From an uncultured Desulfosporosinus sp. (GTDB taxonomy: Bacteria > Bacillota > Desulfitobacteriia > Desulfitobacteriales > Desulfitobacteriaceae), in the NCBI GenBank assembly GCA_927405585.1, contig CAKMJS010000060.1:14883-78882 (forward strand): DNA of 64,000 bases, written 5' to 3'. The notes under the pieces were generated by a model, which was given only the letters and a program-made list of their open reading frames with translations, made no database searches and had not been told where the DNA came from. Every line of letters starts with the position of its first letter. Within the stretch, counting starts at the first letter, position 1. This document shows, piece after piece, positions 1 to 64,000 of this stretch. The position numbers and the translations under genes were made by a program.

Positions 1-228
1 ATCCTTCTTTTCTGGGGTTTTTTTGTTGTACCCTTTTTTGTCCTGCATTGAATACGAAACCTTTCAACCTTAACCACAGGCCAGATTATAATAAATAACA
101 CTTAATTATAGCATTAAAAACAAAAATATTTATCAATTATGGAGGGTTAATTAAATTTTATGATTATAGTTTCTCAAAACGGTGAAATAACCATAGAAAG
201 GGAAAACTAATTGAAGGACTGTTTATGG

Positions 229-298
229 TTACATTTCATGACGAAAAACAACCGTTTCATGCGGGTGGCAATTTATTTCAAATATCTCAAGCTATAAT
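229..298 (+). promoter_or_regulatory. Direct-repeat operator (LytTR-type) plus -10 box, copy 1
   Basis: CATTTCATG (232-240) and CGTTTCATG (253-261), 21-bp period; TATAAT at 293-298; five more copies in the window. Confidence 0.8.
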
Positions 299-343
299 AT
301 TAATAAATCTAGATGGAAAATAATATTTTAAAAAAGGAGATTT

Positions 344-877
344 ATGATGAAAAAGATTATGACTCTAACTACCACTATCGCATTATTATTTGTTATGACA
401 GTTAGCCTTGCTGGTTGTGGTGCAGAAGAGAGTACAACTAGCCCATCAGTGAGTTTGGTTGATGTCACTACGGATCAAGGCATTAGCATGAAGCTTCCAA
501 GTGATATGACAAAGCAAGATAATGGTGCTTATGTTAACATGAAAACTGGTGATACTGTAAATTGTGGGGTAGGAGAGACTGCTGGAAAACTGCTTTCTGA
601 CTGGAAAGAAGAAAATGTGTCAGCGACCTACGCATCTAAATATGAAGATATTGTAATTAAAAGCTTTGAAAATGGTAAAAGAATCAATGGTAAAGAAGCT
701 CTTCAATCTACGTTGACTTTAAAAACTCCAAAAGGCAATGCTCTTACAACTACATTAGTTATCGTTACTGATGGCACTAATAATAATATTATATCTTTAA
801 GTTATGGAAGTGCTAACACAGACGGCGCACTTGCCCAAAATCTACAAGCTTGTATTGACAGTATAACGATTAAATAA
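344..877 (+). CDS. Lipoprotein of unknown function, paralog A
   Basis: AAGGAG RBS, signal peptide with lipobox SLAGC; shares NGKEA, TLVIVTDG and LQACIDSITI with 3349-3900 and 12230-13177. Confidence 0.85.
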   Translation: MMKKIMTLTTTIALLFVMTVSLAGCGAEESTTSPSVSLVDVTTDQGISMKLPSDMTKQDNGAYVNMKTGDTVNCGVGETAGKLLSDWKEENVSATYASKYEDIVIKSFENGKRINGKEALQSTLTLKTPKGNALTTTLVIVTDGTNNNIISLSYGSANTDGALAQNLQACIDSITIK

Positions 878-923
878 GGCAATAAAGTTTTAATAAAGAC
901 AGATAACATTTCTGTCTTTTTTT

Positions 924-954
924 AAGCCCCGCCCGTATCTGCGGCCGGGGCTTT
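924..954 (+). terminator. Intrinsic terminator-like hairpin
   Basis: AAGCCCCGCC...GGCCGGGGCTTT after the stop; related copy at 3944-3973. Confidence 0.7.
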
Positions 955-1025
955 GCTATAACCAGCTCGGAAAATGTTTATCTGGAGCTTAGAACGCTAT
1001 AAAAATTGAAAACGGAGGAATAAGC

Positions 1026-1574
1026 ATGTCTTATATCATTGCAATTGGAGTCATTATTGGGATACTTGTTTTCTGGGTAATTTCAGTGCAGCGTACCTTT
1101 GTGGTATTGGATGAAAACATTAATAATGCGATGTCACAAATTGGTGTTCAGCTATCCTCACGCTGGGATGCCTTAGCTTCCCTTTTAGATTTAACCAAAG
1201 GGTATGCCGCTCACGAATACAAAACGATGACAGATACCATTAAAGCAAGACGCGCGATCACGAGGGACTCTTCACCTGAGGATGTAAAACAACAGGAGAA
1301 TTTCCTGGTAGAGGCGTTGGGGAAAATTATGGCGGTGGCAGAAAGCTATCCTGATTTAAAGGCGGATCAGACCTACATCAAAACAATGGATTCTGTGAAT
1401 CAATATGAAAACATCGTGCGTACCAGTAGGCTGATTTACAACGATAATGTGACAAAGTTAAATCGTGCCATCCGTATGTTCCCTGCATCGATGATTGCAG
1501 GTATTCTTGGTTTTGCAAAGCGCGCTTATTTAGAGGCAGTGGAGGAAAAAGCCAATATGCCGAGTATGAAGTAA
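1026..1574 (+). CDS. lemA: LemA family protein
   Basis: N-terminal TM, then QLSSRWD, AVAESYPDLKAD, YNDNVTKLNRAIRMFPASMIA, typical of LemA; GGAGGA RBS. Confidence 0.9.
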   Translation: MSYIIAIGVIIGILVFWVISVQRTFVVLDENINNAMSQIGVQLSSRWDALASLLDLTKGYAAHEYKTMTDTIKARRAITRDSSPEDVKQQENFLVEALGKIMAVAESYPDLKADQTYIKTMDSVNQYENIVRTSRLIYNDNVTKLNRAIRMFPASMIAGILGFAKRAYLEAVEEKANMPSMK

Positions 1575-1602
1575 GTATTAACAGGAAAATGGAGGAGTCT
1601 AA

Positions 1603-3291
1603 GTGAAAAAAATTATTACCACTCTATTTTGTGCGTTATTGCTGCTTGCTTTCATGTCCCCAGCCGCCTTGGGAGCTAATAAGGTATCTGACATCAAGGT
1701 TGATGTTGTCATTTATAAGGATGGCTCGGCCTATATCACCCAGACATGGAATTGTAATTTCACGGAGGGCACGGAGGGCTATATTCCCATAGAGAATTTA
1801 GGTGAGATGAGCCTATCGGACCTTCTTGTTTCCGATGCAAGCGGCCCCTATACGCTCATGAAAGATTGGGATGTAAAAGCCAGCTTTAAAGAAAAAGCAG
1901 GAAAATTGGGGTTGGTAAAAACCAATAAGGGCTACGAGCTTTGCTGGGGAATCAGCGAATATGGGGAAAAACGCTATGCCATTGAGTACAAAATCAATCA
2001 GTTTGTTGGTGGGTATACGGATTTCGACGGTTTTAATTTCCAGTTTATCAACCCAGGTATGGGGACCTTGCCTACGGATGTAACGGTAAAAATTACCATG
2101 CAGGATGGAGTAAAGCTGGATGCTAATCACGCTGGAATATGGGCGTTTGGTTTTGACGGGCAAATCAATTTTGAAAACGGTCAAGTAGTAGCTTATACCA
2201 AAAAACCCTTATCCTCGAAGACTGATAGCGTAATTATACTGTTACAGCTCAATAAAGGCTTGATTAACCCCACAAGAGTGGTGGACAAATCCTTTGAAGC
2301 TGTAAAAGCACAGGCATTTAAAGGCAGCGATTACGATGATAAGACAGGTACGGGTGGAAGTTCTTCTGTACTGTCTGAGGAGGAGCTTGGCCCTTATGAT
2401 GTTGTTATAGGATTTGCGATCATGGCTCTTCCTGTTGTTGTAATTATCTATTTTCTGGCACGAAAAGGGAAACGGAAAAAGAAGATACTCGCCCTTTATA
2501 AGAATGCGGATTATTTTCGGGAAACACCTATCGCAGGGAATTTAGAAGCTGCCTTTGTATTAGCAAGGGATTTTGATCAAACAGACGATGACGGGGATCT
2601 TATCGGTTCGGCATTTCTAAAGCTGATTAACGCAGGTTGTCTGGAGCCTATGAGTGAGAAGACGGTTGGTTTGTTTGGCAAAGAAAAAGAGAGCATTTCC
2701 CTAAGACTTGACCATCCACCCCAGTTTACAGGGCTAGCGACAAAGATGCTCTATGATGTATTGGTTTTAGCCAGCAGCAGCGACCAGATTTTACAAGAGC
2801 GTGAGCTGGAAAACTATTGTAAAACAAATCATACAACTATCATGGGCATTATCGAAGCTGCAAAGCAAGACGGTCAAAATACGTTAATGATAATTGATAG
2901 CTATGACCCCTCAAAACAAGCAAAACCTTTAGGGCTTTCACAGCGCGGAGAAAATTTGCTCATAAATATTATGGGCTTTAAGAAATATCTCCTTGAGTTC
3001 TCCCTGATTGGCGAGAGGTCAATTGCCGAAAGTATCATTTGGCAGGATTACCTTACCTTTGCAACACTGTTAGGCATTGCGGATAAGGTGATCGAACAAT
3101 TTGAAAAGGTCTATCCAAATGCGACCCAATATAGCGAAAACGCCCAACATTATTATCTGCTTGCCCATAGATACACCAGAGCATCCTACCATGCGGCACA
3201 AACGGCACGTTCCTCAGGGAGTGGCGGAAGAAGCTCCTTTGGTGGTGGCGGTGGTTTTAGCGGTGGTGGCAGTGGCGGTGGAACACGATAA
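1603..3291 (+). CDS. DUF2207-family membrane protein
   Basis: Signal peptide, extracellular domain, TM helix, GFKKYLLEFS/WQDYL motifs, Gly-rich tail GGGGGFSGGGSGGG; usual LemA partner; GTG start with GGAGG RBS. Confidence 0.8.
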   Translation: MKKIITTLFCALLLLAFMSPAALGANKVSDIKVDVVIYKDGSAYITQTWNCNFTEGTEGYIPIENLGEMSLSDLLVSDASGPYTLMKDWDVKASFKEKAGKLGLVKTNKGYELCWGISEYGEKRYAIEYKINQFVGGYTDFDGFNFQFINPGMGTLPTDVTVKITMQDGVKLDANHAGIWAFGFDGQINFENGQVVAYTKKPLSSKTDSVIILLQLNKGLINPTRVVDKSFEAVKAQAFKGSDYDDKTGTGGSSSVLSEEELGPYDVVIGFAIMALPVVVIIYFLARKGKRKKKILALYKNADYFRETPIAGNLEAAFVLARDFDQTDDDGDLIGSAFLKLINAGCLEPMSEKTVGLFGKEKESISLRLDHPPQFTGLATKMLYDVLVLASSSDQILQERELENYCKTNHTTIMGIIEAAKQDGQNTLMIIDSYDPSKQAKPLGLSQRGENLLINIMGFKKYLLEFSLIGERSIAESIIWQDYLTFATLLGIADKVIEQFEKVYPNATQYSENAQHYYLLAHRYTRASYHAAQTARSSGSGGRSSFGGGGGFSGGGSGGGTR

Positions 3292-3348
3292 AAACTATAG
3301 TTAGGAAAGACACAATAAGAGAAAAATAAAATTGAAAGGGGATTGCGC

Positions 3349-3900
3349 ATGAGAAAGATTCTTGTTTTAACGACCATGATCGCACTATTATTCGTTACGT
3401 CATTTATCCTTGTTGGCTGTGGCGGAGACACGAGTACCCCTAGCGTGCCAGCGAGTACCTCAGGCACATCGTCGAGTTTGGTTGAGGTTACTTCCACTGA
3501 AGGCATTAATCTTAAGATTCCAAGCAAATGGGTAAGGCAAGCTGATGGTATTTATATTGACAAGCAAACGGGTGAAAATGTAGCGTTTGATGTAGTCGAC
3601 GCTGCCGGAAACCAGATTTCCACCTATACAGAGGACACTCTTTTAAACACATACCAAGGCGCCTATAAAAATGTTGCCATTAAAAGCTTTAAAAATGGGT
3701 TACAACTTAACGGTAAAGAAGCGCTTCAAACTCAGATTACTTTAACAACGGCAGAAGGCGATGATCTTACACTGACATTAGTTATCGTTACTGATGGCAC
3801 GAAGAATTATCTTATCAACTTCACTAATGAAAGTGCTAATACAGACGGCTCACTTGCTAAATATCTACAAGCTTGTATTGACAGTATAACGATTAAGTAA
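3349..3900 (+). CDS. Lipoprotein of unknown function, paralog B
   Basis: Lipobox ILVGC; 3' DNA nearly identical to paralog A (CTACAAGCTTGTATTGACAGTATAACGATTAA); ATG 3349 chosen from AAAGGGGA RBS. Confidence 0.85.
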   Translation: MRKILVLTTMIALLFVTSFILVGCGGDTSTPSVPASTSGTSSSLVEVTSTEGINLKIPSKWVRQADGIYIDKQTGENVAFDVVDAAGNQISTYTEDTLLNTYQGAYKNVAIKSFKNGLQLNGKEALQTQITLTTAEGDDLTLTLVIVTDGTKNYLINFTNESANTDGSLAKYLQACIDSITIK

Positions 3901-3943
3901 GGTAGCAAAAAAGACAGATGATTGAGAATATAACTAACTTTTT

Positions 3944-3973
3944 AAGCCCCGCCTTATCGACAGGCGGGGTTTT
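3944..3973 (+). terminator. Intrinsic terminator
   Basis: AAGCCCCGCC-TTATCGACA-GGCGGGGTTTT. Confidence 0.75.
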
Positions 3974-4048
3974 GCTGTACGGTACCATAGATCCAAATAC
4001 AGAGGGACTATAGTGCATGGTCAAGATCCTTTGACAATGCATCTGTTT

Positions 4049-4119
4049 GTTCATTTCATGACGTAAAAGATACATCTCATGCAAGTGATGAAATGTAAGA
4101 AAGCTTTTTAGCTTATACT
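4049..4119 (+). promoter_or_regulatory. Direct-repeat operator plus -10 box, copy 2
   Basis: CATTTCATG 4052-4060, CATCTCATG 4073-4081; TATACT 4114-4119. Confidence 0.75.
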
Positions 4120-4168
4120 AACTATGTCAGTCTTATGACATATAAAAAATATTGGAGGGAAAAACATA

Positions 4169-4612
4169 ATGAAGAGAATTATTCCACTGCTACTTGTCCT
4201 TATCTTAACAACTGGTATGCTTGCTGGGTGCGGCGGAGAAACAACCCCAACGGCAGCACCAGAAAAGCCAGCAGAATCCCAAGAAACAACAAAACCTGCT
4301 GATTCCAAGGATGCATCTGTAATGGAGGAGCTTAGAAAGTTAAAGGAGCTCGAGGGCAAGAATATAAAACTTGTAGAGGTTTATAATGAAGTTGCAACTT
4401 TAGCAATTAAAAATGGTTGGGATAAAGATGAATTAACATTAAAAGAATTAAACGCCGTTAATGCTACCCTACAAACATTTAACTCTATGATCAAAGATCC
4501 ATCGTCCGCTCACGGTGCTGACTTAGACGAAATATTAAGTGCGGCTGATGAATTAACTACAGAATTAAACACGAATATTAGGAAAAGAGTTTCGGTGCCA
4601 TTCGCAAAATAA
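4169..4612 (+). CDS. Small helical lipoprotein, unknown function
   Basis: GGAGGGA RBS, lipobox MLAGC, Pro/Ala/Glu linker. Confidence 0.8.
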   Translation: MKRIIPLLLVLILTTGMLAGCGGETTPTAAPEKPAESQETTKPADSKDASVMEELRKLKELEGKNIKLVEVYNEVATLAIKNGWDKDELTLKELNAVNATLQTFNSMIKDPSSAHGADLDEILSAADELTTELNTNIRKRVSVPFAK

Positions 4613-4652
4613 AGGGATAAGAGAAATCTAATCGCATACCCCTAAGCAAAAG

Positions 4653-4721
4653 AAACTAGACCTAGGAGGAGATAAGCTCTTCTAGGTCTAGTTTCGCGTC
4701 TTGGGGAGAAGTTCGTTAAAC
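4653..4721. repeat. Palindromic intergenic repeat, copy 1 (probably also a bidirectional terminator)
   Basis: AAACTAGACCTAG...CTAGGTCTAGTTT followed by TCTTGGGGAGAAGTTCGTTA; second copy at 12010-12085. Confidence 0.75.
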
Positions 4722-5828
4722 GCTTACTTCGCGAATGTCAGGAATTTGATCGTCTACATAAATTTTTCTCCGCTTCCTTCGTTGGTAAGATACTTCGAGC
4801 AGAAGGCCGATCATGAAAGGAATGATGGTGAGCAAAATCATCCCTAGGACCAGTTCCCACAACTCATCCGGTGGGGGAGCATCGCCATAAAAGACGAGCA
4901 GCCAGAGCAGCCCGGTAGAAATAAGCAGGAGCCTGCTGATCCAGGCTTTCCACTTTTCCTTCTTTGGAACCAGATACTTTCTGGCGTCGCTGTCGGTGAG
5001 AATATCTTCAGAACGGTAATTTGTGAACGGAATCGCGTGAGGCTGAGCGTTGCTGGTAATCGCAGGAGAAACAAGTATCTGAACGGATAAGCCACCCGCC
5101 GTCGCAGGGCTAGAATTCGTGACCACGGGTGTAGCTGAAGTCTGTGCTACCTGATCTCCGGGAATCAACATCTGTCTGCCCCGGTTCAAAACCTTGTAAC
5201 CGGTGTAGTAAATTATGCCCACCAGGGGGATAAAGAGCAGGGTAAGCATGCTGTCAGCGGAAACAAGGGTGTTAAAGAGCGCGTGGGTCAGGTAAGCAAG
5301 AAGAAGACCACGGAAGATAATGCGCTTTGGTTTCAGTCGATACATAAACCTGGCCAGGCCAGCGTGATAACCGATGATTATCCCACAAAAGGCATGAAGA
5401 GGAATAGATGTGAACGCCCGCATCACACCGGTGGAAAAACCATGATCTAATACATAGAAGATGTTTTCAAGAAGAGCAAAGCCAAGCGCTCCGGCACCAT
5501 AGTAGACGATGCCATCAATAATTTCATTGTAAAAAGCCTTTTTCCTGATAAAGAGATAGATGAAGAAGAACTTAGCAAGTTCTTCCGAAGGGGCAACCAG
5601 AAGAAATGACTCGTAAAAGCGGCCATCAAGGCCGGGTAGGGTAAAAATGGGCACGGATTCAAAAGCCAGCTCGATTATGATAGCCGGAATAATGCTCATA
5701 GCACCTATGACCATCGCCAGTATGACATTTTTCAGCGATTCCGGTTCATTTCTGTCCATCCAGTAGATAAGAACCATTAAAGTAGCCGGTGGCGCGATGG
5801 CCAGGAGAAGTAGCAATATTGTGCTCAT
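4716..5828 (-). CDS. prsW: PrsW-family intramembrane metalloprotease with C-terminal extension
   Basis: APSEELAKF, GALGFALLENIFY, RAFTSIPLHAFCG and HALFN motifs; extra ~130 aa with two more hydrophobic segments. Confidence 0.85.
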   Translation of the reverse strand: MSTILLLLLAIAPPATLMVLIYWMDRNEPESLKNVILAMVIGAMSIIPAIIIELAFESVPIFTLPGLDGRFYESFLLVAPSEELAKFFFIYLFIRKKAFYNEIIDGIVYYGAGALGFALLENIFYVLDHGFSTGVMRAFTSIPLHAFCGIIIGYHAGLARFMYRLKPKRIIFRGLLLAYLTHALFNTLVSADSMLTLLFIPLVGIIYYTGYKVLNRGRQMLIPGDQVAQTSATPVVTNSSPATAGGLSVQILVSPAITSNAQPHAIPFTNYRSEDILTDSDARKYLVPKKEKWKAWISRLLLISTGLLWLLVFYGDAPPPDELWELVLGMILLTIIPFMIGLLLEVSYQRRKRRKIYVDDQIPDIREVSV

Positions 5829-5872
5829 AGTTATTACTCCTGTTTCAATAAGTGTAGGCTTTTTTAGTATCC

Positions 5873-5952
5873 ATTATACCAGAATCGTTACAAAAGAAAC
5901 GTCTAAATTGACCGACCTGCACGACATGTTGTTTTTACGTCATGAAACGTAA
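5873..5952 (-). promoter_or_regulatory. Direct-repeat operator plus -10 box, copy 3 (minus strand, upstream of prsW)
   Basis: Minus strand TTACGTTTCATGACGTAAAAACAACATGTCGTGC (5952-5919); TATAAT at 5878-5873, about one helical turn farther than in other copies. Confidence 0.7.
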
Positions 5953-6180
5953 CTTTAGAGGGGTGAATAGATGCTAGACTATATATTGTGGTAGAAAAGC
6001 AATGCAGCTACCATGCATATAATGGGCTGTGCTTCTTTATCGCTGAAAGCGGGGTTTTCTAGAGCACGAGTTATTCTGTGAGGACTGCAGAAAGGCGCTT
6101 GTCTGTGCTTCCTGCTGTTAATTGTGGAACTAAATAAGAAAGCAGGTCTTAATTTATGAAAAAGACAATCGGGGAGAAAA

Positions 6181-8124
6181 ATGAAAAGAAATAGAATCAT
6201 GGTCTTCTTTACGGTACTTGTTGTAACAAATTTTATGCTATTTAACACCTGCGCAATTGCAGCCACCCCCTCGATAAATTCAACACAAACACCGGAGGTC
6301 ACAAGGATTTGGGGAGCAGATAGGTATGAAACAGCCAAAGCGATTGCCGAAAAATATAGCAGCGATACCGTAGAAAATATTGTCCTTGTTCCTGGAAATA
6401 GTTTTGCGAATGCTCTTCCGGCAGCAGTTTTAGCGTATCAAAAAAAAGCAGCCTTACTTTTAGTAGGGCCCAGTGCCAATCAAACGAAAGAAGCCTTTGA
6501 TTTCATTGCCAAGCACTTAAATGCTGCCGGCATGGTCTACCTTGTGGGGGACAGGGATCAAATAGAAATAGATTTTGAGAGTAAATTAGCGGATATCGGG
6601 TGTGCAAACATTACGAGAATCAGCGGTGAAAACAAGATTGAAACAGACCATTTGATTGCCAAAGAATTGAATGTGCAGATAGGGACACCAATTGTTATTG
6701 CTGCTAGTGAAAATTTTCCCGATCCCCTATCGATTTCCAGCATTGCTGCATCCAATGGCTGGCCGATACTTTTTAGCGAGAACAATCGACTACCGGATTC
6801 AATTAAAGACTATATAAGTTCAATTAAACCTTCCCAATTCTATATTACCGGGGGAACAGCGGCAGTATCTGCTGAAGTGGAAGCGGAGTTAAAGCAGATT
6901 CAACCGGATGCGGAATTCATACGATTCGCCGGCAAAGACAGATATGATACCTCGCGTCAGATCGCCAATTATTTTGCTCCGGGTGCCTCCAATATTTATA
7001 TAGCATCCGGTCTCCAATTTCCAGATGCTATAACGGGAGGCATGCTCGCCGCCCAAACCAAAGCCCCTGTATTATTGATCAACCCTAGTGCACAGGTTCA
7101 AGAACTTTCCAAGTTTCGAACCGTATCAACGATTACCTGCTTCGGTGGGACGCAGGCTTTATCGGCTGAATTAGTAAGAGGATTGAGGCAGAAAAGTAGT
7201 GTAGTCAATCCTTATGTAGAATATAGCTATGAGCAAATGCGCAAGGACGCGGCAACAATTCAAGAACTTTATCCTGAGGCTGTACAATTAGAAACTATAG
7301 GCCAATCTGTAGAAAGTAGAGAGCTGTTACTTCTTAAACTTGGCAAGGGAGAAAAGAAAGTCTTTCTGAATGGCAGTATGCATGCCAGGGAATATATGAC
7401 GACCTCTTTCCTGATGAAAATGATTGATGAATACGCCTATGCCTATACCTATGATGAAGCATTCGATAGTTATAATGTCAAAACGCTTTTGGACAATGTA
7501 ACACTCTACATCGTGCCCATGGTCAATCCGGACGGGGTCAATTTAGTGCAAAACGGGTTATCAGCCGTAAATAATCCTCAAAAAGTTAAGCAAATGCGTC
7601 TATTCTATCCACAATTGGGTTACGCCAGTTGGAAGGCGAATATCAACGGTGTAGACCTCAATCGAAATTTTCCGGTCGGTTGGGATGTAAAATCAAGCGA
7701 TACCCAGGTTCCAAGTTCACAAAACTATAAAGGAACCCAACCCATGACCGAACCTGAAGTAATGGCTGTCATGGATCTAGTTAAAAATAATAGCTTTATG
7801 ATTGTCGTGTCCTATCATACCCAAGGCGAATATATTTTTTGGTCGGATAAAAACTGCGGTTCTTTTAATGATCTATTAGAACCGATGACAAACAGACTTG
7901 TAAACCTCACCGGATATGAAAAAGGAGGGAAAATACATACCTCAGGAAATTGGGGTGCTGGGATTGCGGATTGGACCCGGTCACTCAAAATTCCGACCTT
8001 TACCCTTGAGCTCTGTCCATATCGCAGCGATATTCCTTATCCTGATTCAGGGTTTGATGATGTTTGGGAAAGGGTAAAGGATACAGGATTGTTTTTTGCA
8101 CAAGAGGCAATGCCAAGACCATGA
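6181..8124 (+). CDS. Cell wall-binding repeat 2 (CWB2) protein with C-terminal M14 zinc carboxypeptidase domain
   Basis: RIWGADRYETA and RFAGKDRYDTS CWB2 repeats; HARE zinc motif, NPDG, NINGVDLNRNF, SYHTQG, TFTLEL. Confidence 0.9.
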   Translation: MKRNRIMVFFTVLVVTNFMLFNTCAIAATPSINSTQTPEVTRIWGADRYETAKAIAEKYSSDTVENIVLVPGNSFANALPAAVLAYQKKAALLLVGPSANQTKEAFDFIAKHLNAAGMVYLVGDRDQIEIDFESKLADIGCANITRISGENKIETDHLIAKELNVQIGTPIVIAASENFPDPLSISSIAASNGWPILFSENNRLPDSIKDYISSIKPSQFYITGGTAAVSAEVEAELKQIQPDAEFIRFAGKDRYDTSRQIANYFAPGASNIYIASGLQFPDAITGGMLAAQTKAPVLLINPSAQVQELSKFRTVSTITCFGGTQALSAELVRGLRQKSSVVNPYVEYSYEQMRKDAATIQELYPEAVQLETIGQSVESRELLLLKLGKGEKKVFLNGSMHAREYMTTSFLMKMIDEYAYAYTYDEAFDSYNVKTLLDNVTLYIVPMVNPDGVNLVQNGLSAVNNPQKVKQMRLFYPQLGYASWKANINGVDLNRNFPVGWDVKSSDTQVPSSQNYKGTQPMTEPEVMAVMDLVKNNSFMIVVSYHTQGEYIFWSDKNCGSFNDLLEPMTNRLVNLTGYEKGGKIHTSGNWGAGIADWTRSLKIPTFTLELCPYRSDIPYPDSGFDDVWERVKDTGLFFAQEAMPRP

Positions 8125-8155
8125 CTTTCCTCCGTGCTTACCGAGAAATAATTGG

Positions 8156-8194
8156 GAATTACTTGACGGCGGCATTATTACACCGGAGGAATTT
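8156..8194 (+). pseudogene. Scar of a SHOCT-domain gene 3' end
   Basis: Translates ELLDGGIITPEEF (SHOCT-like), has no start, and runs straight into the operator box. Confidence 0.45.
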
Positions 8195-8262
8195 ACATCT
8201 CATGACGAAAAACAACCACTTCATGCAGACGGCAACTGATTTCCAATATTCTATGTTATGGT
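8193..8262 (+). promoter_or_regulatory. Direct-repeat operator plus extended -10, copy 4
   Basis: CATCTCATG 8196-8204, CACTTCATG 8217-8225; TG-T-TATGGT at 8254-8262. Confidence 0.75.
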
Positions 8263-8333
8263 AACGAAGAAGTAATATCCGAGAAAAGACTCTGTAATTT
8301 AGATGCGAAAAAAAACGAAAAGGAGAATAATCA

Positions 8334-11300
8334 ATGCATATTAAAAGAAGAAAGAACTTTGTGTGGTCACTTGCCATCATCTTTTTGCTTACCCAGGCCT
8401 TCATAAGCCCAGTCTTTTCCCAATCTACAGCCCAAGCGTCGGAGACAGGCGCGAAGACAATGTCAGCTTCAGGGACAACCACAGACAGGCTTGCCGGAGC
8501 AGACAGGTATCAAACAGCTGTAGCCGTATCCCAGAAAGGCTGGGAGACCTCAGACTACGCAGTGCTAGCCAGAGGAGATCACTTCGCGGATGCCCTTTGT
8601 GCCGGACCGTTAGCCCAGAAATACGGTGGGCCAATCCTTCTGACAGCATCGAACCAACTAAATGCCGATACGCTCACAGAATTACAAAGACTAGGGGTCA
8701 AACACCTCTTCATCGCGGGTGGATTAGGTGCCGTATCCCAAAGTGTGGAAGACGCTTTGAAAACAGGCACATCAGCGACCATAGAACGGATCTATGGTGA
8801 TGATCGATATGAAACCTCGGTCAAAATCGCGCAAAAGATCGGAAACACCGGTAAAGTAGTCCTCGCCACAGGCAGTGACTTCCCCGATGCGCTTTCGATC
8901 TCGGGTATCGCAGCCAAGCTTGGGATGCCGATCTTATTGACAGCGAAAGACAGTTTATCTACTAGTATTAGCGACTATTTTCACAACAACACAGTCAGAC
9001 AGACCTATGTGGTCGGCGGGATAGGTGTAATCAGCGAAAACGTAGCTAACAGTGTACCAGGTCCAACCAGACTGGCAGGCATTGACAGATACGCTACTAA
9101 CGTAGCCATCCTGCAGAACTTTGCCAGCGAACTTAACTTTGATACCCTCTATGTTGCCATAGGCACAAACTTCGCAGATGCGCTAACGGGAGCAGTCTTA
9201 GCAGCCAAATCATCCTCTCCCTTGGTATTGACAGCGCAGACACTCCCCGCAGGGACAGCAAACCACCTGCAAACCAAACTGAAACTTTCTAGTAAAGTCT
9301 TAGGTCTGGGAGGCAGTAGTGTTGTTCCCTCTGCTGTTCTCACAGGTTTAGTGATTGCCAAAGAACAGATCCCTGTTGAAGAGAAATACAGCACAGCCGG
9401 AACCTATGGACCGGAAACAGGAAGCAAGACCATCCAGGGCAGTGTCATCATCAGTGCTCCTGATGTCACCCTGAAGAATACCATCATTGAAGGAGACCTT
9501 CTCTTAGGCGGAAGTATCGGAGACGGTAACGTCACTTTGAGAGATGTCACCGTCAAAGGGAAAACCATCATCAATGGCGGCGGACCCAACAGCATCATCA
9601 TGTACAACTTTAACGGTCAGTCCGTCGTCGTTGACGTACCGGATGGAGGGAATGTGCGGCTTGTCGCTCAAGGGACTACCAGTCTTGCCGGAGTCAGCAT
9701 GGAATCTGATGGAATACTTGAGGCTGTAGGCGCTAGCGGAAGCGGCTTTGTGGATGTAGTAATTCCTGCAGGTGTTCAGGTGACCTTCATTGGAGCATTC
9801 GCGCAGGTAAACGTTGAATCGAGCGGAGCAAGTATCAATCTACCCAGTGGGTCGAGCATTACCACACTGAATGCCAATGCAGCATCGAATATAACCGGTC
9901 AAGGTCAGATTACCACAGCTAATATTAATGCCGGTGGTGTGACTATAGAACGGACGCCTACGAACACGACCACGGTAGCCAGCGGTCTGACAGCGATGGT
10001 CGGTGGGGTAGTGGTGAGTGGGACGAATAATGCACCGCCAGGAGGCGGAGGAGGCGGTGGCGGACCCGTAGTGGTAACGGCTATTACCGTGACAGGAAAT
10101 GCCGTAGTTGGGGAGATATTAACTGCGACACCGACACCGGCTGGGGCGACGGGAACGTATCAGTGGACCATCTCCGATACCGCAGGTGGAACATATATAA
10201 ATATTGCAGGCGCTACTTCTAGCACGTATACACCAATCGCGGATAATGCAGGGAAGTTTGTTAAAGCAACAATAACAGGTACAGGCAGTTACACCGGAAC
10301 ACAAACAAGTACGGAGAAAGGGCCAATAATAGGAGCTACAATCAACATCGCAGCAATCCCAGGAGTAACAGCTCCAGTCAATGGAGCAATGCCGGTAACG
10401 ACAATCACAGCAACAGATCAATACACGGGAACGGTAGCTTGGTCACCAACACACGCAACATTTGCAGGCGGCACCGTGTATACAGCAACGATCACATTAA
10501 CAGCAAAAACAGGATACACCTTAACAGGTGTAGCTGAAAACTTCTTCACAGTAGCGGGAGCAACAACGAATACAAATTTTGCTAATTCAGGTGTTGTCAC
10601 AGCCGTGTTCCCTGCAACCGCAGCTACAGTAATCAACATTGCAGCAATCCCAGGAGTAACAGCGCCAGTCAATGGAGCAACGCCGGTAACGACAACCACA
10701 GCAACAGAATACACGGGAACGGTAGCTTGGTCACCAGCACACGCAACATTTGCAGTCAGCACCGTGTATACAGCAACGATCACATTAACAGCAAAAGCAG
10801 GATACACCTTAACGGGTGTAGCTGAAAACTTCTTCACAGTAGCGGGAGCAACAACGAATACAAATCCTGCTAATTCAGGCGTTGTCACAGCCGTGTTCCC
10901 GGCAACCGCACTAAACATTGGTGACACTTACGGTGGCGGCATAGTCGCTTATATCCTCCAATCTGACGACCCTGGGTATGATGCTAATGAACAGCATGGC
11001 CTAATTGCTACTACAGCAGACCAAAGCACAGGGATACAATGGGCTATACTAGATGAACAAATAGGAGGAACAAGTCCCGCATACGGTACTGGTTCAGCAA
11101 ACACAGACAAAATCATTGCACAGAATGGGGCAGGTACCGAATATGCAGCAGGGTTAGCACGTGCATACAACGGAGGTGGCAAGTCAGATTGGTACCTACC
11201 ATCCAAAGATGAACTTAGTAAAATTCTTGCAAGCAAAAATATTATCGGAGGGTTCTATGAAGGCCTTGATCAAGCACACTATTGGAATTCTACCGAGAAC

Positions 11301-11408
11301 GATTACCAAAGCGCGTACAGGCATACTGTCTGGGCCGCCAACTGGGGCCAATTTGACGTGGACGGTAAGTGGATATTAAACTACGTCAGGGCTGTTAGGA
11401 CTTTTTAA
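8334..11408 (+). CDS. CWB2 surface protein with beta-rich repeats and C-terminal DUF1566 (Lcl/CLec-like) domain
   Basis: Three CWB2 repeats (RLAGADRYQTA, RIYGDDRYETS, RLAGIDRYATN); Gly hinge; two 97-aa repeats; tail DWYLPSKDEL...YWNSTE...YVRAVRTF. Confidence 0.88.
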   Translation: MHIKRRKNFVWSLAIIFLLTQAFISPVFSQSTAQASETGAKTMSASGTTTDRLAGADRYQTAVAVSQKGWETSDYAVLARGDHFADALCAGPLAQKYGGPILLTASNQLNADTLTELQRLGVKHLFIAGGLGAVSQSVEDALKTGTSATIERIYGDDRYETSVKIAQKIGNTGKVVLATGSDFPDALSISGIAAKLGMPILLTAKDSLSTSISDYFHNNTVRQTYVVGGIGVISENVANSVPGPTRLAGIDRYATNVAILQNFASELNFDTLYVAIGTNFADALTGAVLAAKSSSPLVLTAQTLPAGTANHLQTKLKLSSKVLGLGGSSVVPSAVLTGLVIAKEQIPVEEKYSTAGTYGPETGSKTIQGSVIISAPDVTLKNTIIEGDLLLGGSIGDGNVTLRDVTVKGKTIINGGGPNSIIMYNFNGQSVVVDVPDGGNVRLVAQGTTSLAGVSMESDGILEAVGASGSGFVDVVIPAGVQVTFIGAFAQVNVESSGASINLPSGSSITTLNANAASNITGQGQITTANINAGGVTIERTPTNTTTVASGLTAMVGGVVVSGTNNAPPGGGGGGGGPVVVTAITVTGNAVVGEILTATPTPAGATGTYQWTISDTAGGTYINIAGATSSTYTPIADNAGKFVKATITGTGSYTGTQTSTEKGPIIGATINIAAIPGVTAPVNGAMPVTTITATDQYTGTVAWSPTHATFAGGTVYTATITLTAKTGYTLTGVAENFFTVAGATTNTNFANSGVVTAVFPATAATVINIAAIPGVTAPVNGATPVTTTTATEYTGTVAWSPAHATFAVSTVYTATITLTAKAGYTLTGVAENFFTVAGATTNTNPANSGVVTAVFPATALNIGDTYGGGIVAYILQSDDPGYDANEQHGLIATTADQSTGIQWAILDEQIGGTSPAYGTGSANTDKIIAQNGAGTEYAAGLARAYNGGGKSDWYLPSKDELSKILASKNIIGGFYEGLDQAHYWNSTENDYQSAYRHTVWAANWGQFDVDGKWILNYVRAVRTF
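10341..10910 (+). repeat. Intragenic tandem duplication, 291-bp period
   Basis: ATCAACAT.GCAGCAATCCCAGGAGTAACAGC at 10341 and 10632; units nearly identical, second lacks one codon. Confidence 0.9.
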
Positions 11409-11523
11409 CACAAAGTTAATCCAAGCTAAAGTCCCCCCCGGGGTCCCAACCATGTTCCTCCACGGGGTCGTACCCTCACACAATTTAGACACAATTCAGT
11501 AGGACCAGCAAACAGGTCTAATG

Positions 11524-11560
11524 GAGAGCCGATTCGCCTTAGGGCAGTCGGCTCTCTTTT
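11524..11560 (+). terminator. Intrinsic terminator
   Basis: GAGAGCCGA...TCGGCTCTC followed by TTTTT. Confidence 0.8.
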
Positions 11561-11766
11561 TAGTTTCCGTGGCTGAAAGTCTCTGCAAAACTTCGTCGTA
11601 CTGACTGCAAAAGTCTGCAGGAGGACTTAGGAAAGGCAAATAATCTGATGGTCAGAGCCCAAATAAAAGGTGCTGAGGGCGCTACGCCAAAGATAATTTT
11701 TATGGTAAGGTAAGGGGGAGATAAATTTGACATATCCCGCACTATCTCACAAGTCAAATTGAAAAA

Positions 11767-12012
11767 TTGTATATTCATGGATACAAAGCAGTATATGGTG
11801 GAGACGATATTCAGAGCATGAAGTTCTTTGAAATTCCTTTGGTCAGTAATGTGTCTGCCATAGAATCAGTTAAGTTAGGAGCAGACACCTTTGTAAAAAT
11901 TAGTAAGAATACGCTACCCGGCGCTCAAGGGATAGTAACTTCAAGAGTTAAATTTAGGGGCAATAAAGGGTCTGACCTCCTCATAATTCGACAAAGTTCG
12001 TCGAAGCTATAA
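11767..12012 (+). pseudogene. Short hypothetical ORF, possibly the tail of a decayed gene
   Basis: 81-aa ORF with weak TTG start and no clear RBS; coding-like interrupted frame upstream (11562-11800); stop overlaps the repeat at 12010. Confidence 0.3.
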
Positions 12013-12085
12013 CGAAAACTAGACCTCGGAGAGAGAAATCTCTTCAAGGTCTAGTTTTTGAATCTTGGGGGAAAGTTCGTTAAGC
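12010..12085. repeat. Palindromic intergenic repeat, copy 2
   Basis: TAACGAA-AACTAGACCT...AGGTCTAGTT-TTTGAATCTTGGGGGAAAG-TTCGTTA. Confidence 0.75.
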
Positions 12086-12120
12086 ACGTACTAAAACAAT
12101 GATAAAAGCATACCTGGAAA

Positions 12121-12190
12121 TTACATTCCATGACGAAAAACTACCGTTTCATGCAGTCGGCGATTTATTGCAAGTATTTCTTGCTATCAT
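12121..12190 (+). promoter_or_regulatory. Direct-repeat operator plus extended -10, copy 5
   Basis: CATTCCATG 12124-12132, CGTTTCATG 12145-12153; TG-C-TATCAT at 12182-12190. Confidence 0.8.
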
Positions 12191-12229
12191 ATAAATAAAG
12201 CCAGAATAAATTTATATTAAGGGGGATTT

Positions 12230-13177
12230 ATGACGAAAAAGATAATTAAACTAACGATGACTTTCGCCCTATTACTATTGGTCATAATTGTTGGCCTTGC
12301 TAGTTGTGGTGGAGAGACTAGTACCACTGCCGAAGCAGAGAGTTTGGTTGAGGTCACCACAGAACAAGGCATTGGCCTTAAACTTCCAAGCGTTTTGGCA
12401 AAGCAAGATAATGGCGCTTATGTAAACATGGAAACAGGTGATTCCGCAGCCTTTGGCGTAACAGAAATTGCTGGAGCCCCACTTTCGAGCGCGACAGAGA
12501 AAGATGTTTTAGCACTATATCAAAGTAAATATGATGATGTTGTAGTAACAAGCTTTGAAAATGGCAAGAAAATCAACGGTAAGGAAGCGGTTGTATCTCA
12601 GCAAAATTTAACTACTCCCAAAGGCAATGCGGTTACAATGACATTAGTTATGGTTACTGATGGCAAGAAGAATTATATTGTAACGTTTACTTATGGAAAA
12701 GATAAGACAGACGGTGCACTTTATAAAAATCTACAAGCTTGTATCGACAGCATAACGATTGCTAGTACTCCTAGCAGTACCTCTGTTAAAGACGATTTTT
12801 CAGAATATCTCTATACTAGTTTCGGTAAAGTTTTTGAACCTGAAAATAGTGATATCCTGAAAATTTATACAGAGGCAGCCTTAGCTAAGGATGGCAAAAT
12901 TTTAGCAAAAGCGTTATCAGAAACACTTCCAGTAAAGAATAATGCCTTGCTTGAAAAACTTAAAGCTTATACGCCAAAAACTACGGAAGTTCAAGAATTG
13001 CATAACACTCTTATTCAGGCTGTCGAAGTAAGAAGAGATGCTTATGCTCAAGTACATAAAGTTCTGACGCAACCTGCGACTGAATCAGAAGTAGATGCTG
13101 CCTTTGCTGTGTTAGATGAATCTGATGCCAAGTTTGAAGAATTTTTAACAAAGGCTGAGTCCATGAAGAAAGATTAA
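12230..13177 (+). CDS. Lipoprotein paralog C with extra C-terminal helical domain
   Basis: Lipobox GLASC; first ~180 aa align with paralog A (KQDNGAYVNMETGD, FENGKKINGKEA, LQACIDSITI); ~135-aa extension. Confidence 0.85.
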   Translation: MTKKIIKLTMTFALLLLVIIVGLASCGGETSTTAEAESLVEVTTEQGIGLKLPSVLAKQDNGAYVNMETGDSAAFGVTEIAGAPLSSATEKDVLALYQSKYDDVVVTSFENGKKINGKEAVVSQQNLTTPKGNAVTMTLVMVTDGKKNYIVTFTYGKDKTDGALYKNLQACIDSITIASTPSSTSVKDDFSEYLYTSFGKVFEPENSDILKIYTEAALAKDGKILAKALSETLPVKNNALLEKLKAYTPKTTEVQELHNTLIQAVEVRRDAYAQVHKVLTQPATESEVDAAFAVLDESDAKFEEFLTKAESMKKD

Positions 13178-13179
13178 AA

Positions 13180-13250
13180 TTACATTTCATTACCAAAAAG
13201 CAACATTTCATGTAGGAGTAGAATTTTAAATCAGTTTATAAGATTATAAT
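13180..13250 (+). promoter_or_regulatory. Direct-repeat operator plus -10 box, copy 6
   Basis: CATTTCATT 13183-13191, CATTTCATG 13204-13212; TATAAT 13245-13250; begins 3 bp after the upstream stop. Confidence 0.75.
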
Positions 13251-13360
13251 GATCTTATAGGAAAGAAGAAAGATCCAGAATTAGGAATATATTACGTTGC
13301 CTGTACTGAGAGGTAGATGCAACGTACATGTTAACTGATTGAGAAAGTAGGTTGAAATCT

Positions 13361-14551
13361 ATGAAAAAAATAATAGTCACGTTATTATTGCTTTCATTGC
13401 TTACTGTTGGATGCTCTGAGAATAGTAGTCTAAAGACCAATAATCAAGTCGTCGAACCCACACAAAACCAAATAAAAAATGAACAAGAAACTCAGAACCA
13501 AGGCACTAATAGTATTGAAAGCAAAGCAGATATTCAAAACGAAACCAAATCTAGAGTTGTAATTAAAACCTATTATGAAGAGCCGACTTCGTTAAAAGAT
13601 AAAAATACAATAATACTCAAAGGATTAAGCAAGGGCGAATTTATTGAAGTTGTTGTAGAAGGAGAGATAAAGGATTTTAAGCATGTGGAATTAAAATGGG
13701 ATGAGAAGCAAAATACATTAATAGAGAAAAGAATTATTAATAAGTTTGATACATTAATCAATAAAACGATTGTCATACAAACATATCTACCGGACGGCAT
13801 ACCATCAGAAAAAATTCAATGGCAGACGATCTCTGGAAAACCTTATGAATTTATTATTGCGGAAAATAATTTAGGAAAAGGCCAAAAGGAAGAGATTTTC
13901 ACGGAAGAACTACCAAGTGTTAGTGCGACCGCTTCAACAAGCGTTCAGAACTCTGCTGATGATAATAATCCACCTATTCCTACGAAGGGTAAGGATTTAA
14001 AGGGCTTTATTCCGGAGGGGTGGAAAATCAAGAGTTCTGTTGAAGGCGATTTGAACAAAGATTCTTTGCCCGATATTGCAGCTGTGATCGAGAAAGAAGA
14101 TGATACGGATAGTTCGTTTCCTCGAATACTTTTTGTGCTGGTTCAAGACAAGGATAAATCGTACACACTAACTGTTAAGACAGCTACGGCAATTATGAAA
14201 GCAAATGAAGGTGGAGTCTGGGGAGATCCTTTTGAAACCATTTCCGTTGATAGGGGATCAATTCTACTAAGATTTTATGGCGGAAGTAATTGGAGATGGT
14301 ATAAACACTATAGATTTAAATTTCAAGAGGATGGTTGGTACCTAATTGGAGCTACGCTTGGGTCATTTTTTACAGGGACAACTACAGAAGAAAACGCTGA
14401 TGAGGAAGACTATAACTTGCTCACTGGAGATTACGTAATTAAAAAAGCCGATGAAAAAGGCAATGTTAATACGACAAAAGACAATAGGGGAGTAAGGAAG
14501 CTTCTTAATCTAAAAGAATTTAAGGTGGATTCGGAAGAGAACCAGTTTTAA
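13361..14551 (+). CDS. Two-domain lipoprotein, unknown function
   Basis: Lipobox LTVGC; C-terminal domain GDLNKDSLPD...WGDPF...GGSNWRW; ATG 13361 preferred over TTG 13352. Confidence 0.8.
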   Translation: MKKIIVTLLLLSLLTVGCSENSSLKTNNQVVEPTQNQIKNEQETQNQGTNSIESKADIQNETKSRVVIKTYYEEPTSLKDKNTIILKGLSKGEFIEVVVEGEIKDFKHVELKWDEKQNTLIEKRIINKFDTLINKTIVIQTYLPDGIPSEKIQWQTISGKPYEFIIAENNLGKGQKEEIFTEELPSVSATASTSVQNSADDNNPPIPTKGKDLKGFIPEGWKIKSSVEGDLNKDSLPDIAAVIEKEDDTDSSFPRILFVLVQDKDKSYTLTVKTATAIMKANEGGVWGDPFETISVDRGSILLRFYGGSNWRWYKHYRFKFQEDGWYLIGATLGSFFTGTTTEENADEEDYNLLTGDYVIKKADEKGNVNTTKDNRGVRKLLNLKEFKVDSEENQF

Positions 14552-14563
14552 CCGGAGAAAACA

Positions 14564-15835
14564 CTATAAAATAATGCTAGCCTGAAAAACTCTGTCTTCG
14601 GCTGAGAAGGTATACACACCGGCGTATTTTTGTACTACCGCTGCAATGCTTTTCGTGCCAAGACCATGATTTTTATCTGTGCTTACCGGCATGTCGTCAA
14701 CAAAGATGATCGAGCCATCGAAGCTGTTGGTGATTTGTATGTAGAGCTTATTATTTTTGATATTGGAGACAATTTTTAAGGTTCTGTCATTTGCGCTGTT
14801 AATAACTATGCAAGCATTAATGGCATTTTCAATGGCATTGGAAAAAATAACGCAAAGATCCATATCGGATACGGCGTTATTCTCAGGGAGATTGATCTCA
14901 GTTTCAACAGTAATTTGTTCATTCTTGGCCTTCGCAATATAAGAAGAAAGCACCAAATTAACCGTATAGTTGCTGCAATATTTTTCAACCGCAGCACCCT
15001 CAATGGTTTTTTCTACCTCTGTAATATATTTTTGCGCCGCTTCCTGGTTGTTGTCTAATAGATAGGAATTGATCAGATTCAAGTGATGACGCATATCGTG
15101 GCGATGCAGCATTGTTTTTTCTTGTGATTCTTCCAATGCTTCAAAATGAATCTGTGCTGCGGCTACTTGAGTCATTAATAAATTCTGTTCGTTTTGCAGG
15201 GTGAGCTGTTCTCTGGTTTGTTTGAAAAATCGTAGAATCAAAATATAAGCAGAAAGAGTCAAAATAAAGATCAGCACAGTGTTCCTTAAAATATTTCCAA
15301 TGATCACATTGTCCAAATTATACATACTAGCAGAATAAAGTAGCACAGAGTATGAAATCGGGATCATGCAAAATTCTAGCCAGCCTTTATCGGAGTTGCG
15401 CATCATGTAAAGAAATGGCGGACGGATATACTTGAAAATAAGAAACCATGCGGGCAGATACAGGATATAACATACAATGATCACGATTTCCCTGCCGGAG
15501 CCGAGGAAATATGAAATAATAAGTCCTACCAAAGAGAACGACGTGGTAATAGCGACGAGTGTCCAATGAACAAAAAATACCTTGATCGGTTTGAACTTTG
15601 ATATAAACACAAATCCTAAAAATACCGGAAGGTGGACAAGAAGGGGATATAGTTTCATAAAAGTTGTATACCCGAAATTGAGCAAAACAAAACCATCACA
15701 AATTAGTACGACAGTTGCATAAAGCCCCAACAGATAGCGGTTCTTCTTGTGTTTAATTTCGCAATCTAAGAGCATATACATCACACTGATTGCGAAAATA
15801 AGGCTAAGAAGAGATCTTATATAATCCATTATCAA
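14564..15835 (-). CDS. AgrC/VirS-like membrane sensor histidine kinase (GHKL domain)
   Basis: About 6 TM helices, H-box HRHDMRHHL, IFSNAIENAINAC, HGLGTKSI; AGGAGGT RBS; no adjacent response regulator. Confidence 0.85.
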   Translation of the reverse strand: MIMDYIRSLLSLIFAISVMYMLLDCEIKHKKNRYLLGLYATVVLICDGFVLLNFGYTTFMKLYPLLVHLPVFLGFVFISKFKPIKVFFVHWTLVAITTSFSLVGLIISYFLGSGREIVIIVCYILYLPAWFLIFKYIRPPFLYMMRNSDKGWLEFCMIPISYSVLLYSASMYNLDNVIIGNILRNTVLIFILTLSAYILILRFFKQTREQLTLQNEQNLLMTQVAAAQIHFEALEESQEKTMLHRHDMRHHLNLINSYLLDNNQEAAQKYITEVEKTIEGAAVEKYCSNYTVNLVLSSYIAKAKNEQITVETEINLPENNAVSDMDLCVIFSNAIENAINACIVINSANDRTLKIVSNIKNNKLYIQITNSFDGSIIFVDDMPVSTDKNHGLGTKSIAAVVQKYAGVYTFSAEDRVFQASIIL

Positions 15836-16018
15836 GGGTTTTTACCTCCTAATTTACTTCCCATCTAAGTTCAATTGAGTATTTGAAGTCATTATACCAG
15901 ATTCATTATAAGAAAATAACAAAAAAATTACATTTTACAAGAAAAAGCGACATCTCATATTAAATATAGTTCATTAAGCCTTAAAAAAATACCATAAATT
16001 AACAATAAAATAGTTGTG

Positions 16019-16050
16019 AAATCCAGTTGTATAGTATAACTGGATTTTTT
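16019..16050 (+). terminator. Orphan terminator-like hairpin
   Basis: AAATCCAGTT-N9-AACTGGATTT plus TTT, with no gene ending here. Confidence 0.55.
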
Positions 16051-16091
16051 GATTGAAGCGATTCTAGAACTATAAGCTAAAGTCTCAAAAA

Positions 16092-16144
16092 TGGTATAAT
16101 ATAGGAAAAAAAGCACGTGTCATCTCGTAATATAATGAGTGACA
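16092..16144 (+). promoter_or_regulatory. Extended -10 promoter and downstream inverted repeat
   Basis: TG-G-TATAAT 16092-16100; TGTCA(T)CTC-N10-GAGTGACA 16118-16144. Confidence 0.45.
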
Positions 16145-16249
16145 TTGCCAGTTTAAATTATTTTCTTGGGGGGAGGTTAATATAAATGCTATTAAAAAGG
16201 GAGTGTAGTTAGCTGTGAAAAAGCAGGTAAGGAGGGATATACAGGTATT

Positions 16250-17092
16250 ATGGATAAGATTGTTCTAAGCGAAGAAAAAGAGACTTTACTTATACCTCTG
16301 TTCGGGAAAGCGAAGGAAAACGAAAATAAGACGCCAATACTTATTGATAAAAAAGCAGTTGAAATTGTTAATCTAATTGACTACAATTTCCAAGCGCTAA
16401 AGATTCCTAAAAAGACAAACATGATGATGTGTTTAAGAGCTAAACTGATTGACAATTTTGTCAAAGGAATGCTTTTGAAGAGTAATGAAAGCGTTGTTTT
16501 GCATTTGGGGTGTGGGCTGGATAGTAGATATAATAGGATTGAAAATACCTGTGTTGACTGGTATGACATCGATTTTAAAGAAGTTATTGATATTCGTAGG
16601 AATTTTTATCGTGAAACAGAACGATATCATCTAGTTGCTTCCTCAGTCACTGAAAATAAATGGTTAGAACTAATTCCACAGGGTAAAAAGCAATATATCG
16701 TGATTGCCGAAGGACTATTTATGTATCTTCAAGAAAATGATATTAAAGCACTGATCAAGAACCTTAGTAATAGCATTGGAAACTTCACATTAATCTTTGA
16801 TGCCTTTAGTATTTATGCTTCAAAAAAAGTAAATAATCACCCATCCATTAAAAAAACAGGGGCACTCATTCGGTGGGGTATTGATGATCCAGAAGAACTC
16901 ACCAAATGGGGTATGGGGATTCAATTAATTCAGGAACAATACTTTACAGCAAATGAAGAAATTAATAATCTAGACCCTGTTTCTAAGTTAATATTTAAGC
17001 TAGCAAATTTAATTCCGATAGCTAGAAAAGCCCAGAGGTTATTAATTTATCGAGTGGGTTTGGGTAAAAACTTAGTTCGATCAAGAAAGTAA
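16250..17092 (+). CDS. Class I SAM methyltransferase, leucine carboxyl methyltransferase/TcmP-like
   Basis: ETLLIPLFGKA, VLHLGCGLDSR, WYDID, VIAEGLFMYL motifs. Confidence 0.85.
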   Translation: MDKIVLSEEKETLLIPLFGKAKENENKTPILIDKKAVEIVNLIDYNFQALKIPKKTNMMMCLRAKLIDNFVKGMLLKSNESVVLHLGCGLDSRYNRIENTCVDWYDIDFKEVIDIRRNFYRETERYHLVASSVTENKWLELIPQGKKQYIVIAEGLFMYLQENDIKALIKNLSNSIGNFTLIFDAFSIYASKKVNNHPSIKKTGALIRWGIDDPEELTKWGMGIQLIQEQYFTANEEINNLDPVSKLIFKLANLIPIARKAQRLLIYRVGLGKNLVRSRK

Positions 17093-17141
17093 ACCTTGGG
17101 GGAAAAAGAAGGAGCCCGACGCTTGAAACGCATGAAAGCGT

Positions 17142-18605
17142 TTAGGCATCGGGCGCACTGGGGAGCATGATCGAAATTCTGGTACCAATATCTTGCCGAC
17201 TCAACACATCCATGTGCCCGCCATGACGCTCCGTGATCCACTTGGCAATCGATAAGCCCAGGCCCGTTCCGCCCGTAGCTCTAGCGCGGGATTCATCGGC
17301 TCGGAAGAAGCGTTCAAAAATCTGAGGAACTGCTTCGGGTGCGATACCAATCCCTTCATCTTGTACGGTCAGTCGAGCAAAGCCCTGGGCATCGGAAACA
17401 GAAATAGTGATCCGTTTACCCGAAGGCGTGTATTTCATGGCATTGTCAATCAGGATTCTCGTCGCCTGTTTGATGAGGCTTTTGTCTGCGTTAATGAAAA
17501 CAGGTGTAACGCTGGAATCGTAGTCGTGCCCGCCATCAATCATTTGCGTCTCTCGTAGTACATCGACGGCCAGCTCGGACAATTCAAAACGCTCTATTTG
17601 CAGAGCCATGGTGTTATTGTCGCCTCGTGCTAGAAATAAGAGCTGTTCTACCAAGCCCTTCATATTGGCTGTTTCATCTTTAATCGCATCGATGGATTCC
17701 TGCAAGGTCTTTTCATCCTTCTTACCCCAGCGATCCAACAGATTGGCATACCCCTGAATGACGGAAATTGGAGTCCTAAGTTCATGGGACGCATCAGAAA
17801 CAAAGCGCGCCTGAGAGCGGTAGGATTCGTTGATACGATCCAGCATTCCGTTAATCGCAGCAGCGAGGGTTTTCAGTTCATTTTGGGTATCGTCCACGGG
17901 AATTCTCGTATCCAGCTTAGTGGCATTGATACCGTCTAACTTACCTGCCAGAACGTCCAACTGCTCCGGCGTAAAGACGCCGCCGATATTCAGGGTTTGA
18001 GCTGTTCTAGCCAATTCGTCAATGGGTCGAAGGGTTTTTCGGATGGTTCTGGCACCTGAGAAAATGCTGCCAAACAGCATCAAAAGCTGCAGAAACAGGA
18101 TGACAGTATACATCCCTACTATAATGCGTAGTGTTTCCTGAAGACGGATGGTAATAAGATAAGATCGTCCACTATGATCAAGGGTCGCATTGTAGCTAAC
18201 ACCCTCTAATTTTTCCCAAAAAGTCAAGCCTTCCGAATTGGGGAGGTCGATGCTCCGTCTGCGGGAAGCAGTCTGTTCTGAAAAGGGGAACTGTAGGGCT
18301 TTGGGTAGTTGAAACCCTCTCGGTTCACCAGTCTGTAAGGCAACTCTATAGCCTGTGACCTCAAGCCAATCTTCTGCATCCACGCTTGGAGGACCCGTTT
18401 GATTAAGCCTTTCTGCTACCGTCGTTACGGTGTGTTCGGTGCGCGCAATCAGACCCGCCGCAGTCACTAGGCACAATGCCACATCAAGGGCCAAAAAAAA
18501 CGCCAACAGACGGAGAAATAGTCTAAGGTTAAGCTTCCATACTAAGGAGAGGCGGATTTTATGGCCGATACGATGAGAGGGATTGTTTAATGGCTCATTT
18601 TTCAT
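17142..18605 (-). CDS. HAMP-domain sensor histidine kinase
   Basis: FVSDASHELRTPI, ILIDNAMKY, DEGIGI, GGTGLGLSI; overlaps the regulator stop. Confidence 0.92.
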   Translation of the reverse strand: MKNEPLNNPSHRIGHKIRLSLVWKLNLRLFLRLLAFFLALDVALCLVTAAGLIARTEHTVTTVAERLNQTGPPSVDAEDWLEVTGYRVALQTGEPRGFQLPKALQFPFSEQTASRRRSIDLPNSEGLTFWEKLEGVSYNATLDHSGRSYLITIRLQETLRIIVGMYTVILFLQLLMLFGSIFSGARTIRKTLRPIDELARTAQTLNIGGVFTPEQLDVLAGKLDGINATKLDTRIPVDDTQNELKTLAAAINGMLDRINESYRSQARFVSDASHELRTPISVIQGYANLLDRWGKKDEKTLQESIDAIKDETANMKGLVEQLLFLARGDNNTMALQIERFELSELAVDVLRETQMIDGGHDYDSSVTPVFINADKSLIKQATRILIDNAMKYTPSGKRITISVSDAQGFARLTVQDEGIGIAPEAVPQIFERFFRADESRARATGGTGLGLSIAKWITERHGGHMDVLSRQDIGTRISIMLPSAPDA

Positions 18606-19269
18606 CCTTAATCACATACCCCACTCCTCTGACGGTGTGAATCAGCTTAATATCGAACACCTCGTCGATTTTTCCTCGCAGAAAACGAACGTAGACATCG
18701 ACGGCGTTGGTTTCTCCCGCAAAATCAAAGCCCCAGACATGTTCGAGCAGTGCTTCCCGGGAAACGACCAAGCCTTTATTCTTGAGCAGATAGTGGAGAA
18801 GGTCAAATTCGCGTTTGGTCAGTTCAATGGACTTGCCCTGCATAGTTACCATATGCCGGCCTGTGTCTAGGAGTAGACCAGAGGCTGATAACACTCCGTC
18901 TTCCTGCTTGGTCTTTCTGAGAGCGGTACGGATGCGGGCGAGAAGCTCCTCAATGGCAAAGGGTTTGGTGATATAATCGCTCGCTCCGCTGTCTAGTCCG
19001 GATACCTTATCGACCACGCTGTCTCTCGCCGTCAGCATGATGATGGGAACGGCGGAGGTTCGGCGTATTCTACGCAGCACTTCCATGCCGCTAAGTTTAG
19101 GCAACATCACATCCAACAAAACGAGGTCAAACTCGCCGGTTTCGGCGAGTTCAAGTCCTGTTCGGCCATCAAAGGCCTTCGTTGTAGTATAGCCCTCATA
19201 GCCAAGCTCAAGCTCGATGAATCGGGCAATCTTTTCTTCATCTTCGATAATCAGTATTTTCGAACTCAT
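18595..19269 (-). CDS. OmpR/PhoB-family response regulator
   Basis: KILIIEDE, LLDVMLP, MLTARD, DYITKPF, HTVRGVGY. Confidence 0.93.
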   Translation of the reverse strand: MSSKILIIEDEEKIARFIELELGYEGYTTTKAFDGRTGLELAETGEFDLVLLDVMLPKLSGMEVLRRIRRTSAVPIIMLTARDSVVDKVSGLDSGASDYITKPFAIEELLARIRTALRKTKQEDGVLSASGLLLDTGRHMVTMQGKSIELTKREFDLLHYLLKNKGLVVSREALLEHVWGFDFAGETNAVDVYVRFLRGKIDEVFDIKLIHTVRGVGYVIKDEK

Positions 19270-19296
19270 TGATAGCCCCGCCATTTCCAACAATGA

Positions 19297-19848
19297 TTAT
19301 TTATCTTCGATGGACTTCTTGAGGTTTATGGCTGCATCCGCTGCACTATTCATCGCGTCATTCACCGTGTTGTCGCTCAAATCAGGTCCGGTGAAACGAT
19401 AGCGGAAACCAAAGAATAGTCCGATGATCATCAGTGGAATCGTAACCCAGGGGGCGAAGATCAACAGTAAGGCGAAGGCAGTGACAGGAGCAGACCCTTT
19501 ACTTTCCTGATCTTTAAGCACTTCAAAGGAATTGGCATTCCCTTTGCGAATCATTTTCATGCAAAATCGTCCCAATTGTTTTACGAGAGCGATAAAGCCA
19601 TTTTCACGGTTGTAGTGATTGGTTTGCTTTTCCCAACGAGTTTCTTTGTAAGCCCCTGCGTTTGCGTCGGCGGTTTTTTGGCTGCTGTAATAGCCGCCTC
19701 CGGAGGGTGTGGATACCTTTCCTTGTTTCTCTAGTAAGATAATGGCTTCCAATAAATCCCCGTTTGTTTCATCTAAGGCAGCCTTTGCCTCGTCATAGCT
19801 TACATTGGCCATGGCCCGTAGTTTTTCCACTTGTTCTAAGGTTGTCAT
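19297..19848 (-). CDS. DUF4342-type protein with N-terminal UBA-like motif
   Basis: LEQVEKLRAMANVSYDEAKAALDETNGDLLEAIILLE; C-terminal hydrophobic segment. Confidence 0.65.
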   Translation of the reverse strand: MTTLEQVEKLRAMANVSYDEAKAALDETNGDLLEAIILLEKQGKVSTPSGGGYYSSQKTADANAGAYKETRWEKQTNHYNRENGFIALVKQLGRFCMKMIRKGNANSFEVLKDQESKGSAPVTAFALLLIFAPWVTIPLMIIGLFFGFRYRFTGPDLSDNTVNDAMNSAADAAINLKKSIEDK

Positions 19849-20006
19849 TTAAATATCCTCCTTGTTTTTTGTATTGTACCCGCTTTTGAGTATGTCTAAA
19901 TTCTAACCAAAAAAACTTCAAGGAAACTTTGATTAAAATTAAAATACGATTAAAAAAAGTCTATCCTAAAATTGCTCCCTTTTCAAGAAATACGTGGTAG
20001 AAGCAG

Positions 20007-20483
20007 CTAGATTCGTATAAAGAAATAGACAATCATGAGGATTCCAGCAAATAATTTTAGAACTGTGCCACCGAGGATACCGACGAGGGTGCCAAAACCA
20101 ACACGGACTGCTTGCTTTACTTGGATACCACGCAGCAATTCAGCCCCAACAGCCCCAAGGAAGGGACCAATAATAATTCCCAACGGTCCCAAAAAGATCA
20201 ACCCGACGATAGTGCCGATAACTGCTCCCCAAGCTGCCTGTTTACTGCCCTTGAAGCGTCGTGTACCAACAGCTGAAGCAAGGAAATCGACAGAGAAAAT
20301 TAAACCCAGCACTAAAGCTTGTAAGAGAAAGAAATTCGCATCCAGTGTTGCAAACTTAGTTAGGTACCCATAGAGGAGCATGCCGCCATAGATAAGGATG
20401 GCACCTGGTAAAATTGGCAGTATAGTCCCCAGCAGACCCACTATAAATAAAAGGATCGCTAGAATTAAAGCTGTCGTCTCCAT
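20007..20483 (-). CDS. DUF456 family membrane protein (YqgC-like)
   Basis: GTILPILPG, GSKQAAWGAVIG, IIIGPFLGAVGAEL. Confidence 0.85.
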   Translation of the reverse strand: METTALILAILLFIVGLLGTILPILPGAILIYGGMLLYGYLTKFATLDANFFLLQALVLGLIFSVDFLASAVGTRRFKGSKQAAWGAVIGTIVGLIFLGPLGIIIGPFLGAVGAELLRGIQVKQAVRVGFGTLVGILGGTVLKLFAGILMIVYFFIRI

Positions 20484-20601
20484 ATTGAGAACCTCCTTAA
20501 TAGAAATATATTGGGTGAGCCTTATTCGTCATGATCAGCATATCACAAGATGTACCTTAAGTAGAAGTAAGGCCTAGCCTTGTGTGTAAAGGCAATTGAT
20601 A

Positions 20602-20643
20602 CGTTAGCTGAGAAGCACGAAGGCTTCTTGCTAACGGTTTTTT
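20602..20643 (+). terminator. Orphan plus-strand terminator in a divergent intergenic region
   Basis: CGTTAGC(TG)AGAAGC...GCTTCT(T)GCTAACG plus GTTTTTT. Confidence 0.6.
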
Positions 20644-20790
20644 ATTGATGAAGAGAGGGTTGAGCTAGAGTGGATTTTGCAATTAATTAAAGGATAGTAG
20701 CTTGATATGTCGAATTATATAAGAGTTTTGCTAGACATAACGAGTGAATTTATTACCTAGAACATATTTTGTCAAACTACGGAGGAATTA

Positions 20791-23253
20791 ATGTTGGATA
20801 TTGGCACGCTGGGCATTCTGATGAGTATCGTTAACACCCTGAGCTTAATCATAATGTATTTCTACGCAAAGTTGAATACCACCATTCAGGGAACTAGATC
20901 GTGGGTTATCGGCAATGCGTGTAGTGTTATTGGCGTATTTTTACTGATTAGGCAAGAGGTTCTCACTACTAGGTTGATTTCTATAATTATTGGAAACGGA
21001 CTCCTTATACTAGGCTTAATCTTTATCTATATTGGCATCATGAGGTTCCTCGAAAACAAGGTCAAACGGTGGAGGATTGTAACATCGTATGCAGGCTATA
21101 TAATCATGTTTGTTTATTTTACCTATGTGATTGATGATATTATTATGAGGATCGTTGTTTTCTCAATTTTTATCGCAATCTATTCACTATTATCTGCCCT
21201 AAGCCTTTTGAGGAATAACGATCGTTCAATTAAAGCAGCGACTATTTTCTTAAGTGGCATACTTTTGTTGCAAGCTGGTTTCTTTGCCATTCGTTCAATC
21301 ATGACGTTTATGTCAATCTCAGTTATCAACTTATTTGATCCATCTAGTTTCCAGATCAGTACGTACACAGTCTCAATTATCACAAGTTATCTGACAACGT
21401 TTGGGTTGATTCTTATGGTCCTACAAAAATTAAATTTTGAAAACAAAGAGGCCAAAGAACGTTTACAACTGATTTTTAATACTGGCCCAGATGCTGTTTT
21501 TATAAGTAGTTTACGAACGGGAGTTATTGCTGAAGTCAATGAAAGATTTGTAGTTCTTACCGGCTTTTCAAGGATAGAAGCAATTGGTCAAACAACTATT
21601 AGTTTAGGCCTATGGAATAATCCTGAAGAAAGACGAAAATTGGTCTCAGAATTGAAGGAGAATTTTCAATGCGAGAATTTTGAAACGGATATAAAAATTA
21701 AAAATGGCACCATTATTACTGCTTTGATTTCTGCAAGACTTATGAATTTTAAGGGAATACCACATCTAATCAGTGTTACTCGAGACATATCTGAACGCAA
21801 GACTGCAGAGCAGAAATTATCACAATCCGAGGAAAAGTATCGGCTACTGATTGAAAACGCTCTGGAAAGTATCATCGTTGTACAAGACGGGAAATTGAAG
21901 TTTTGTAACCCAATGGCAACTCAGGTAATCGGCTATTCACTGGAAGAACTCACTTCAGTAGCGTTTATAGTATTTGTCCACCCTGATGACAGAGAAGTAG
22001 TTGTCAGCCGTTATCTACAGCGGCTAAAAGGTGAATTGACAGAGAATCTCTACCATTTTCGAGTGATATGTAAAGATCATCAGATAAAATGGGTTGAAAT
22101 GAATTCTGTGTTGATCGAATGGGAGGGAAGAGCTGCTACCTTAAATTTTCTGACCGACATTACTCAACGTAAAAAATCAGAAGAGGAAATTATGCATCTC
22201 AGTTATCACGATCAGTTAACAGGACTGTATAACCGTCGATTTTATGAAGAAGAATTGAAAAGACTGGATACAGAAAGAAACCTACCAATGACCATCGTGA
22301 TCGGGGATGTCAACGGGTTAAAGCTGATCAATGACTCCTTTGGACATGGCACAGGAGATGAACTGCTGAAGAAAGTAGCCGGTGTGATCAAGATGGGTTG
22401 CAGGTCGGATGACATTATCGCCAGACTTGGCGGGGATGAATTTGTGATTATATTACCTAAAACAGACGCTAATGAGACGGAAAAAATCATCAAACGGATC
22501 AAGGACATCTCATCTCATGAGAAAGTAGGCTCTATCGATATTTCTATCTCCTTTGGTTATGAGACGAAGACAGCTAAGGAAATCACAATTCAAGAACTAT
22601 TTAAAAAAGCAGAAGATCATATGTATAAGAAGAAACTGTTTGAAAGTCCCAGTATGAGGGGGAAGACAATCAATGTTATCATGAGGACACTTTATGAAAA
22701 AAATAAACGAGAAGAACGACACTCCCACCGCGTGTCACTCCTATGTAAAAGCATCGGAGAAGCGCTTAATCTAACGGAAGGAAAAATCGAGGAACTCAAA
22801 ATGGTAGGTTTGCTTCATGATATCGGTAAAACAGCACTTGATGATAAGGTCCTTAATAAGCCAGGGAAACTGACCGATGATGAATGGAAAGAAATCAAAC
22901 GACATCCAGAAATAGGCTATAGAATATTAAGTACAGTCAATGATATGGCTGACTTGGCTAACCATGTATTGTATCACCATGAACGATGGAATGGACAAGG
23001 ATATCCAAAGGGCTTAAAAGGGGACGAGATACCCTTTGTATCACGAATCATTTCTATTGCGGATGCTTATGATGCTATGACGAGTGATAGAAGTTATCGT
23101 AGCGCACTGCCTAAGGAAGCTGTCATAGCGGAATTAGAAAAGAATTCTGGGGTGCAATTTGATCCGGAATTGGTGCGTGTATTCATTGAAAAAGTATTAG
23201 CCTTAGGGACAAACGGCAATTTCTCTACGTTAACCTCAACAATAAATAAGTAA
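20791..23253 (+). CDS. Membrane-anchored 2xPAS-GGDEF-HD-GYP protein
   Basis: About 7 TM, two PAS domains, RSDD I-site plus RLGGDEF, LLHDIGK, HHERWNGQGYP. Confidence 0.92.
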   Translation: MLDIGTLGILMSIVNTLSLIIMYFYAKLNTTIQGTRSWVIGNACSVIGVFLLIRQEVLTTRLISIIIGNGLLILGLIFIYIGIMRFLENKVKRWRIVTSYAGYIIMFVYFTYVIDDIIMRIVVFSIFIAIYSLLSALSLLRNNDRSIKAATIFLSGILLLQAGFFAIRSIMTFMSISVINLFDPSSFQISTYTVSIITSYLTTFGLILMVLQKLNFENKEAKERLQLIFNTGPDAVFISSLRTGVIAEVNERFVVLTGFSRIEAIGQTTISLGLWNNPEERRKLVSELKENFQCENFETDIKIKNGTIITALISARLMNFKGIPHLISVTRDISERKTAEQKLSQSEEKYRLLIENALESIIVVQDGKLKFCNPMATQVIGYSLEELTSVAFIVFVHPDDREVVVSRYLQRLKGELTENLYHFRVICKDHQIKWVEMNSVLIEWEGRAATLNFLTDITQRKKSEEEIMHLSYHDQLTGLYNRRFYEEELKRLDTERNLPMTIVIGDVNGLKLINDSFGHGTGDELLKKVAGVIKMGCRSDDIIARLGGDEFVIILPKTDANETEKIIKRIKDISSHEKVGSIDISISFGYETKTAKEITIQELFKKAEDHMYKKKLFESPSMRGKTINVIMRTLYEKNKREERHSHRVSLLCKSIGEALNLTEGKIEELKMVGLLHDIGKTALDDKVLNKPGKLTDDEWKEIKRHPEIGYRILSTVNDMADLANHVLYHHERWNGQGYPKGLKGDEIPFVSRIISIADAYDAMTSDRSYRSALPKEAVIAELEKNSGVQFDPELVRVFIEKVLALGTNGNFSTLTSTINK

Positions 23254-23274
23254 CTAAAGAGAAGGGGTAATTAA

Positions 23275-24525
23275 ATGGCAAACAGTAACGAATTCCCGAT
23301 TCAGGCCGTACGGCAGCAGTTTCCTGCTCTGAACAGGACCTATAAAGGCAAACCAGTCATTTATTTTGATGGTCCAGGTGGATCTCAAGTCGTTCGTTCT
23401 TCGATTGACAGCATAGCGCAATACATGATGAATGGGGGCGCTAATCTTCACGGCCAGTTTATAACGAGCAAAGAAACGGAAGCAGTCATTGCTGAGGCAA
23501 AAAAAGCGATAGCAGATTTATTTGGCGCGTCTGTAGACGAGGTCGCATTTGGGGCCAATATGACAACACTAACCTTTGCACTGTCTAGGGCTTTGAGCCG
23601 AACCTGGAAAAAAGGTGACGAGATAGTGGTTACGGAGATTGATCATCGTGCTAATGTCGATCCCTGGTTAGCCATTGCAGAGGATCTAGGACTCGTCGTA
23701 CGTTGGTTGCGAGTTGACCCCGAGGGACTGACCCTCGATTTAAGTGACCTAAATTCTATCATTACGGAAAAAACGCGCTTAGTAGCGGTTGGATTAGCCT
23801 CCAATGGAGTAGGAACGATCAACCAAGTTGAGCAGATTTCTAGACGAGCTCGGGCCATGGGTGCCCTCGTATATGTTGACGCTGTGCATGCGACGCCCCA
23901 CTTTTCTATTCAGCGCGATGAGCTTGGAGCCGATCTACTGTTGTGTTCGGCGTACAAGTTCTTTGGACCGCACGTGGGTATTGCGGTGATTCGTTCGGAT
24001 ATATTTGAAGGCATTAAACCATATAAGTTACAACCAGCCCCCGAATACATACCGGATAAATTGGAAACAGGCACTCAAAATCACGAAGGTATTGCAGGAA
24101 TTATGCCGGCCATCGACTTCATTGCAGGATTTGGACAGGGTGCAACACGAGCGGAAAGACTAATCTCTGGTTTTTCCAGAATCGAAGAGTATGAGAATCG
24201 ATTGGCAGAGAAAATTCGTACTGAGATGGGCACAATGACTAAGATTAAGCTTTATCAAGCAAAATCAGCGGTCAGAAAGACACCTACGATCGCCTTTGAA
24301 GTCGAAGGCATTTCCCCTGTTGAGGTATGTCGGTATATGGCCGAGGAACACGGGATATTCGTGGCTGATGGACACTTCTATGCTACGACGCTCGGGGATT
24401 TAACGGGCGTAAATCCTCGCGGAGGTTGGGTTCGGGTGGGTTTAGCTCCTTATAATAGTGATGAGGAGGTCGATCTTTTCTTGGAAGCACTGAGAGAGAT
24501 CACCTCACGTACAAAAAGTTGCTGA
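23275..24525 (+). CDS. Class V aminotransferase, cysteine desulfurase-like (VC1184-type, lacks catalytic Cys)
   Basis: YFDGPGGSQ, VDAVH, SAYKFFGPH (PLP Lys), ETGTQNHEG; ADGHFYA where SufS has RSGHHCA. Confidence 0.85.
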   Translation: MANSNEFPIQAVRQQFPALNRTYKGKPVIYFDGPGGSQVVRSSIDSIAQYMMNGGANLHGQFITSKETEAVIAEAKKAIADLFGASVDEVAFGANMTTLTFALSRALSRTWKKGDEIVVTEIDHRANVDPWLAIAEDLGLVVRWLRVDPEGLTLDLSDLNSIITEKTRLVAVGLASNGVGTINQVEQISRRARAMGALVYVDAVHATPHFSIQRDELGADLLLCSAYKFFGPHVGIAVIRSDIFEGIKPYKLQPAPEYIPDKLETGTQNHEGIAGIMPAIDFIAGFGQGATRAERLISGFSRIEEYENRLAEKIRTEMGTMTKIKLYQAKSAVRKTPTIAFEVEGISPVEVCRYMAEEHGIFVADGHFYATTLGDLTGVNPRGGWVRVGLAPYNSDEEVDLFLEALREITSRTKSC

Positions 24526-25136
24526 AGCATAACGAAGAAATGATCAACTTGACGGTCAATTACTATGAAAAGAACGCCCATGAATTTTATCAGAATACCA
24601 TAAATGTGAACATGAGCGAACACTACAGACGATTTGAAGAATACCTTCTCCCAGAGAGCCGTATACTAGATGCTGGTTGTGGTTCAGGGAGGGATAGCCT
24701 ATACTTTCTCAGTAAAGGCTACAACGTTCAAGCCTTTGATGCGTCGGCGGAAATGGTCAAATTAAGCTCGGAACTAACTGGGTTGTCGGTACAGCAGGCT
24801 AGATTTGAGAATATCGAGTTAGAGGGTATGTTTCAGGGCATATGGGCTTCAGCATCCCTCTTGCATGTTGACAGGGGATCGATGAAGGACATACTGCAAA
24901 TGCTAGCTGCAAGGCTTGCCGAGGACGGCGTGCTTTTCATGTCCTTTAAATATGGTGACCAGGTTTACGAGAAGGGCGACCGATTATTTAACTGTTATGA
25001 TGAAAGTTCCTTCAGTGAAATGATTGCTGTCCTTCCCGTGCTGAAAACCCTAGAATTATATAAAACTGCTGATGTAAGGGACGAGAGAGTCAATGAGTTT
25101 TGGCTTTGTGCTATTGTTAAGAAAGCCTCATTTTAG
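24519..25136 (+). CDS. Class I SAM methyltransferase
   Basis: RILDAGCGSGRD, AFDAS, IWASASLLH; start may be ATG 24540. Confidence 0.85.
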   Translation: MLKHNEEMINLTVNYYEKNAHEFYQNTINVNMSEHYRRFEEYLLPESRILDAGCGSGRDSLYFLSKGYNVQAFDASAEMVKLSSELTGLSVQQARFENIELEGMFQGIWASASLLHVDRGSMKDILQMLAARLAEDGVLFMSFKYGDQVYEKGDRLFNCYDESSFSEMIAVLPVLKTLELYKTADVRDERVNEFWLCAIVKKASF

Positions 25137-25210
25137 AGGTGTTGTTATGAATGAGTGAGCATTTGCTTAGCCATGCCAAGGGTTAGCTATGCCAAGGGAG
25201 GTACCATAGC

Positions 25211-25819
25211 TTGGGGGAATTAGAAAAACATGCTCGACTATTCAACCTAATTGCTCCAGTTTACAATTATTTCTTTCGTGCTCAGGTTAGTAATTACCGA
25301 TCTATACTGGATAAATATGAAGCGTTGCTGAAGCTTCCACCTGGAGGCAGAGTTTTAGATATTGGGTGTGGTACAGGGGCTTTTATCTCTTGTTTTGCCG
25401 AGCGAGGGTATCAGGGTGTCGGCGTAGATTTTTCTTCGTCCATGCTGCGAGCAGCAAGAAAATCCACCCGGGACAAGACGATCGAGTTTGTACAGGGCGA
25501 TGTTACAAAGGGCTTGGATTTCGCGGATGGAAGTTTTGACTTGGTGCTCTCTTCCTACGTCCTGCATGGGCTAAGTTCTGAGTTGCGTCACCGAATTTAT
25601 TCTGAGGCCGGCAAGCTTTCCCGTGGCCCTATCCTCTTTTATGACTATAATCAAAAGCGCCGACTCTTTACGGACCTCATCGAATGGGCAGAAGGTGGAG
25701 ACTACTTCGGCTTTGTACGTCATGGCGAAAAGGAAATGAGAACCTTTTATGATGATGTGCAGAAAATTGATGTTGGACCCCAGACTGCACTTTATCTGTG
25801 TTCACGTCAAAGGAAATAA
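25211..25819 (+). CDS. Class I SAM methyltransferase (UbiE-like)
   Basis: VLDIGCGTG, GVDFS, FDLVLSSYVLH; GGAGGT RBS before TTG. Confidence 0.85.
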   Translation: MGELEKHARLFNLIAPVYNYFFRAQVSNYRSILDKYEALLKLPPGGRVLDIGCGTGAFISCFAERGYQGVGVDFSSSMLRAARKSTRDKTIEFVQGDVTKGLDFADGSFDLVLSSYVLHGLSSELRHRIYSEAGKLSRGPILFYDYNQKRRLFTDLIEWAEGGDYFGFVRHGEKEMRTFYDDVQKIDVGPQTALYLCSRQRK

Positions 25820-25871
25820 GGGGCTATTCAGAACGACTATCGTGCGTTGGAATTAGAGAGAGAGATGAGTT

Positions 25872-26816
25872 ATGGCAAAGAGAGAAGAGACAATGGTAAT
25901 TCTGGCATACGTAGCGGTTTGCATCCTATGGGGGTCAACCTATCTGGCGATTAGAATTGGAGTTAGCGACTTTCCACCAGCATTATTCGCGGGGATAAGG
26001 TTCTTAATTGCAGGAGCTTTGGTGTTGATCTATGCTTATTCTAGAGGTTATAAGTTTCCGGATAATTTCACGGACGTACGCAGACAGGCCATAGTTGGTT
26101 TATTTCTACTGTTGGGTGGCAACGGGCTCGTCGTTTGGGCAGAACAATGGGTTTATTCTGGAGCTACAGCACTTCTTTTAGCGATCGTCCCGCTGTTCAA
26201 TGCGATTCTAGAATGGTTCTTGCCTACGGGTCCTAGGATTGGCTTGAAGGGGTGGTTCGGTTTACTCTTGGGGTTTTTCGGGGTTGCTCTCTTGGTATTT
26301 ACAGGTTCTGAGACGAGAATTATTGATGTTCCAGGCGGAATAGTGCTCTTGCTGGCAGCTTTCTCATGGTCACTGGGCTCGGTCTACTCAAAGACCTTTA
26401 AAGCGTCCGGTACGATGGTGGGCAATATCGGCTTACAAATGTTGGCCGGAGGGATTGGATTGACCATAGTGGGGCTCTTATTGGGAGAAGCTAGTAATAT
26501 CCATCTAACCAGCAAAGGCCTTGGAGCACTGGCCTATTTAATTATCTTCGGCTCGATCCTTGGGTACAGTTCGTATATCTATCTCTTACAAAAGTGGCCA
26601 GCATCGAAAGCTGGTACCTATGCTTACGTTAATCCGGTCGTCGGGGTTATCTTAGGTGCAGTAATTCTTGGCGAGCCAGTTTCACCGAATGTGTTCATTT
26701 CTGCGATCATTATTCTCAGCGGGGTTTTATTGGTTCAGTTATCGAAAACAAGCAGGAGCCTTGAACATCCCTCATCAGAAAAGTTGGTTTCTAACAAGGG
26801 AGGAGGTAACAAATAG
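25872..26816 (+). CDS. EamA/DMT family transporter
   Basis: LWGSTYLAIR, GNGLVVWAEQ, YAYVNPVVGVILG; about 10 TM. Confidence 0.9.
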   Translation: MAKREETMVILAYVAVCILWGSTYLAIRIGVSDFPPALFAGIRFLIAGALVLIYAYSRGYKFPDNFTDVRRQAIVGLFLLLGGNGLVVWAEQWVYSGATALLLAIVPLFNAILEWFLPTGPRIGLKGWFGLLLGFFGVALLVFTGSETRIIDVPGGIVLLLAAFSWSLGSVYSKTFKASGTMVGNIGLQMLAGGIGLTIVGLLLGEASNIHLTSKGLGALAYLIIFGSILGYSSYIYLLQKWPASKAGTYAYVNPVVGVILGAVILGEPVSPNVFISAIIILSGVLLVQLSKTSRSLEHPSSEKLVSNKGGGNK

Positions 26817-34298: not shown

Positions 34299-36449
34299 AT
34301 GGAATACCTAAGCGGAGTGGTCGAGAGAGTTACCTACGAAAATGAAGACAATGGCTTTAGTGTCATTAAAATAAAATCCAAGGGCTATTCTGACCTCGTA
34401 ACGGTCGTGGGAAGCCTCGCTGCCGTAAATGTCGGCTCCATCATTCGACTGAAAGGCGAATGGAAGATGGACAGCAAGTTCGGGAAGCAGTTTGCCGCGC
34501 AGGATTATCGTGAAACCCTTCCAGCCACGGTGGCTGGTATTCAAAAATACTTGGGAAGTGGACTGATCAAGGGCATCGGACCGGTGTATGCTAAGCGAAT
34601 TGTTCAACATTTCCAAGAAGACACTTTAAGGGTGTTAGAGGAGGAAGCGGACTATTTAGTAAAAGTTGAGGGCATCGGGCAAAAGCGAGTGGACATGATC
34701 AAAAAAGCCTGGCAGGAGCAAAAGGAAATTAAGAATGTCATGCTCTTTTTGCAAAGCAAGGGTGTCTCCACAGCCTTTGCAGTGAAAATCTATAAGACTT
34801 ATGGCAATGACAGCATCGAAATTGTGAAGACCAATCCCTATCGACTAGCAGATGACATCTGGGGCATTGGCTTCAAGACGGCGGATAAAATAGCCTTGCA
34901 AATGGGTTTTGAGAAAAACTCCTTTGAACGCTGTCGCTCAGGAATCGTGTATGTCCTGAACGAACTTTCCAATGATGGACACTGCTATGGCAGAAGAGAT
35001 CAGCTTCTGGAAGAGGCGGAAAAAATCCTTGAAATTGAGAAATTACAGCTTGACTCCACGCTGAATCGGCTGATCGAGGAGAAGGTCGTCATGCTCGATG
35101 GTGAGGATGCGATCTTTTTGCTGCCCTTTTATCACAGTGAAGTGGGAATCGCCAACAGAATGAAGGAGATTCTTTTAGTCAATACTCTCTACACCATGAC
35201 CAACCTGGAGGATATCGTTGAGACGATAGAAACGCAGTGTGACATTCGCTACGACGAAGTGCAAAAAGATGCAGTCAAGACGGCAGCGGCTTCCAAATTC
35301 ATGGTACTGACGGGGGGGCCAGGCACAGGTAAAACCACCACCACTTTAGCCATTATCAAGGTCTTTCAATTACTGGGTGCTCGAGTCTTACTGGGGGCAC
35401 CGACGGGTAGAGCGGCCAAACGACTGTCAGAGACCACAGGGTTAGAGGCGAAAACTATTCACCGTTTACTCGAATACAAGCCACCGGAGGGTTATAAGAA
35501 GAATGCCGACTACCCCTTGGAATGTGATGTGCTGATTATCGATGAGACGTCGATGGTCGACACCATCTTGATGTACAACTTACTCAAAGCGGTAGCTAAT
35601 GAAACCGTGGTTATTTTAGTAGGTGATGTCGATCAGCTGCCCTCGGTAGGCGCTGGAAATGTACTGAACGACATTATCGACTCCGGTGTCGTGAGTGTCG
35701 TTCAGCTCACAAGGATCTTTCGCCAGGCCCAGGGTAGTGCCATTATCACCAACGCCCATAAAATTAATCAAGGAGACTTTCCAGACTTGAAGGGTAAGCG
35801 GGATAGTGACTTCTTTTTCATTGAGGAAGAGGAGCCGACCAAGGTGGTCCAAACGATTAAGGAGCTCTGTACTAAGAGGCTCCCTGCTTTTTACAAGGTC
35901 GACTCAATCAATGACATTCAGGTGCTGTGCCCCATGCAACGTGGCGAAACAGGCGCAGTCAACCTCAATGCAGTTTTGCAGGAGGCCTTGAATTCCTCCC
36001 ATCTTTCGATTAAATATGGTGGTACCGTCTACAAGCTAGGCGACAAGATCATGCAGATCAAGAATAATTATGATAAGAACGTTTTTAATGGAGATATTGG
36101 AAGTATCGCTAAAATTGACACCGAAGAACGAACCCTTGTCTTGAACTTTGATGGAAATCTCGTCGATTACGATGGGACCGAGCTTGATGAAGTCGTATTG
36201 GCCTATGCCACCACCATTCATAAGAGTCAAGGCAGTGAGTATAAGATAGTCGTAGCACCCTTAACTATGCAACACTATGTGATGCTGCAGAGAAATCTTC
36301 TCTATACGTGTGTCACGAGAGCTAAGAACGTGTTCGTGCTAGTCGGGACCAAGAAGGCAATTAGTATGGCGGTCCGTAATAATAAGACGTCGAAAAGGAA
36401 TACCCTCTTAGCGGAGAGATTATCATCAATTCACCAGATAAAGGACTGA
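34299..36449 (+). CDS. recD2: RecD2 (RecD-like SF1 helicase)
   Basis: VERVTYENEDNGF, GLIKGIG, NPYRLA, LTGGPGTGKTT, APTGRAA, IDETSM, TIHKSQGSE, YTCVTRA. Confidence 0.92.
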   Translation: MEYLSGVVERVTYENEDNGFSVIKIKSKGYSDLVTVVGSLAAVNVGSIIRLKGEWKMDSKFGKQFAAQDYRETLPATVAGIQKYLGSGLIKGIGPVYAKRIVQHFQEDTLRVLEEEADYLVKVEGIGQKRVDMIKKAWQEQKEIKNVMLFLQSKGVSTAFAVKIYKTYGNDSIEIVKTNPYRLADDIWGIGFKTADKIALQMGFEKNSFERCRSGIVYVLNELSNDGHCYGRRDQLLEEAEKILEIEKLQLDSTLNRLIEEKVVMLDGEDAIFLLPFYHSEVGIANRMKEILLVNTLYTMTNLEDIVETIETQCDIRYDEVQKDAVKTAAASKFMVLTGGPGTGKTTTTLAIIKVFQLLGARVLLGAPTGRAAKRLSETTGLEAKTIHRLLEYKPPEGYKKNADYPLECDVLIIDETSMVDTILMYNLLKAVANETVVILVGDVDQLPSVGAGNVLNDIIDSGVVSVVQLTRIFRQAQGSAIITNAHKINQGDFPDLKGKRDSDFFFIEEEEPTKVVQTIKELCTKRLPAFYKVDSINDIQVLCPMQRGETGAVNLNAVLQEALNSSHLSIKYGGTVYKLGDKIMQIKNNYDKNVFNGDIGSIAKIDTEERTLVLNFDGNLVDYDGTELDEVVLAYATTIHKSQGSEYKIVVAPLTMQHYVMLQRNLLYTCVTRAKNVFVLVGTKKAISMAVRNNKTSKRNTLLAERLSSIHQIKD

Positions 36450-36454
36450 AAATC

Positions 36455-36838
36455 ATGAAAGAAGTAACCGCGGCTATTCTTAGGAAAGAGGACAAGGTCC
36501 TGATCGCCCAACGGGCACCCGGTGAGAACTTAGCCGGCAAATGGGAGTTTCCCGGTGGCAAAATCGAACCCGGTGAGACTCCTCAGGAATGTCTGAAGCG
36601 AGAAATCCGCGAAGAACTAGACGTTGATATCGACGTTTTGGATTTCTTTGCTGAAAGTATCTATACCTATCATAGTGGAACCATCAAGCTGATCGCTTTC
36701 TGGTGTCAGTGGATTTCGAAGGACTTCAAGCTGAGCGTGCACAGCCGGATCGAATGGGTTACCCGCCAGGAGCTAGACCTCTATGACTTCGCCCCAGCAG
36801 ATCTTCCACTTGTGGAACAGCTGAAGGCACGCTATTAA
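36455..36838 (+). CDS. MutT/NudG-like NUDIX hydrolase
   Basis: WEFPGGKIEPGETPQECLKREIREEL Nudix box; FAPAD. Confidence 0.92.
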   Translation: MKEVTAAILRKEDKVLIAQRAPGENLAGKWEFPGGKIEPGETPQECLKREIREELDVDIDVLDFFAESIYTYHSGTIKLIAFWCQWISKDFKLSVHSRIEWVTRQELDLYDFAPADLPLVEQLKARY

Positions 36839-36852
36839 CGCAAAGATGTTGA

Positions 36853-38532
36853 CTAGCTCTGCGTTGCAACTACAACTCGGTTACGTCCTTCGTTTTTAGC
36901 ACAATACAGAGCTTCATCAGCCAGTGCCACAACTTGTTCTGGTGATGCTAATCTAGTCGGGTAAACGGTTACAACTCCGAGGCTAACCGTAACGTATTCT
37001 GCAGTGTCGGATGCAAAGTGTGCAATTGCGAGCGCTTCAACTGCTTTCCGGATTCGTTTTGCCAAAGCGTTGGCCCCAAGCTCTTCGGTTTCCGGTAGTA
37101 TAACCACAAACTCTTCTCCACCATAGCGTGCGACAATGTCAGGTGCTCGCCCAACAATAGATTTAAGCGTCTTTCCAATCTGTCTCAGACAATCATCCCC
37201 AGCTAAATGGCCATAGCTATCATTGAATTTCTTGAAATGATCGACATCGAGTAGGATAAGCGACAATGTAGACCCAGAGCGTTTCAACCTGAAAAATTCT
37301 GTTTTGAGCGCCTCATCAAAATATCTGCGATTCGCCAACCCGGTCAGACTGTCAGTGATCGAATTGAGCTGAGCGGTGTTTCTCTCGATTTCGAGCTGTT
37401 GAACCAGCTCTTGAATTTTCTGTTCTGCCAGTTTGCGTTCTGTAATGTCACGCACAATAAAGACCATTTTGGTCGGTTGTCCGTTTACGTTTCGAACAAA
37501 TCCACTATTTACTTCGATATCAAAGATACTTTGATCCTGACGCACTCCACGGTATTCATTGGGTCTCGGAGAACCGCCTTGGTACATGAGCCGGATGTTG
37601 GCCTGAGCTCTCTCCACATCCTCGGACACGATGAAGTCAAGGAGCCTCATGCCAATAAAACTATCAAAATCTGGTTCGTAACCAAACATCTTTTTTGCCG
37701 CCGGGGAAATCATCTGGATGTGCCCCTCAAGATCCGTGATCGTGATATCATCAGGAGAGGCGTTGAGGACAGAGCGATACTTTTCTTCGCTTTCCATCAG
37801 TGCCTCCTCAACGTACTTGCGCTCGGATAAAACCAGTTGCAATTTTTCTTTTTCTTCACGAATTTCAGCATTGAGACGCTGATTATGCATGATGATGAAC
37901 CCAAAGGTCCAAAGCGTACTGGTGATGATTGGAACGACAAAGCTTGCTATAAGAATCGAAGCTTGGTCAAGATACGTGTTCATTGGAGGGAACACAAGTG
38001 CCCAATATACACGCATGATCATAAAACATCCATAGGCAAGAAAAACAGCGGCGGTAAAATTGGCCGAGACAGAGTTACGACTGTCCTTTTTAAATAACAG
38101 CTTGTATGCGGTCATTAATGAAATTGTAGCTAACGTAGTAGTTAAAACAATTGTACGTGATGAAACGTCATAATAGACAAACATGTAAAAATAATATAAA
38201 AGGGTAAATACAACAAAAATCGAACTAAGTATCCACCGATTTTCTTTCTTTTCAAGGAACTGCATAATGCTGAGATATAGAAAGATTTGCCCTAAAACCA
38301 CCAAGGGATTTGCGATTCTAGCGAACATCTCTAGTGATTTTACGGTTACCATGGGCATTAAAATAGCCCCTAATGCCATAAGACTTGAACCCAGAAACCA
38401 CCATCCGATCCCCCGATAGGTTCTATTCACTCTATATTGGACAGAAAGAGCGATAACCTGGGAGACAAAGGCTAGGCTCAGGATAAAAGCAAGGGTTTTA
38501 ATGTCAAGGTTAATAAATATCCCTCCTGACAT
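36853..38532 (-). CDS. Membrane-anchored PAS-GGDEF diguanylate cyclase
   Basis: About 7 TM, PAS, DSLTGLANRR, RAPD I-site, RYGGEEF. Confidence 0.92.
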   Translation of the reverse strand: MSGGIFINLDIKTLAFILSLAFVSQVIALSVQYRVNRTYRGIGWWFLGSSLMALGAILMPMVTVKSLEMFARIANPLVVLGQIFLYLSIMQFLEKKENRWILSSIFVVFTLLYYFYMFVYYDVSSRTIVLTTTLATISLMTAYKLLFKKDSRNSVSANFTAAVFLAYGCFMIMRVYWALVFPPMNTYLDQASILIASFVVPIITSTLWTFGFIIMHNQRLNAEIREEKEKLQLVLSERKYVEEALMESEEKYRSVLNASPDDITITDLEGHIQMISPAAKKMFGYEPDFDSFIGMRLLDFIVSEDVERAQANIRLMYQGGSPRPNEYRGVRQDQSIFDIEVNSGFVRNVNGQPTKMVFIVRDITERKLAEQKIQELVQQLEIERNTAQLNSITDSLTGLANRRYFDEALKTEFFRLKRSGSTLSLILLDVDHFKKFNDSYGHLAGDDCLRQIGKTLKSIVGRAPDIVARYGGEEFVVILPETEELGANALAKRIRKAVEALAIAHFASDTAEYVTVSLGVVTVYPTRLASPEQVVALADEALYCAKNEGRNRVVVATQS

Positions 38533-38740
38533 GCAGTCTGATACTCACATCCTACATGTTAGACTAGAATATTACAAGATGCACTAAAGACCGACAGAGT
38601 AATCTTACTTAAGTAACGAGAGAAAAATAGATAAGGTGCGAATTAAATGTAGTAATTCGCACGAGTTATTGCGTATTAATAACGTGATCGGTTTTTGGTC
38701 GCTGAGGAGAAGTTAAGCAATTTTGCATGAGATGAGGGTT

Positions 38741-39559
38741 TTAAACTGGAAGCCGATAATAAGGGAGATAAAGTGTTGGTGTGAATCCGAGTTTGTGAGC
38801 CAACTGGTAGGAGGGGGTATTTTCCATACGACACGCCCAAATAGGTTCTAATCCATTTTCGATACAGTAATTAATGAGGACTGAGCAAACGGTTAAAGCA
38901 AACCCTTTTCCTCGATATTTTTCTACGGTCTCAATCCCAATTTCTAATTGGTTCTCAAACCTACAGGACGAAAAAGCTGTAGAAGCCACTTCTCCATCAT
39001 AAATCAAGCTAAAGCCAATGCCTTCATTTTGGAATTGATCGTCGTTTCCCCAAAAGTATTTTGGAAGGACACTTCCCGGCATCGTATTTAACACTTCTTG
39101 AGTTGAACGTACTATTGGGTGTTCTTGTGTATCTAATTGAGGTCTAAATTTCATATATTTACTTATATTAAACGTGAAATTGACTCTTGTATTTTGTAGA
39201 ACTCTATTCAGATCTGCAGAAGCATTTTTCACTAAATTCGAGCCCAAAATTGTTTCTATTTTGCGGTTCCAAGAAGTTGGAAAGGCTTGCAACCATTCAT
39301 AGTGATTCCGAACCTTATCCTTATTAATCAAATAATGAAATAAATCATCATTAAACATATCATTATTCGTATCTCCAAATATTAGTGACATTCCGTAAGG
39401 ATGCGCGATATAAAATGCTTGGGGTTCTTTAACATTATCAACATAAACTGAGCCACTTACTTTATGATCAATCACTGCTTTAGCAAATAAAATATTAATT
39501 GGTAAACTCTCCATTGGTGCAACAACTTGAACATAATCATTAACCTCTAGCTTTATCAT
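38741..39559 (-). CDS. GNAT acetyltransferase
   Basis: LEIGIETVEKYRGKGFA, WACRMENTPSYQLAHKLGF. Confidence 0.85.
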   Translation of the reverse strand: MIKLEVNDYVQVVAPMESLPINILFAKAVIDHKVSGSVYVDNVKEPQAFYIAHPYGMSLIFGDTNNDMFNDDLFHYLINKDKVRNHYEWLQAFPTSWNRKIETILGSNLVKNASADLNRVLQNTRVNFTFNISKYMKFRPQLDTQEHPIVRSTQEVLNTMPGSVLPKYFWGNDDQFQNEGIGFSLIYDGEVASTAFSSCRFENQLEIGIETVEKYRGKGFALTVCSVLINYCIENGLEPIWACRMENTPSYQLAHKLGFTPTLYLPYYRLPV

Positions 39560-39634
39560 GGCAATGCCCCTTATGAATTAATAATCAATTGCATTTCACA
39601 TCTGAATTGATTATATTAAGCTTAATTGATGGGG

Positions 39635-39678
39635 CTGGTATATACTAGAAAATAATTGCTAATCTATACCGGTATAGA
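39635..39678. promoter_or_regulatory. Probable MocR operator
   Basis: Perfect 16-bp palindrome TCTATACCGGTATAGA (39663-39678) plus a direct half-site CTGGTATA near 39635. Confidence 0.6.
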
Positions 39679-39689
39679 AATGAGGTAAT

Positions 39690-41033
39690 ATGATCTATAA
39701 GTATCAATTAGTTGCTGATTTACTAAGGCAAAAAATTGCTTGCGGAGTCTATAAGTCAGGTGAAAAGCTACCATCAGTCCAGGCCCTTTCTAAGGAATTG
39801 CTCTATAATTCAGATACCATCGTGAAGGCTTATAAAGTTCTAGAAGCAGACCATTTAATTGTTTCCTTTCCGAAAAGTGGTTATTATGTTGTGAAATCTT
39901 CGGTACCAGTAAAAGGTAGAAATGATGTAGTCGATATGGTGACGACTGGTCCGCCCGATTACATAAATCCCTACAAGGATTTTTATCATTGTATGGAAAA
40001 AGCAATATCGATCTATGAAAAAAAGCTGTTTGAGTATTCGTCAGCGCAGGGGATGCCGGAATTGATTCATAGTTTAGTCAAGCACTTGGCTAATTTCCAA
40101 GTCTTTACAAAACCACAAAATGTTTTTATAACCAATGGCTCACAGCAAGCTTTGTACATTCTAGCCGCTATTTCTTTTCCTAATGGTCGAACCAAAGTTC
40201 TAGTAGAGCAACCAACCTATTCTGTCATGCTTCAAGTCATGAAATGCACGAAAACATCAGTTGTAGGCATTCGAAGAACACATGAGGGTATTAACCTAAA
40301 CGAATTGGAATCAATATTTCGACAAGGAGATATTAAATTCTTTTACACTATGCCAAGATATCAAAACCCTACGGGATTTTGCTTTGATGTTGCTCAAAAA
40401 AAAGAAATCATTAGGCTTGCGAAAAAGTATGAAGTCTATATTGTCGAGGACGATTATTTGGCAGACCTAGAACTGGATACTAAGATAGACCCGATGTACG
40501 CAATGGGAGAACAAGAGCGGATGATTTACATTCGGAGCTTTTCAAAAACTTTGTTACCGGGATTGCGTCTGGGAATGGTTATCTTACCAAGCAAACTTCA
40601 GAAGGAATTTTTAACCTATAAGCAGAGCATCGATCTGAACTCCCCGATCCTCACCCAGGGAGCGCTGGAGATTTACTTGCACAGTAGTATGTATAAGTTT
40701 CATGTGCAACGAACAAAAAAGTATTACAAAGAAAAGATGGATGTTTTACGAGATGCAATTGAGCATCATCCAAATGGATTAGTGAAAGGTAATATGCCGA
40801 CAACAGGGATCTATGCTTGCTTAGAGTTAAATGACGTTTCATCGGAACTTCTCGTTAACAGGTTGTCGAAAAATAAGGTACTCTTGAGCAGTACAAACAG
40901 TTGTTATCTCGATGATTTTCCTCACCGAGACGGTTTACGCCTATGTGTTTGTAAAACGGAGGATGATGAGATTCGACGAACTGTTAAGCTTATTTCTGAG
41001 GAAGTAACCTACTTGCATAGAAAGAGGAAATAA
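39690..41033 (+). CDS. MocR/GabR-type GntR regulator (wHTH plus PLP aminotransferase fold)
   Basis: GEKLPSVQ, VEQPTY, QNPTG, IVEDD, SFSKTLLPGLRLG. Confidence 0.9.
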   Translation: MIYKYQLVADLLRQKIACGVYKSGEKLPSVQALSKELLYNSDTIVKAYKVLEADHLIVSFPKSGYYVVKSSVPVKGRNDVVDMVTTGPPDYINPYKDFYHCMEKAISIYEKKLFEYSSAQGMPELIHSLVKHLANFQVFTKPQNVFITNGSQQALYILAAISFPNGRTKVLVEQPTYSVMLQVMKCTKTSVVGIRRTHEGINLNELESIFRQGDIKFFYTMPRYQNPTGFCFDVAQKKEIIRLAKKYEVYIVEDDYLADLELDTKIDPMYAMGEQERMIYIRSFSKTLLPGLRLGMVILPSKLQKEFLTYKQSIDLNSPILTQGALEIYLHSSMYKFHVQRTKKYYKEKMDVLRDAIEHHPNGLVKGNMPTTGIYACLELNDVSSELLVNRLSKNKVLLSSTNSCYLDDFPHRDGLRLCVCKTEDDEIRRTVKLISEEVTYLHRKRK

Positions 41034-41060
41034 TGGTGTGTCAAAGGAATTTACTAAACT

Positions 41061-41098
41061 AACAAAAGCCAATCACAATCCCGTGATCGGCTTTTGTT
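41061..41098 (+). terminator. Intrinsic terminator
   Basis: AACAAAAGCCAATCAC...GTGATCGGCTTTTGTT. Confidence 0.75.
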
Positions 41099-41146
41099 AT
41101 GTCTTTTTTTATGAAGAGATTATTTATAAATTCTATTAATTTAGTA

Positions 41147-41175
41147 TTGACAAATGAAAGTAAGAGTGATATTTT
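41147..41175 (+). promoter_or_regulatory. SigA promoter
   Basis: TTGACA-N17-TATTTT with TG extension. Confidence 0.7.
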
Positions 41176-41180
41176 AAAAA

Positions 41181-41313
41181 CTGAACGTTGATCAAATCAG
41201 TATACAAGACTTCGTTCAAGAGTGTGTCCATTTTGGAATGTGAATCAACATTTGATGTCACAAATGGATCTTTAGCAAGACGAGTTTACTGATTGGGGAA
41301 TGTCTTTACTCAG
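41181..41313 (+). ncRNA. Putative structured 5' leader (long imperfect hairpin)
   Basis: Nested complements AATCAGTA/TACTGATT, TCCATTT/AAATGGA, TGTGA/TCACA, ATCAA/TTGAT, starting at the predicted transcription start. Confidence 0.45.
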
Positions 41314-41357
41314 TAGGCAGCGGTGGTGGTCATGTCGAAAAAAATAAAAAATGGAGG

Positions 41358-41792
41358 TTGTTTACTATGGTCGATTTAAAAAAGGAATTCTTTCCAGGAG
41401 ATGAAGTGCTTTTCATGGGATACTCAGCGAAAAACCAAGGGTTTAGCAGTAAAATTTATCAGGCATTCTCTAATCATGGCATTAAGGTTTACCCGCTAAA
41501 CAGCAAAGAGAGTGAAAATTATGCTGTCAAAGTATATAAAAGCATCGACGAATTACCACGAATTCCTAAGACGGCTTATATTCTTCTAAATAAGGAAAGC
41601 ACCAGGAAGGTCATCAAAGAACTATCCAATAAGGGTATTAAAAATATTGTATTTCAAAGGAGTGGAAACGTTGATCGATCCATACTAGAGGAATGTACAA
41701 GATTGGGAATGAAAACAATAGTTGCCTGTCCGATGATGAGCTTTGGTTCAGGAATACATAGATTCCATGGCTTACTTGCAGGGATCAGATAA
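41358..41792 (+). CDS. CoA-binding domain protein (YccU-like)
   Basis: GYSAK, VYPLN, VYKSIDELP, CPMM; GGAGG RBS before TTG. Confidence 0.75.
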   Translation: MFTMVDLKKEFFPGDEVLFMGYSAKNQGFSSKIYQAFSNHGIKVYPLNSKESENYAVKVYKSIDELPRIPKTAYILLNKESTRKVIKELSNKGIKNIVFQRSGNVDRSILEECTRLGMKTIVACPMMSFGSGIHRFHGLLAGIR

Positions 41793-41832
41793 CGAATGCT
41801 TAATACTAACTTTTTTGAAAAGTGGGTTAGAT

Positions 41833-42333
41833 ATGCTAAATCCAAAGCAAATGATGCGGGTAATACTCATGATACTAATAATGGTTTCTACGAGTTTATT
41901 ATATGGATGTAATACAAATGAACAAAAGAGCTCAATCTATGATAATAATGACAAAATCCTACAAGACGGTGATAGTTTTAGTTTCACAGATAGAATCGGA
42001 AAAACAGACGAGAATCGGCTCGATATAAGGTATAACAGATTTTATGGGGTACAGACGATCTGGGTTATCAAGGTCGAAAAACCCGGTGTCATAAACGTTG
42101 ACTACGCGTCAGAGGTCACGAGTGGTGATTTTAAAGTTGTCCTAGAAACTCCAGAGCAGGAACTTATCAGAATTGTCGAAGATAAAGGTAAACGCCAAGG
42201 CTCTCATAAGCTAAATGCCACTGCTGGAACTTATAAAATTAAGATTGTAGGAAAGAACGCCTTTGGTAGAATAAAAGTTGACCTTGAAACAGAGAGTGAA
42301 GTTGAAATCATCGTACAGGATAATAACTCCTGA
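41833..42333 (+). CDS. Lipoprotein, unknown function
   Basis: Hydrophobic leader with lipobox LLYGC; beta-rich body; start trimmed from the ORF track. Confidence 0.7.
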   Translation: MLNPKQMMRVILMILIMVSTSLLYGCNTNEQKSSIYDNNDKILQDGDSFSFTDRIGKTDENRLDIRYNRFYGVQTIWVIKVEKPGVINVDYASEVTSGDFKVVLETPEQELIRIVEDKGKRQGSHKLNATAGTYKIKIVGKNAFGRIKVDLETESEVEIIVQDNNS

Positions 42334-42395
42334 CGTTTGTCAAATCGACACCTTGAAGCAATGTTAGGACTTGATTATAGGGAGGTATCTCCTCT

Positions 42396-42971
42396 ATGAA
42401 AAGCAGTAGTGTAAAAGAAAAGATTATCAATGCTACAACTGAATTAATTGGCGAATGCGAATCCGTTGAAAGCGTGACAATACGAGATATCGCAGCCCAA
42501 GCCGGTGTCGGCATAGGGCTTATCAACTACCACTTTCAAACAAAAGAAAATTTGATTAATCTGAGTGTACAGAAAATCATTGGCAATATCATCAATAATT
42601 TTAATAAATTGTACCAAAGTCTAACCATGGAACCTCTGGAGAAACTTCGATTTATGACCAAACGACTGTGTCTATTTTTAGTACAAAATCAGGGTATTTC
42701 CAGGGTGTCTATTCTTTCTGATTTATTAAACGGGAGTTGCACAGACAACACCTCCCAAACAGTCGAAGCGTATCTCCCTGTGATGAGAGAGGTTTGTGGT
42801 TACAAAAAATCAGATCAGGAACTTAAGCTACTCACCCACATTATGACGGCCACTCTTCAATCGACATTTTTGCGAAGAGATGTTTACATGCAGAATACAG
42901 GAGTAGATTTTTATGATGCCGAACAGCGAGAATTGTTCATTGATCGGATAATTGATAGTCTTTTTAAGTGA
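42396..42971 (+). CDS. TetR/AcrR family regulator
   Basis: VTIRDIAAQAGVGIGLINYHFQTKENL. Confidence 0.92.
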   Translation: MKSSSVKEKIINATTELIGECESVESVTIRDIAAQAGVGIGLINYHFQTKENLINLSVQKIIGNIINNFNKLYQSLTMEPLEKLRFMTKRLCLFLVQNQGISRVSILSDLLNGSCTDNTSQTVEAYLPVMREVCGYKKSDQELKLLTHIMTATLQSTFLRRDVYMQNTGVDFYDAEQRELFIDRIIDSLFK

Positions 42972-43014
42972 GTGGTAGGATTGAATTAATGAATTAATAA
43001 ATAAATTTCAAAGG

Positions 43015-43782
43015 ATGGAACTTACCTTGAAAATACTCGTTATTATAGGAAGTCTGAGAAAAGGAAACACGTATCAAACAGTTCAAAAAATTGAACAATA
43101 TCATAAAAAATTTGCAGGTTGCGAATATGAGTATCTCTTTTTAAAAGATATGAATCTTGGCCTCTGCAAAGGTTGCTTCACCTGTATAGCTAAAGGAGAA
43201 GAGCACTGCCCATTAAAAGATGACAGGGATTTGATTGTTCAAAAAATTGAAGCCTCCGACGGGGTAATATTGGCAAGCCCTAATTATGCTGCCAATGTTT
43301 CATGGCTGATGAAAAATTGTATCGACAGATTTGCCTACACCTGTCATAGGCCGAAATATTTCAATCAAAAATTTATGCTACTAGTAACAAGCGGTAGTTA
43401 TATGGGCGTAAAAAATGCCCTAAAAGCGCTGTCAATTCTGGTTTCGGGAGGCAAAATTATTAGACGCTTGAGTGTTTATAACTCACCAGATATGAATGAA
43501 AGCAAGCGAAAAATACAGGAAGATAAAATTAAAAAGTCCACTGAGGAGTTTGCCAAAGTATTGAGCAAAACGAACGGTTCAAAACCCCCGTTTTCTTATC
43601 TGATCTGGTTCAGTGTGTTTAAAGCTTCGTCGGTGAAAAGTCAAAAAGGGCTTCCTGCTGATTTCCATCACTATAAGGATAAAGAGTATTTTGTCGATTG
43701 TGACCTGAACTCCTTTCAAAAAACATCAATAAAGATATTAACAAGTTTTTTTAGTTTTATGATTACTAAAGGCTTTGTTTAA
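43015..43782 (+). CDS. Flavodoxin-family / NADPH-dependent FMN reductase-like iron-sulfur flavoprotein
   Basis: IGSLRKGNT, CKGCFTC...CPLKDD, ILASPNY. Confidence 0.82.
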   Translation: MELTLKILVIIGSLRKGNTYQTVQKIEQYHKKFAGCEYEYLFLKDMNLGLCKGCFTCIAKGEEHCPLKDDRDLIVQKIEASDGVILASPNYAANVSWLMKNCIDRFAYTCHRPKYFNQKFMLLVTSGSYMGVKNALKALSILVSGGKIIRRLSVYNSPDMNESKRKIQEDKIKKSTEEFAKVLSKTNGSKPPFSYLIWFSVFKASSVKSQKGLPADFHHYKDKEYFVDCDLNSFQKTSIKILTSFFSFMITKGFV

Positions 43783-43832
43783 GGAATATTACATGTGAAA
43801 AGAGGAGCAACTAGAGAAGATGGAGTGATAAA

Positions 43833-44387
43833 ATGTTAAGCCACACGGGGACACAAACAATTGAAACAGAAAGAGTAATTCTAAGGAGATTTGAGTATTC
43901 AGATGCTGATAATATGCTAAGACATTGGATCAGTGACCCTTTAGTACAAGCGCTGTATTGTGAACCGATCTATGCAAATCACAGGGAAGTTACAGAGCTG
44001 CTCAATAAGTATATATCATCGTATGCAAAGACAGATTATTACCGATGGGCAGTTATCTTAAAGGAGACGAATGAATGTATTGGACAGGTTGCGTATTTTC
44101 TTGTGAATAGTGACAATCATTTTGGCGAGATAGAATATTGTATTGGTAGGGCTTTCCAGAAAAAAGGTCTAGCGACGGAAATAACAAAAGCAATTATCCA
44201 ATTTGGTTTCGAAACAGTGAATTTTCACAAAATACAAGTTTGCCACAAAGAAGGCAATCAAGGATCCCAAAAAGTAATTGAGAAATGTGGATTTAAATAT
44301 GAGGGTACGCTTAGAGATTTTTTTTATACCGATGGGAACTATGTCGATAGGTTATATTATTCCTTGCTGAAAGAAGAATGGAATTAG
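43833..44387 (+). CDS. GNAT acetyltransferase, RimJ/RimL type
   Basis: IETERVILRRF, EIEYCIG, SQKVIEKCGFKYEG. Confidence 0.9.
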   Translation: MLSHTGTQTIETERVILRRFEYSDADNMLRHWISDPLVQALYCEPIYANHREVTELLNKYISSYAKTDYYRWAVILKETNECIGQVAYFLVNSDNHFGEIEYCIGRAFQKKGLATEITKAIIQFGFETVNFHKIQVCHKEGNQGSQKVIEKCGFKYEGTLRDFFYTDGNYVDRLYYSLLKEEWN

Positions 44388-44388
44388 G

Positions 44389-44847
44389 CAAAACTATGCA
44401 TATCACGACTTTGAAGACGCCTTAATTGCGGCTCAAAATGCCGTGATTGCGGCAGAGGCTCTTGGAATTGGATCGTGTTATATCGGTGATATCATGGAGA
44501 ATTATGAACTTCATAAAGAACTACTCGATCTTCCCCCGTATGTGTTTCCGATCAGCATGCTCTGTTTTGGGTATTACCAGGAGGGCGAGCGACCAAAGCC
44601 GAGGGACCGCTTCGATTCTAAATTTATTGTGTCCGAAAATACCTATCAGCGACTAACTTCAAAGGATCGAGAAGCTATGTTTGCATCTCGGGCAAAAGGA
44701 ATCAATCCAAATAATAGCTTGGGTGCTAAAAACTTTGGACAGTGGATGTATGCCAAGAAAACCGGCGCCGACTTCTCGATTGAAATGGCACGATCTGTGA
44801 TAGTGCTTATCATAATCAATCCTTTAGCATTATTGTGGTGTTTTTAA
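44389..44847 (+). pseudogene. Nitroreductase C-terminal fragment
   Basis: DALIAAQNAVIAAEALGIGSCYIG begins right after the GNAT stop; no N-terminal half or start. Confidence 0.75.
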
Positions 44848-45073
44848 AGGTTACGTTGTTCTGTATACTGGAAATATATTGGTAATCAGATCCAAGGAGT
44901 AAAATAAAGGAAAGTTATTACTTGCTGGCGAATGTGCCATGAAAAGGAATTAACATGCCTTGTCAGTGTTATTAATCATTACCCTATACCAATGACTGAC
45001 CTGACCGGGTTGCACGACTATGATTGAACAAACCATGCGGGAATTCGTAAATTGAAAGGGAGGTAATGCTGGT

Positions 45074-45919
45074 ATGGATAAAAAGGATATTGTCAAAATG
45101 GCGACCAATTTCGTGGAAAACTCTGAACACAATCACATTGCTAAGGAAAATGCACTTTCGGAAATGGTTGTTGGAATGAAGATTTTTGAGAGTCCAATTC
45201 TTGCTTTTGGTGCTGCAGATGATCAGTATTTCAAAGTGTTGCAAGAACCCCTGGTTATAGGACAACACTTTATGCCTCCCCAAGAATGGTTACCCCAGCC
45301 CAAAACGGTTATCTCCTTTTTTCTACCCTTTAGCGAGGCAGTTAAAGAGGGAAACAGAAGGGACATGTCATGGCCTTCAGAAGAATGGCTGCATGGACGG
45401 ATTGAAGGGCAAGCGCTGGTGGTTAAGCTTTGCCAATACTTAAACTCTGAATTGATCAATGCCGGATATAAAAGCCTTTCGCCGTCTTTGGATGACAGAT
45501 TCTGGGCTAAAACTGGATATAATAAACCAAACCAAGCTCCTGAGACTAAGAGTGGAACGGGCTTAGTATACACGAGCAATTGGTCTGAAAGACATGTTGC
45601 TTTTATATGTGGAGTTGGGACATTCGGACTTTCTAAAGGACTAATAACCGAAAAAGGGATTGCTGGCAGACTCGGCAGCATCATTACAGAATTGGAATTA
45701 CCTCCTGATATAAGAAGGTATGAAAATATTTATGAAAATTGTTATATGTGTGGAGCGTGTGGGGATAATTGCCCAGTCAATGCCATATCCCTAGATAAGG
45801 GGAAAAACCACCAACTATGTTCCGAATTCTTACAAAAAACAGCGGAGAAATACAAACCAAGATATGGTTGTGGAAAATGTCAAATAGGGGTTCCATGTGA
45901 AAGTTGCATTCCTCAGTAG
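45074..45919 (+). CDS. Epoxyqueuosine reductase (QueG)-like Fe-S protein
   Basis: VISFFLPF, NWSERHVA, GTFGLSKG, CYMCGACGDNCP, GCGKCQIGVPC. Confidence 0.75.
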   Translation: MDKKDIVKMATNFVENSEHNHIAKENALSEMVVGMKIFESPILAFGAADDQYFKVLQEPLVIGQHFMPPQEWLPQPKTVISFFLPFSEAVKEGNRRDMSWPSEEWLHGRIEGQALVVKLCQYLNSELINAGYKSLSPSLDDRFWAKTGYNKPNQAPETKSGTGLVYTSNWSERHVAFICGVGTFGLSKGLITEKGIAGRLGSIITELELPPDIRRYENIYENCYMCGACGDNCPVNAISLDKGKNHQLCSEFLQKTAEKYKPRYGCGKCQIGVPCESCIPQ

Positions 45920-46010
45920 TAAGTGAGTTTTAAAGCATTTCTTATGACGGGACGCATTAGTTGGATTATGTGCAATAAGGACTATTTTTATAATGCGTGG
46001 GGGTAATGTT

Positions 46011-46199
46011 GTGCGCGCAAAATCAAGACAATATTTGGAGATAGGTTTAGTATTTATTGCAGAACTCATTGTTGTAATGATCGCGCCGTTATTGGTTTCT
46101 TTGGCTGAAAGTAACCCTACCAAAATGCTCATAAAATATTTACTATATGTACTTTCCATAAGCTGCTCAAAGGGCTTCTTCGTCACTTTTGTATTCTAA
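46011..46199 (+). pseudogene. Possible truncated membrane-protein gene
   Basis: GGGGGT RBS plus GTG and a TM-like segment; runs into the opposite-strand yozG-like 3' end. Confidence 0.3.
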
Positions 46200-46385
46200 A
46201 ATATCTCCAGGCTGACATTCTAAAGCCTTACAAATCGCCTCTAAAGTTGATATTCGAATCGCTTTTGCTTTTCCATTTTTCAATATAGAAAGATTAGCCA
46301 TCGTTATTCCAACCCTTTCCGAAAGTTCTGTGACGCTCATTTTCCTTTTAGCCAGCATCACATCAATATTGATTATAATTGCCAT
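46167..46385 (-). CDS. YozG-like Cro/C1 HTH regulator
   Basis: MAIIINIDVMLAKRKMSVTELSERVGITMANLSILKNGKAKAIR...CQPGDILEY. Confidence 0.92.
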   Translation of the reverse strand: MAIIINIDVMLAKRKMSVTELSERVGITMANLSILKNGKAKAIRISTLEAICKALECQPGDILEYKSDEEAL

Positions 46386-46400
46386 GTTATTCACCTCTCC

Positions 46401-46850
46401 TTAGACCGTTAAATCATTATCTGATTTTATATCTATGGCATTTTTTAATAGCTTTTGAAGAACAGCAGCAAAGACTGCAATCACAGAAGAAGCAAAAATA
46501 ATGATGATTGGGATTCCTACGAGACCTGGGGCGTCGTCTGCATCCGCTATGGGAAATAAGAATGGTGCGAGTACTGCATAAATAATACTGATTGTGATTG
46601 CACAGTATTTTATATACTTTAAAGCATTTACAGATAATTCCGAGAAAGCTTTGTTCTTGTCAATATAGCTTAAAAGTTTTAAAGCCTGATACAGAGCAAA
46701 GAAAAACGATATCGCCGATGCATACACACCGATTAAAATGGGATAGTGCAAATAATTTGCAAATCCAGGCAACCAAAATATACACAGAGCAAGAACCGGA
46801 ATTCCAATAAGAAAAACTACTATCTTTAAAAAGAGTGTATCCAGTTTCAT
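46401..46850 (-). CDS. DUF2975 membrane protein (YoaS-like)
   Basis: KAFSELSVNALKYI, DDAPG, IDIKSDNDLTV; usual partner of YozG. Confidence 0.9.
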   Translation of the reverse strand: MKLDTLFLKIVVFLIGIPVLALCIFWLPGFANYLHYPILIGVYASAISFFFALYQALKLLSYIDKNKAFSELSVNALKYIKYCAITISIIYAVLAPFLFPIADADDAPGLVGIPIIIIFASSVIAVFAAVLQKLLKNAIDIKSDNDLTV

Positions 46851-47112
46851 ATAAAGCACCTCACTTAGTTATTTTGATTTGATTTTACCACATAATTTAT
46901 CGTTTTGCAACAAACAATTATCGCTTTTGATTACATTTATGTTGTTTGTATAAATGCCGCTTAATTTAAGACAAAAATATAAAGCATTCCTCATTCCACA
47001 GAAATGCTCCTAATTCACAAGAAATTGTGGTCAAAAGGATAAATCCTCTCATCATAGACTGATAGGGGATTTTTCCACGTGGTGGCATAGATGAACATAT
47101 TTTAATGAAGTG

Positions 47113-47637
47113 TTAACTTTCTAATTTCCCGAATGAATTAAGTGGCCAATAACGTATCCAAACCTTTCCTTTAATATTCTGCTTAGGCACAAATCCCCAC
47201 ATATGACTATCGTTACTGCTTCGTCGATTGTCGCCTAGGACAAAATATGAATCAGCAGGTACTCGAACAGGATCGTATTGGTAATCAGGTTTTTCTTGAA
47301 GATAATTCTCTTCGAGTGCCTTTCCATTGACCAGTACGAGGCCATCCTTAACCTCAATTTCTTCACCCGGTAGTCCAATAACTCTCTTAACGAGTTCATC
47401 TTTCTCACCTGAAGACGGAGGCGCCTGGAAAACGACAATATCACCACGCTCAAGCTCACTAAATTTATAGAGTTGTTTATCGACAATAAGTCGATCCTGC
47501 AGTTGGATTGTTGGTAGCATTGAGCCTGTTGGAACAATCCTCGTATCGAAAAGGAACGTTCTTATTATGAACGATAGTATAAAAGCAAATGCGATTATGC
47601 CCACCCATTCAAATAAATTTTTCAAACTCGTATTCAA
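47113..47637 (-). CDS. lepB: Signal peptidase I
   Basis: IVPTGSMLPT (Ser), LVKRVIGLPG (Lys), GDNRRSSNDS; TTG start after GGGAGG. Confidence 0.92.
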   Translation of the reverse strand: MNTSLKNLFEWVGIIAFAFILSFIIRTFLFDTRIVPTGSMLPTIQLQDRLIVDKQLYKFSELERGDIVVFQAPPSSGEKDELVKRVIGLPGEEIEVKDGLVLVNGKALEENYLQEKPDYQYDPVRVPADSYFVLGDNRRSSNDSHMWGFVPKQNIKGKVWIRYWPLNSFGKLES

Positions 47638-47857
47638 AATAGTAATCCTCCCTATAATCACAAAATTCAAGTCTTCCCGAATTGATACAGTCTTTTCTTA
47701 TTTCATCCTAGCGGGTTGTACCTTAATAATTTGATTATAGCTTAGTTGCGACAAAAGTTCATATAAACTTGGTGGGCTCTGTTTACAGCCGATCTATCCT
47801 ATAGATTACATTGAGATTTGAGTGAGCTGCTAGGATTACTCTAGGCGAGCTATCGAT

Positions 47858-47906
47858 AAGAGAGACCGATTCACAAATTGTGGTCGATCTCTCTTGATGA
47901 GTTTTT
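47858..47906 (+). terminator. Orphan terminator followed by a strong RBS with no ORF
   Basis: AAGAGAGA(CC)GA...TCTCTCTT; AAGGAGGTGA at 47911-47920. Confidence 0.5.
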
Positions 47907-48040
47907 TAAGAAGGAGGTGAGTGACTACTTTGCTACCATAGCATTTTCAACTTTTAAATTTGCATGAGGACTCACCACATTCAAGACGTTAAGTGAACTG
48001 CACGTTAAAATAAAAATTAGTAAATTCTGAATATTATGTC

Positions 48041-48089
48041 TTGATTAAAAATATAGATGATATATAATAAAACATGACAGGTGAATCAT
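48041..48089 (+). promoter_or_regulatory. SigA promoter with downstream TetR-type inverted repeat
   Basis: TTGATT-N16-TATAAT (48041-48068); ATGA-N8-TCAT (48074-48089). Confidence 0.6.
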
Positions 48090-48160
48090 ATCCCAAATTC
48101 CAAGTAATGGGTGGTCTCGTCTGAGATGTAGTGATATATAACCAAGGAGGTTTTGAAGAC

Positions 48161-48985
48161 ATGAGTCAAGTCTTGGTTAATGGTATTAAGCTTTACTATG
48201 AAGTTCATGGTACTGGGGAGCCACTCTTACTGATTGAGGGACTAGGATATGCCAGTTGGTCATGGTTTCGACAAATTGAAGTGTTATCAAACGCTTATGG
48301 TGTTGTGAGTTTTGATAATCGCGGAGTCGGTCAAAGCGATAAACCTGATATCCCTTACAGCATAGAGTTGATGGCGGACGATGTTGCCCGACTCTTAGAT
48401 TTCTTAAGTATTGAGAAAGCACATATCCTGGGGGTGTCCATGGGCGGATATATTGCTCAGCAGCTAGCAATTAAATATCCGCAAAAGGTTAAAAGCCTAG
48501 TGTTAGGGTGTACGTCGTTTGGTGGACCGCAAAGCATACCTCTAACGGAAGAGGCTCTGCAAAGCATGCTAAAAGTCGAAGGTTTGAGTGCTGAAGAAGT
48601 AATACGTCAGGGTTTAAAAGCGGCAATCACCCCGAAATTCATAAGTGCGTATCCGGAAGTGGTTGATCAATTGGTGGCTTGGAGACTAGATAATCCTACG
48701 CCACGTTACGCTTGGGAACGGCAGTTTGCTGCAGCAAGAGCATTTAATGTGGAAACTCAATTGAACAAGATCAATGTACCGACGTTAGTGATTACGGGCT
48801 CAGAAGATATCGTTGTTCCGCCTCAAAACAGTAGTTTGTTGGCTGAGCGAATTTCCGGAGCACATCTCGTTATAATACCTGGTGGCGGGCACTTGTTCTT
48901 TATTGAAAAGGCAGAAGAGTTTAACTGCGCGGTTTTAGAATTCCTAAAAGGAATTGGACAATCTAAAAAAACAAGGAATGCATAA
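48161..48985 (+). CDS. Alpha/beta hydrolase (enol-lactonase/esterase-like)
   Basis: FDNRGVG, GVSMGG nucleophile elbow, GSED, GGHL; AAGGAGG RBS. Confidence 0.9.
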   Translation: MSQVLVNGIKLYYEVHGTGEPLLLIEGLGYASWSWFRQIEVLSNAYGVVSFDNRGVGQSDKPDIPYSIELMADDVARLLDFLSIEKAHILGVSMGGYIAQQLAIKYPQKVKSLVLGCTSFGGPQSIPLTEEALQSMLKVEGLSAEEVIRQGLKAAITPKFISAYPEVVDQLVAWRLDNPTPRYAWERQFAAARAFNVETQLNKINVPTLVITGSEDIVVPPQNSSLLAERISGAHLVIIPGGGHLFFIEKAEEFNCAVLEFLKGIGQSKKTRNA

Positions 48986-49007
48986 AAATGGAGTGAAGGT
49001 GATGTTT

Positions 49008-49631
49008 ATGAATTTTGACAGCCAGAGTAAGGATGAAGTACAAACCTTGAAACACCAGGCTAAGACCAGTCGGGGGGAGGCTACAAGGCAAAAACTACTA
49101 GATGCCGCCGAGGAGATTTTCGGTACAAAGGGTTATTTTAACACCTCGGTTGTAGATATTACTATCAAAGCTGAGGTTGCCCAAGGAACATTTTATATCT
49201 ACTTTCCAAGCAAAATCAACGTATTTCAAGAATTAATTAAAGAATTAAGTCATGTTCTGCGTAAAGAAATCAGTCAAGCTTTGGTTGGAGCAGGTAGTCG
49301 TAGGGAAGCAGAAGCACTTGGCTTTGCAACGTTCTTTTCCTTTATCAAAGAACACCGTAACCTATACCGGCTTGTTATGGAGGTGCAATTTGTTGACGAA
49401 GAGTTATACAAGTGGTATTATCGCCGACTAGCTGAAGGTTATATAAAGGGCTTGGAGGCGGCTATGGCTTCGGGTGAGTTCCGAGATCTTGATCCAGAAA
49501 TCGTGGCCTATGCTCTGATGGGTATTGCTGAATTTCTAGGAATGCGTTGGGTCCTTTGGGAGAAGGAGGACGTGCCAGAAAAGGCTCTAGCCACAGCAAT
49601 GAGTTTGATTATGGAGGGCTTGATACGATAG
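49008..49631 (+). CDS. TetR/AcrR family regulator
   Basis: TSVVDITIKAEVAQGTFYIYFPSK; start ATG 49002 or 49008. Confidence 0.9.
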   Translation: MNFDSQSKDEVQTLKHQAKTSRGEATRQKLLDAAEEIFGTKGYFNTSVVDITIKAEVAQGTFYIYFPSKINVFQELIKELSHVLRKEISQALVGAGSRREAEALGFATFFSFIKEHRNLYRLVMEVQFVDEELYKWYYRRLAEGYIKGLEAAMASGEFRDLDPEIVAYALMGIAEFLGMRWVLWEKEDVPEKALATAMSLIMEGLIR

Positions 49632-49653
49632 AGGAAGGGGGTAATCAATAATC

Positions 49654-51222
49654 ATGTATGCAGCGGATTGGCTAAGCAAGCGAGCAGAACTGACCCCAAA
49701 TCAGCTGGCTGTGATTGAGGAGTTAGGTGATAGACGTCTCACCTATTTAGATTTGCAACAGCGAGCCGAAACGTTAGCGTCCATTCTCTATCATGAGTTG
49801 GGAGTGAGAGAAGGGGACCGTTTAGTCATCATGGCAGGGAATCGCTTGGAACATCTCGACTTACTCTTCGCGGCTCAAAAGCTCAATGCGATCTTTGTAC
49901 CCTTGAACGTTCGCCTGTCGGTACCTGAAATTCAGTCGATCCTTACGGATTGCCAACCTAAACTATTGGTTTATGAAGATGAGTTGGTTGAAACATTAGT
50001 TAGAGTACGAAACCAAGCTGATCTACAGTTTGTTCGACTAGCTGAAAAGACAGGAAAGCTTGGAATTGGGACTGGAACTCGAATTGGGACTGGGACTGGG
50101 ACGGCTGACGAGCACAGTTGGTTGGGAAAGTGGGATTTTGAGCAGATTCTAGGCTATGCTTGCCAAGAATTTCCCCGACCGAAACGTTCGATGGAGTCTG
50201 TATGGCTTATCCTTTATACTGGCGGGACCACCGGTATACCTAAAGGGGCAATTCTTTCCCAAGGGATGATAACCTGGAATGCAATAAATACTGCTGTAAG
50301 TTGGCAACTGAATGCTACCGATATCGCTCCTGTTTTCACGCCCTTCTTTCATACAGGCGGACTCAATGTTCTAACGACTCCCTTGTTATATCTGGGGGGC
50401 ACGTTGATTCTCACGGGACCGTTTCAACCAAAGCGGGCCTTGGAGAGTATCCGTCGAGAACGGGCAACATTAGTCTTTATGGTGCCGACAATGTTTCAAA
50501 TGATGTCTCAAGAAACCGACTTCCTAACAGCTGATTTTAGTTCCGTTCGCTTTTGCATTTCTGGTGGGGCGCCTTGCCCGTCCTCTATCTATGAAGCTTA
50601 CTGGTCCAAGGGCTTAATTTTCAAACAAGGCTATGGCTTGACAGAAGCCGGACCCAATTGTTTTTCCCTTCATTCCGACGATGTTCAACGTAAGATGGGG
50701 TCCATCGGCAAACCAGTCTTTCATAGTGAAGTCAAGCTGATAGATACTGAGGGGGGGGAAGTCCCGGCAAATAAGGTAGGTGAACTGCTCATCCAAGGTA
50801 ACCACCTCGCTTCGGGATACTGGCAGAACGAGGAAGCGACGGCAGCAACTTTCCGTAAGGGCTGGCTACATACCGGGGATCTGGCATGCAGAGATGAAGA
50901 GGGCTATTACACGATCGTTGGGCGCAAGAAAGAACTCATAATTAGTGGTGGGGAAAATATTTATCCAGCGGAGATCGAGGCGGTTCTCAACAGCCATCCA
51001 GGTGTGACTGAGGCTGCAGTGATTGGAGTAGCCCATGACAAGTGGGGTGAGGTGCCCAAAGCTTTTCTCGTCTTAAGGTCAGAGAATAGTTTAACTAAAG
51101 AGGAGGTGATTCGGTACTGCCGAACGCATTTGGCCAGATATAAGGTGCCCAAGGAGGTGGAATTTCGCTCGATATTGCCGCGTAGCGTGGCAGGGAAGCT
51201 TCTTAAACGGGAACTAAGTTAA
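49654..51222 (+). CDS. Acyl-CoA synthetase (AMP-forming), copy 1
   Basis: YTGGTTGIPKG, FHTGG, GYGLTE, HTGDLA, GRKKELIISGGENIYP. Confidence 0.92.
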   Translation: MYAADWLSKRAELTPNQLAVIEELGDRRLTYLDLQQRAETLASILYHELGVREGDRLVIMAGNRLEHLDLLFAAQKLNAIFVPLNVRLSVPEIQSILTDCQPKLLVYEDELVETLVRVRNQADLQFVRLAEKTGKLGIGTGTRIGTGTGTADEHSWLGKWDFEQILGYACQEFPRPKRSMESVWLILYTGGTTGIPKGAILSQGMITWNAINTAVSWQLNATDIAPVFTPFFHTGGLNVLTTPLLYLGGTLILTGPFQPKRALESIRRERATLVFMVPTMFQMMSQETDFLTADFSSVRFCISGGAPCPSSIYEAYWSKGLIFKQGYGLTEAGPNCFSLHSDDVQRKMGSIGKPVFHSEVKLIDTEGGEVPANKVGELLIQGNHLASGYWQNEEATAATFRKGWLHTGDLACRDEEGYYTIVGRKKELIISGGENIYPAEIEAVLNSHPGVTEAAVIGVAHDKWGEVPKAFLVLRSENSLTKEEVIRYCRTHLARYKVPKEVEFRSILPRSVAGKLLKRELS

Positions 51223-51323
51223 AAATAATATAGTCTATTGACGAGAATAAGGGCGTATTCTGACGTAAATTGTTTGAAAATTATTTATATTCAGTATAAT
51301 AAGTATATTTAGGAGGGGCCGAT

Positions 51324-52562
51324 TTGAGAAGAACTAATTATAAAGGTATCTTGGCAGGGATCGTTGTCTTAGGACTTGGGTTATCAATCTTAACGGGTTG
51401 CGCTTCAAAACCAGCAGTTACTCCGAATGCTCCGACTGTGGCAACCAAGGAATTGAAACCCATTAAAATCGGAATTGCAACTTCCAAAACAGGGGCACTT
51501 GAAGCCTATGGAAAACAAAACATCCGGGGGTTTGAACTAGGCATTGAATATGCCACTAAGGGCACAAACAAAGTAGCAGGGCGTGCCATCGAAATTATTA
51601 TCGAAGACACTGAGACAAAACCAGATGTCGCTAAACAGAAAGCTCTTAAGCTTCTCGATAACGATAAAGTTGATATCTTAGTAGGATGTGCTAGTTCTAC
51701 CGATGCTTTAGCCATCCTGCCCTTGGCCCTAGAATATAAGAAAGTAATGGTCGTCGAACCTGCCGTTGCGGATACCATTACAGGTGCTCAATGGAATCGT
51801 TACATTTTCCGGACTGGGCGCAATTCCTCTCAAGACGCCGTGGCGGGTGCGGCTGCTATTGCGAAAGAGGGAGTGAAGATTGCCGTACTGGCGCCGGACA
51901 GTGCCTATGGGCGTGACGGTGTGAAAGCTTTTAAACCAGTTGCTGAGAAACGCGGAGCTAAACTGATTTTAGAAGAATTCCCAGCGGCCAATACGACCGA
52001 CTTCACGGCGAGCATCCAGCGGATTATCACGGCTAAGCCCGATTTTCTATTTGTGATCTGGGCAGGCGCTAATACTCCGTGGCAACAGCTTGCTGACATG
52101 AAATTAGCTGATAAAGGGATAAAGATTTCTACTGGGGCACCGGATATGGCCGCTTTAAAGACAATGTGGAATGTTGTTGGGATGGAAGGCTTTACAGTTT
52201 ATTATTACGATCTACCAAAAAATCCAGTCAATGACTGGCTTATCACTAAGCACAAAGAAAAATACAACGAACCACCTGACCTTTTCACGGCTGGCGGAAT
52301 GGCTGCGGCCTTGTCGATCGTCGCCGCTCTGGAGAAAACCGGTGGAGATGCCGATAGCGAGAAATTAATCTCCACTATGGAAGGAATGTCGTTCGAGACC
52401 CCCAAGGGTACCATGACCTACCGCAAAGAGGATCATCAAGCAATGCAAGCTCTCTACGCAATCCGCCTAGAGAAAAAAGACGGTGTGCTTTGGCCAGTGC
52501 CAGTGCTTCTCCGTGAAATGACCAAGGAGGAGACAGCTCCGCCGATTCTAAACGCTAAATAA
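51324..52562 (+). CDS. Liv-type ABC transporter substrate-binding lipoprotein
   Basis: Lipobox ILTGC; IKIGIATSKTG, EDTETKPD; periplasmic binding protein type 1 fold. Confidence 0.9.
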   Translation: MRRTNYKGILAGIVVLGLGLSILTGCASKPAVTPNAPTVATKELKPIKIGIATSKTGALEAYGKQNIRGFELGIEYATKGTNKVAGRAIEIIIEDTETKPDVAKQKALKLLDNDKVDILVGCASSTDALAILPLALEYKKVMVVEPAVADTITGAQWNRYIFRTGRNSSQDAVAGAAAIAKEGVKIAVLAPDSAYGRDGVKAFKPVAEKRGAKLILEEFPAANTTDFTASIQRIITAKPDFLFVIWAGANTPWQQLADMKLADKGIKISTGAPDMAALKTMWNVVGMEGFTVYYYDLPKNPVNDWLITKHKEKYNEPPDLFTAGGMAAALSIVAALEKTGGDADSEKLISTMEGMSFETPKGTMTYRKEDHQAMQALYAIRLEKKDGVLWPVPVLLREMTKEETAPPILNAK

Positions 52563-52590
52563 TAGGGAACTCGTTCAACGAACGATGATT

Positions 52591-52610
52591 AGGCGGGGTC
52601 CTCCCCGCCT
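52591..52610 (+). terminator. Intercistronic GC hairpin after the binding-protein gene
   Basis: AGGCGGGG-TCCT-CCCCGCCT. Confidence 0.55.
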
Positions 52611-52633
52611 CTTCTGAACTAAGGGAGGGAAAG

Positions 52634-53389
52634 ATGATCGAGTCAATTATTCGAACTCAGGAATTAACGATTAGGTTCGGAGGGCATACGGCTGTTGATC
52701 ATGTCAGTCTTGACATTGCCCCTCATACGTTTACCTCGATCATCGGTCCTAATGGAGCTGGGAAAACGACCTTTTTGAATCTTCTGAGCGGTCTTTTACT
52801 CTCTTCATCAGGGCAGATCCTATTCAAGGATCAGGATGTTACGAAGCTTCCTGCTCACAGGAGAGTGAGGTTAGGCATGGGGCGAAGCTTTCAGATCACC
52901 AATGTCTTTCCAAACTTAACCGTGCTGGAAAACGTTCGATTGGCTGTTCAGGCCAAAGCAGGAGTCCATTATCAACTGTTGCACCATCATCGAAAATACA
53001 GTGAATTTATTGATAAGGCGATTGCTCTTCTGGAAACTGTTTATTTATGTGGGAAGAGTGAGCAACCGGCAAGTTCACTTGCCCACGGTGATAAACGCAA
53101 ATTGGAGCTGGCGATCATACTGGCCTTGGAGCCAGAGGTTTTGCTCTTAGATGAACCCACGGCGGGTATGGCAGTTGAAGAAGTACCGGCGATTCTGGAC
53201 CTATTAACCCGGCTGAAAGCAGATTCTAGAACTATTTTACTGGTTGAACACAAGATTGATATGGTCATGTCACTCTCAGATGTAGTGGTGGTCCTGGCTA
53301 ACGGGAAGCTATTGGCCAAAGGGGAGCCACAACAAATCATGGAAAATGAACAGGTCCAAGCGGCCTATCTGGGGGGTGTGTTCCAATGA
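52634..53389 (+). CDS. ABC ATPase, LivG-like
   Basis: GPNGAGKTT, LAHGDKRKLE, LLDEPTAG. Confidence 0.92.
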   Translation: MIESIIRTQELTIRFGGHTAVDHVSLDIAPHTFTSIIGPNGAGKTTFLNLLSGLLLSSSGQILFKDQDVTKLPAHRRVRLGMGRSFQITNVFPNLTVLENVRLAVQAKAGVHYQLLHHHRKYSEFIDKAIALLETVYLCGKSEQPASSLAHGDKRKLELAIILALEPEVLLLDEPTAGMAVEEVPAILDLLTRLKADSRTILLVEHKIDMVMSLSDVVVVLANGKLLAKGEPQQIMENEQVQAAYLGGVFQ

Positions 53390-54114
53390 TTTTGCAACTA
53401 TCGCATGTACAAACGTTTATCGAGCAATTTCATATTTTGCAGGATGTAACCTTTGAGGTACCCGAAGGAGAGGTAACCGTTATTTTGGGTAGAAACGGTG
53501 CGGGTAAGACGACGACCCTTAGAACGATCATGGGACTTACTCCACCTGCTAAGGGTAGCGTTCAATTCCGGGGAGAACAGCTCAACGGTCTTCCACCCTA
53601 TGCGATTGCCCGTAAGGGTATAGGGTTTGTGCCAGAGGATCAGGGAATTTTTTCGGATCTAACGGTTGAGGAAAACCTGAGTTTGGCTATGCGCAAGAAG
53701 GATGGGGCAACAAAAACACGCTTGCAGTTTGTCCTCGATATATTTCCTGATCTGGAGTCGAAACTCCGACAAAAAAGTGATAGCTTGAGCGGAGGTCAAA
53801 AACAGATGCTAGCCATTGGACGAGCGCTTATTACCGATAATCACTTACTTCTAATTGATGAGCCAAGCAAGGGTCTAGCGCCAATCTTGGTGGAAAAGCT
53901 TGCACAGGCGATCCGTGAGATCAAAAAACACACAACGGTGGTGCTGGTGGAACAGAATTTTGCTCTCGCTTCAGCGGTGGGGGAGCGCTATGTCATCATT
54001 GACGACGGGCATACAGTGCGGGAAGGTAAAATGTCTCAGCTTCTGCAGGATCGTGAGTTACTGGGCCGTTATCTGGGAATTACGGCCAATCCTAAGAGTG
54101 GAAAGGTGGTGTGA
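53386..54114 (+). CDS. ABC ATPase, LivF-like
   Basis: GRNGAGKTT, LSGGQKQML, IDEPSKGL. Confidence 0.92.
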   Translation: MILQLSHVQTFIEQFHILQDVTFEVPEGEVTVILGRNGAGKTTTLRTIMGLTPPAKGSVQFRGEQLNGLPPYAIARKGIGFVPEDQGIFSDLTVEENLSLAMRKKDGATKTRLQFVLDIFPDLESKLRQKSDSLSGGQKQMLAIGRALITDNHLLLIDEPSKGLAPILVEKLAQAIREIKKHTTVVLVEQNFALASAVGERYVIIDDGHTVREGKMSQLLQDRELLGRYLGITANPKSGKVV

Positions 54115-54989
54115 GGATGGATATCTTTATGAACCTAACCTTGAGCGGGCTTTCGACCGGCATGATGATTTTCCTGCTAGCATCTGGGCTCTCACTAATC
54201 TTTGGCTTAATGGGTGTTCTCAATTTTGCTCACGGAAGCATCTTTATGTGGGGAGCTTATAGCGGGGTATGGATCTACTTTCGTACTCAAAGTTTCATTA
54301 TGGCAATCCTTGTCGGAATGATCATGGGAATGGCCTTAGGGTGGTTGGCGGAACGTACGATCATTCGACGAGTCTATGGTCGGCATATCGACCAGATACT
54401 GATCACGACAGGACTAATGCTTGTCTTAAACGAAGTGCTTAAAGCAGTTTTTGGTCCTAATATTATAGCAGTGCAAATCCCACCTCTGTTAGCTGGTAGC
54501 TGGGAACTAGGCGGAATTATCATCGTCAAGTACCGTGTCTTTACAATTTTCGTTGGATTAGTCGTGGCAGCGGCAGTTCACCTTATTCTGACTCGTACCA
54601 GAGTAGGCATGATAGTCCGGGCAGGTGTACAGAACCAGGAGATGGTACAAGTACTGGGGATTAATATCCGACAGGTGTTTAGTTTAGTTTTCATGTTCGG
54701 TGCTGGTCTGGCTGCTTTGGGCGGAGTAATGATGGCCCCTGCTATTGGGTCGATCAATCCCAACATGGGTCTTGAAAACCAGATGTTGGCCTTTATCGTT
54801 GTAGTAATTGGCGGTATGGGAAGTATTCTTGGTTCTGCCTTGGCGAGTGTTCTGGTGGGTCTGGCCGGCGTTTACACAGCCTGGTTTCTTCCTGAGGCCG
54901 CCTTGGCCGTCAACGTTTTGTTTATGACGGTTGTACTGTTAATCAAGCCGAGCGGGTTATTCGGCATGGGGGGTGGACGAAATAGCTAA
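54111..54989 (+). CDS. ABC permease, LivH-like
   Basis: GLSLIFGLMGVLNFAHG, VVVIGGMGS. Confidence 0.92.
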   Translation: MRMDIFMNLTLSGLSTGMMIFLLASGLSLIFGLMGVLNFAHGSIFMWGAYSGVWIYFRTQSFIMAILVGMIMGMALGWLAERTIIRRVYGRHIDQILITTGLMLVLNEVLKAVFGPNIIAVQIPPLLAGSWELGGIIIVKYRVFTIFVGLVVAAAVHLILTRTRVGMIVRAGVQNQEMVQVLGINIRQVFSLVFMFGAGLAALGGVMMAPAIGSINPNMGLENQMLAFIVVVIGGMGSILGSALASVLVGLAGVYTAWFLPEAALAVNVLFMTVVLLIKPSGLFGMGGGRNS

Positions 54990-55983
54990 TTTAAAGCTAC
55001 TTAAGAAGGCGGAATGGCTACGTCCAGGGAAGTTTCTTGCCTCATCATCGTGGGTACTCATGGTACTGGTACTAATTTTGGCCGTTGTTCCTTTAATGAC
55101 GTCCTCTAGGACGACACTTAACCTCTGGACAGAAATATATATTTTAGGTGTTTTTGCGATGAGCTATGACATTCTCCTAGGGTATACTGGGATTGTTTCG
55201 TTTGGGCATGCCTTGTTCTTTGGGACTGGCGCCTATATGACCGGAATTATTATTAAAAATACCGGGCCTACCCTAAGCAATCTTTTGCTGGCTGTAGTGG
55301 GAACAATTTTCTTAGCGGTGGTCATTTCCTTGATCATCGGTTACCTGTCTTTGCGAGTTAAAGATGTCTATTACGCCATGATTACCCTTGCCTTTGCTGA
55401 ACTCTTTTTTATTAGCGCCGAGAAGTGGCGCAGCGTCACCAATGGTGCCGACGGTTTTAGCTTCCAAGTGCCTGCTTTTCTTCAAGACAGGTACGTGTTC
55501 TACTATGGGATCTTGGCCTTTTTAGTGTTAGTCGTTCTTCTCCTCCGGCGTTTCATCGACTCTCCCGTCGGCAGAGTGCTTCAAGCGATCAGGGAAAACG
55601 AAAAACGAGCAGAATTCTTAGGCTATGATGTTCTGAAATTCAAACTTATTTCCACAGTCGTAGCCGGAGTGGTAGCCAGCTTGGCTGGTATAGCCTGGGC
55701 CTTACAGCAACGCTTTGTGAGCACGGGCGTGATGGCCGTGGATAAAACGATTGATGCGTTGCTGATGACGACTATTGGAGGTGCAGGTACACTTTACGGT
55801 GCTCTGCTCGGTTCAGGTCTAACGACGTTAGCGAAACACCGTTTGGGGGATCTAGCCAAAATTCACCCGATTTTCGAGCGCTGGTACATTATCTTTGGTC
55901 TATTGTACATAATGATCGTCCTCTTCTTTCCCGGAGGAATCATAGGTACGTGGAAGCGTATCTGGAACAAAAAAATCACATGA
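54973..55983 (+). CDS. ABC permease, LivM-like
   Basis: GYTGIVSFGHA, TNGADG, ENEKRAEFLG, IGGAGTLYG. Confidence 0.92.
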   Translation: MDEIANLKLLKKAEWLRPGKFLASSSWVLMVLVLILAVVPLMTSSRTTLNLWTEIYILGVFAMSYDILLGYTGIVSFGHALFFGTGAYMTGIIIKNTGPTLSNLLLAVVGTIFLAVVISLIIGYLSLRVKDVYYAMITLAFAELFFISAEKWRSVTNGADGFSFQVPAFLQDRYVFYYGILAFLVLVVLLLRRFIDSPVGRVLQAIRENEKRAEFLGYDVLKFKLISTVVAGVVASLAGIAWALQQRFVSTGVMAVDKTIDALLMTTIGGAGTLYGALLGSGLTTLAKHRLGDLAKIHPIFERWYIIFGLLYIMIVLFFPGGIIGTWKRIWNKKIT

Positions 55984-56020
55984 TTCTTGTGTTATCAAAC
56001 TAATTGGAGGTGAAGGGTAT

Positions 56021-56761
56021 ATGCGTCTTAAGGATAAAGTTGCTATCATTACCGGCGGTGCTAGAGGTATCGGAAAAGAAGCCGGACTCCTTTTTTTGAG
56101 GGAAGGAGCACGTGTGGTTGTTGCTGACTTTGATGGTTCCGCTGGTGAGGCTCTGGAAAAGGAAATCCGCGAACTGGGCGGTGAAGGTTACTTCTATCAA
56201 GTTGATGTGACAGACAGAAATCAAACTCAAGCGATGGTAGACAACGTCATGGAACGATTCGGACGGGTAGATATCCTGATTAATAATGCAGGAATCACCC
56301 GGGACGGTATTTTAACAAAATTAAACCAAGAAGAGTGGAATCAGGTAATCGCTGTCAACCTCACAGGAGTGTTTAATTGTACGCAGGCTGTGGTCCAAGT
56401 AATGGTTAGTCAAGGGTACGGGCGTGTGATTAACGCTTCATCCGTGGTCGGTCTATATGGTAATTATGGGCAGACCAACTACGCTGCGACTAAAGCCGGA
56501 GTGATTGGAATGACCAAGTCTTGGGCTAAGGAGTTAGGGCGAAAGGGCATTACGGTCAATGCCGTGGCACCGGGTTTTATAGTTACGGATATGACGACGA
56601 AGGTTCCAGAGAAGATTCTTAAGATAATGCAGGAGAAGACTCCAGTTGGACGTTTAGGCCAACCGCAAGATGTAGCTCAGGCTTATCTCTTCTTGGCCTC
56701 GGATGAAGCGAGTTACATTAATGGAGCAATCCTTAATGTAGATGGTGGATTAGTGTTGTAA
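56021..56761 (+). CDS. fabG: SDR oxidoreductase, FabG/PhaB-like
   Basis: TGGARGIG, NNAGITRD, YAATK, VNAVAPG. Confidence 0.85.
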   Translation: MRLKDKVAIITGGARGIGKEAGLLFLREGARVVVADFDGSAGEALEKEIRELGGEGYFYQVDVTDRNQTQAMVDNVMERFGRVDILINNAGITRDGILTKLNQEEWNQVIAVNLTGVFNCTQAVVQVMVSQGYGRVINASSVVGLYGNYGQTNYAATKAGVIGMTKSWAKELGRKGITVNAVAPGFIVTDMTTKVPEKILKIMQEKTPVGRLGQPQDVAQAYLFLASDEASYINGAILNVDGGLVL

Positions 56762-56767
56762 GGGAGG

Positions 56768-58369
56768 TTGATAATTGTGAGCTCTGATGCTTGGGAATGG
56801 ATTGGAGATTCTATCGGCCGACGAGCGATGCTTGACCCGAAGCGGGAAGCCATCGTCGATTTGGATACGGGTGTTCGGTATAGCTATGGTGATCTAAATG
56901 ATCGAGCCAACAGATTAGCTAACTATTTAGCGGAACAATTTCAGGTCGAAAAAGGGGATAGAGTAGCGATTATCTCCAGAAACAGGGTGGAAATGTTTGA
57001 TGTTTTGTTGGCCTGCGGGAAATTAGGAGCAATTTTTGTTCCTTACAATGTTCGGTTGGCGTCGGATGAGTTAGCGAAGCTGATCGACAATGAGCAACCC
57101 AAAGTCTTGTTTTATGAAGGACTATTGGGTGTCACAGTCCAACAATTGAGGACGAAGCTCTCATTACTCAAACATTACGTCATCTTAGCGGATGAAAAAC
57201 AGAGCGAAGAAGATACCCCGTATGGATATTTAATCAACTATTTGAACGACAGTCCAAGGAATTGCACAGGATTAGAATTAGAAGATATCTACTTGTTAAT
57301 TCATACCGGGGGCACCACGGGGCTTCCTAAAGGAGCCATGATATCGCACAGAGCAGTGATGTATAACCAATTTAATAATATTTTGGATTGGGGGATAACC
57401 AAGGACAAAACCTACCATGTCCTCTTACCTTTATTCCATACCGGTGGCTGGAATCTGTTAACCTTGGCTCATTTGATGGTGGGAGGGCGCGTATTAATTA
57501 ACCGATCCTTTGATCCTAAACTTACTTTAAAAGTCATAACAGACTACCAACCGAACTACGTTTTTGGAGCGGCGACCATTTTTAGAATGATGACGGAACA
57601 AGCAGACTTTGATAATACCGATTGGTCTTCCGTAGAATGGGTGATGTCAGGAGCAGCTCCTACACCGGTGCAATTAATGGAGAAGTTCTGGGAAAAAGGA
57701 CTTAAGATGTGCCTCGGGTATGGCTTAACTGAAGGCGGTCCAACTAATTTGTGTATTCCAGTAGATTTTATGGATTTAGTAGAACTCAAAGAAAAGCACG
57801 ACTCGGTGGGAAAGCCGTTTTCCTTTACTGTTGCCAAAATTGTGGATGAAGACGAACAAGAAGTCGGAGTAGAGCAAGTGGGAGAATTAATATTTAGCGG
57901 TCCTCAGATCTTCTCTGGATATTGGCGTAATGAAGAAGAGTCTAGAAAAACCTTGCAGAACGGTTGGGTCCATACCGGTGACATGGCAAAGATTGATAAA
58001 GATGGCTTCTACTATATTGTAGGCAGAAAGAAGAACATGTATATCAGCGGGGGCGAAAATGTATTTCCTCCGGAAATTGAAACGTCAATTTATCAAATCC
58101 CAGAGGTTCATGAGTGTTGTGTGATCGGGGTATCTGATCCTAAATGGGGAGAAGTAGGCAAGGCAATCATCGCCTTTAAACCAGGCAAGGTTGTTTCCAA
58201 GGAACAGGTGCTTGATTTTTTAAAAACGCGGCTTGCTTCCTATAAAGTCCCGAAATATGTCATCTCCGTCAAGGAAATTCCTAAAAATTCAGTAGGTAAA
58301 ATTGTGCTCCAAGAAGTGGTTCATTTATACGGGAAGCCTCAAGATAATCAAGAGGGGGTGGAAAAGTGA
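56768..58369 (+). CDS. Acyl-CoA synthetase (AMP-forming), copy 2
   Basis: HTGGTTGLPKG, FHTGGWN, GYGLTE, HTGDMA, SGGENVFP. Confidence 0.92.
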   Translation: MIIVSSDAWEWIGDSIGRRAMLDPKREAIVDLDTGVRYSYGDLNDRANRLANYLAEQFQVEKGDRVAIISRNRVEMFDVLLACGKLGAIFVPYNVRLASDELAKLIDNEQPKVLFYEGLLGVTVQQLRTKLSLLKHYVILADEKQSEEDTPYGYLINYLNDSPRNCTGLELEDIYLLIHTGGTTGLPKGAMISHRAVMYNQFNNILDWGITKDKTYHVLLPLFHTGGWNLLTLAHLMVGGRVLINRSFDPKLTLKVITDYQPNYVFGAATIFRMMTEQADFDNTDWSSVEWVMSGAAPTPVQLMEKFWEKGLKMCLGYGLTEGGPTNLCIPVDFMDLVELKEKHDSVGKPFSFTVAKIVDEDEQEVGVEQVGELIFSGPQIFSGYWRNEEESRKTLQNGWVHTGDMAKIDKDGFYYIVGRKKNMYISGGENVFPPEIETSIYQIPEVHECCVIGVSDPKWGEVGKAIIAFKPGKVVSKEQVLDFLKTRLASYKVPKYVISVKEIPKNSVGKIVLQEVVHLYGKPQDNQEGVEK

Positions 58370-59454
58370 AGAACGTAAAGAAAAGTGAACCCATTGGGTT
58401 AAGAAATATTGGTGTGTACTATCCGGATATGGTTGTCACAAGTCAAGAAATTGCCGAACAAAGTGGTATTCCGGAAGCTGTGATCAAGGAAAAATTCGGC
58501 ATAGAATCCAAACTCAAGGCATCACCAGGCGAGAATGTTTCAGATATGTGTGTCAAGGCGGCTCAAAACTGTCTTCAGGGAATTCTTAAGCCCGATGAGC
58601 TTGATCTAATTATTTATCACGGGAGTGAATATCGAGACTATTTTCTCTACAATTGTGCGGCTCATATTCAACATAAACTGGGTGCTAAGAAGGCCAATGT
58701 TTTTCAACTAAGTAACTTGTGTGCCTCAGGTCCGCTCGCTTTAGAAGTTGCGAAAGCCTTAATGATGGTCCATCCAGAAATGAAGAATGTGTTACTGGTC
58801 ACGGGCACAAGAGAATCAGATCTTGTGGACTACAGAAATGAACGGGCCAGGTTTATGTTTAATTTTGCAGACGGGGCAGCAGCTTGCTTATTGCAAAGGG
58901 GTTATAACAGGAATGAACTATTGGAGACGAAAATGATCACCGATGGGAGTTTTGCTTCAGACGTCGCGGTTTATGGTGTAGGAAACATTAGTTATCACAC
59001 CCATCTGCCGATTGAACTTGACTTTTTAAAAGCTGAAAAAGCGAAAGAGGATGGAAAACCTGTTGGTTATTACGGTTTAGACGTTGCGGACCCCGTATCG
59101 ATGAAAGAACGATTGGATGCAGTTTCTCTGGTTAATTTCTTAAAAGTAATCAATGGCGCAGCGGAAAAGAGTGGTTACAGCAAAAAGGATATTAAGTTTC
59201 TAGCCCCAATCTTTATGAAAAAGTCTATTTTACTATTTATTTTAGGACAGCTCGATATGAATATTGACCAATCGTTTATCCTTAAAAACTACGGTCATGT
59301 TCAATCGGCAGATGCCTATATTGCTCTCTATGAAGGACTCAAGTTAGGCCGTATACATGATGGTGATTTGGTAATCATGCTCGGTGCTGGGACTGGGTAC
59401 ACTTGGGCAGCAACAGCAGTTAAATGGGGGGAGAGAGAGGAGGTTGTCTTATGA
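58366..59454 (+). CDS. FabH/KAS III-like condensing enzyme with non-canonical triad
   Basis: NLCASG Cys; APIFMK and YGHVQ where FabH has HQAN and YGNT; GAGTGYTW tail. Confidence 0.8.
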   Translation: MKNVKKSEPIGLRNIGVYYPDMVVTSQEIAEQSGIPEAVIKEKFGIESKLKASPGENVSDMCVKAAQNCLQGILKPDELDLIIYHGSEYRDYFLYNCAAHIQHKLGAKKANVFQLSNLCASGPLALEVAKALMMVHPEMKNVLLVTGTRESDLVDYRNERARFMFNFADGAAACLLQRGYNRNELLETKMITDGSFASDVAVYGVGNISYHTHLPIELDFLKAEKAKEDGKPVGYYGLDVADPVSMKERLDAVSLVNFLKVINGAAEKSGYSKKDIKFLAPIFMKKSILLFILGQLDMNIDQSFILKNYGHVQSADAYIALYEGLKLGRIHDGDLVIMLGAGTGYTWAATAVKWGEREEVVL

Positions 59455-60065
59455 AGGTGATTGGCTTTAATGGAAGTCCTCGAGAAAAAGGAAATACTGA
59501 GTTTTTAGTTGAGACTGCACTTGAACAACTTCGGAAGCTTGGGTTTGAGACAGAGCTTATACGATTGGGCGATAAGAAAATTGAACAGTGTAGCGGTTGC
59601 TATTCGTGTGTTAAAACTAAAGAATGTAGTATCAATGATGACTTTCCTCAAATATTCCAAAAAATGATTGAGGCGGATGGGATAATCCTAGGTTCTCCGG
59701 TCTATCATGCCTCCATCACACCGAATCTGAAAGCGGTGCTGGATAGAGCTGGATTTCTTGGGCGTTGGGTTGTGAATGATATGAAAGCCGAAGACTCTAC
59801 CTACCAATGGAAGGGGACGGCTTTTTCGGGGAAAGTGGTTGCACCCATTACGGTAGCCAGAAGGGCCGGGCAAACATTTGCTTTTGCCCAGTTGCTTCTT
59901 TGGGCGACGGTAAACGACACCATCGTGGTGGGTTCTAACTACTGGAACGTTGGGGTTGCAGGTAAGGGTGGTATATTGGATGCTGATCAGGATGCGGAAG
60001 GAATAGGGGTTATAACCCACATGGCAGACAATATGGCGCATGTACTGAAACAATTGAAGAAATGA
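59451..60065 (+). CDS. Iron-sulfur flavoprotein (Isf)-like flavodoxin family protein
   Basis: NGSPREKGNT, CSGCYSC...CSINDD, GSPVY. Confidence 0.85.
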   Translation: MKVIGFNGSPREKGNTEFLVETALEQLRKLGFETELIRLGDKKIEQCSGCYSCVKTKECSINDDFPQIFQKMIEADGIILGSPVYHASITPNLKAVLDRAGFLGRWVVNDMKAEDSTYQWKGTAFSGKVVAPITVARRAGQTFAFAQLLLWATVNDTIVVGSNYWNVGVAGKGGILDADQDAEGIGVITHMADNMAHVLKQLKK

Positions 60066-60124
60066 GAGGGGTACCACTCTCACTTGGAGAAGTGGGACGA
60101 TGAATATAAAGGAGGGGAAATATT

Positions 60125-61972
60125 ATGTGGAAAAAATATCGAGTATTAAGCATGATGTTGGTGGTCTTCCTCTTATTGATGACGGCTCCTTTGGTTCTTG
60201 CCCATACTGTATCTCAGACATGGGGCGCGGCCAACGAAGGGACTGGGCTGATCTTTAACACGCCGGTGGCTATGGCTAGAGATTCTGCAGGTATGATCTA
60301 CGTTGCTGATATGGCCAATCACAGGATTGTAAAAATCAATCAAAGTGGGTCTGTTCTGAATAAATTTGGGTCATTAGGTTCCAGTAATGGTCAGTTTAAC
60401 ACCCCTTTCGGAGTTGCCATTGATAACTATGGTAACATTTTGGTAGCTGACACGGCCAATTACCGGATCCAGAAGTTTGACTCCAACTGGAATTTTATCA
60501 GAGCTTGGGGGACGAAAGGTTCAAATCCTGGTCAATTCGGTCTTGCTCGAGAAATCAGCGTTGACAGTCAAAACCGTTACCATATTGTCGACGAGTTTAA
60601 TAACAGAATCCAAGTGTTTGATGAAAACGGCACCTACCTTTATACCTATGGTGGCATGGGTACAGCCAACGGGGAGTTCCGGCTCCCTCAAGGAATTTCA
60701 ATTAAGCAAAGCGTCACCGGCGATAAGGTCTACATCGCTGATACTTATAACAATAGGGTTCAGGTCCTCGATGTAAATGGAAACTATATTACACAACTAG
60801 GGGACGGCATCCAGGGTGATAGTGGTACAAGATTCTTCCATCCTAGGGGGGTAAGCATCGATACAAACGGAGATGTTTATATTGTTGACACCTTCAACCA
60901 CAAAATTAAGAAATATAACAGCAGCCACGTCTACAGCTGGTCAACCAGCATAGGGGTTGTTCGACTGGAACCCTGTTTCCCTAATCAGGTGATACCATTG
61001 GGTGACGGGAGTCGTTTCATTGTTTCTGATACCGGCAACAGCCAGTTAATCAAATACCGCGGCTATTCAACTTACGCCTCTGTTGAACAGCATATCGGGG
61101 CCGACCGGAAGGCCAATAAAGTCTTTTCCGAGAGTGTCAGCTCTGCGGTTGACAGTGCTGGTAATGTTTATATTTCTGATACCTTCAACCACAGGATCCA
61201 GAAATTTGACAGCAACGGCAACCTTCTTGCTAAATGGGGCGGTAACAGTGGCGGAGGTGGACCTGAGGCTTACGGGTCCTACTACTGGCAGTTCATTACT
61301 CCCAAGCAGGTCTGGTATGACAAGAAGTATGACGATATCTACATTGCAGATACAGGAAATAACCGAATTCAGGTGTTCACGCCCGGCGGAACTTGGCTTA
61401 TGAACTTCGGTTATTATAACCTTCTCCTGCCCATGGGTGTCTGTACTACCAGTGATGGCAACATCTACGTATCCGATACGGGTCATAACAGGATAGTTAA
61501 GTATAATGCTTTCGGCTATTACGTGAGCAGCTTTGGCAGTGAAGGCATGGGTAACGGCCAGTTCAGGGGGCCAAGTTATATCGCGGCTGACTCTCTAAAC
61601 AATATATACGTGGCAGATAGGACTAACAATAGGGTTCAGAAGTTTGACAAATATGGTAACTTCATTGCCAAATGGGGCACTAACGGCGGCGTACCCATGG
61701 AAGATCCGCTGGAAAACTGGGGAGAGGCTGACGGCGACCTATTCCTGCCCATAGGTATCACCGTAGATAATGAGAACAATGTGTGGGTTGCCGACTCCTC
61801 TAATAACAGGATTCAAAAGTTTACTAACAATGGTGCTTTCCTTGAGAAAATCGGTAGCTTCAGCGGCACAGAGGGCAACTTCTTCTCACCTTGGGGAATA
61901 GCATTCGGTAACAACGGAGAAATGTATGTCACTGATGCGCTGCTGAATAGGGTAACGAAATTTGTCCCTTAA
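60125..61972 (+). CDS. Secreted NHL-repeat (beta-propeller) protein
   Basis: Signal peptide (VLA-H); about 12 repeats of GxFxxPxGI...YVADTxNxRIQKF. Confidence 0.9.
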   Translation: MWKKYRVLSMMLVVFLLLMTAPLVLAHTVSQTWGAANEGTGLIFNTPVAMARDSAGMIYVADMANHRIVKINQSGSVLNKFGSLGSSNGQFNTPFGVAIDNYGNILVADTANYRIQKFDSNWNFIRAWGTKGSNPGQFGLAREISVDSQNRYHIVDEFNNRIQVFDENGTYLYTYGGMGTANGEFRLPQGISIKQSVTGDKVYIADTYNNRVQVLDVNGNYITQLGDGIQGDSGTRFFHPRGVSIDTNGDVYIVDTFNHKIKKYNSSHVYSWSTSIGVVRLEPCFPNQVIPLGDGSRFIVSDTGNSQLIKYRGYSTYASVEQHIGADRKANKVFSESVSSAVDSAGNVYISDTFNHRIQKFDSNGNLLAKWGGNSGGGGPEAYGSYYWQFITPKQVWYDKKYDDIYIADTGNNRIQVFTPGGTWLMNFGYYNLLLPMGVCTTSDGNIYVSDTGHNRIVKYNAFGYYVSSFGSEGMGNGQFRGPSYIAADSLNNIYVADRTNNRVQKFDKYGNFIAKWGTNGGVPMEDPLENWGEADGDLFLPIGITVDNENNVWVADSSNNRIQKFTNNGAFLEKIGSFSGTEGNFFSPWGIAFGNNGEMYVTDALLNRVTKFVP

Positions 61973-62015
61973 ATGATTTCAAATTAATAGTGTACTCGAT
62001 TGGAAAAAAGGTGTC

Positions 62016-62070
62016 AAAAGGGGCTGTCTCAAAATAGAAATTAAATTTCTATGAAGAGGCAGTCCCTTTT
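62016..62070 (+). terminator. Terminator hairpin
   Basis: AAAAGGGGCTGTCTC...GAGGCAGTCCCTTTT. Confidence 0.65.
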
Positions 62071-62161
62071 CTGTGTAAACTTCCATGAACCTACCGGTTC
62101 ACAGGGATGGCCGAAATGGGCGCACTAAAATAATAGTACTATCATCCATCCCCCCGTCAAC

Positions 62162-62190
62162 AAAGCCCGATCACAAACGTGATCGGGCTT
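62162..62190 (-). terminator. Terminator of the AI-2E gene
   Basis: AAGCCCGATCAC-AAAC-GTGATCGGGCTT perfect stem. Confidence 0.75.
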
Positions 62191-62198
62191 AAAGTCTC

Positions 62199-63368
62199 CT
62201 ACTTGTCCATATAATCGTTCGTGTCCACAGGGAGTCCCTTGGCTTTCAAGCGCACCTCTACAATCTCTTTGATGATGGAGTAGATAAGCACAAAGAGCGG
62301 GACACCGATGATCAGGCCGATAAATCCGAAGAACTTACCACCTAGAAGGATGGCAAAGAGAATCCAGAAAGCTGAGATACCTAGGGAATCTCCAAGAATT
62401 TTCGGTCCGATGACATTCCCGTCCAGCTGCTGAATGAGAAAGATGATGATCAGGAACCAGAAAGCCATGGTTGGGGATTCGAAGAAGATGATGATAATCG
62501 CAGGTACAGCTCCAATGAAGGGACCGAAGAAAGGGATGATGTTAGTTACGCCGATGATGAAAGAAACCAGTAGCGTGTAGGGCATATCTACGATGGAGAG
62601 AATAATGAAGGTTAAAACTCCAATAATCAAGGAGTCAAGGATCTTTCCACCAAGGAAATTACTGAAGATTGTTTGCGTGCGTCTTAAAATAACGAGGATT
62701 TCGTCGGCAATCTTTACGTCGAAGACACCATAGTTGATTTTCTTTGCCAGACTAATGAACCGCTCTTTTTCGGCAAGCATGTAGATCGAAATGATGATGC
62801 CAAGAAATAAGTTCCAAACAGAGAGGGCGGTGCTTCCAAGGAACGAAATCGCAATGGGGACTAGGTCCCGCGCAATGTCACTGCTAAAGACCGCCAGCTC
62901 GTCTAAGCGATGATTGATGAAACCAACGATTTCAGGTGGAAGATGAATATCATTATATAGATCTTTGATGTATTCCGTCGAGGAGCGGACATAGTCCGGG
63001 GTGTTCCGGATAAGCCCAGAGATGCTTTCGAAAAGCTGCGGGAAAATGAAGGCGATAAAGAGATACACAAGAAAACTGGAAAACAGATAAGCTAGGAGAA
63101 GAGACAGGATATGGAATCGAGATTCTTTCATTTTTTTAAGCAATGAAATCTTCGCCAAATGCTTTTTAAAGAAGTTTAAAAGGAAGTTCACAAGGTAGGC
63201 GATGACGAACCCGTAGATAAAAGGGTAGAGTGCGGAAAAATAACCACCCACTACTTGGTTGAACTTGTCTAATCCCGACATAATCAGAAAGAACAGGATG
63301 CTGGAAGCAATGACAATGAAGCTGTACATCGCGATGGTATTATATTTCCGATTCCAATTGATTTCCAC
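62199..63368 (-). CDS. AI-2E (UPF0118) family transporter
   Basis: YPFIYGFVIAYLVN, NIIPFFGPFIG, QQLDGNVIGPKILG; GTG start after GGAGGGG. Confidence 0.92.
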   Translation of the reverse strand: MEINWNRKYNTIAMYSFIVIASSILFFLIMSGLDKFNQVVGGYFSALYPFIYGFVIAYLVNFLLNFFKKHLAKISLLKKMKESRFHILSLLLAYLFSSFLVYLFIAFIFPQLFESISGLIRNTPDYVRSSTEYIKDLYNDIHLPPEIVGFINHRLDELAVFSSDIARDLVPIAISFLGSTALSVWNLFLGIIISIYMLAEKERFISLAKKINYGVFDVKIADEILVILRRTQTIFSNFLGGKILDSLIIGVLTFIILSIVDMPYTLLVSFIIGVTNIIPFFGPFIGAVPAIIIIFFESPTMAFWFLIIIFLIQQLDGNVIGPKILGDSLGISAFWILFAILLGGKFFGFIGLIIGVPLFVLIYSIIKEIVEVRLKAKGLPVDTNDYMDK

Positions 63369-63589
63369 AGTACCCCTCCATCTAACTCGTAGATTTCGTC
63401 GTAATTTGACAAATGTTTTGTCCAAGCCACATTAGCATATTACTACTGAATCCTTTAAGCAAGCCATATCTCGTCAATAAACACAGTTATGTATAATTAT
63501 AACACAAATTATATAAAAACATCATCCAATCTAAGACATCGGCTTCTACATTATATTCAGTGTGTATTAAGTGTGTTTTATGTAAAAAT

Positions 63590-63624
63590 AAAGCAGCCAA
63601 TCTCTCCCCGAAGATTAGCTGCTT
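63590..63624. terminator. Hairpin of the AAGCAGCTAATCT family
   Basis: AAAGCAGCCAATCT...AGATTAGCTGCTT. Confidence 0.55.
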
Positions 63625-63669
63625 AACGTAACAGTTATCTCTATGTTTATAATGAAATAATGTCTTGAG

Positions 63670-63711
63670 AAAAGGGCAGTTGAACCAATATGATTGGTCT
63701 CGACTGCCCTT
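63670..63711 (-). terminator. Terminator after the permease
   Basis: AAGGGCAGT...ACCAAT/ATTGGT...ACTGCCCT. Confidence 0.65.
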
Positions 63712-63743
63712 AGTTACTAAAGAAGCAAGATGAGAGTAAATCT

Positions 63744-64000
63744 CTATTCCAAATTCAGCCGTTTGCTTAAAATATAATTGGTTACAGCGAAGTAAGCTGC
63801 ACATAGAAGTCCGGTAAAAATAATCCCATAGGCAATCATCAGTTGAATTACCGACTGTAGGCCAATTAACTCATTGACAGAAGAGATATGGATATTATTT
63901 GTGAAAAAGATGTCTCCAGGGATCATTCCAAGGAGTGAGAAAAGGATTTGGGAAAGCGTACTAAGGACAATGAAGGCTCCAAAGGAGGCCAACATTTTAC
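63744..64000 (-). CDS. 3' end of a probable ABC transporter permease (partial, continues beyond the window)
   Basis: Hydrophobic helices ending YILSKRLNLE. Confidence 0.65.
   Translation of the reverse strand, partial: KMLASFGAFIVLSTLSQILFSLLGMIPGDIFFTNNIHISSVNELIGLQSVIQLMIAYGIIFTGLLCAAYFAVTNYILSKRLNLE

Follow-up and report, generated by a model that had tools for sequence, protein, structure and literature searches.

Which regulator reads the six 34-bp boxes that lie in one part of a 64-kb stretch of DNA (the window), and what do the genes behind them share? The earlier note had interpreted these boxes as sites of a LytTR-type activator of cell-envelope genes. All six are present exactly as it had described them, and each repeats the half-site (A/C)C(A/G)TTTCATG at a 21-bp period, in agreement with the direct-repeat architecture proposed there. 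The spacer carries an AAAA(A) tract. All boxes are intergenic and lie on the same strand as the following gene (Table 1). A position weight matrix built from the six boxes, as had been suggested, scored 46-55 bits at its own sites, whereas the best other score on both strands of the 64 kb was -0.7. Given this gap, the window holds exactly six boxes, all within its first 13.3 kb. When box 1 was used as a query with up to three mismatches, three sites were found in the window versus none in 100 shuffles.

Table 1. Boxes, genes and other features discussed in the text, in order along the window
Feature	Position	Strand	Description
Box 1	229..262	+	half-sites ACATTTCATG / CCGTTTCATG, 21-bp register; -10 TATAAT at 293-298; predicted TSS ~305
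LipoA	344..877	+	lipoprotein, lipobox LAGC, PsbP/DcrB-like fold
Tandem hairpins 3' of LipoA	895-953		first hairpin with U-run, a terminator
LemA	1026-1574	+	first gene of the 1026..3900 group
DUF2207 membrane protein	1603-3291	+	in the 1026..3900 group
LipoA2 (LipoA paralogue)	3343-3900	+	in the 1026..3900 group
Box 2	4049..4082	+	-10 TATACT at 4114-4119; additional inverted half-site GATGAAATGT at 4087-4096
LipoB	4169..4612	+	147-aa lipoprotein, no Pfam family
PrsW-family intramembrane protease	4716..5828	-	C-terminal 2-TM extension
Box 3 (prsW)	5919..5952	-	extended -10 TGgTATAAT, hexamer 5878-5873
CWB2x3 + M14 carboxypeptidase	6181..8124	+	box-driven in loci L012, L024, L035 and L048
Box 4	8193..8226	+	-10 TATGGT at 8257-8262, TG before hexamer
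Surface protein	8334..11408	+	signal peptide, 3x CWB2, C-terminal Lcl_C (DUF1566)
Box 5	12121..12154	+	-10 TATCAT at 12185-12190, TG before hexamer
LipoA3	12230..13177	+	LipoA-family lipoprotein, helical C-terminal extension
Box 6	13180..13213	+	-10 TATAAT at 13245-13250
LipoC	13352..14551	+	399-aa lipoprotein, no Pfam family
AgrC-like (HPK10-type) sensor histidine kinase	14564..15835	-	6-7 TM helices, H-box HRHDMRHHL, HATPase_c_5
OmpR-type two-component system	17142-19293		3 kb from the kinase gene

The genes following the boxes were also named correctly: four proteins with a lipobox (LipoA, LipoB, LipoA3 and LipoC), PrsW, and a protein with three CWB2 repeats and Lcl_C, the former DUF1566. 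The earlier inventory missed the kinase gene, the LemA-DUF2207 operon behind LipoA and the terminator that separates this operon from LipoA. The regulon also extends beyond the genes listed there, since LemA-DUF2207 is box-driven in relatives, where it forms the core box-driven operon together with a LipoA paralogue. Within the window, box control of lemA-DUF2207 is uncertain because the group sits behind the LipoA terminator, which may uncouple lemA from the box. Regulon membership is likewise doubtful here for the CWB2-M14 gene because the insertion of prsW and box 3 parts it from box 2.

To place the boxes in a wider context, 185,579 species genomes (one genome per species) were scanned with an exact pattern. 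Because this pattern came from the six boxes themselves, the collected sites are biased towards them. The scan yielded 54 sites in 46 loci, mainly in Clostridia/Bacillota, while our own arithmetic from the information content of the pattern predicts only a handful of chance matches. Positions left free in the pattern were conserved as well (T2, 26-28, C34, A35 and G36). LytTR sites generally consist of 9-11-nt repeats with 11-13-nt spacers (PMC4847170), and the six boxes and the 54 further sites, with half-sites 21 bp apart, show this direct-repeat arrangement. Of the 60 first genes after the boxes, 50 encode a protein with a lipobox, a signal peptide or a TM segment. LemA, DUF2207, LipoA/B/C, PrsW and CWB2 proteins are the recurrent neighbours; Cu_amine_oxidN1, Big_2 and RCC1 proteins are also box-preceded.

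This range of targets bears on whether the boxes resemble each other simply as promoters copied along with paralogous lipoprotein genes and have no common regulator. LipoA, LipoA2 and LipoA3 are indeed paralogous (53-62% identity), and boxes 1, 4 and 5 have a downstream GGCAATTTATT element in common. With paralogues making up three of the six genes behind the boxes, the likeness of these three boxes could partly reflect promoter duplication. As an account of the whole set, however, copying is very improbable: genes as unrelated as those for PrsW, LipoB, LipoC and CWB2, Cu_amine_oxidN1, Big_2 and RCC1 proteins are box-preceded, the flanks are unrelated in other respects, and both box and spacing are kept across distant genera despite diverged flanks.

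The linkage of the box to kinase and regulator genes is conserved. Of the 46 loci, 31 encode a receiver+LytTR regulator, a kinase orthologous to that of the window (48-81% identity), or both, usually 40-900 bp from the box. Taken separately, the AgrC-like kinase orthologue lies beside the box in 26 of the 46 loci, and a LytTR regulator is encoded within 8 kb of the box in 17 loci among relatives. In many loci the regulator and kinase genes are neighbours that run divergently from the box at a distance of 40-250 bp. The regulator gene directly follows the kinase orthologue on the same strand in Syntrophomonas (L037) and D. meridiei (L052), with a box alongside, and in L008 one kinase paralogue is itself box-driven. 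Box position 3 covaries with the regulator subgroup, reading TAC in subgroups A/B, GTC in C and TGC in outliers.

Promoter geometry is conserved as well. The spacing given in the earlier note (31-32 bp, and 41 bp for prsW) is matched by -10 hexamers that start 30 nt (boxes 1, 4 and 5), 31 nt (boxes 2 and 6) and 40 nt (box 3) past the box end; the last distance is one helical turn longer. The statement that no consensus -35 is present also agrees with a sigma-70 scan, which returned no -35/-10 pair at the box-linked -10s. Among the 54 comparative sites, 33 have a strict -10 starting 29-32 nt past the box against a control of ~0.7 per offset, and G is present at -14 in 57%, while the -35 is not conserved. 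The site counts and the sigma-70 scan place the boxes at a fixed position upstream of -35-poor promoters of the activator-dependent kind, spanning about -76 to -43 relative to the predicted start. A third in-register half-site over the core promoter was considered and received no support from the averaged profile, after which there remain a GGCAATTTATTTCA element in a subset and an inverted half-site in LipoB-type promoters. No Rfam match was found in positions 1-16400, and a look-up of RNA sequencing runs turned up none for the window or for the Petroclostridium locus L004.

In the window, L012, L013 and L041, the LipoB-type promoters carry the inverted half-site 4 nt past the box, where it overlaps the -35 region; the flank sequence of L048 is the same. 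In addition, the box is found 40-250 bp upstream of a divergent regulator gene in at least 12 loci. Both observations would fit a LytTR regulator that binds the boxes but mainly represses or acts dually, either through the inverted half-site or by divergent control of its own operon. We consider this improbable, since boxes at about -76 to -43 before -35-less promoters occupy the classic activator position and known LytTR systems with the same geometry activate transcription. We infer activation rather than repression.

The kinase encoded in the window is of the AgrC-like polytopic type, with conserved H, N and G boxes and a HATPase_c_5 match at E 4e-18; by sequence it matched no entry in PDB and none in NCBIfam. 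Its gene has its own TGgTATAAT promoter with no box upstream and no adjacent response regulator, and is flanked by the genes for LipoC and an LCM methyltransferase. A Pfam survey of 50 larger ORFs revealed no LytTR gene in the 64-kb window, leaving the kinase gene solitary. Neither AgrB-like processing nor AgrD-like precursor genes are present beside it, where only chance-size ORFs occur in 15836-16249. VirS-type kinases, however, rely on peptides whose genes lie elsewhere. This kinase is the probable sensor of the box system, the pairing with its regulator in this genome being suggested by the linkage in relatives. The box-linked regulators, screened with approximate AgrA and YehT queries as a first pass and confirmed by Pfam afterwards, had the Response_reg+LytTR architecture in 10 of 10 cases tested. 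Their annotation is only generic ('LytR/AlgR family response regulator'), and the closest solved structure with a LytTR domain is ComE (4cbv, E 3e-8).

In B. subtilis PrsW belongs to the sigma-W pathway, and its presence among the targets might point to an ECF (sigma-W-like) promoter; the OmpR-type system 3 kb from the kinase gene might likewise suggest an OmpR operator. Either identity of the element is hardly credible. A 21-bp-phased direct repeat with a sigma-A -10 at a fixed distance is not a bipartite promoter of the AAC/CGT type, and no sigma-factor family was detected in the survey of 50 of the larger window ORFs, which included all long ORFs of 344-15835. OmpR-family sites repeat every 10-11 bp, and none of the motif loci contains an orthologue of the OmpR-type pair.

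By comparison with known systems, the DNA element itself has a close match in E. coli, where the experimentally established site of the LytTR regulator YpdB is GGCATTTCAT-N11-GGCATTTCATGC (PMC4847170). The corresponding arrangement here is ACATTTCATG-N11-CCGTTTCATGC: the core CATTTCAT(G) and the 21-bp register are identical and the two 5' bases differ. The shared half-site would mean that a single LytTR DNA specificity is deeply conserved across phyla. To our knowledge, LytTR sites are regarded as having no common consensus.

The same likeness raises the question of whether the boxes are read by a LytS/LytT-YpdB/BtsR-type regulator, involved in sensing pyruvate or carbon starvation, with the AgrC-like kinase linkage a coincidence. 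A different LytTR protein could read the boxes because YpdB and a variant box upstream of cstA in Paraclostridium use the same half-site; the latter precedes the gene of the CstA transporter and has no AgrC-like kinase nearby. Furthermore, the BtsR model scores best for the box-linked regulators, yet at 72-76 bits they fall far short of the cutoff of 246 and so outside the BtsR/YpdB equivalog. The kinases also differ, being AgrC-like, polytopic and equipped with HATPase_c_5 without LytS domains here, whereas those of YpdAB and BtsSR are of the LytS type. No LytS-type kinase was seen at the loci where an AgrC-like kinase adjoins the box. The targets are envelope proteins rather than transporters, with six promoters in the window as opposed to one transporter gene in YpdAB/BtsSR, and the flanks of the box vary together with the subgroup of the regulator next to it. 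On balance this assignment is unlikely, though less so than the other alternatives considered here.

In overall organization the system resembles VirS/VirR of C. perfringens and RgaS/RgaR of C. difficile. These also combine an AgrC-like kinase (a likeness to VirS and RgaS that is one of type and not of direct sequence comparison) with a LytTR regulator, control a small regulon of about 5-6 promoters, use phased direct repeats ~21 bp apart near -50/-70, and have separable ('orphan') kinase and regulator genes with no peptide genes beside the kinase. In RgaR/VirR-type repeats the critical bases are found at -51 and -72, a distance of 21 bp (PMC10602386), near the positions predicted for the boxes here. 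In contrast, their repeat is of the VirR-box type whereas that of the window is CATTTCATG, and they control toxins, agrBD and a small RNA instead of lipoproteins, PrsW, LemA-DUF2207 and CWB2 proteins. The Agr, ComDE, Pln and Blp systems share the HPK10-type kinase, the LytTR regulator, activator-dependent promoters and 9-bp direct repeats with a 12-bp spacer. However, no pheromone precursor or AgrB-like gene adjoins the window kinase, its gene lacks an upstream box, and bacteriocins, competence genes and an RNAIII-like RNA are absent from the targets.

The LytTR-type activator postulated in the earlier note is thus supported by the linkage of the box to a LytTR regulator and an AgrC-like kinase, the conserved distance to the -10, the YpdB half-site and the envelope targets. 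We consider it likely that the six boxes are the operators of one LytTR response regulator partnered with the AgrC-like kinase of the window. The kinase would sense a cue, presumably in the membrane or outside the cell, and phosphorylate the regulator. Two regulator molecules would then bind the two in-phase half-sites, with predicted centres near -69.5 and -48.5, and the A-tract spacer would likely aid DNA bending. The bound regulator may recruit sigma-A RNA polymerase to the -10 promoters, some with an extended TG, that have no -35. The output would be a co-induced set of exported and envelope proteins, comprising three PsbP/DcrB-fold lipoproteins, two more lipoproteins, PrsW and the CWB2 surface protein; ancestrally it may have included LemA-DUF2207 and the CWB2-M14 carboxypeptidase. 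Phased direct repeats before -35-less promoters are the textbook LytTR mechanism and introduce no new principle.

A literature search found no published description of this system, and nothing relevant linking LytTR with LemA, DUF2207 or PrsW or containing the motif CATTTCATGAC. Opinion could fall evenly either way on the broader proposal of an uncharacterised Bacillota-wide two-component system that joins an intramembrane-type AgrC-like kinase to a BtsR-like LytTR regulator, recognizes the YpdB half-site and has LemA-DUF2207 and exported envelope proteins as its ancestral output. If true, it would give a first way into the function of LemA and DUF2207, two widespread families, through their regulation. 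The window presents a clean, testable regulon of a two-component system common in Clostridia and related anaerobes, and the analysis provides an operator consensus, predicted starts 6-8 nt past the -10s (near 305, 4126, 5866 on the minus strand, 8269, 12197 and 13257) and a list of targets that are mostly proteins without an assigned function. This opens the way to studying LemA, DUF2207, the PsbP/DcrB-fold lipoproteins, PrsW and the CWB2 proteins together, as a single envelope programme under shared control. The recurrence of an E. coli LytTR half-site in distant Gram-positive systems with another class of kinase also bears on the evolution of LytTR specificity.

With respect to close relatives of the locus, an exact-protein look-up gave no match for LipoA, and for LemA only one Logan contig of 3 kb with the same sequence as the window. 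A further locus (P0004/L050), apparently from the same run-accession series as the window, carries lemA-DUF2207 genes that are 89% identical to those of the window at the nucleotide level; there, lemA is box-driven and the regulator gene is divergent from it.

All six 34-mers that the earlier note had read as the boxes of a probable LytTR-type cell-envelope regulon are present in the window as exact matches, at the positions and on the strands listed in the table. Each consists of a (A/C)C(A/G)TTTCATG direct repeat whose period is 21 bp and whose spacer contains an A-tract, and all are intergenic and oriented with the next gene. When box 1 was used as the query with up to 3 mismatches, 3 sites were found in the window versus 0 in 100 dinucleotide-preserving shuffles. 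A weight matrix derived from these boxes scored 46-55 bits at its own sites and at best -0.7 bits elsewhere on both strands of the 64 kb; given this gap, exactly six copies exist, all within the first 13.3 kb. A 16-codon ORF, MIIVSQNGEITIEREN, lies at 160-210 just upstream of box 1, with a GGAGGG motif 13 nt 5', and is probably due to chance.

Boxes and associated genes in the window
Feature	Position	Strand	Description
Box 1	229 (start)	+	34-mer
Box 2	4049 (start)	+	34-mer
Box 3	5952 down to 5919	-	34-mer; precedes prsW
Box 4	8193 (start)	+	34-mer
Box 5	12121 (start)	+	34-mer
Box 6	13180 (start)	+	34-mer
LipoA	344-877		Lipoprotein, no Pfam family; behind box 1
LemA, DUF2207 membrane protein, second LipoA paralogue	1026-3900		After LipoA hairpins
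LipoB	4169-4612		Lipoprotein, no Pfam family; behind box 2
PrsW	4716-5828	-	Intramembrane protease; behind box 3
Surface protein	8334-11408		3x CWB2 + Lcl_C (DUF1566); behind box 4
LipoA3	12230-13177		Lipoprotein; behind box 5
LipoC	13352-14551		Lipoprotein; behind box 6
Histidine kinase	14564-15835	-	423 aa; directly after LipoC; 6-7 TM helices, conserved H-box, HATPase_c_5

The AlphaFold model of LipoA (pLDDT >90 over residues 40-177) shows a PsbP/DcrB/LpqN-type fold. Past the LipoA stop codon, two strong tandem hairpins at 895-953 (the first with a U-run; dG -31.4 kcal/mol, z -6.3) probably end the box-1 transcript ahead of lemA. The gap preceding box 5 (11409-12120) is unusually long at 712 bp, compared with only ~100 bp in the orthologous gap of Gracilibacter BRH_c7a (L024), and holds a small ORF at ~11818-12012 (64 aa counted from its first ATG) with a terminator-like hairpin behind it at ~12018-12060.

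The window kinase belongs to the AgrC/ComD class, whose members partner LytTR regulators. No LytTR gene was detected in a Pfam survey of 50 larger window ORFs that included all long ORFs in 344-15835. Although no agrBD-like genes adjoin the kinase, VirS-type kinases answer to peptides encoded elsewhere, so a quorum reading is unsupported rather than excluded. A two-component system of the OmpR type, accompanied by a DUF4342 gene, is located nearby (17142-19848); this system was rejected as the box partner because none of the motif loci contains an orthologue of it. The vicinity also encodes two PAS-GGDEF proteins (20791-23253 and 36853-38532), of which one has HD-GYP; they show no box linkage in other genomes.

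To follow the box across genomes, we scanned one genome per species (185,579 species) with the pattern CRTYYCATKACNNAAAANNNNCNNNTCRTG, which fits all six boxes and, by our arithmetic, should match by chance no more than a few times. Matches were obtained at 54 sites in 46 loci, almost exclusively in Clostridia and related Bacillota. Several copies occur in, among others, Natronincola peptidivorans, HGW-Firmicutes-12, Gracilibacter BRH_c7a, Dethiobacter and Clostridium sediminicola. Three genomes belong to Desulfosporosinus, and in two of its loci the box flanks are almost identical to those of window boxes 2 and 6, so the window derives from a Desulfosporosinus-like source; five loci are labelled as Clostridia bacterium MAGs. 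Two contigs labelled Pirellulales (L022) and Calditrichales (L011) match the Bacillota loci L027 and L006 almost exactly in their boxes and genes, and are probably mis-binned in their MAGs. Chitinophagales (Bacteroidota) contigs carry at least three tandem 21-bp units, GGCATTTCATGACAAAAAACT (L021:513-545; L029:153-220 and 4599-4665), an array of the box half-site in another phylum.

Of the 46 motif loci, 26 have an orthologue of the window kinase (48-81% identity), 17 have a receiver+LytTR protein of 240-258 aa, and 31 have one or both; all ten box-neighbour regulators tested have the Pfam Response_reg+LytTR architecture. In public databases the regulator carries generic annotations. This conserved linkage supports the LytTR reading of the earlier note. 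Commonly, a regulator-kinase operon and a box-driven gene diverge, and 40-250 bp separate the box from the regulator start codon. In Syntrophomonas and D. meridiei, a box flanks a same-strand gene pair in which the kinase orthologue immediately precedes the regulator. At L050, a contig apparently from the same run-accession series whose lemA-DUF2207 is 89% identical in DNA to that of the window, lemA is driven directly by a box from which the regulator runs divergently. The box-linked regulators form three related subgroups (35-48% identity between subgroups), and box position 3 tracks them, with TAC in A/B, GTC in C and TGC in outliers, as direct recognition predicts.

In the window, a -10-like hexamer begins 30-31 nt past the box end, or 40 nt in the prsW copy, which is one additional helical turn. 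A sigma-70 consensus scan found no -35/-10 pair at these positions, in agreement with the missing consensus -35 noted earlier. Among 54 Firmicute-type sites that include the six window boxes, 33 have a strict -10 (TAnnnT, at least 5/6) starting 29-32 nt after the box, against a control of ~0.7 sites per offset; G occupies -14 in 57%, and no -35 is conserved. Positions T2, 26-28, C34, A35 and G36 are conserved although the search pattern left them free. With the -10 assumed at -12 to -7, the half-sites centre near -69.5 and -48.5.

Two further elements were seen downstream of boxes. Box 2 is followed 4 nt later by an inverted half-site, GATGAAATGT (4087-4096), which overlaps the -35 region; at least four other genomes (L012, L013, L041, L048) keep it at this distance in their orthologous LipoB-type promoters, and it could serve third-protomer binding or repression. 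LipoA/LemA-type promoters carry GGCAATTTATTTCA 5-19 nt past the box (window 267-280, boxes 4 and 5, and loci L016, L037, L050 and L052); the averaged profile does not support reading it as a third half-site in register.

The boxes are very probably operators of a LytTR regulator partnering the window kinase, through which -35-less sigma-A promoters are activated. The kinase would pair with and lead to phosphorylation of a LytTR response regulator, which would occupy both half-sites of each box and switch on these promoters, co-inducing a set of envelope proteins. Box anatomy and conserved genetic linkage are observed; what we infer is regulator binding, direction of regulation, the signal and, for this genome, the kinase-regulator pairing, and 'envelope' describes the output rather than a demonstrated input.

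Of 60 genes that come first after a box, those of the window among them, 50 begin with a lipobox, signal peptide or TM segment. Recurrent families are LemA-DUF2207, LipoA/LipoB/LipoC lipoproteins, PrsW and CWB2 proteins, joined in other genera by Cu_amine_oxidN1, CBM6, Big_2 and RCC1-repeat exported proteins. Only one DUF2207 protein has been studied to date: S. mutans SMU.243, which influences stress tolerance and biofilm formation (PMC10457818). Relative to its counterparts, the window cluster is rearranged: its kinase is solitary, the LipoA gene and terminator separate box 1 from lemA, which is directly box-driven in relatives, and the additional inverted half-site of LipoB-type promoters is a further local peculiarity. 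In Desulfosporosinus UBA8487 (L012), LipoB and a CWB2-M14 carboxypeptidase belong to a single box-driven operon; here prsW and box 3 come between them (4716-8124), leaving the carboxypeptidase (6181-8124) without a box of its own, which it has in L024, L035 and L048.

LytTR sites are described as two 9-11-nt repeats 11-13 nt apart that share no general consensus (PMC4847170). In the E. coli yhjX promoter, the YpdB site as defined by experiment, GGCATTTCAT-N11-GGCATTTCATGC, equals the window boxes in core and register. A variant box, ATGCATTTCATTACATAAAAAATGCATTTCATGA, precedes a CstA-family transporter by ~120 nt in three Paraclostridium species (L003:3282-3311, L036:3050-3079, L038:3296-3325), and no AgrC-like kinase lies close by; the arrangement resembles a LytTR regulon of the BtsSR/YpdAB type (pyruvate or carbon-starvation) using the same half-site, which is thus evidently common to a LytS/LytT-type regulon too. 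BtsR is the best-scoring model for the box-linked regulators, yet at 72-76 bits versus a cutoff of 246; AgrA scores are weaker, and the nearest solved structure including the LytTR domain is ComE. The nearest functional analogues are the clostridial VirSR/RgaSR systems, in which an AgrC-like kinase and a LytTR regulator, whose genes may be unlinked, control about five promoters with phased repeats and critical bases at -51 and -72 (PMC10602386). Literature searches found no paper linking LytTR with LemA, DUF2207 or PrsW, nor the box motif in a relevant context. The box system is apparently an undescribed LytTR two-component regulon with a conventional regulatory mechanism; it is widespread, its operator is now defined, and it brings several protein families of unknown function together in a single testable programme.

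The sequencing runs containing the window sequence are subsurface and groundwater metagenomes. Farther along, at 27727-33970, a corrinoid-dependent methyltransferase cluster encodes a B12-binding protein, two URO-D/MtaA-like enzymes, a RACo activase and a CdhD-like protein, as might be expected of a methyl-group-utilising anaerobe.
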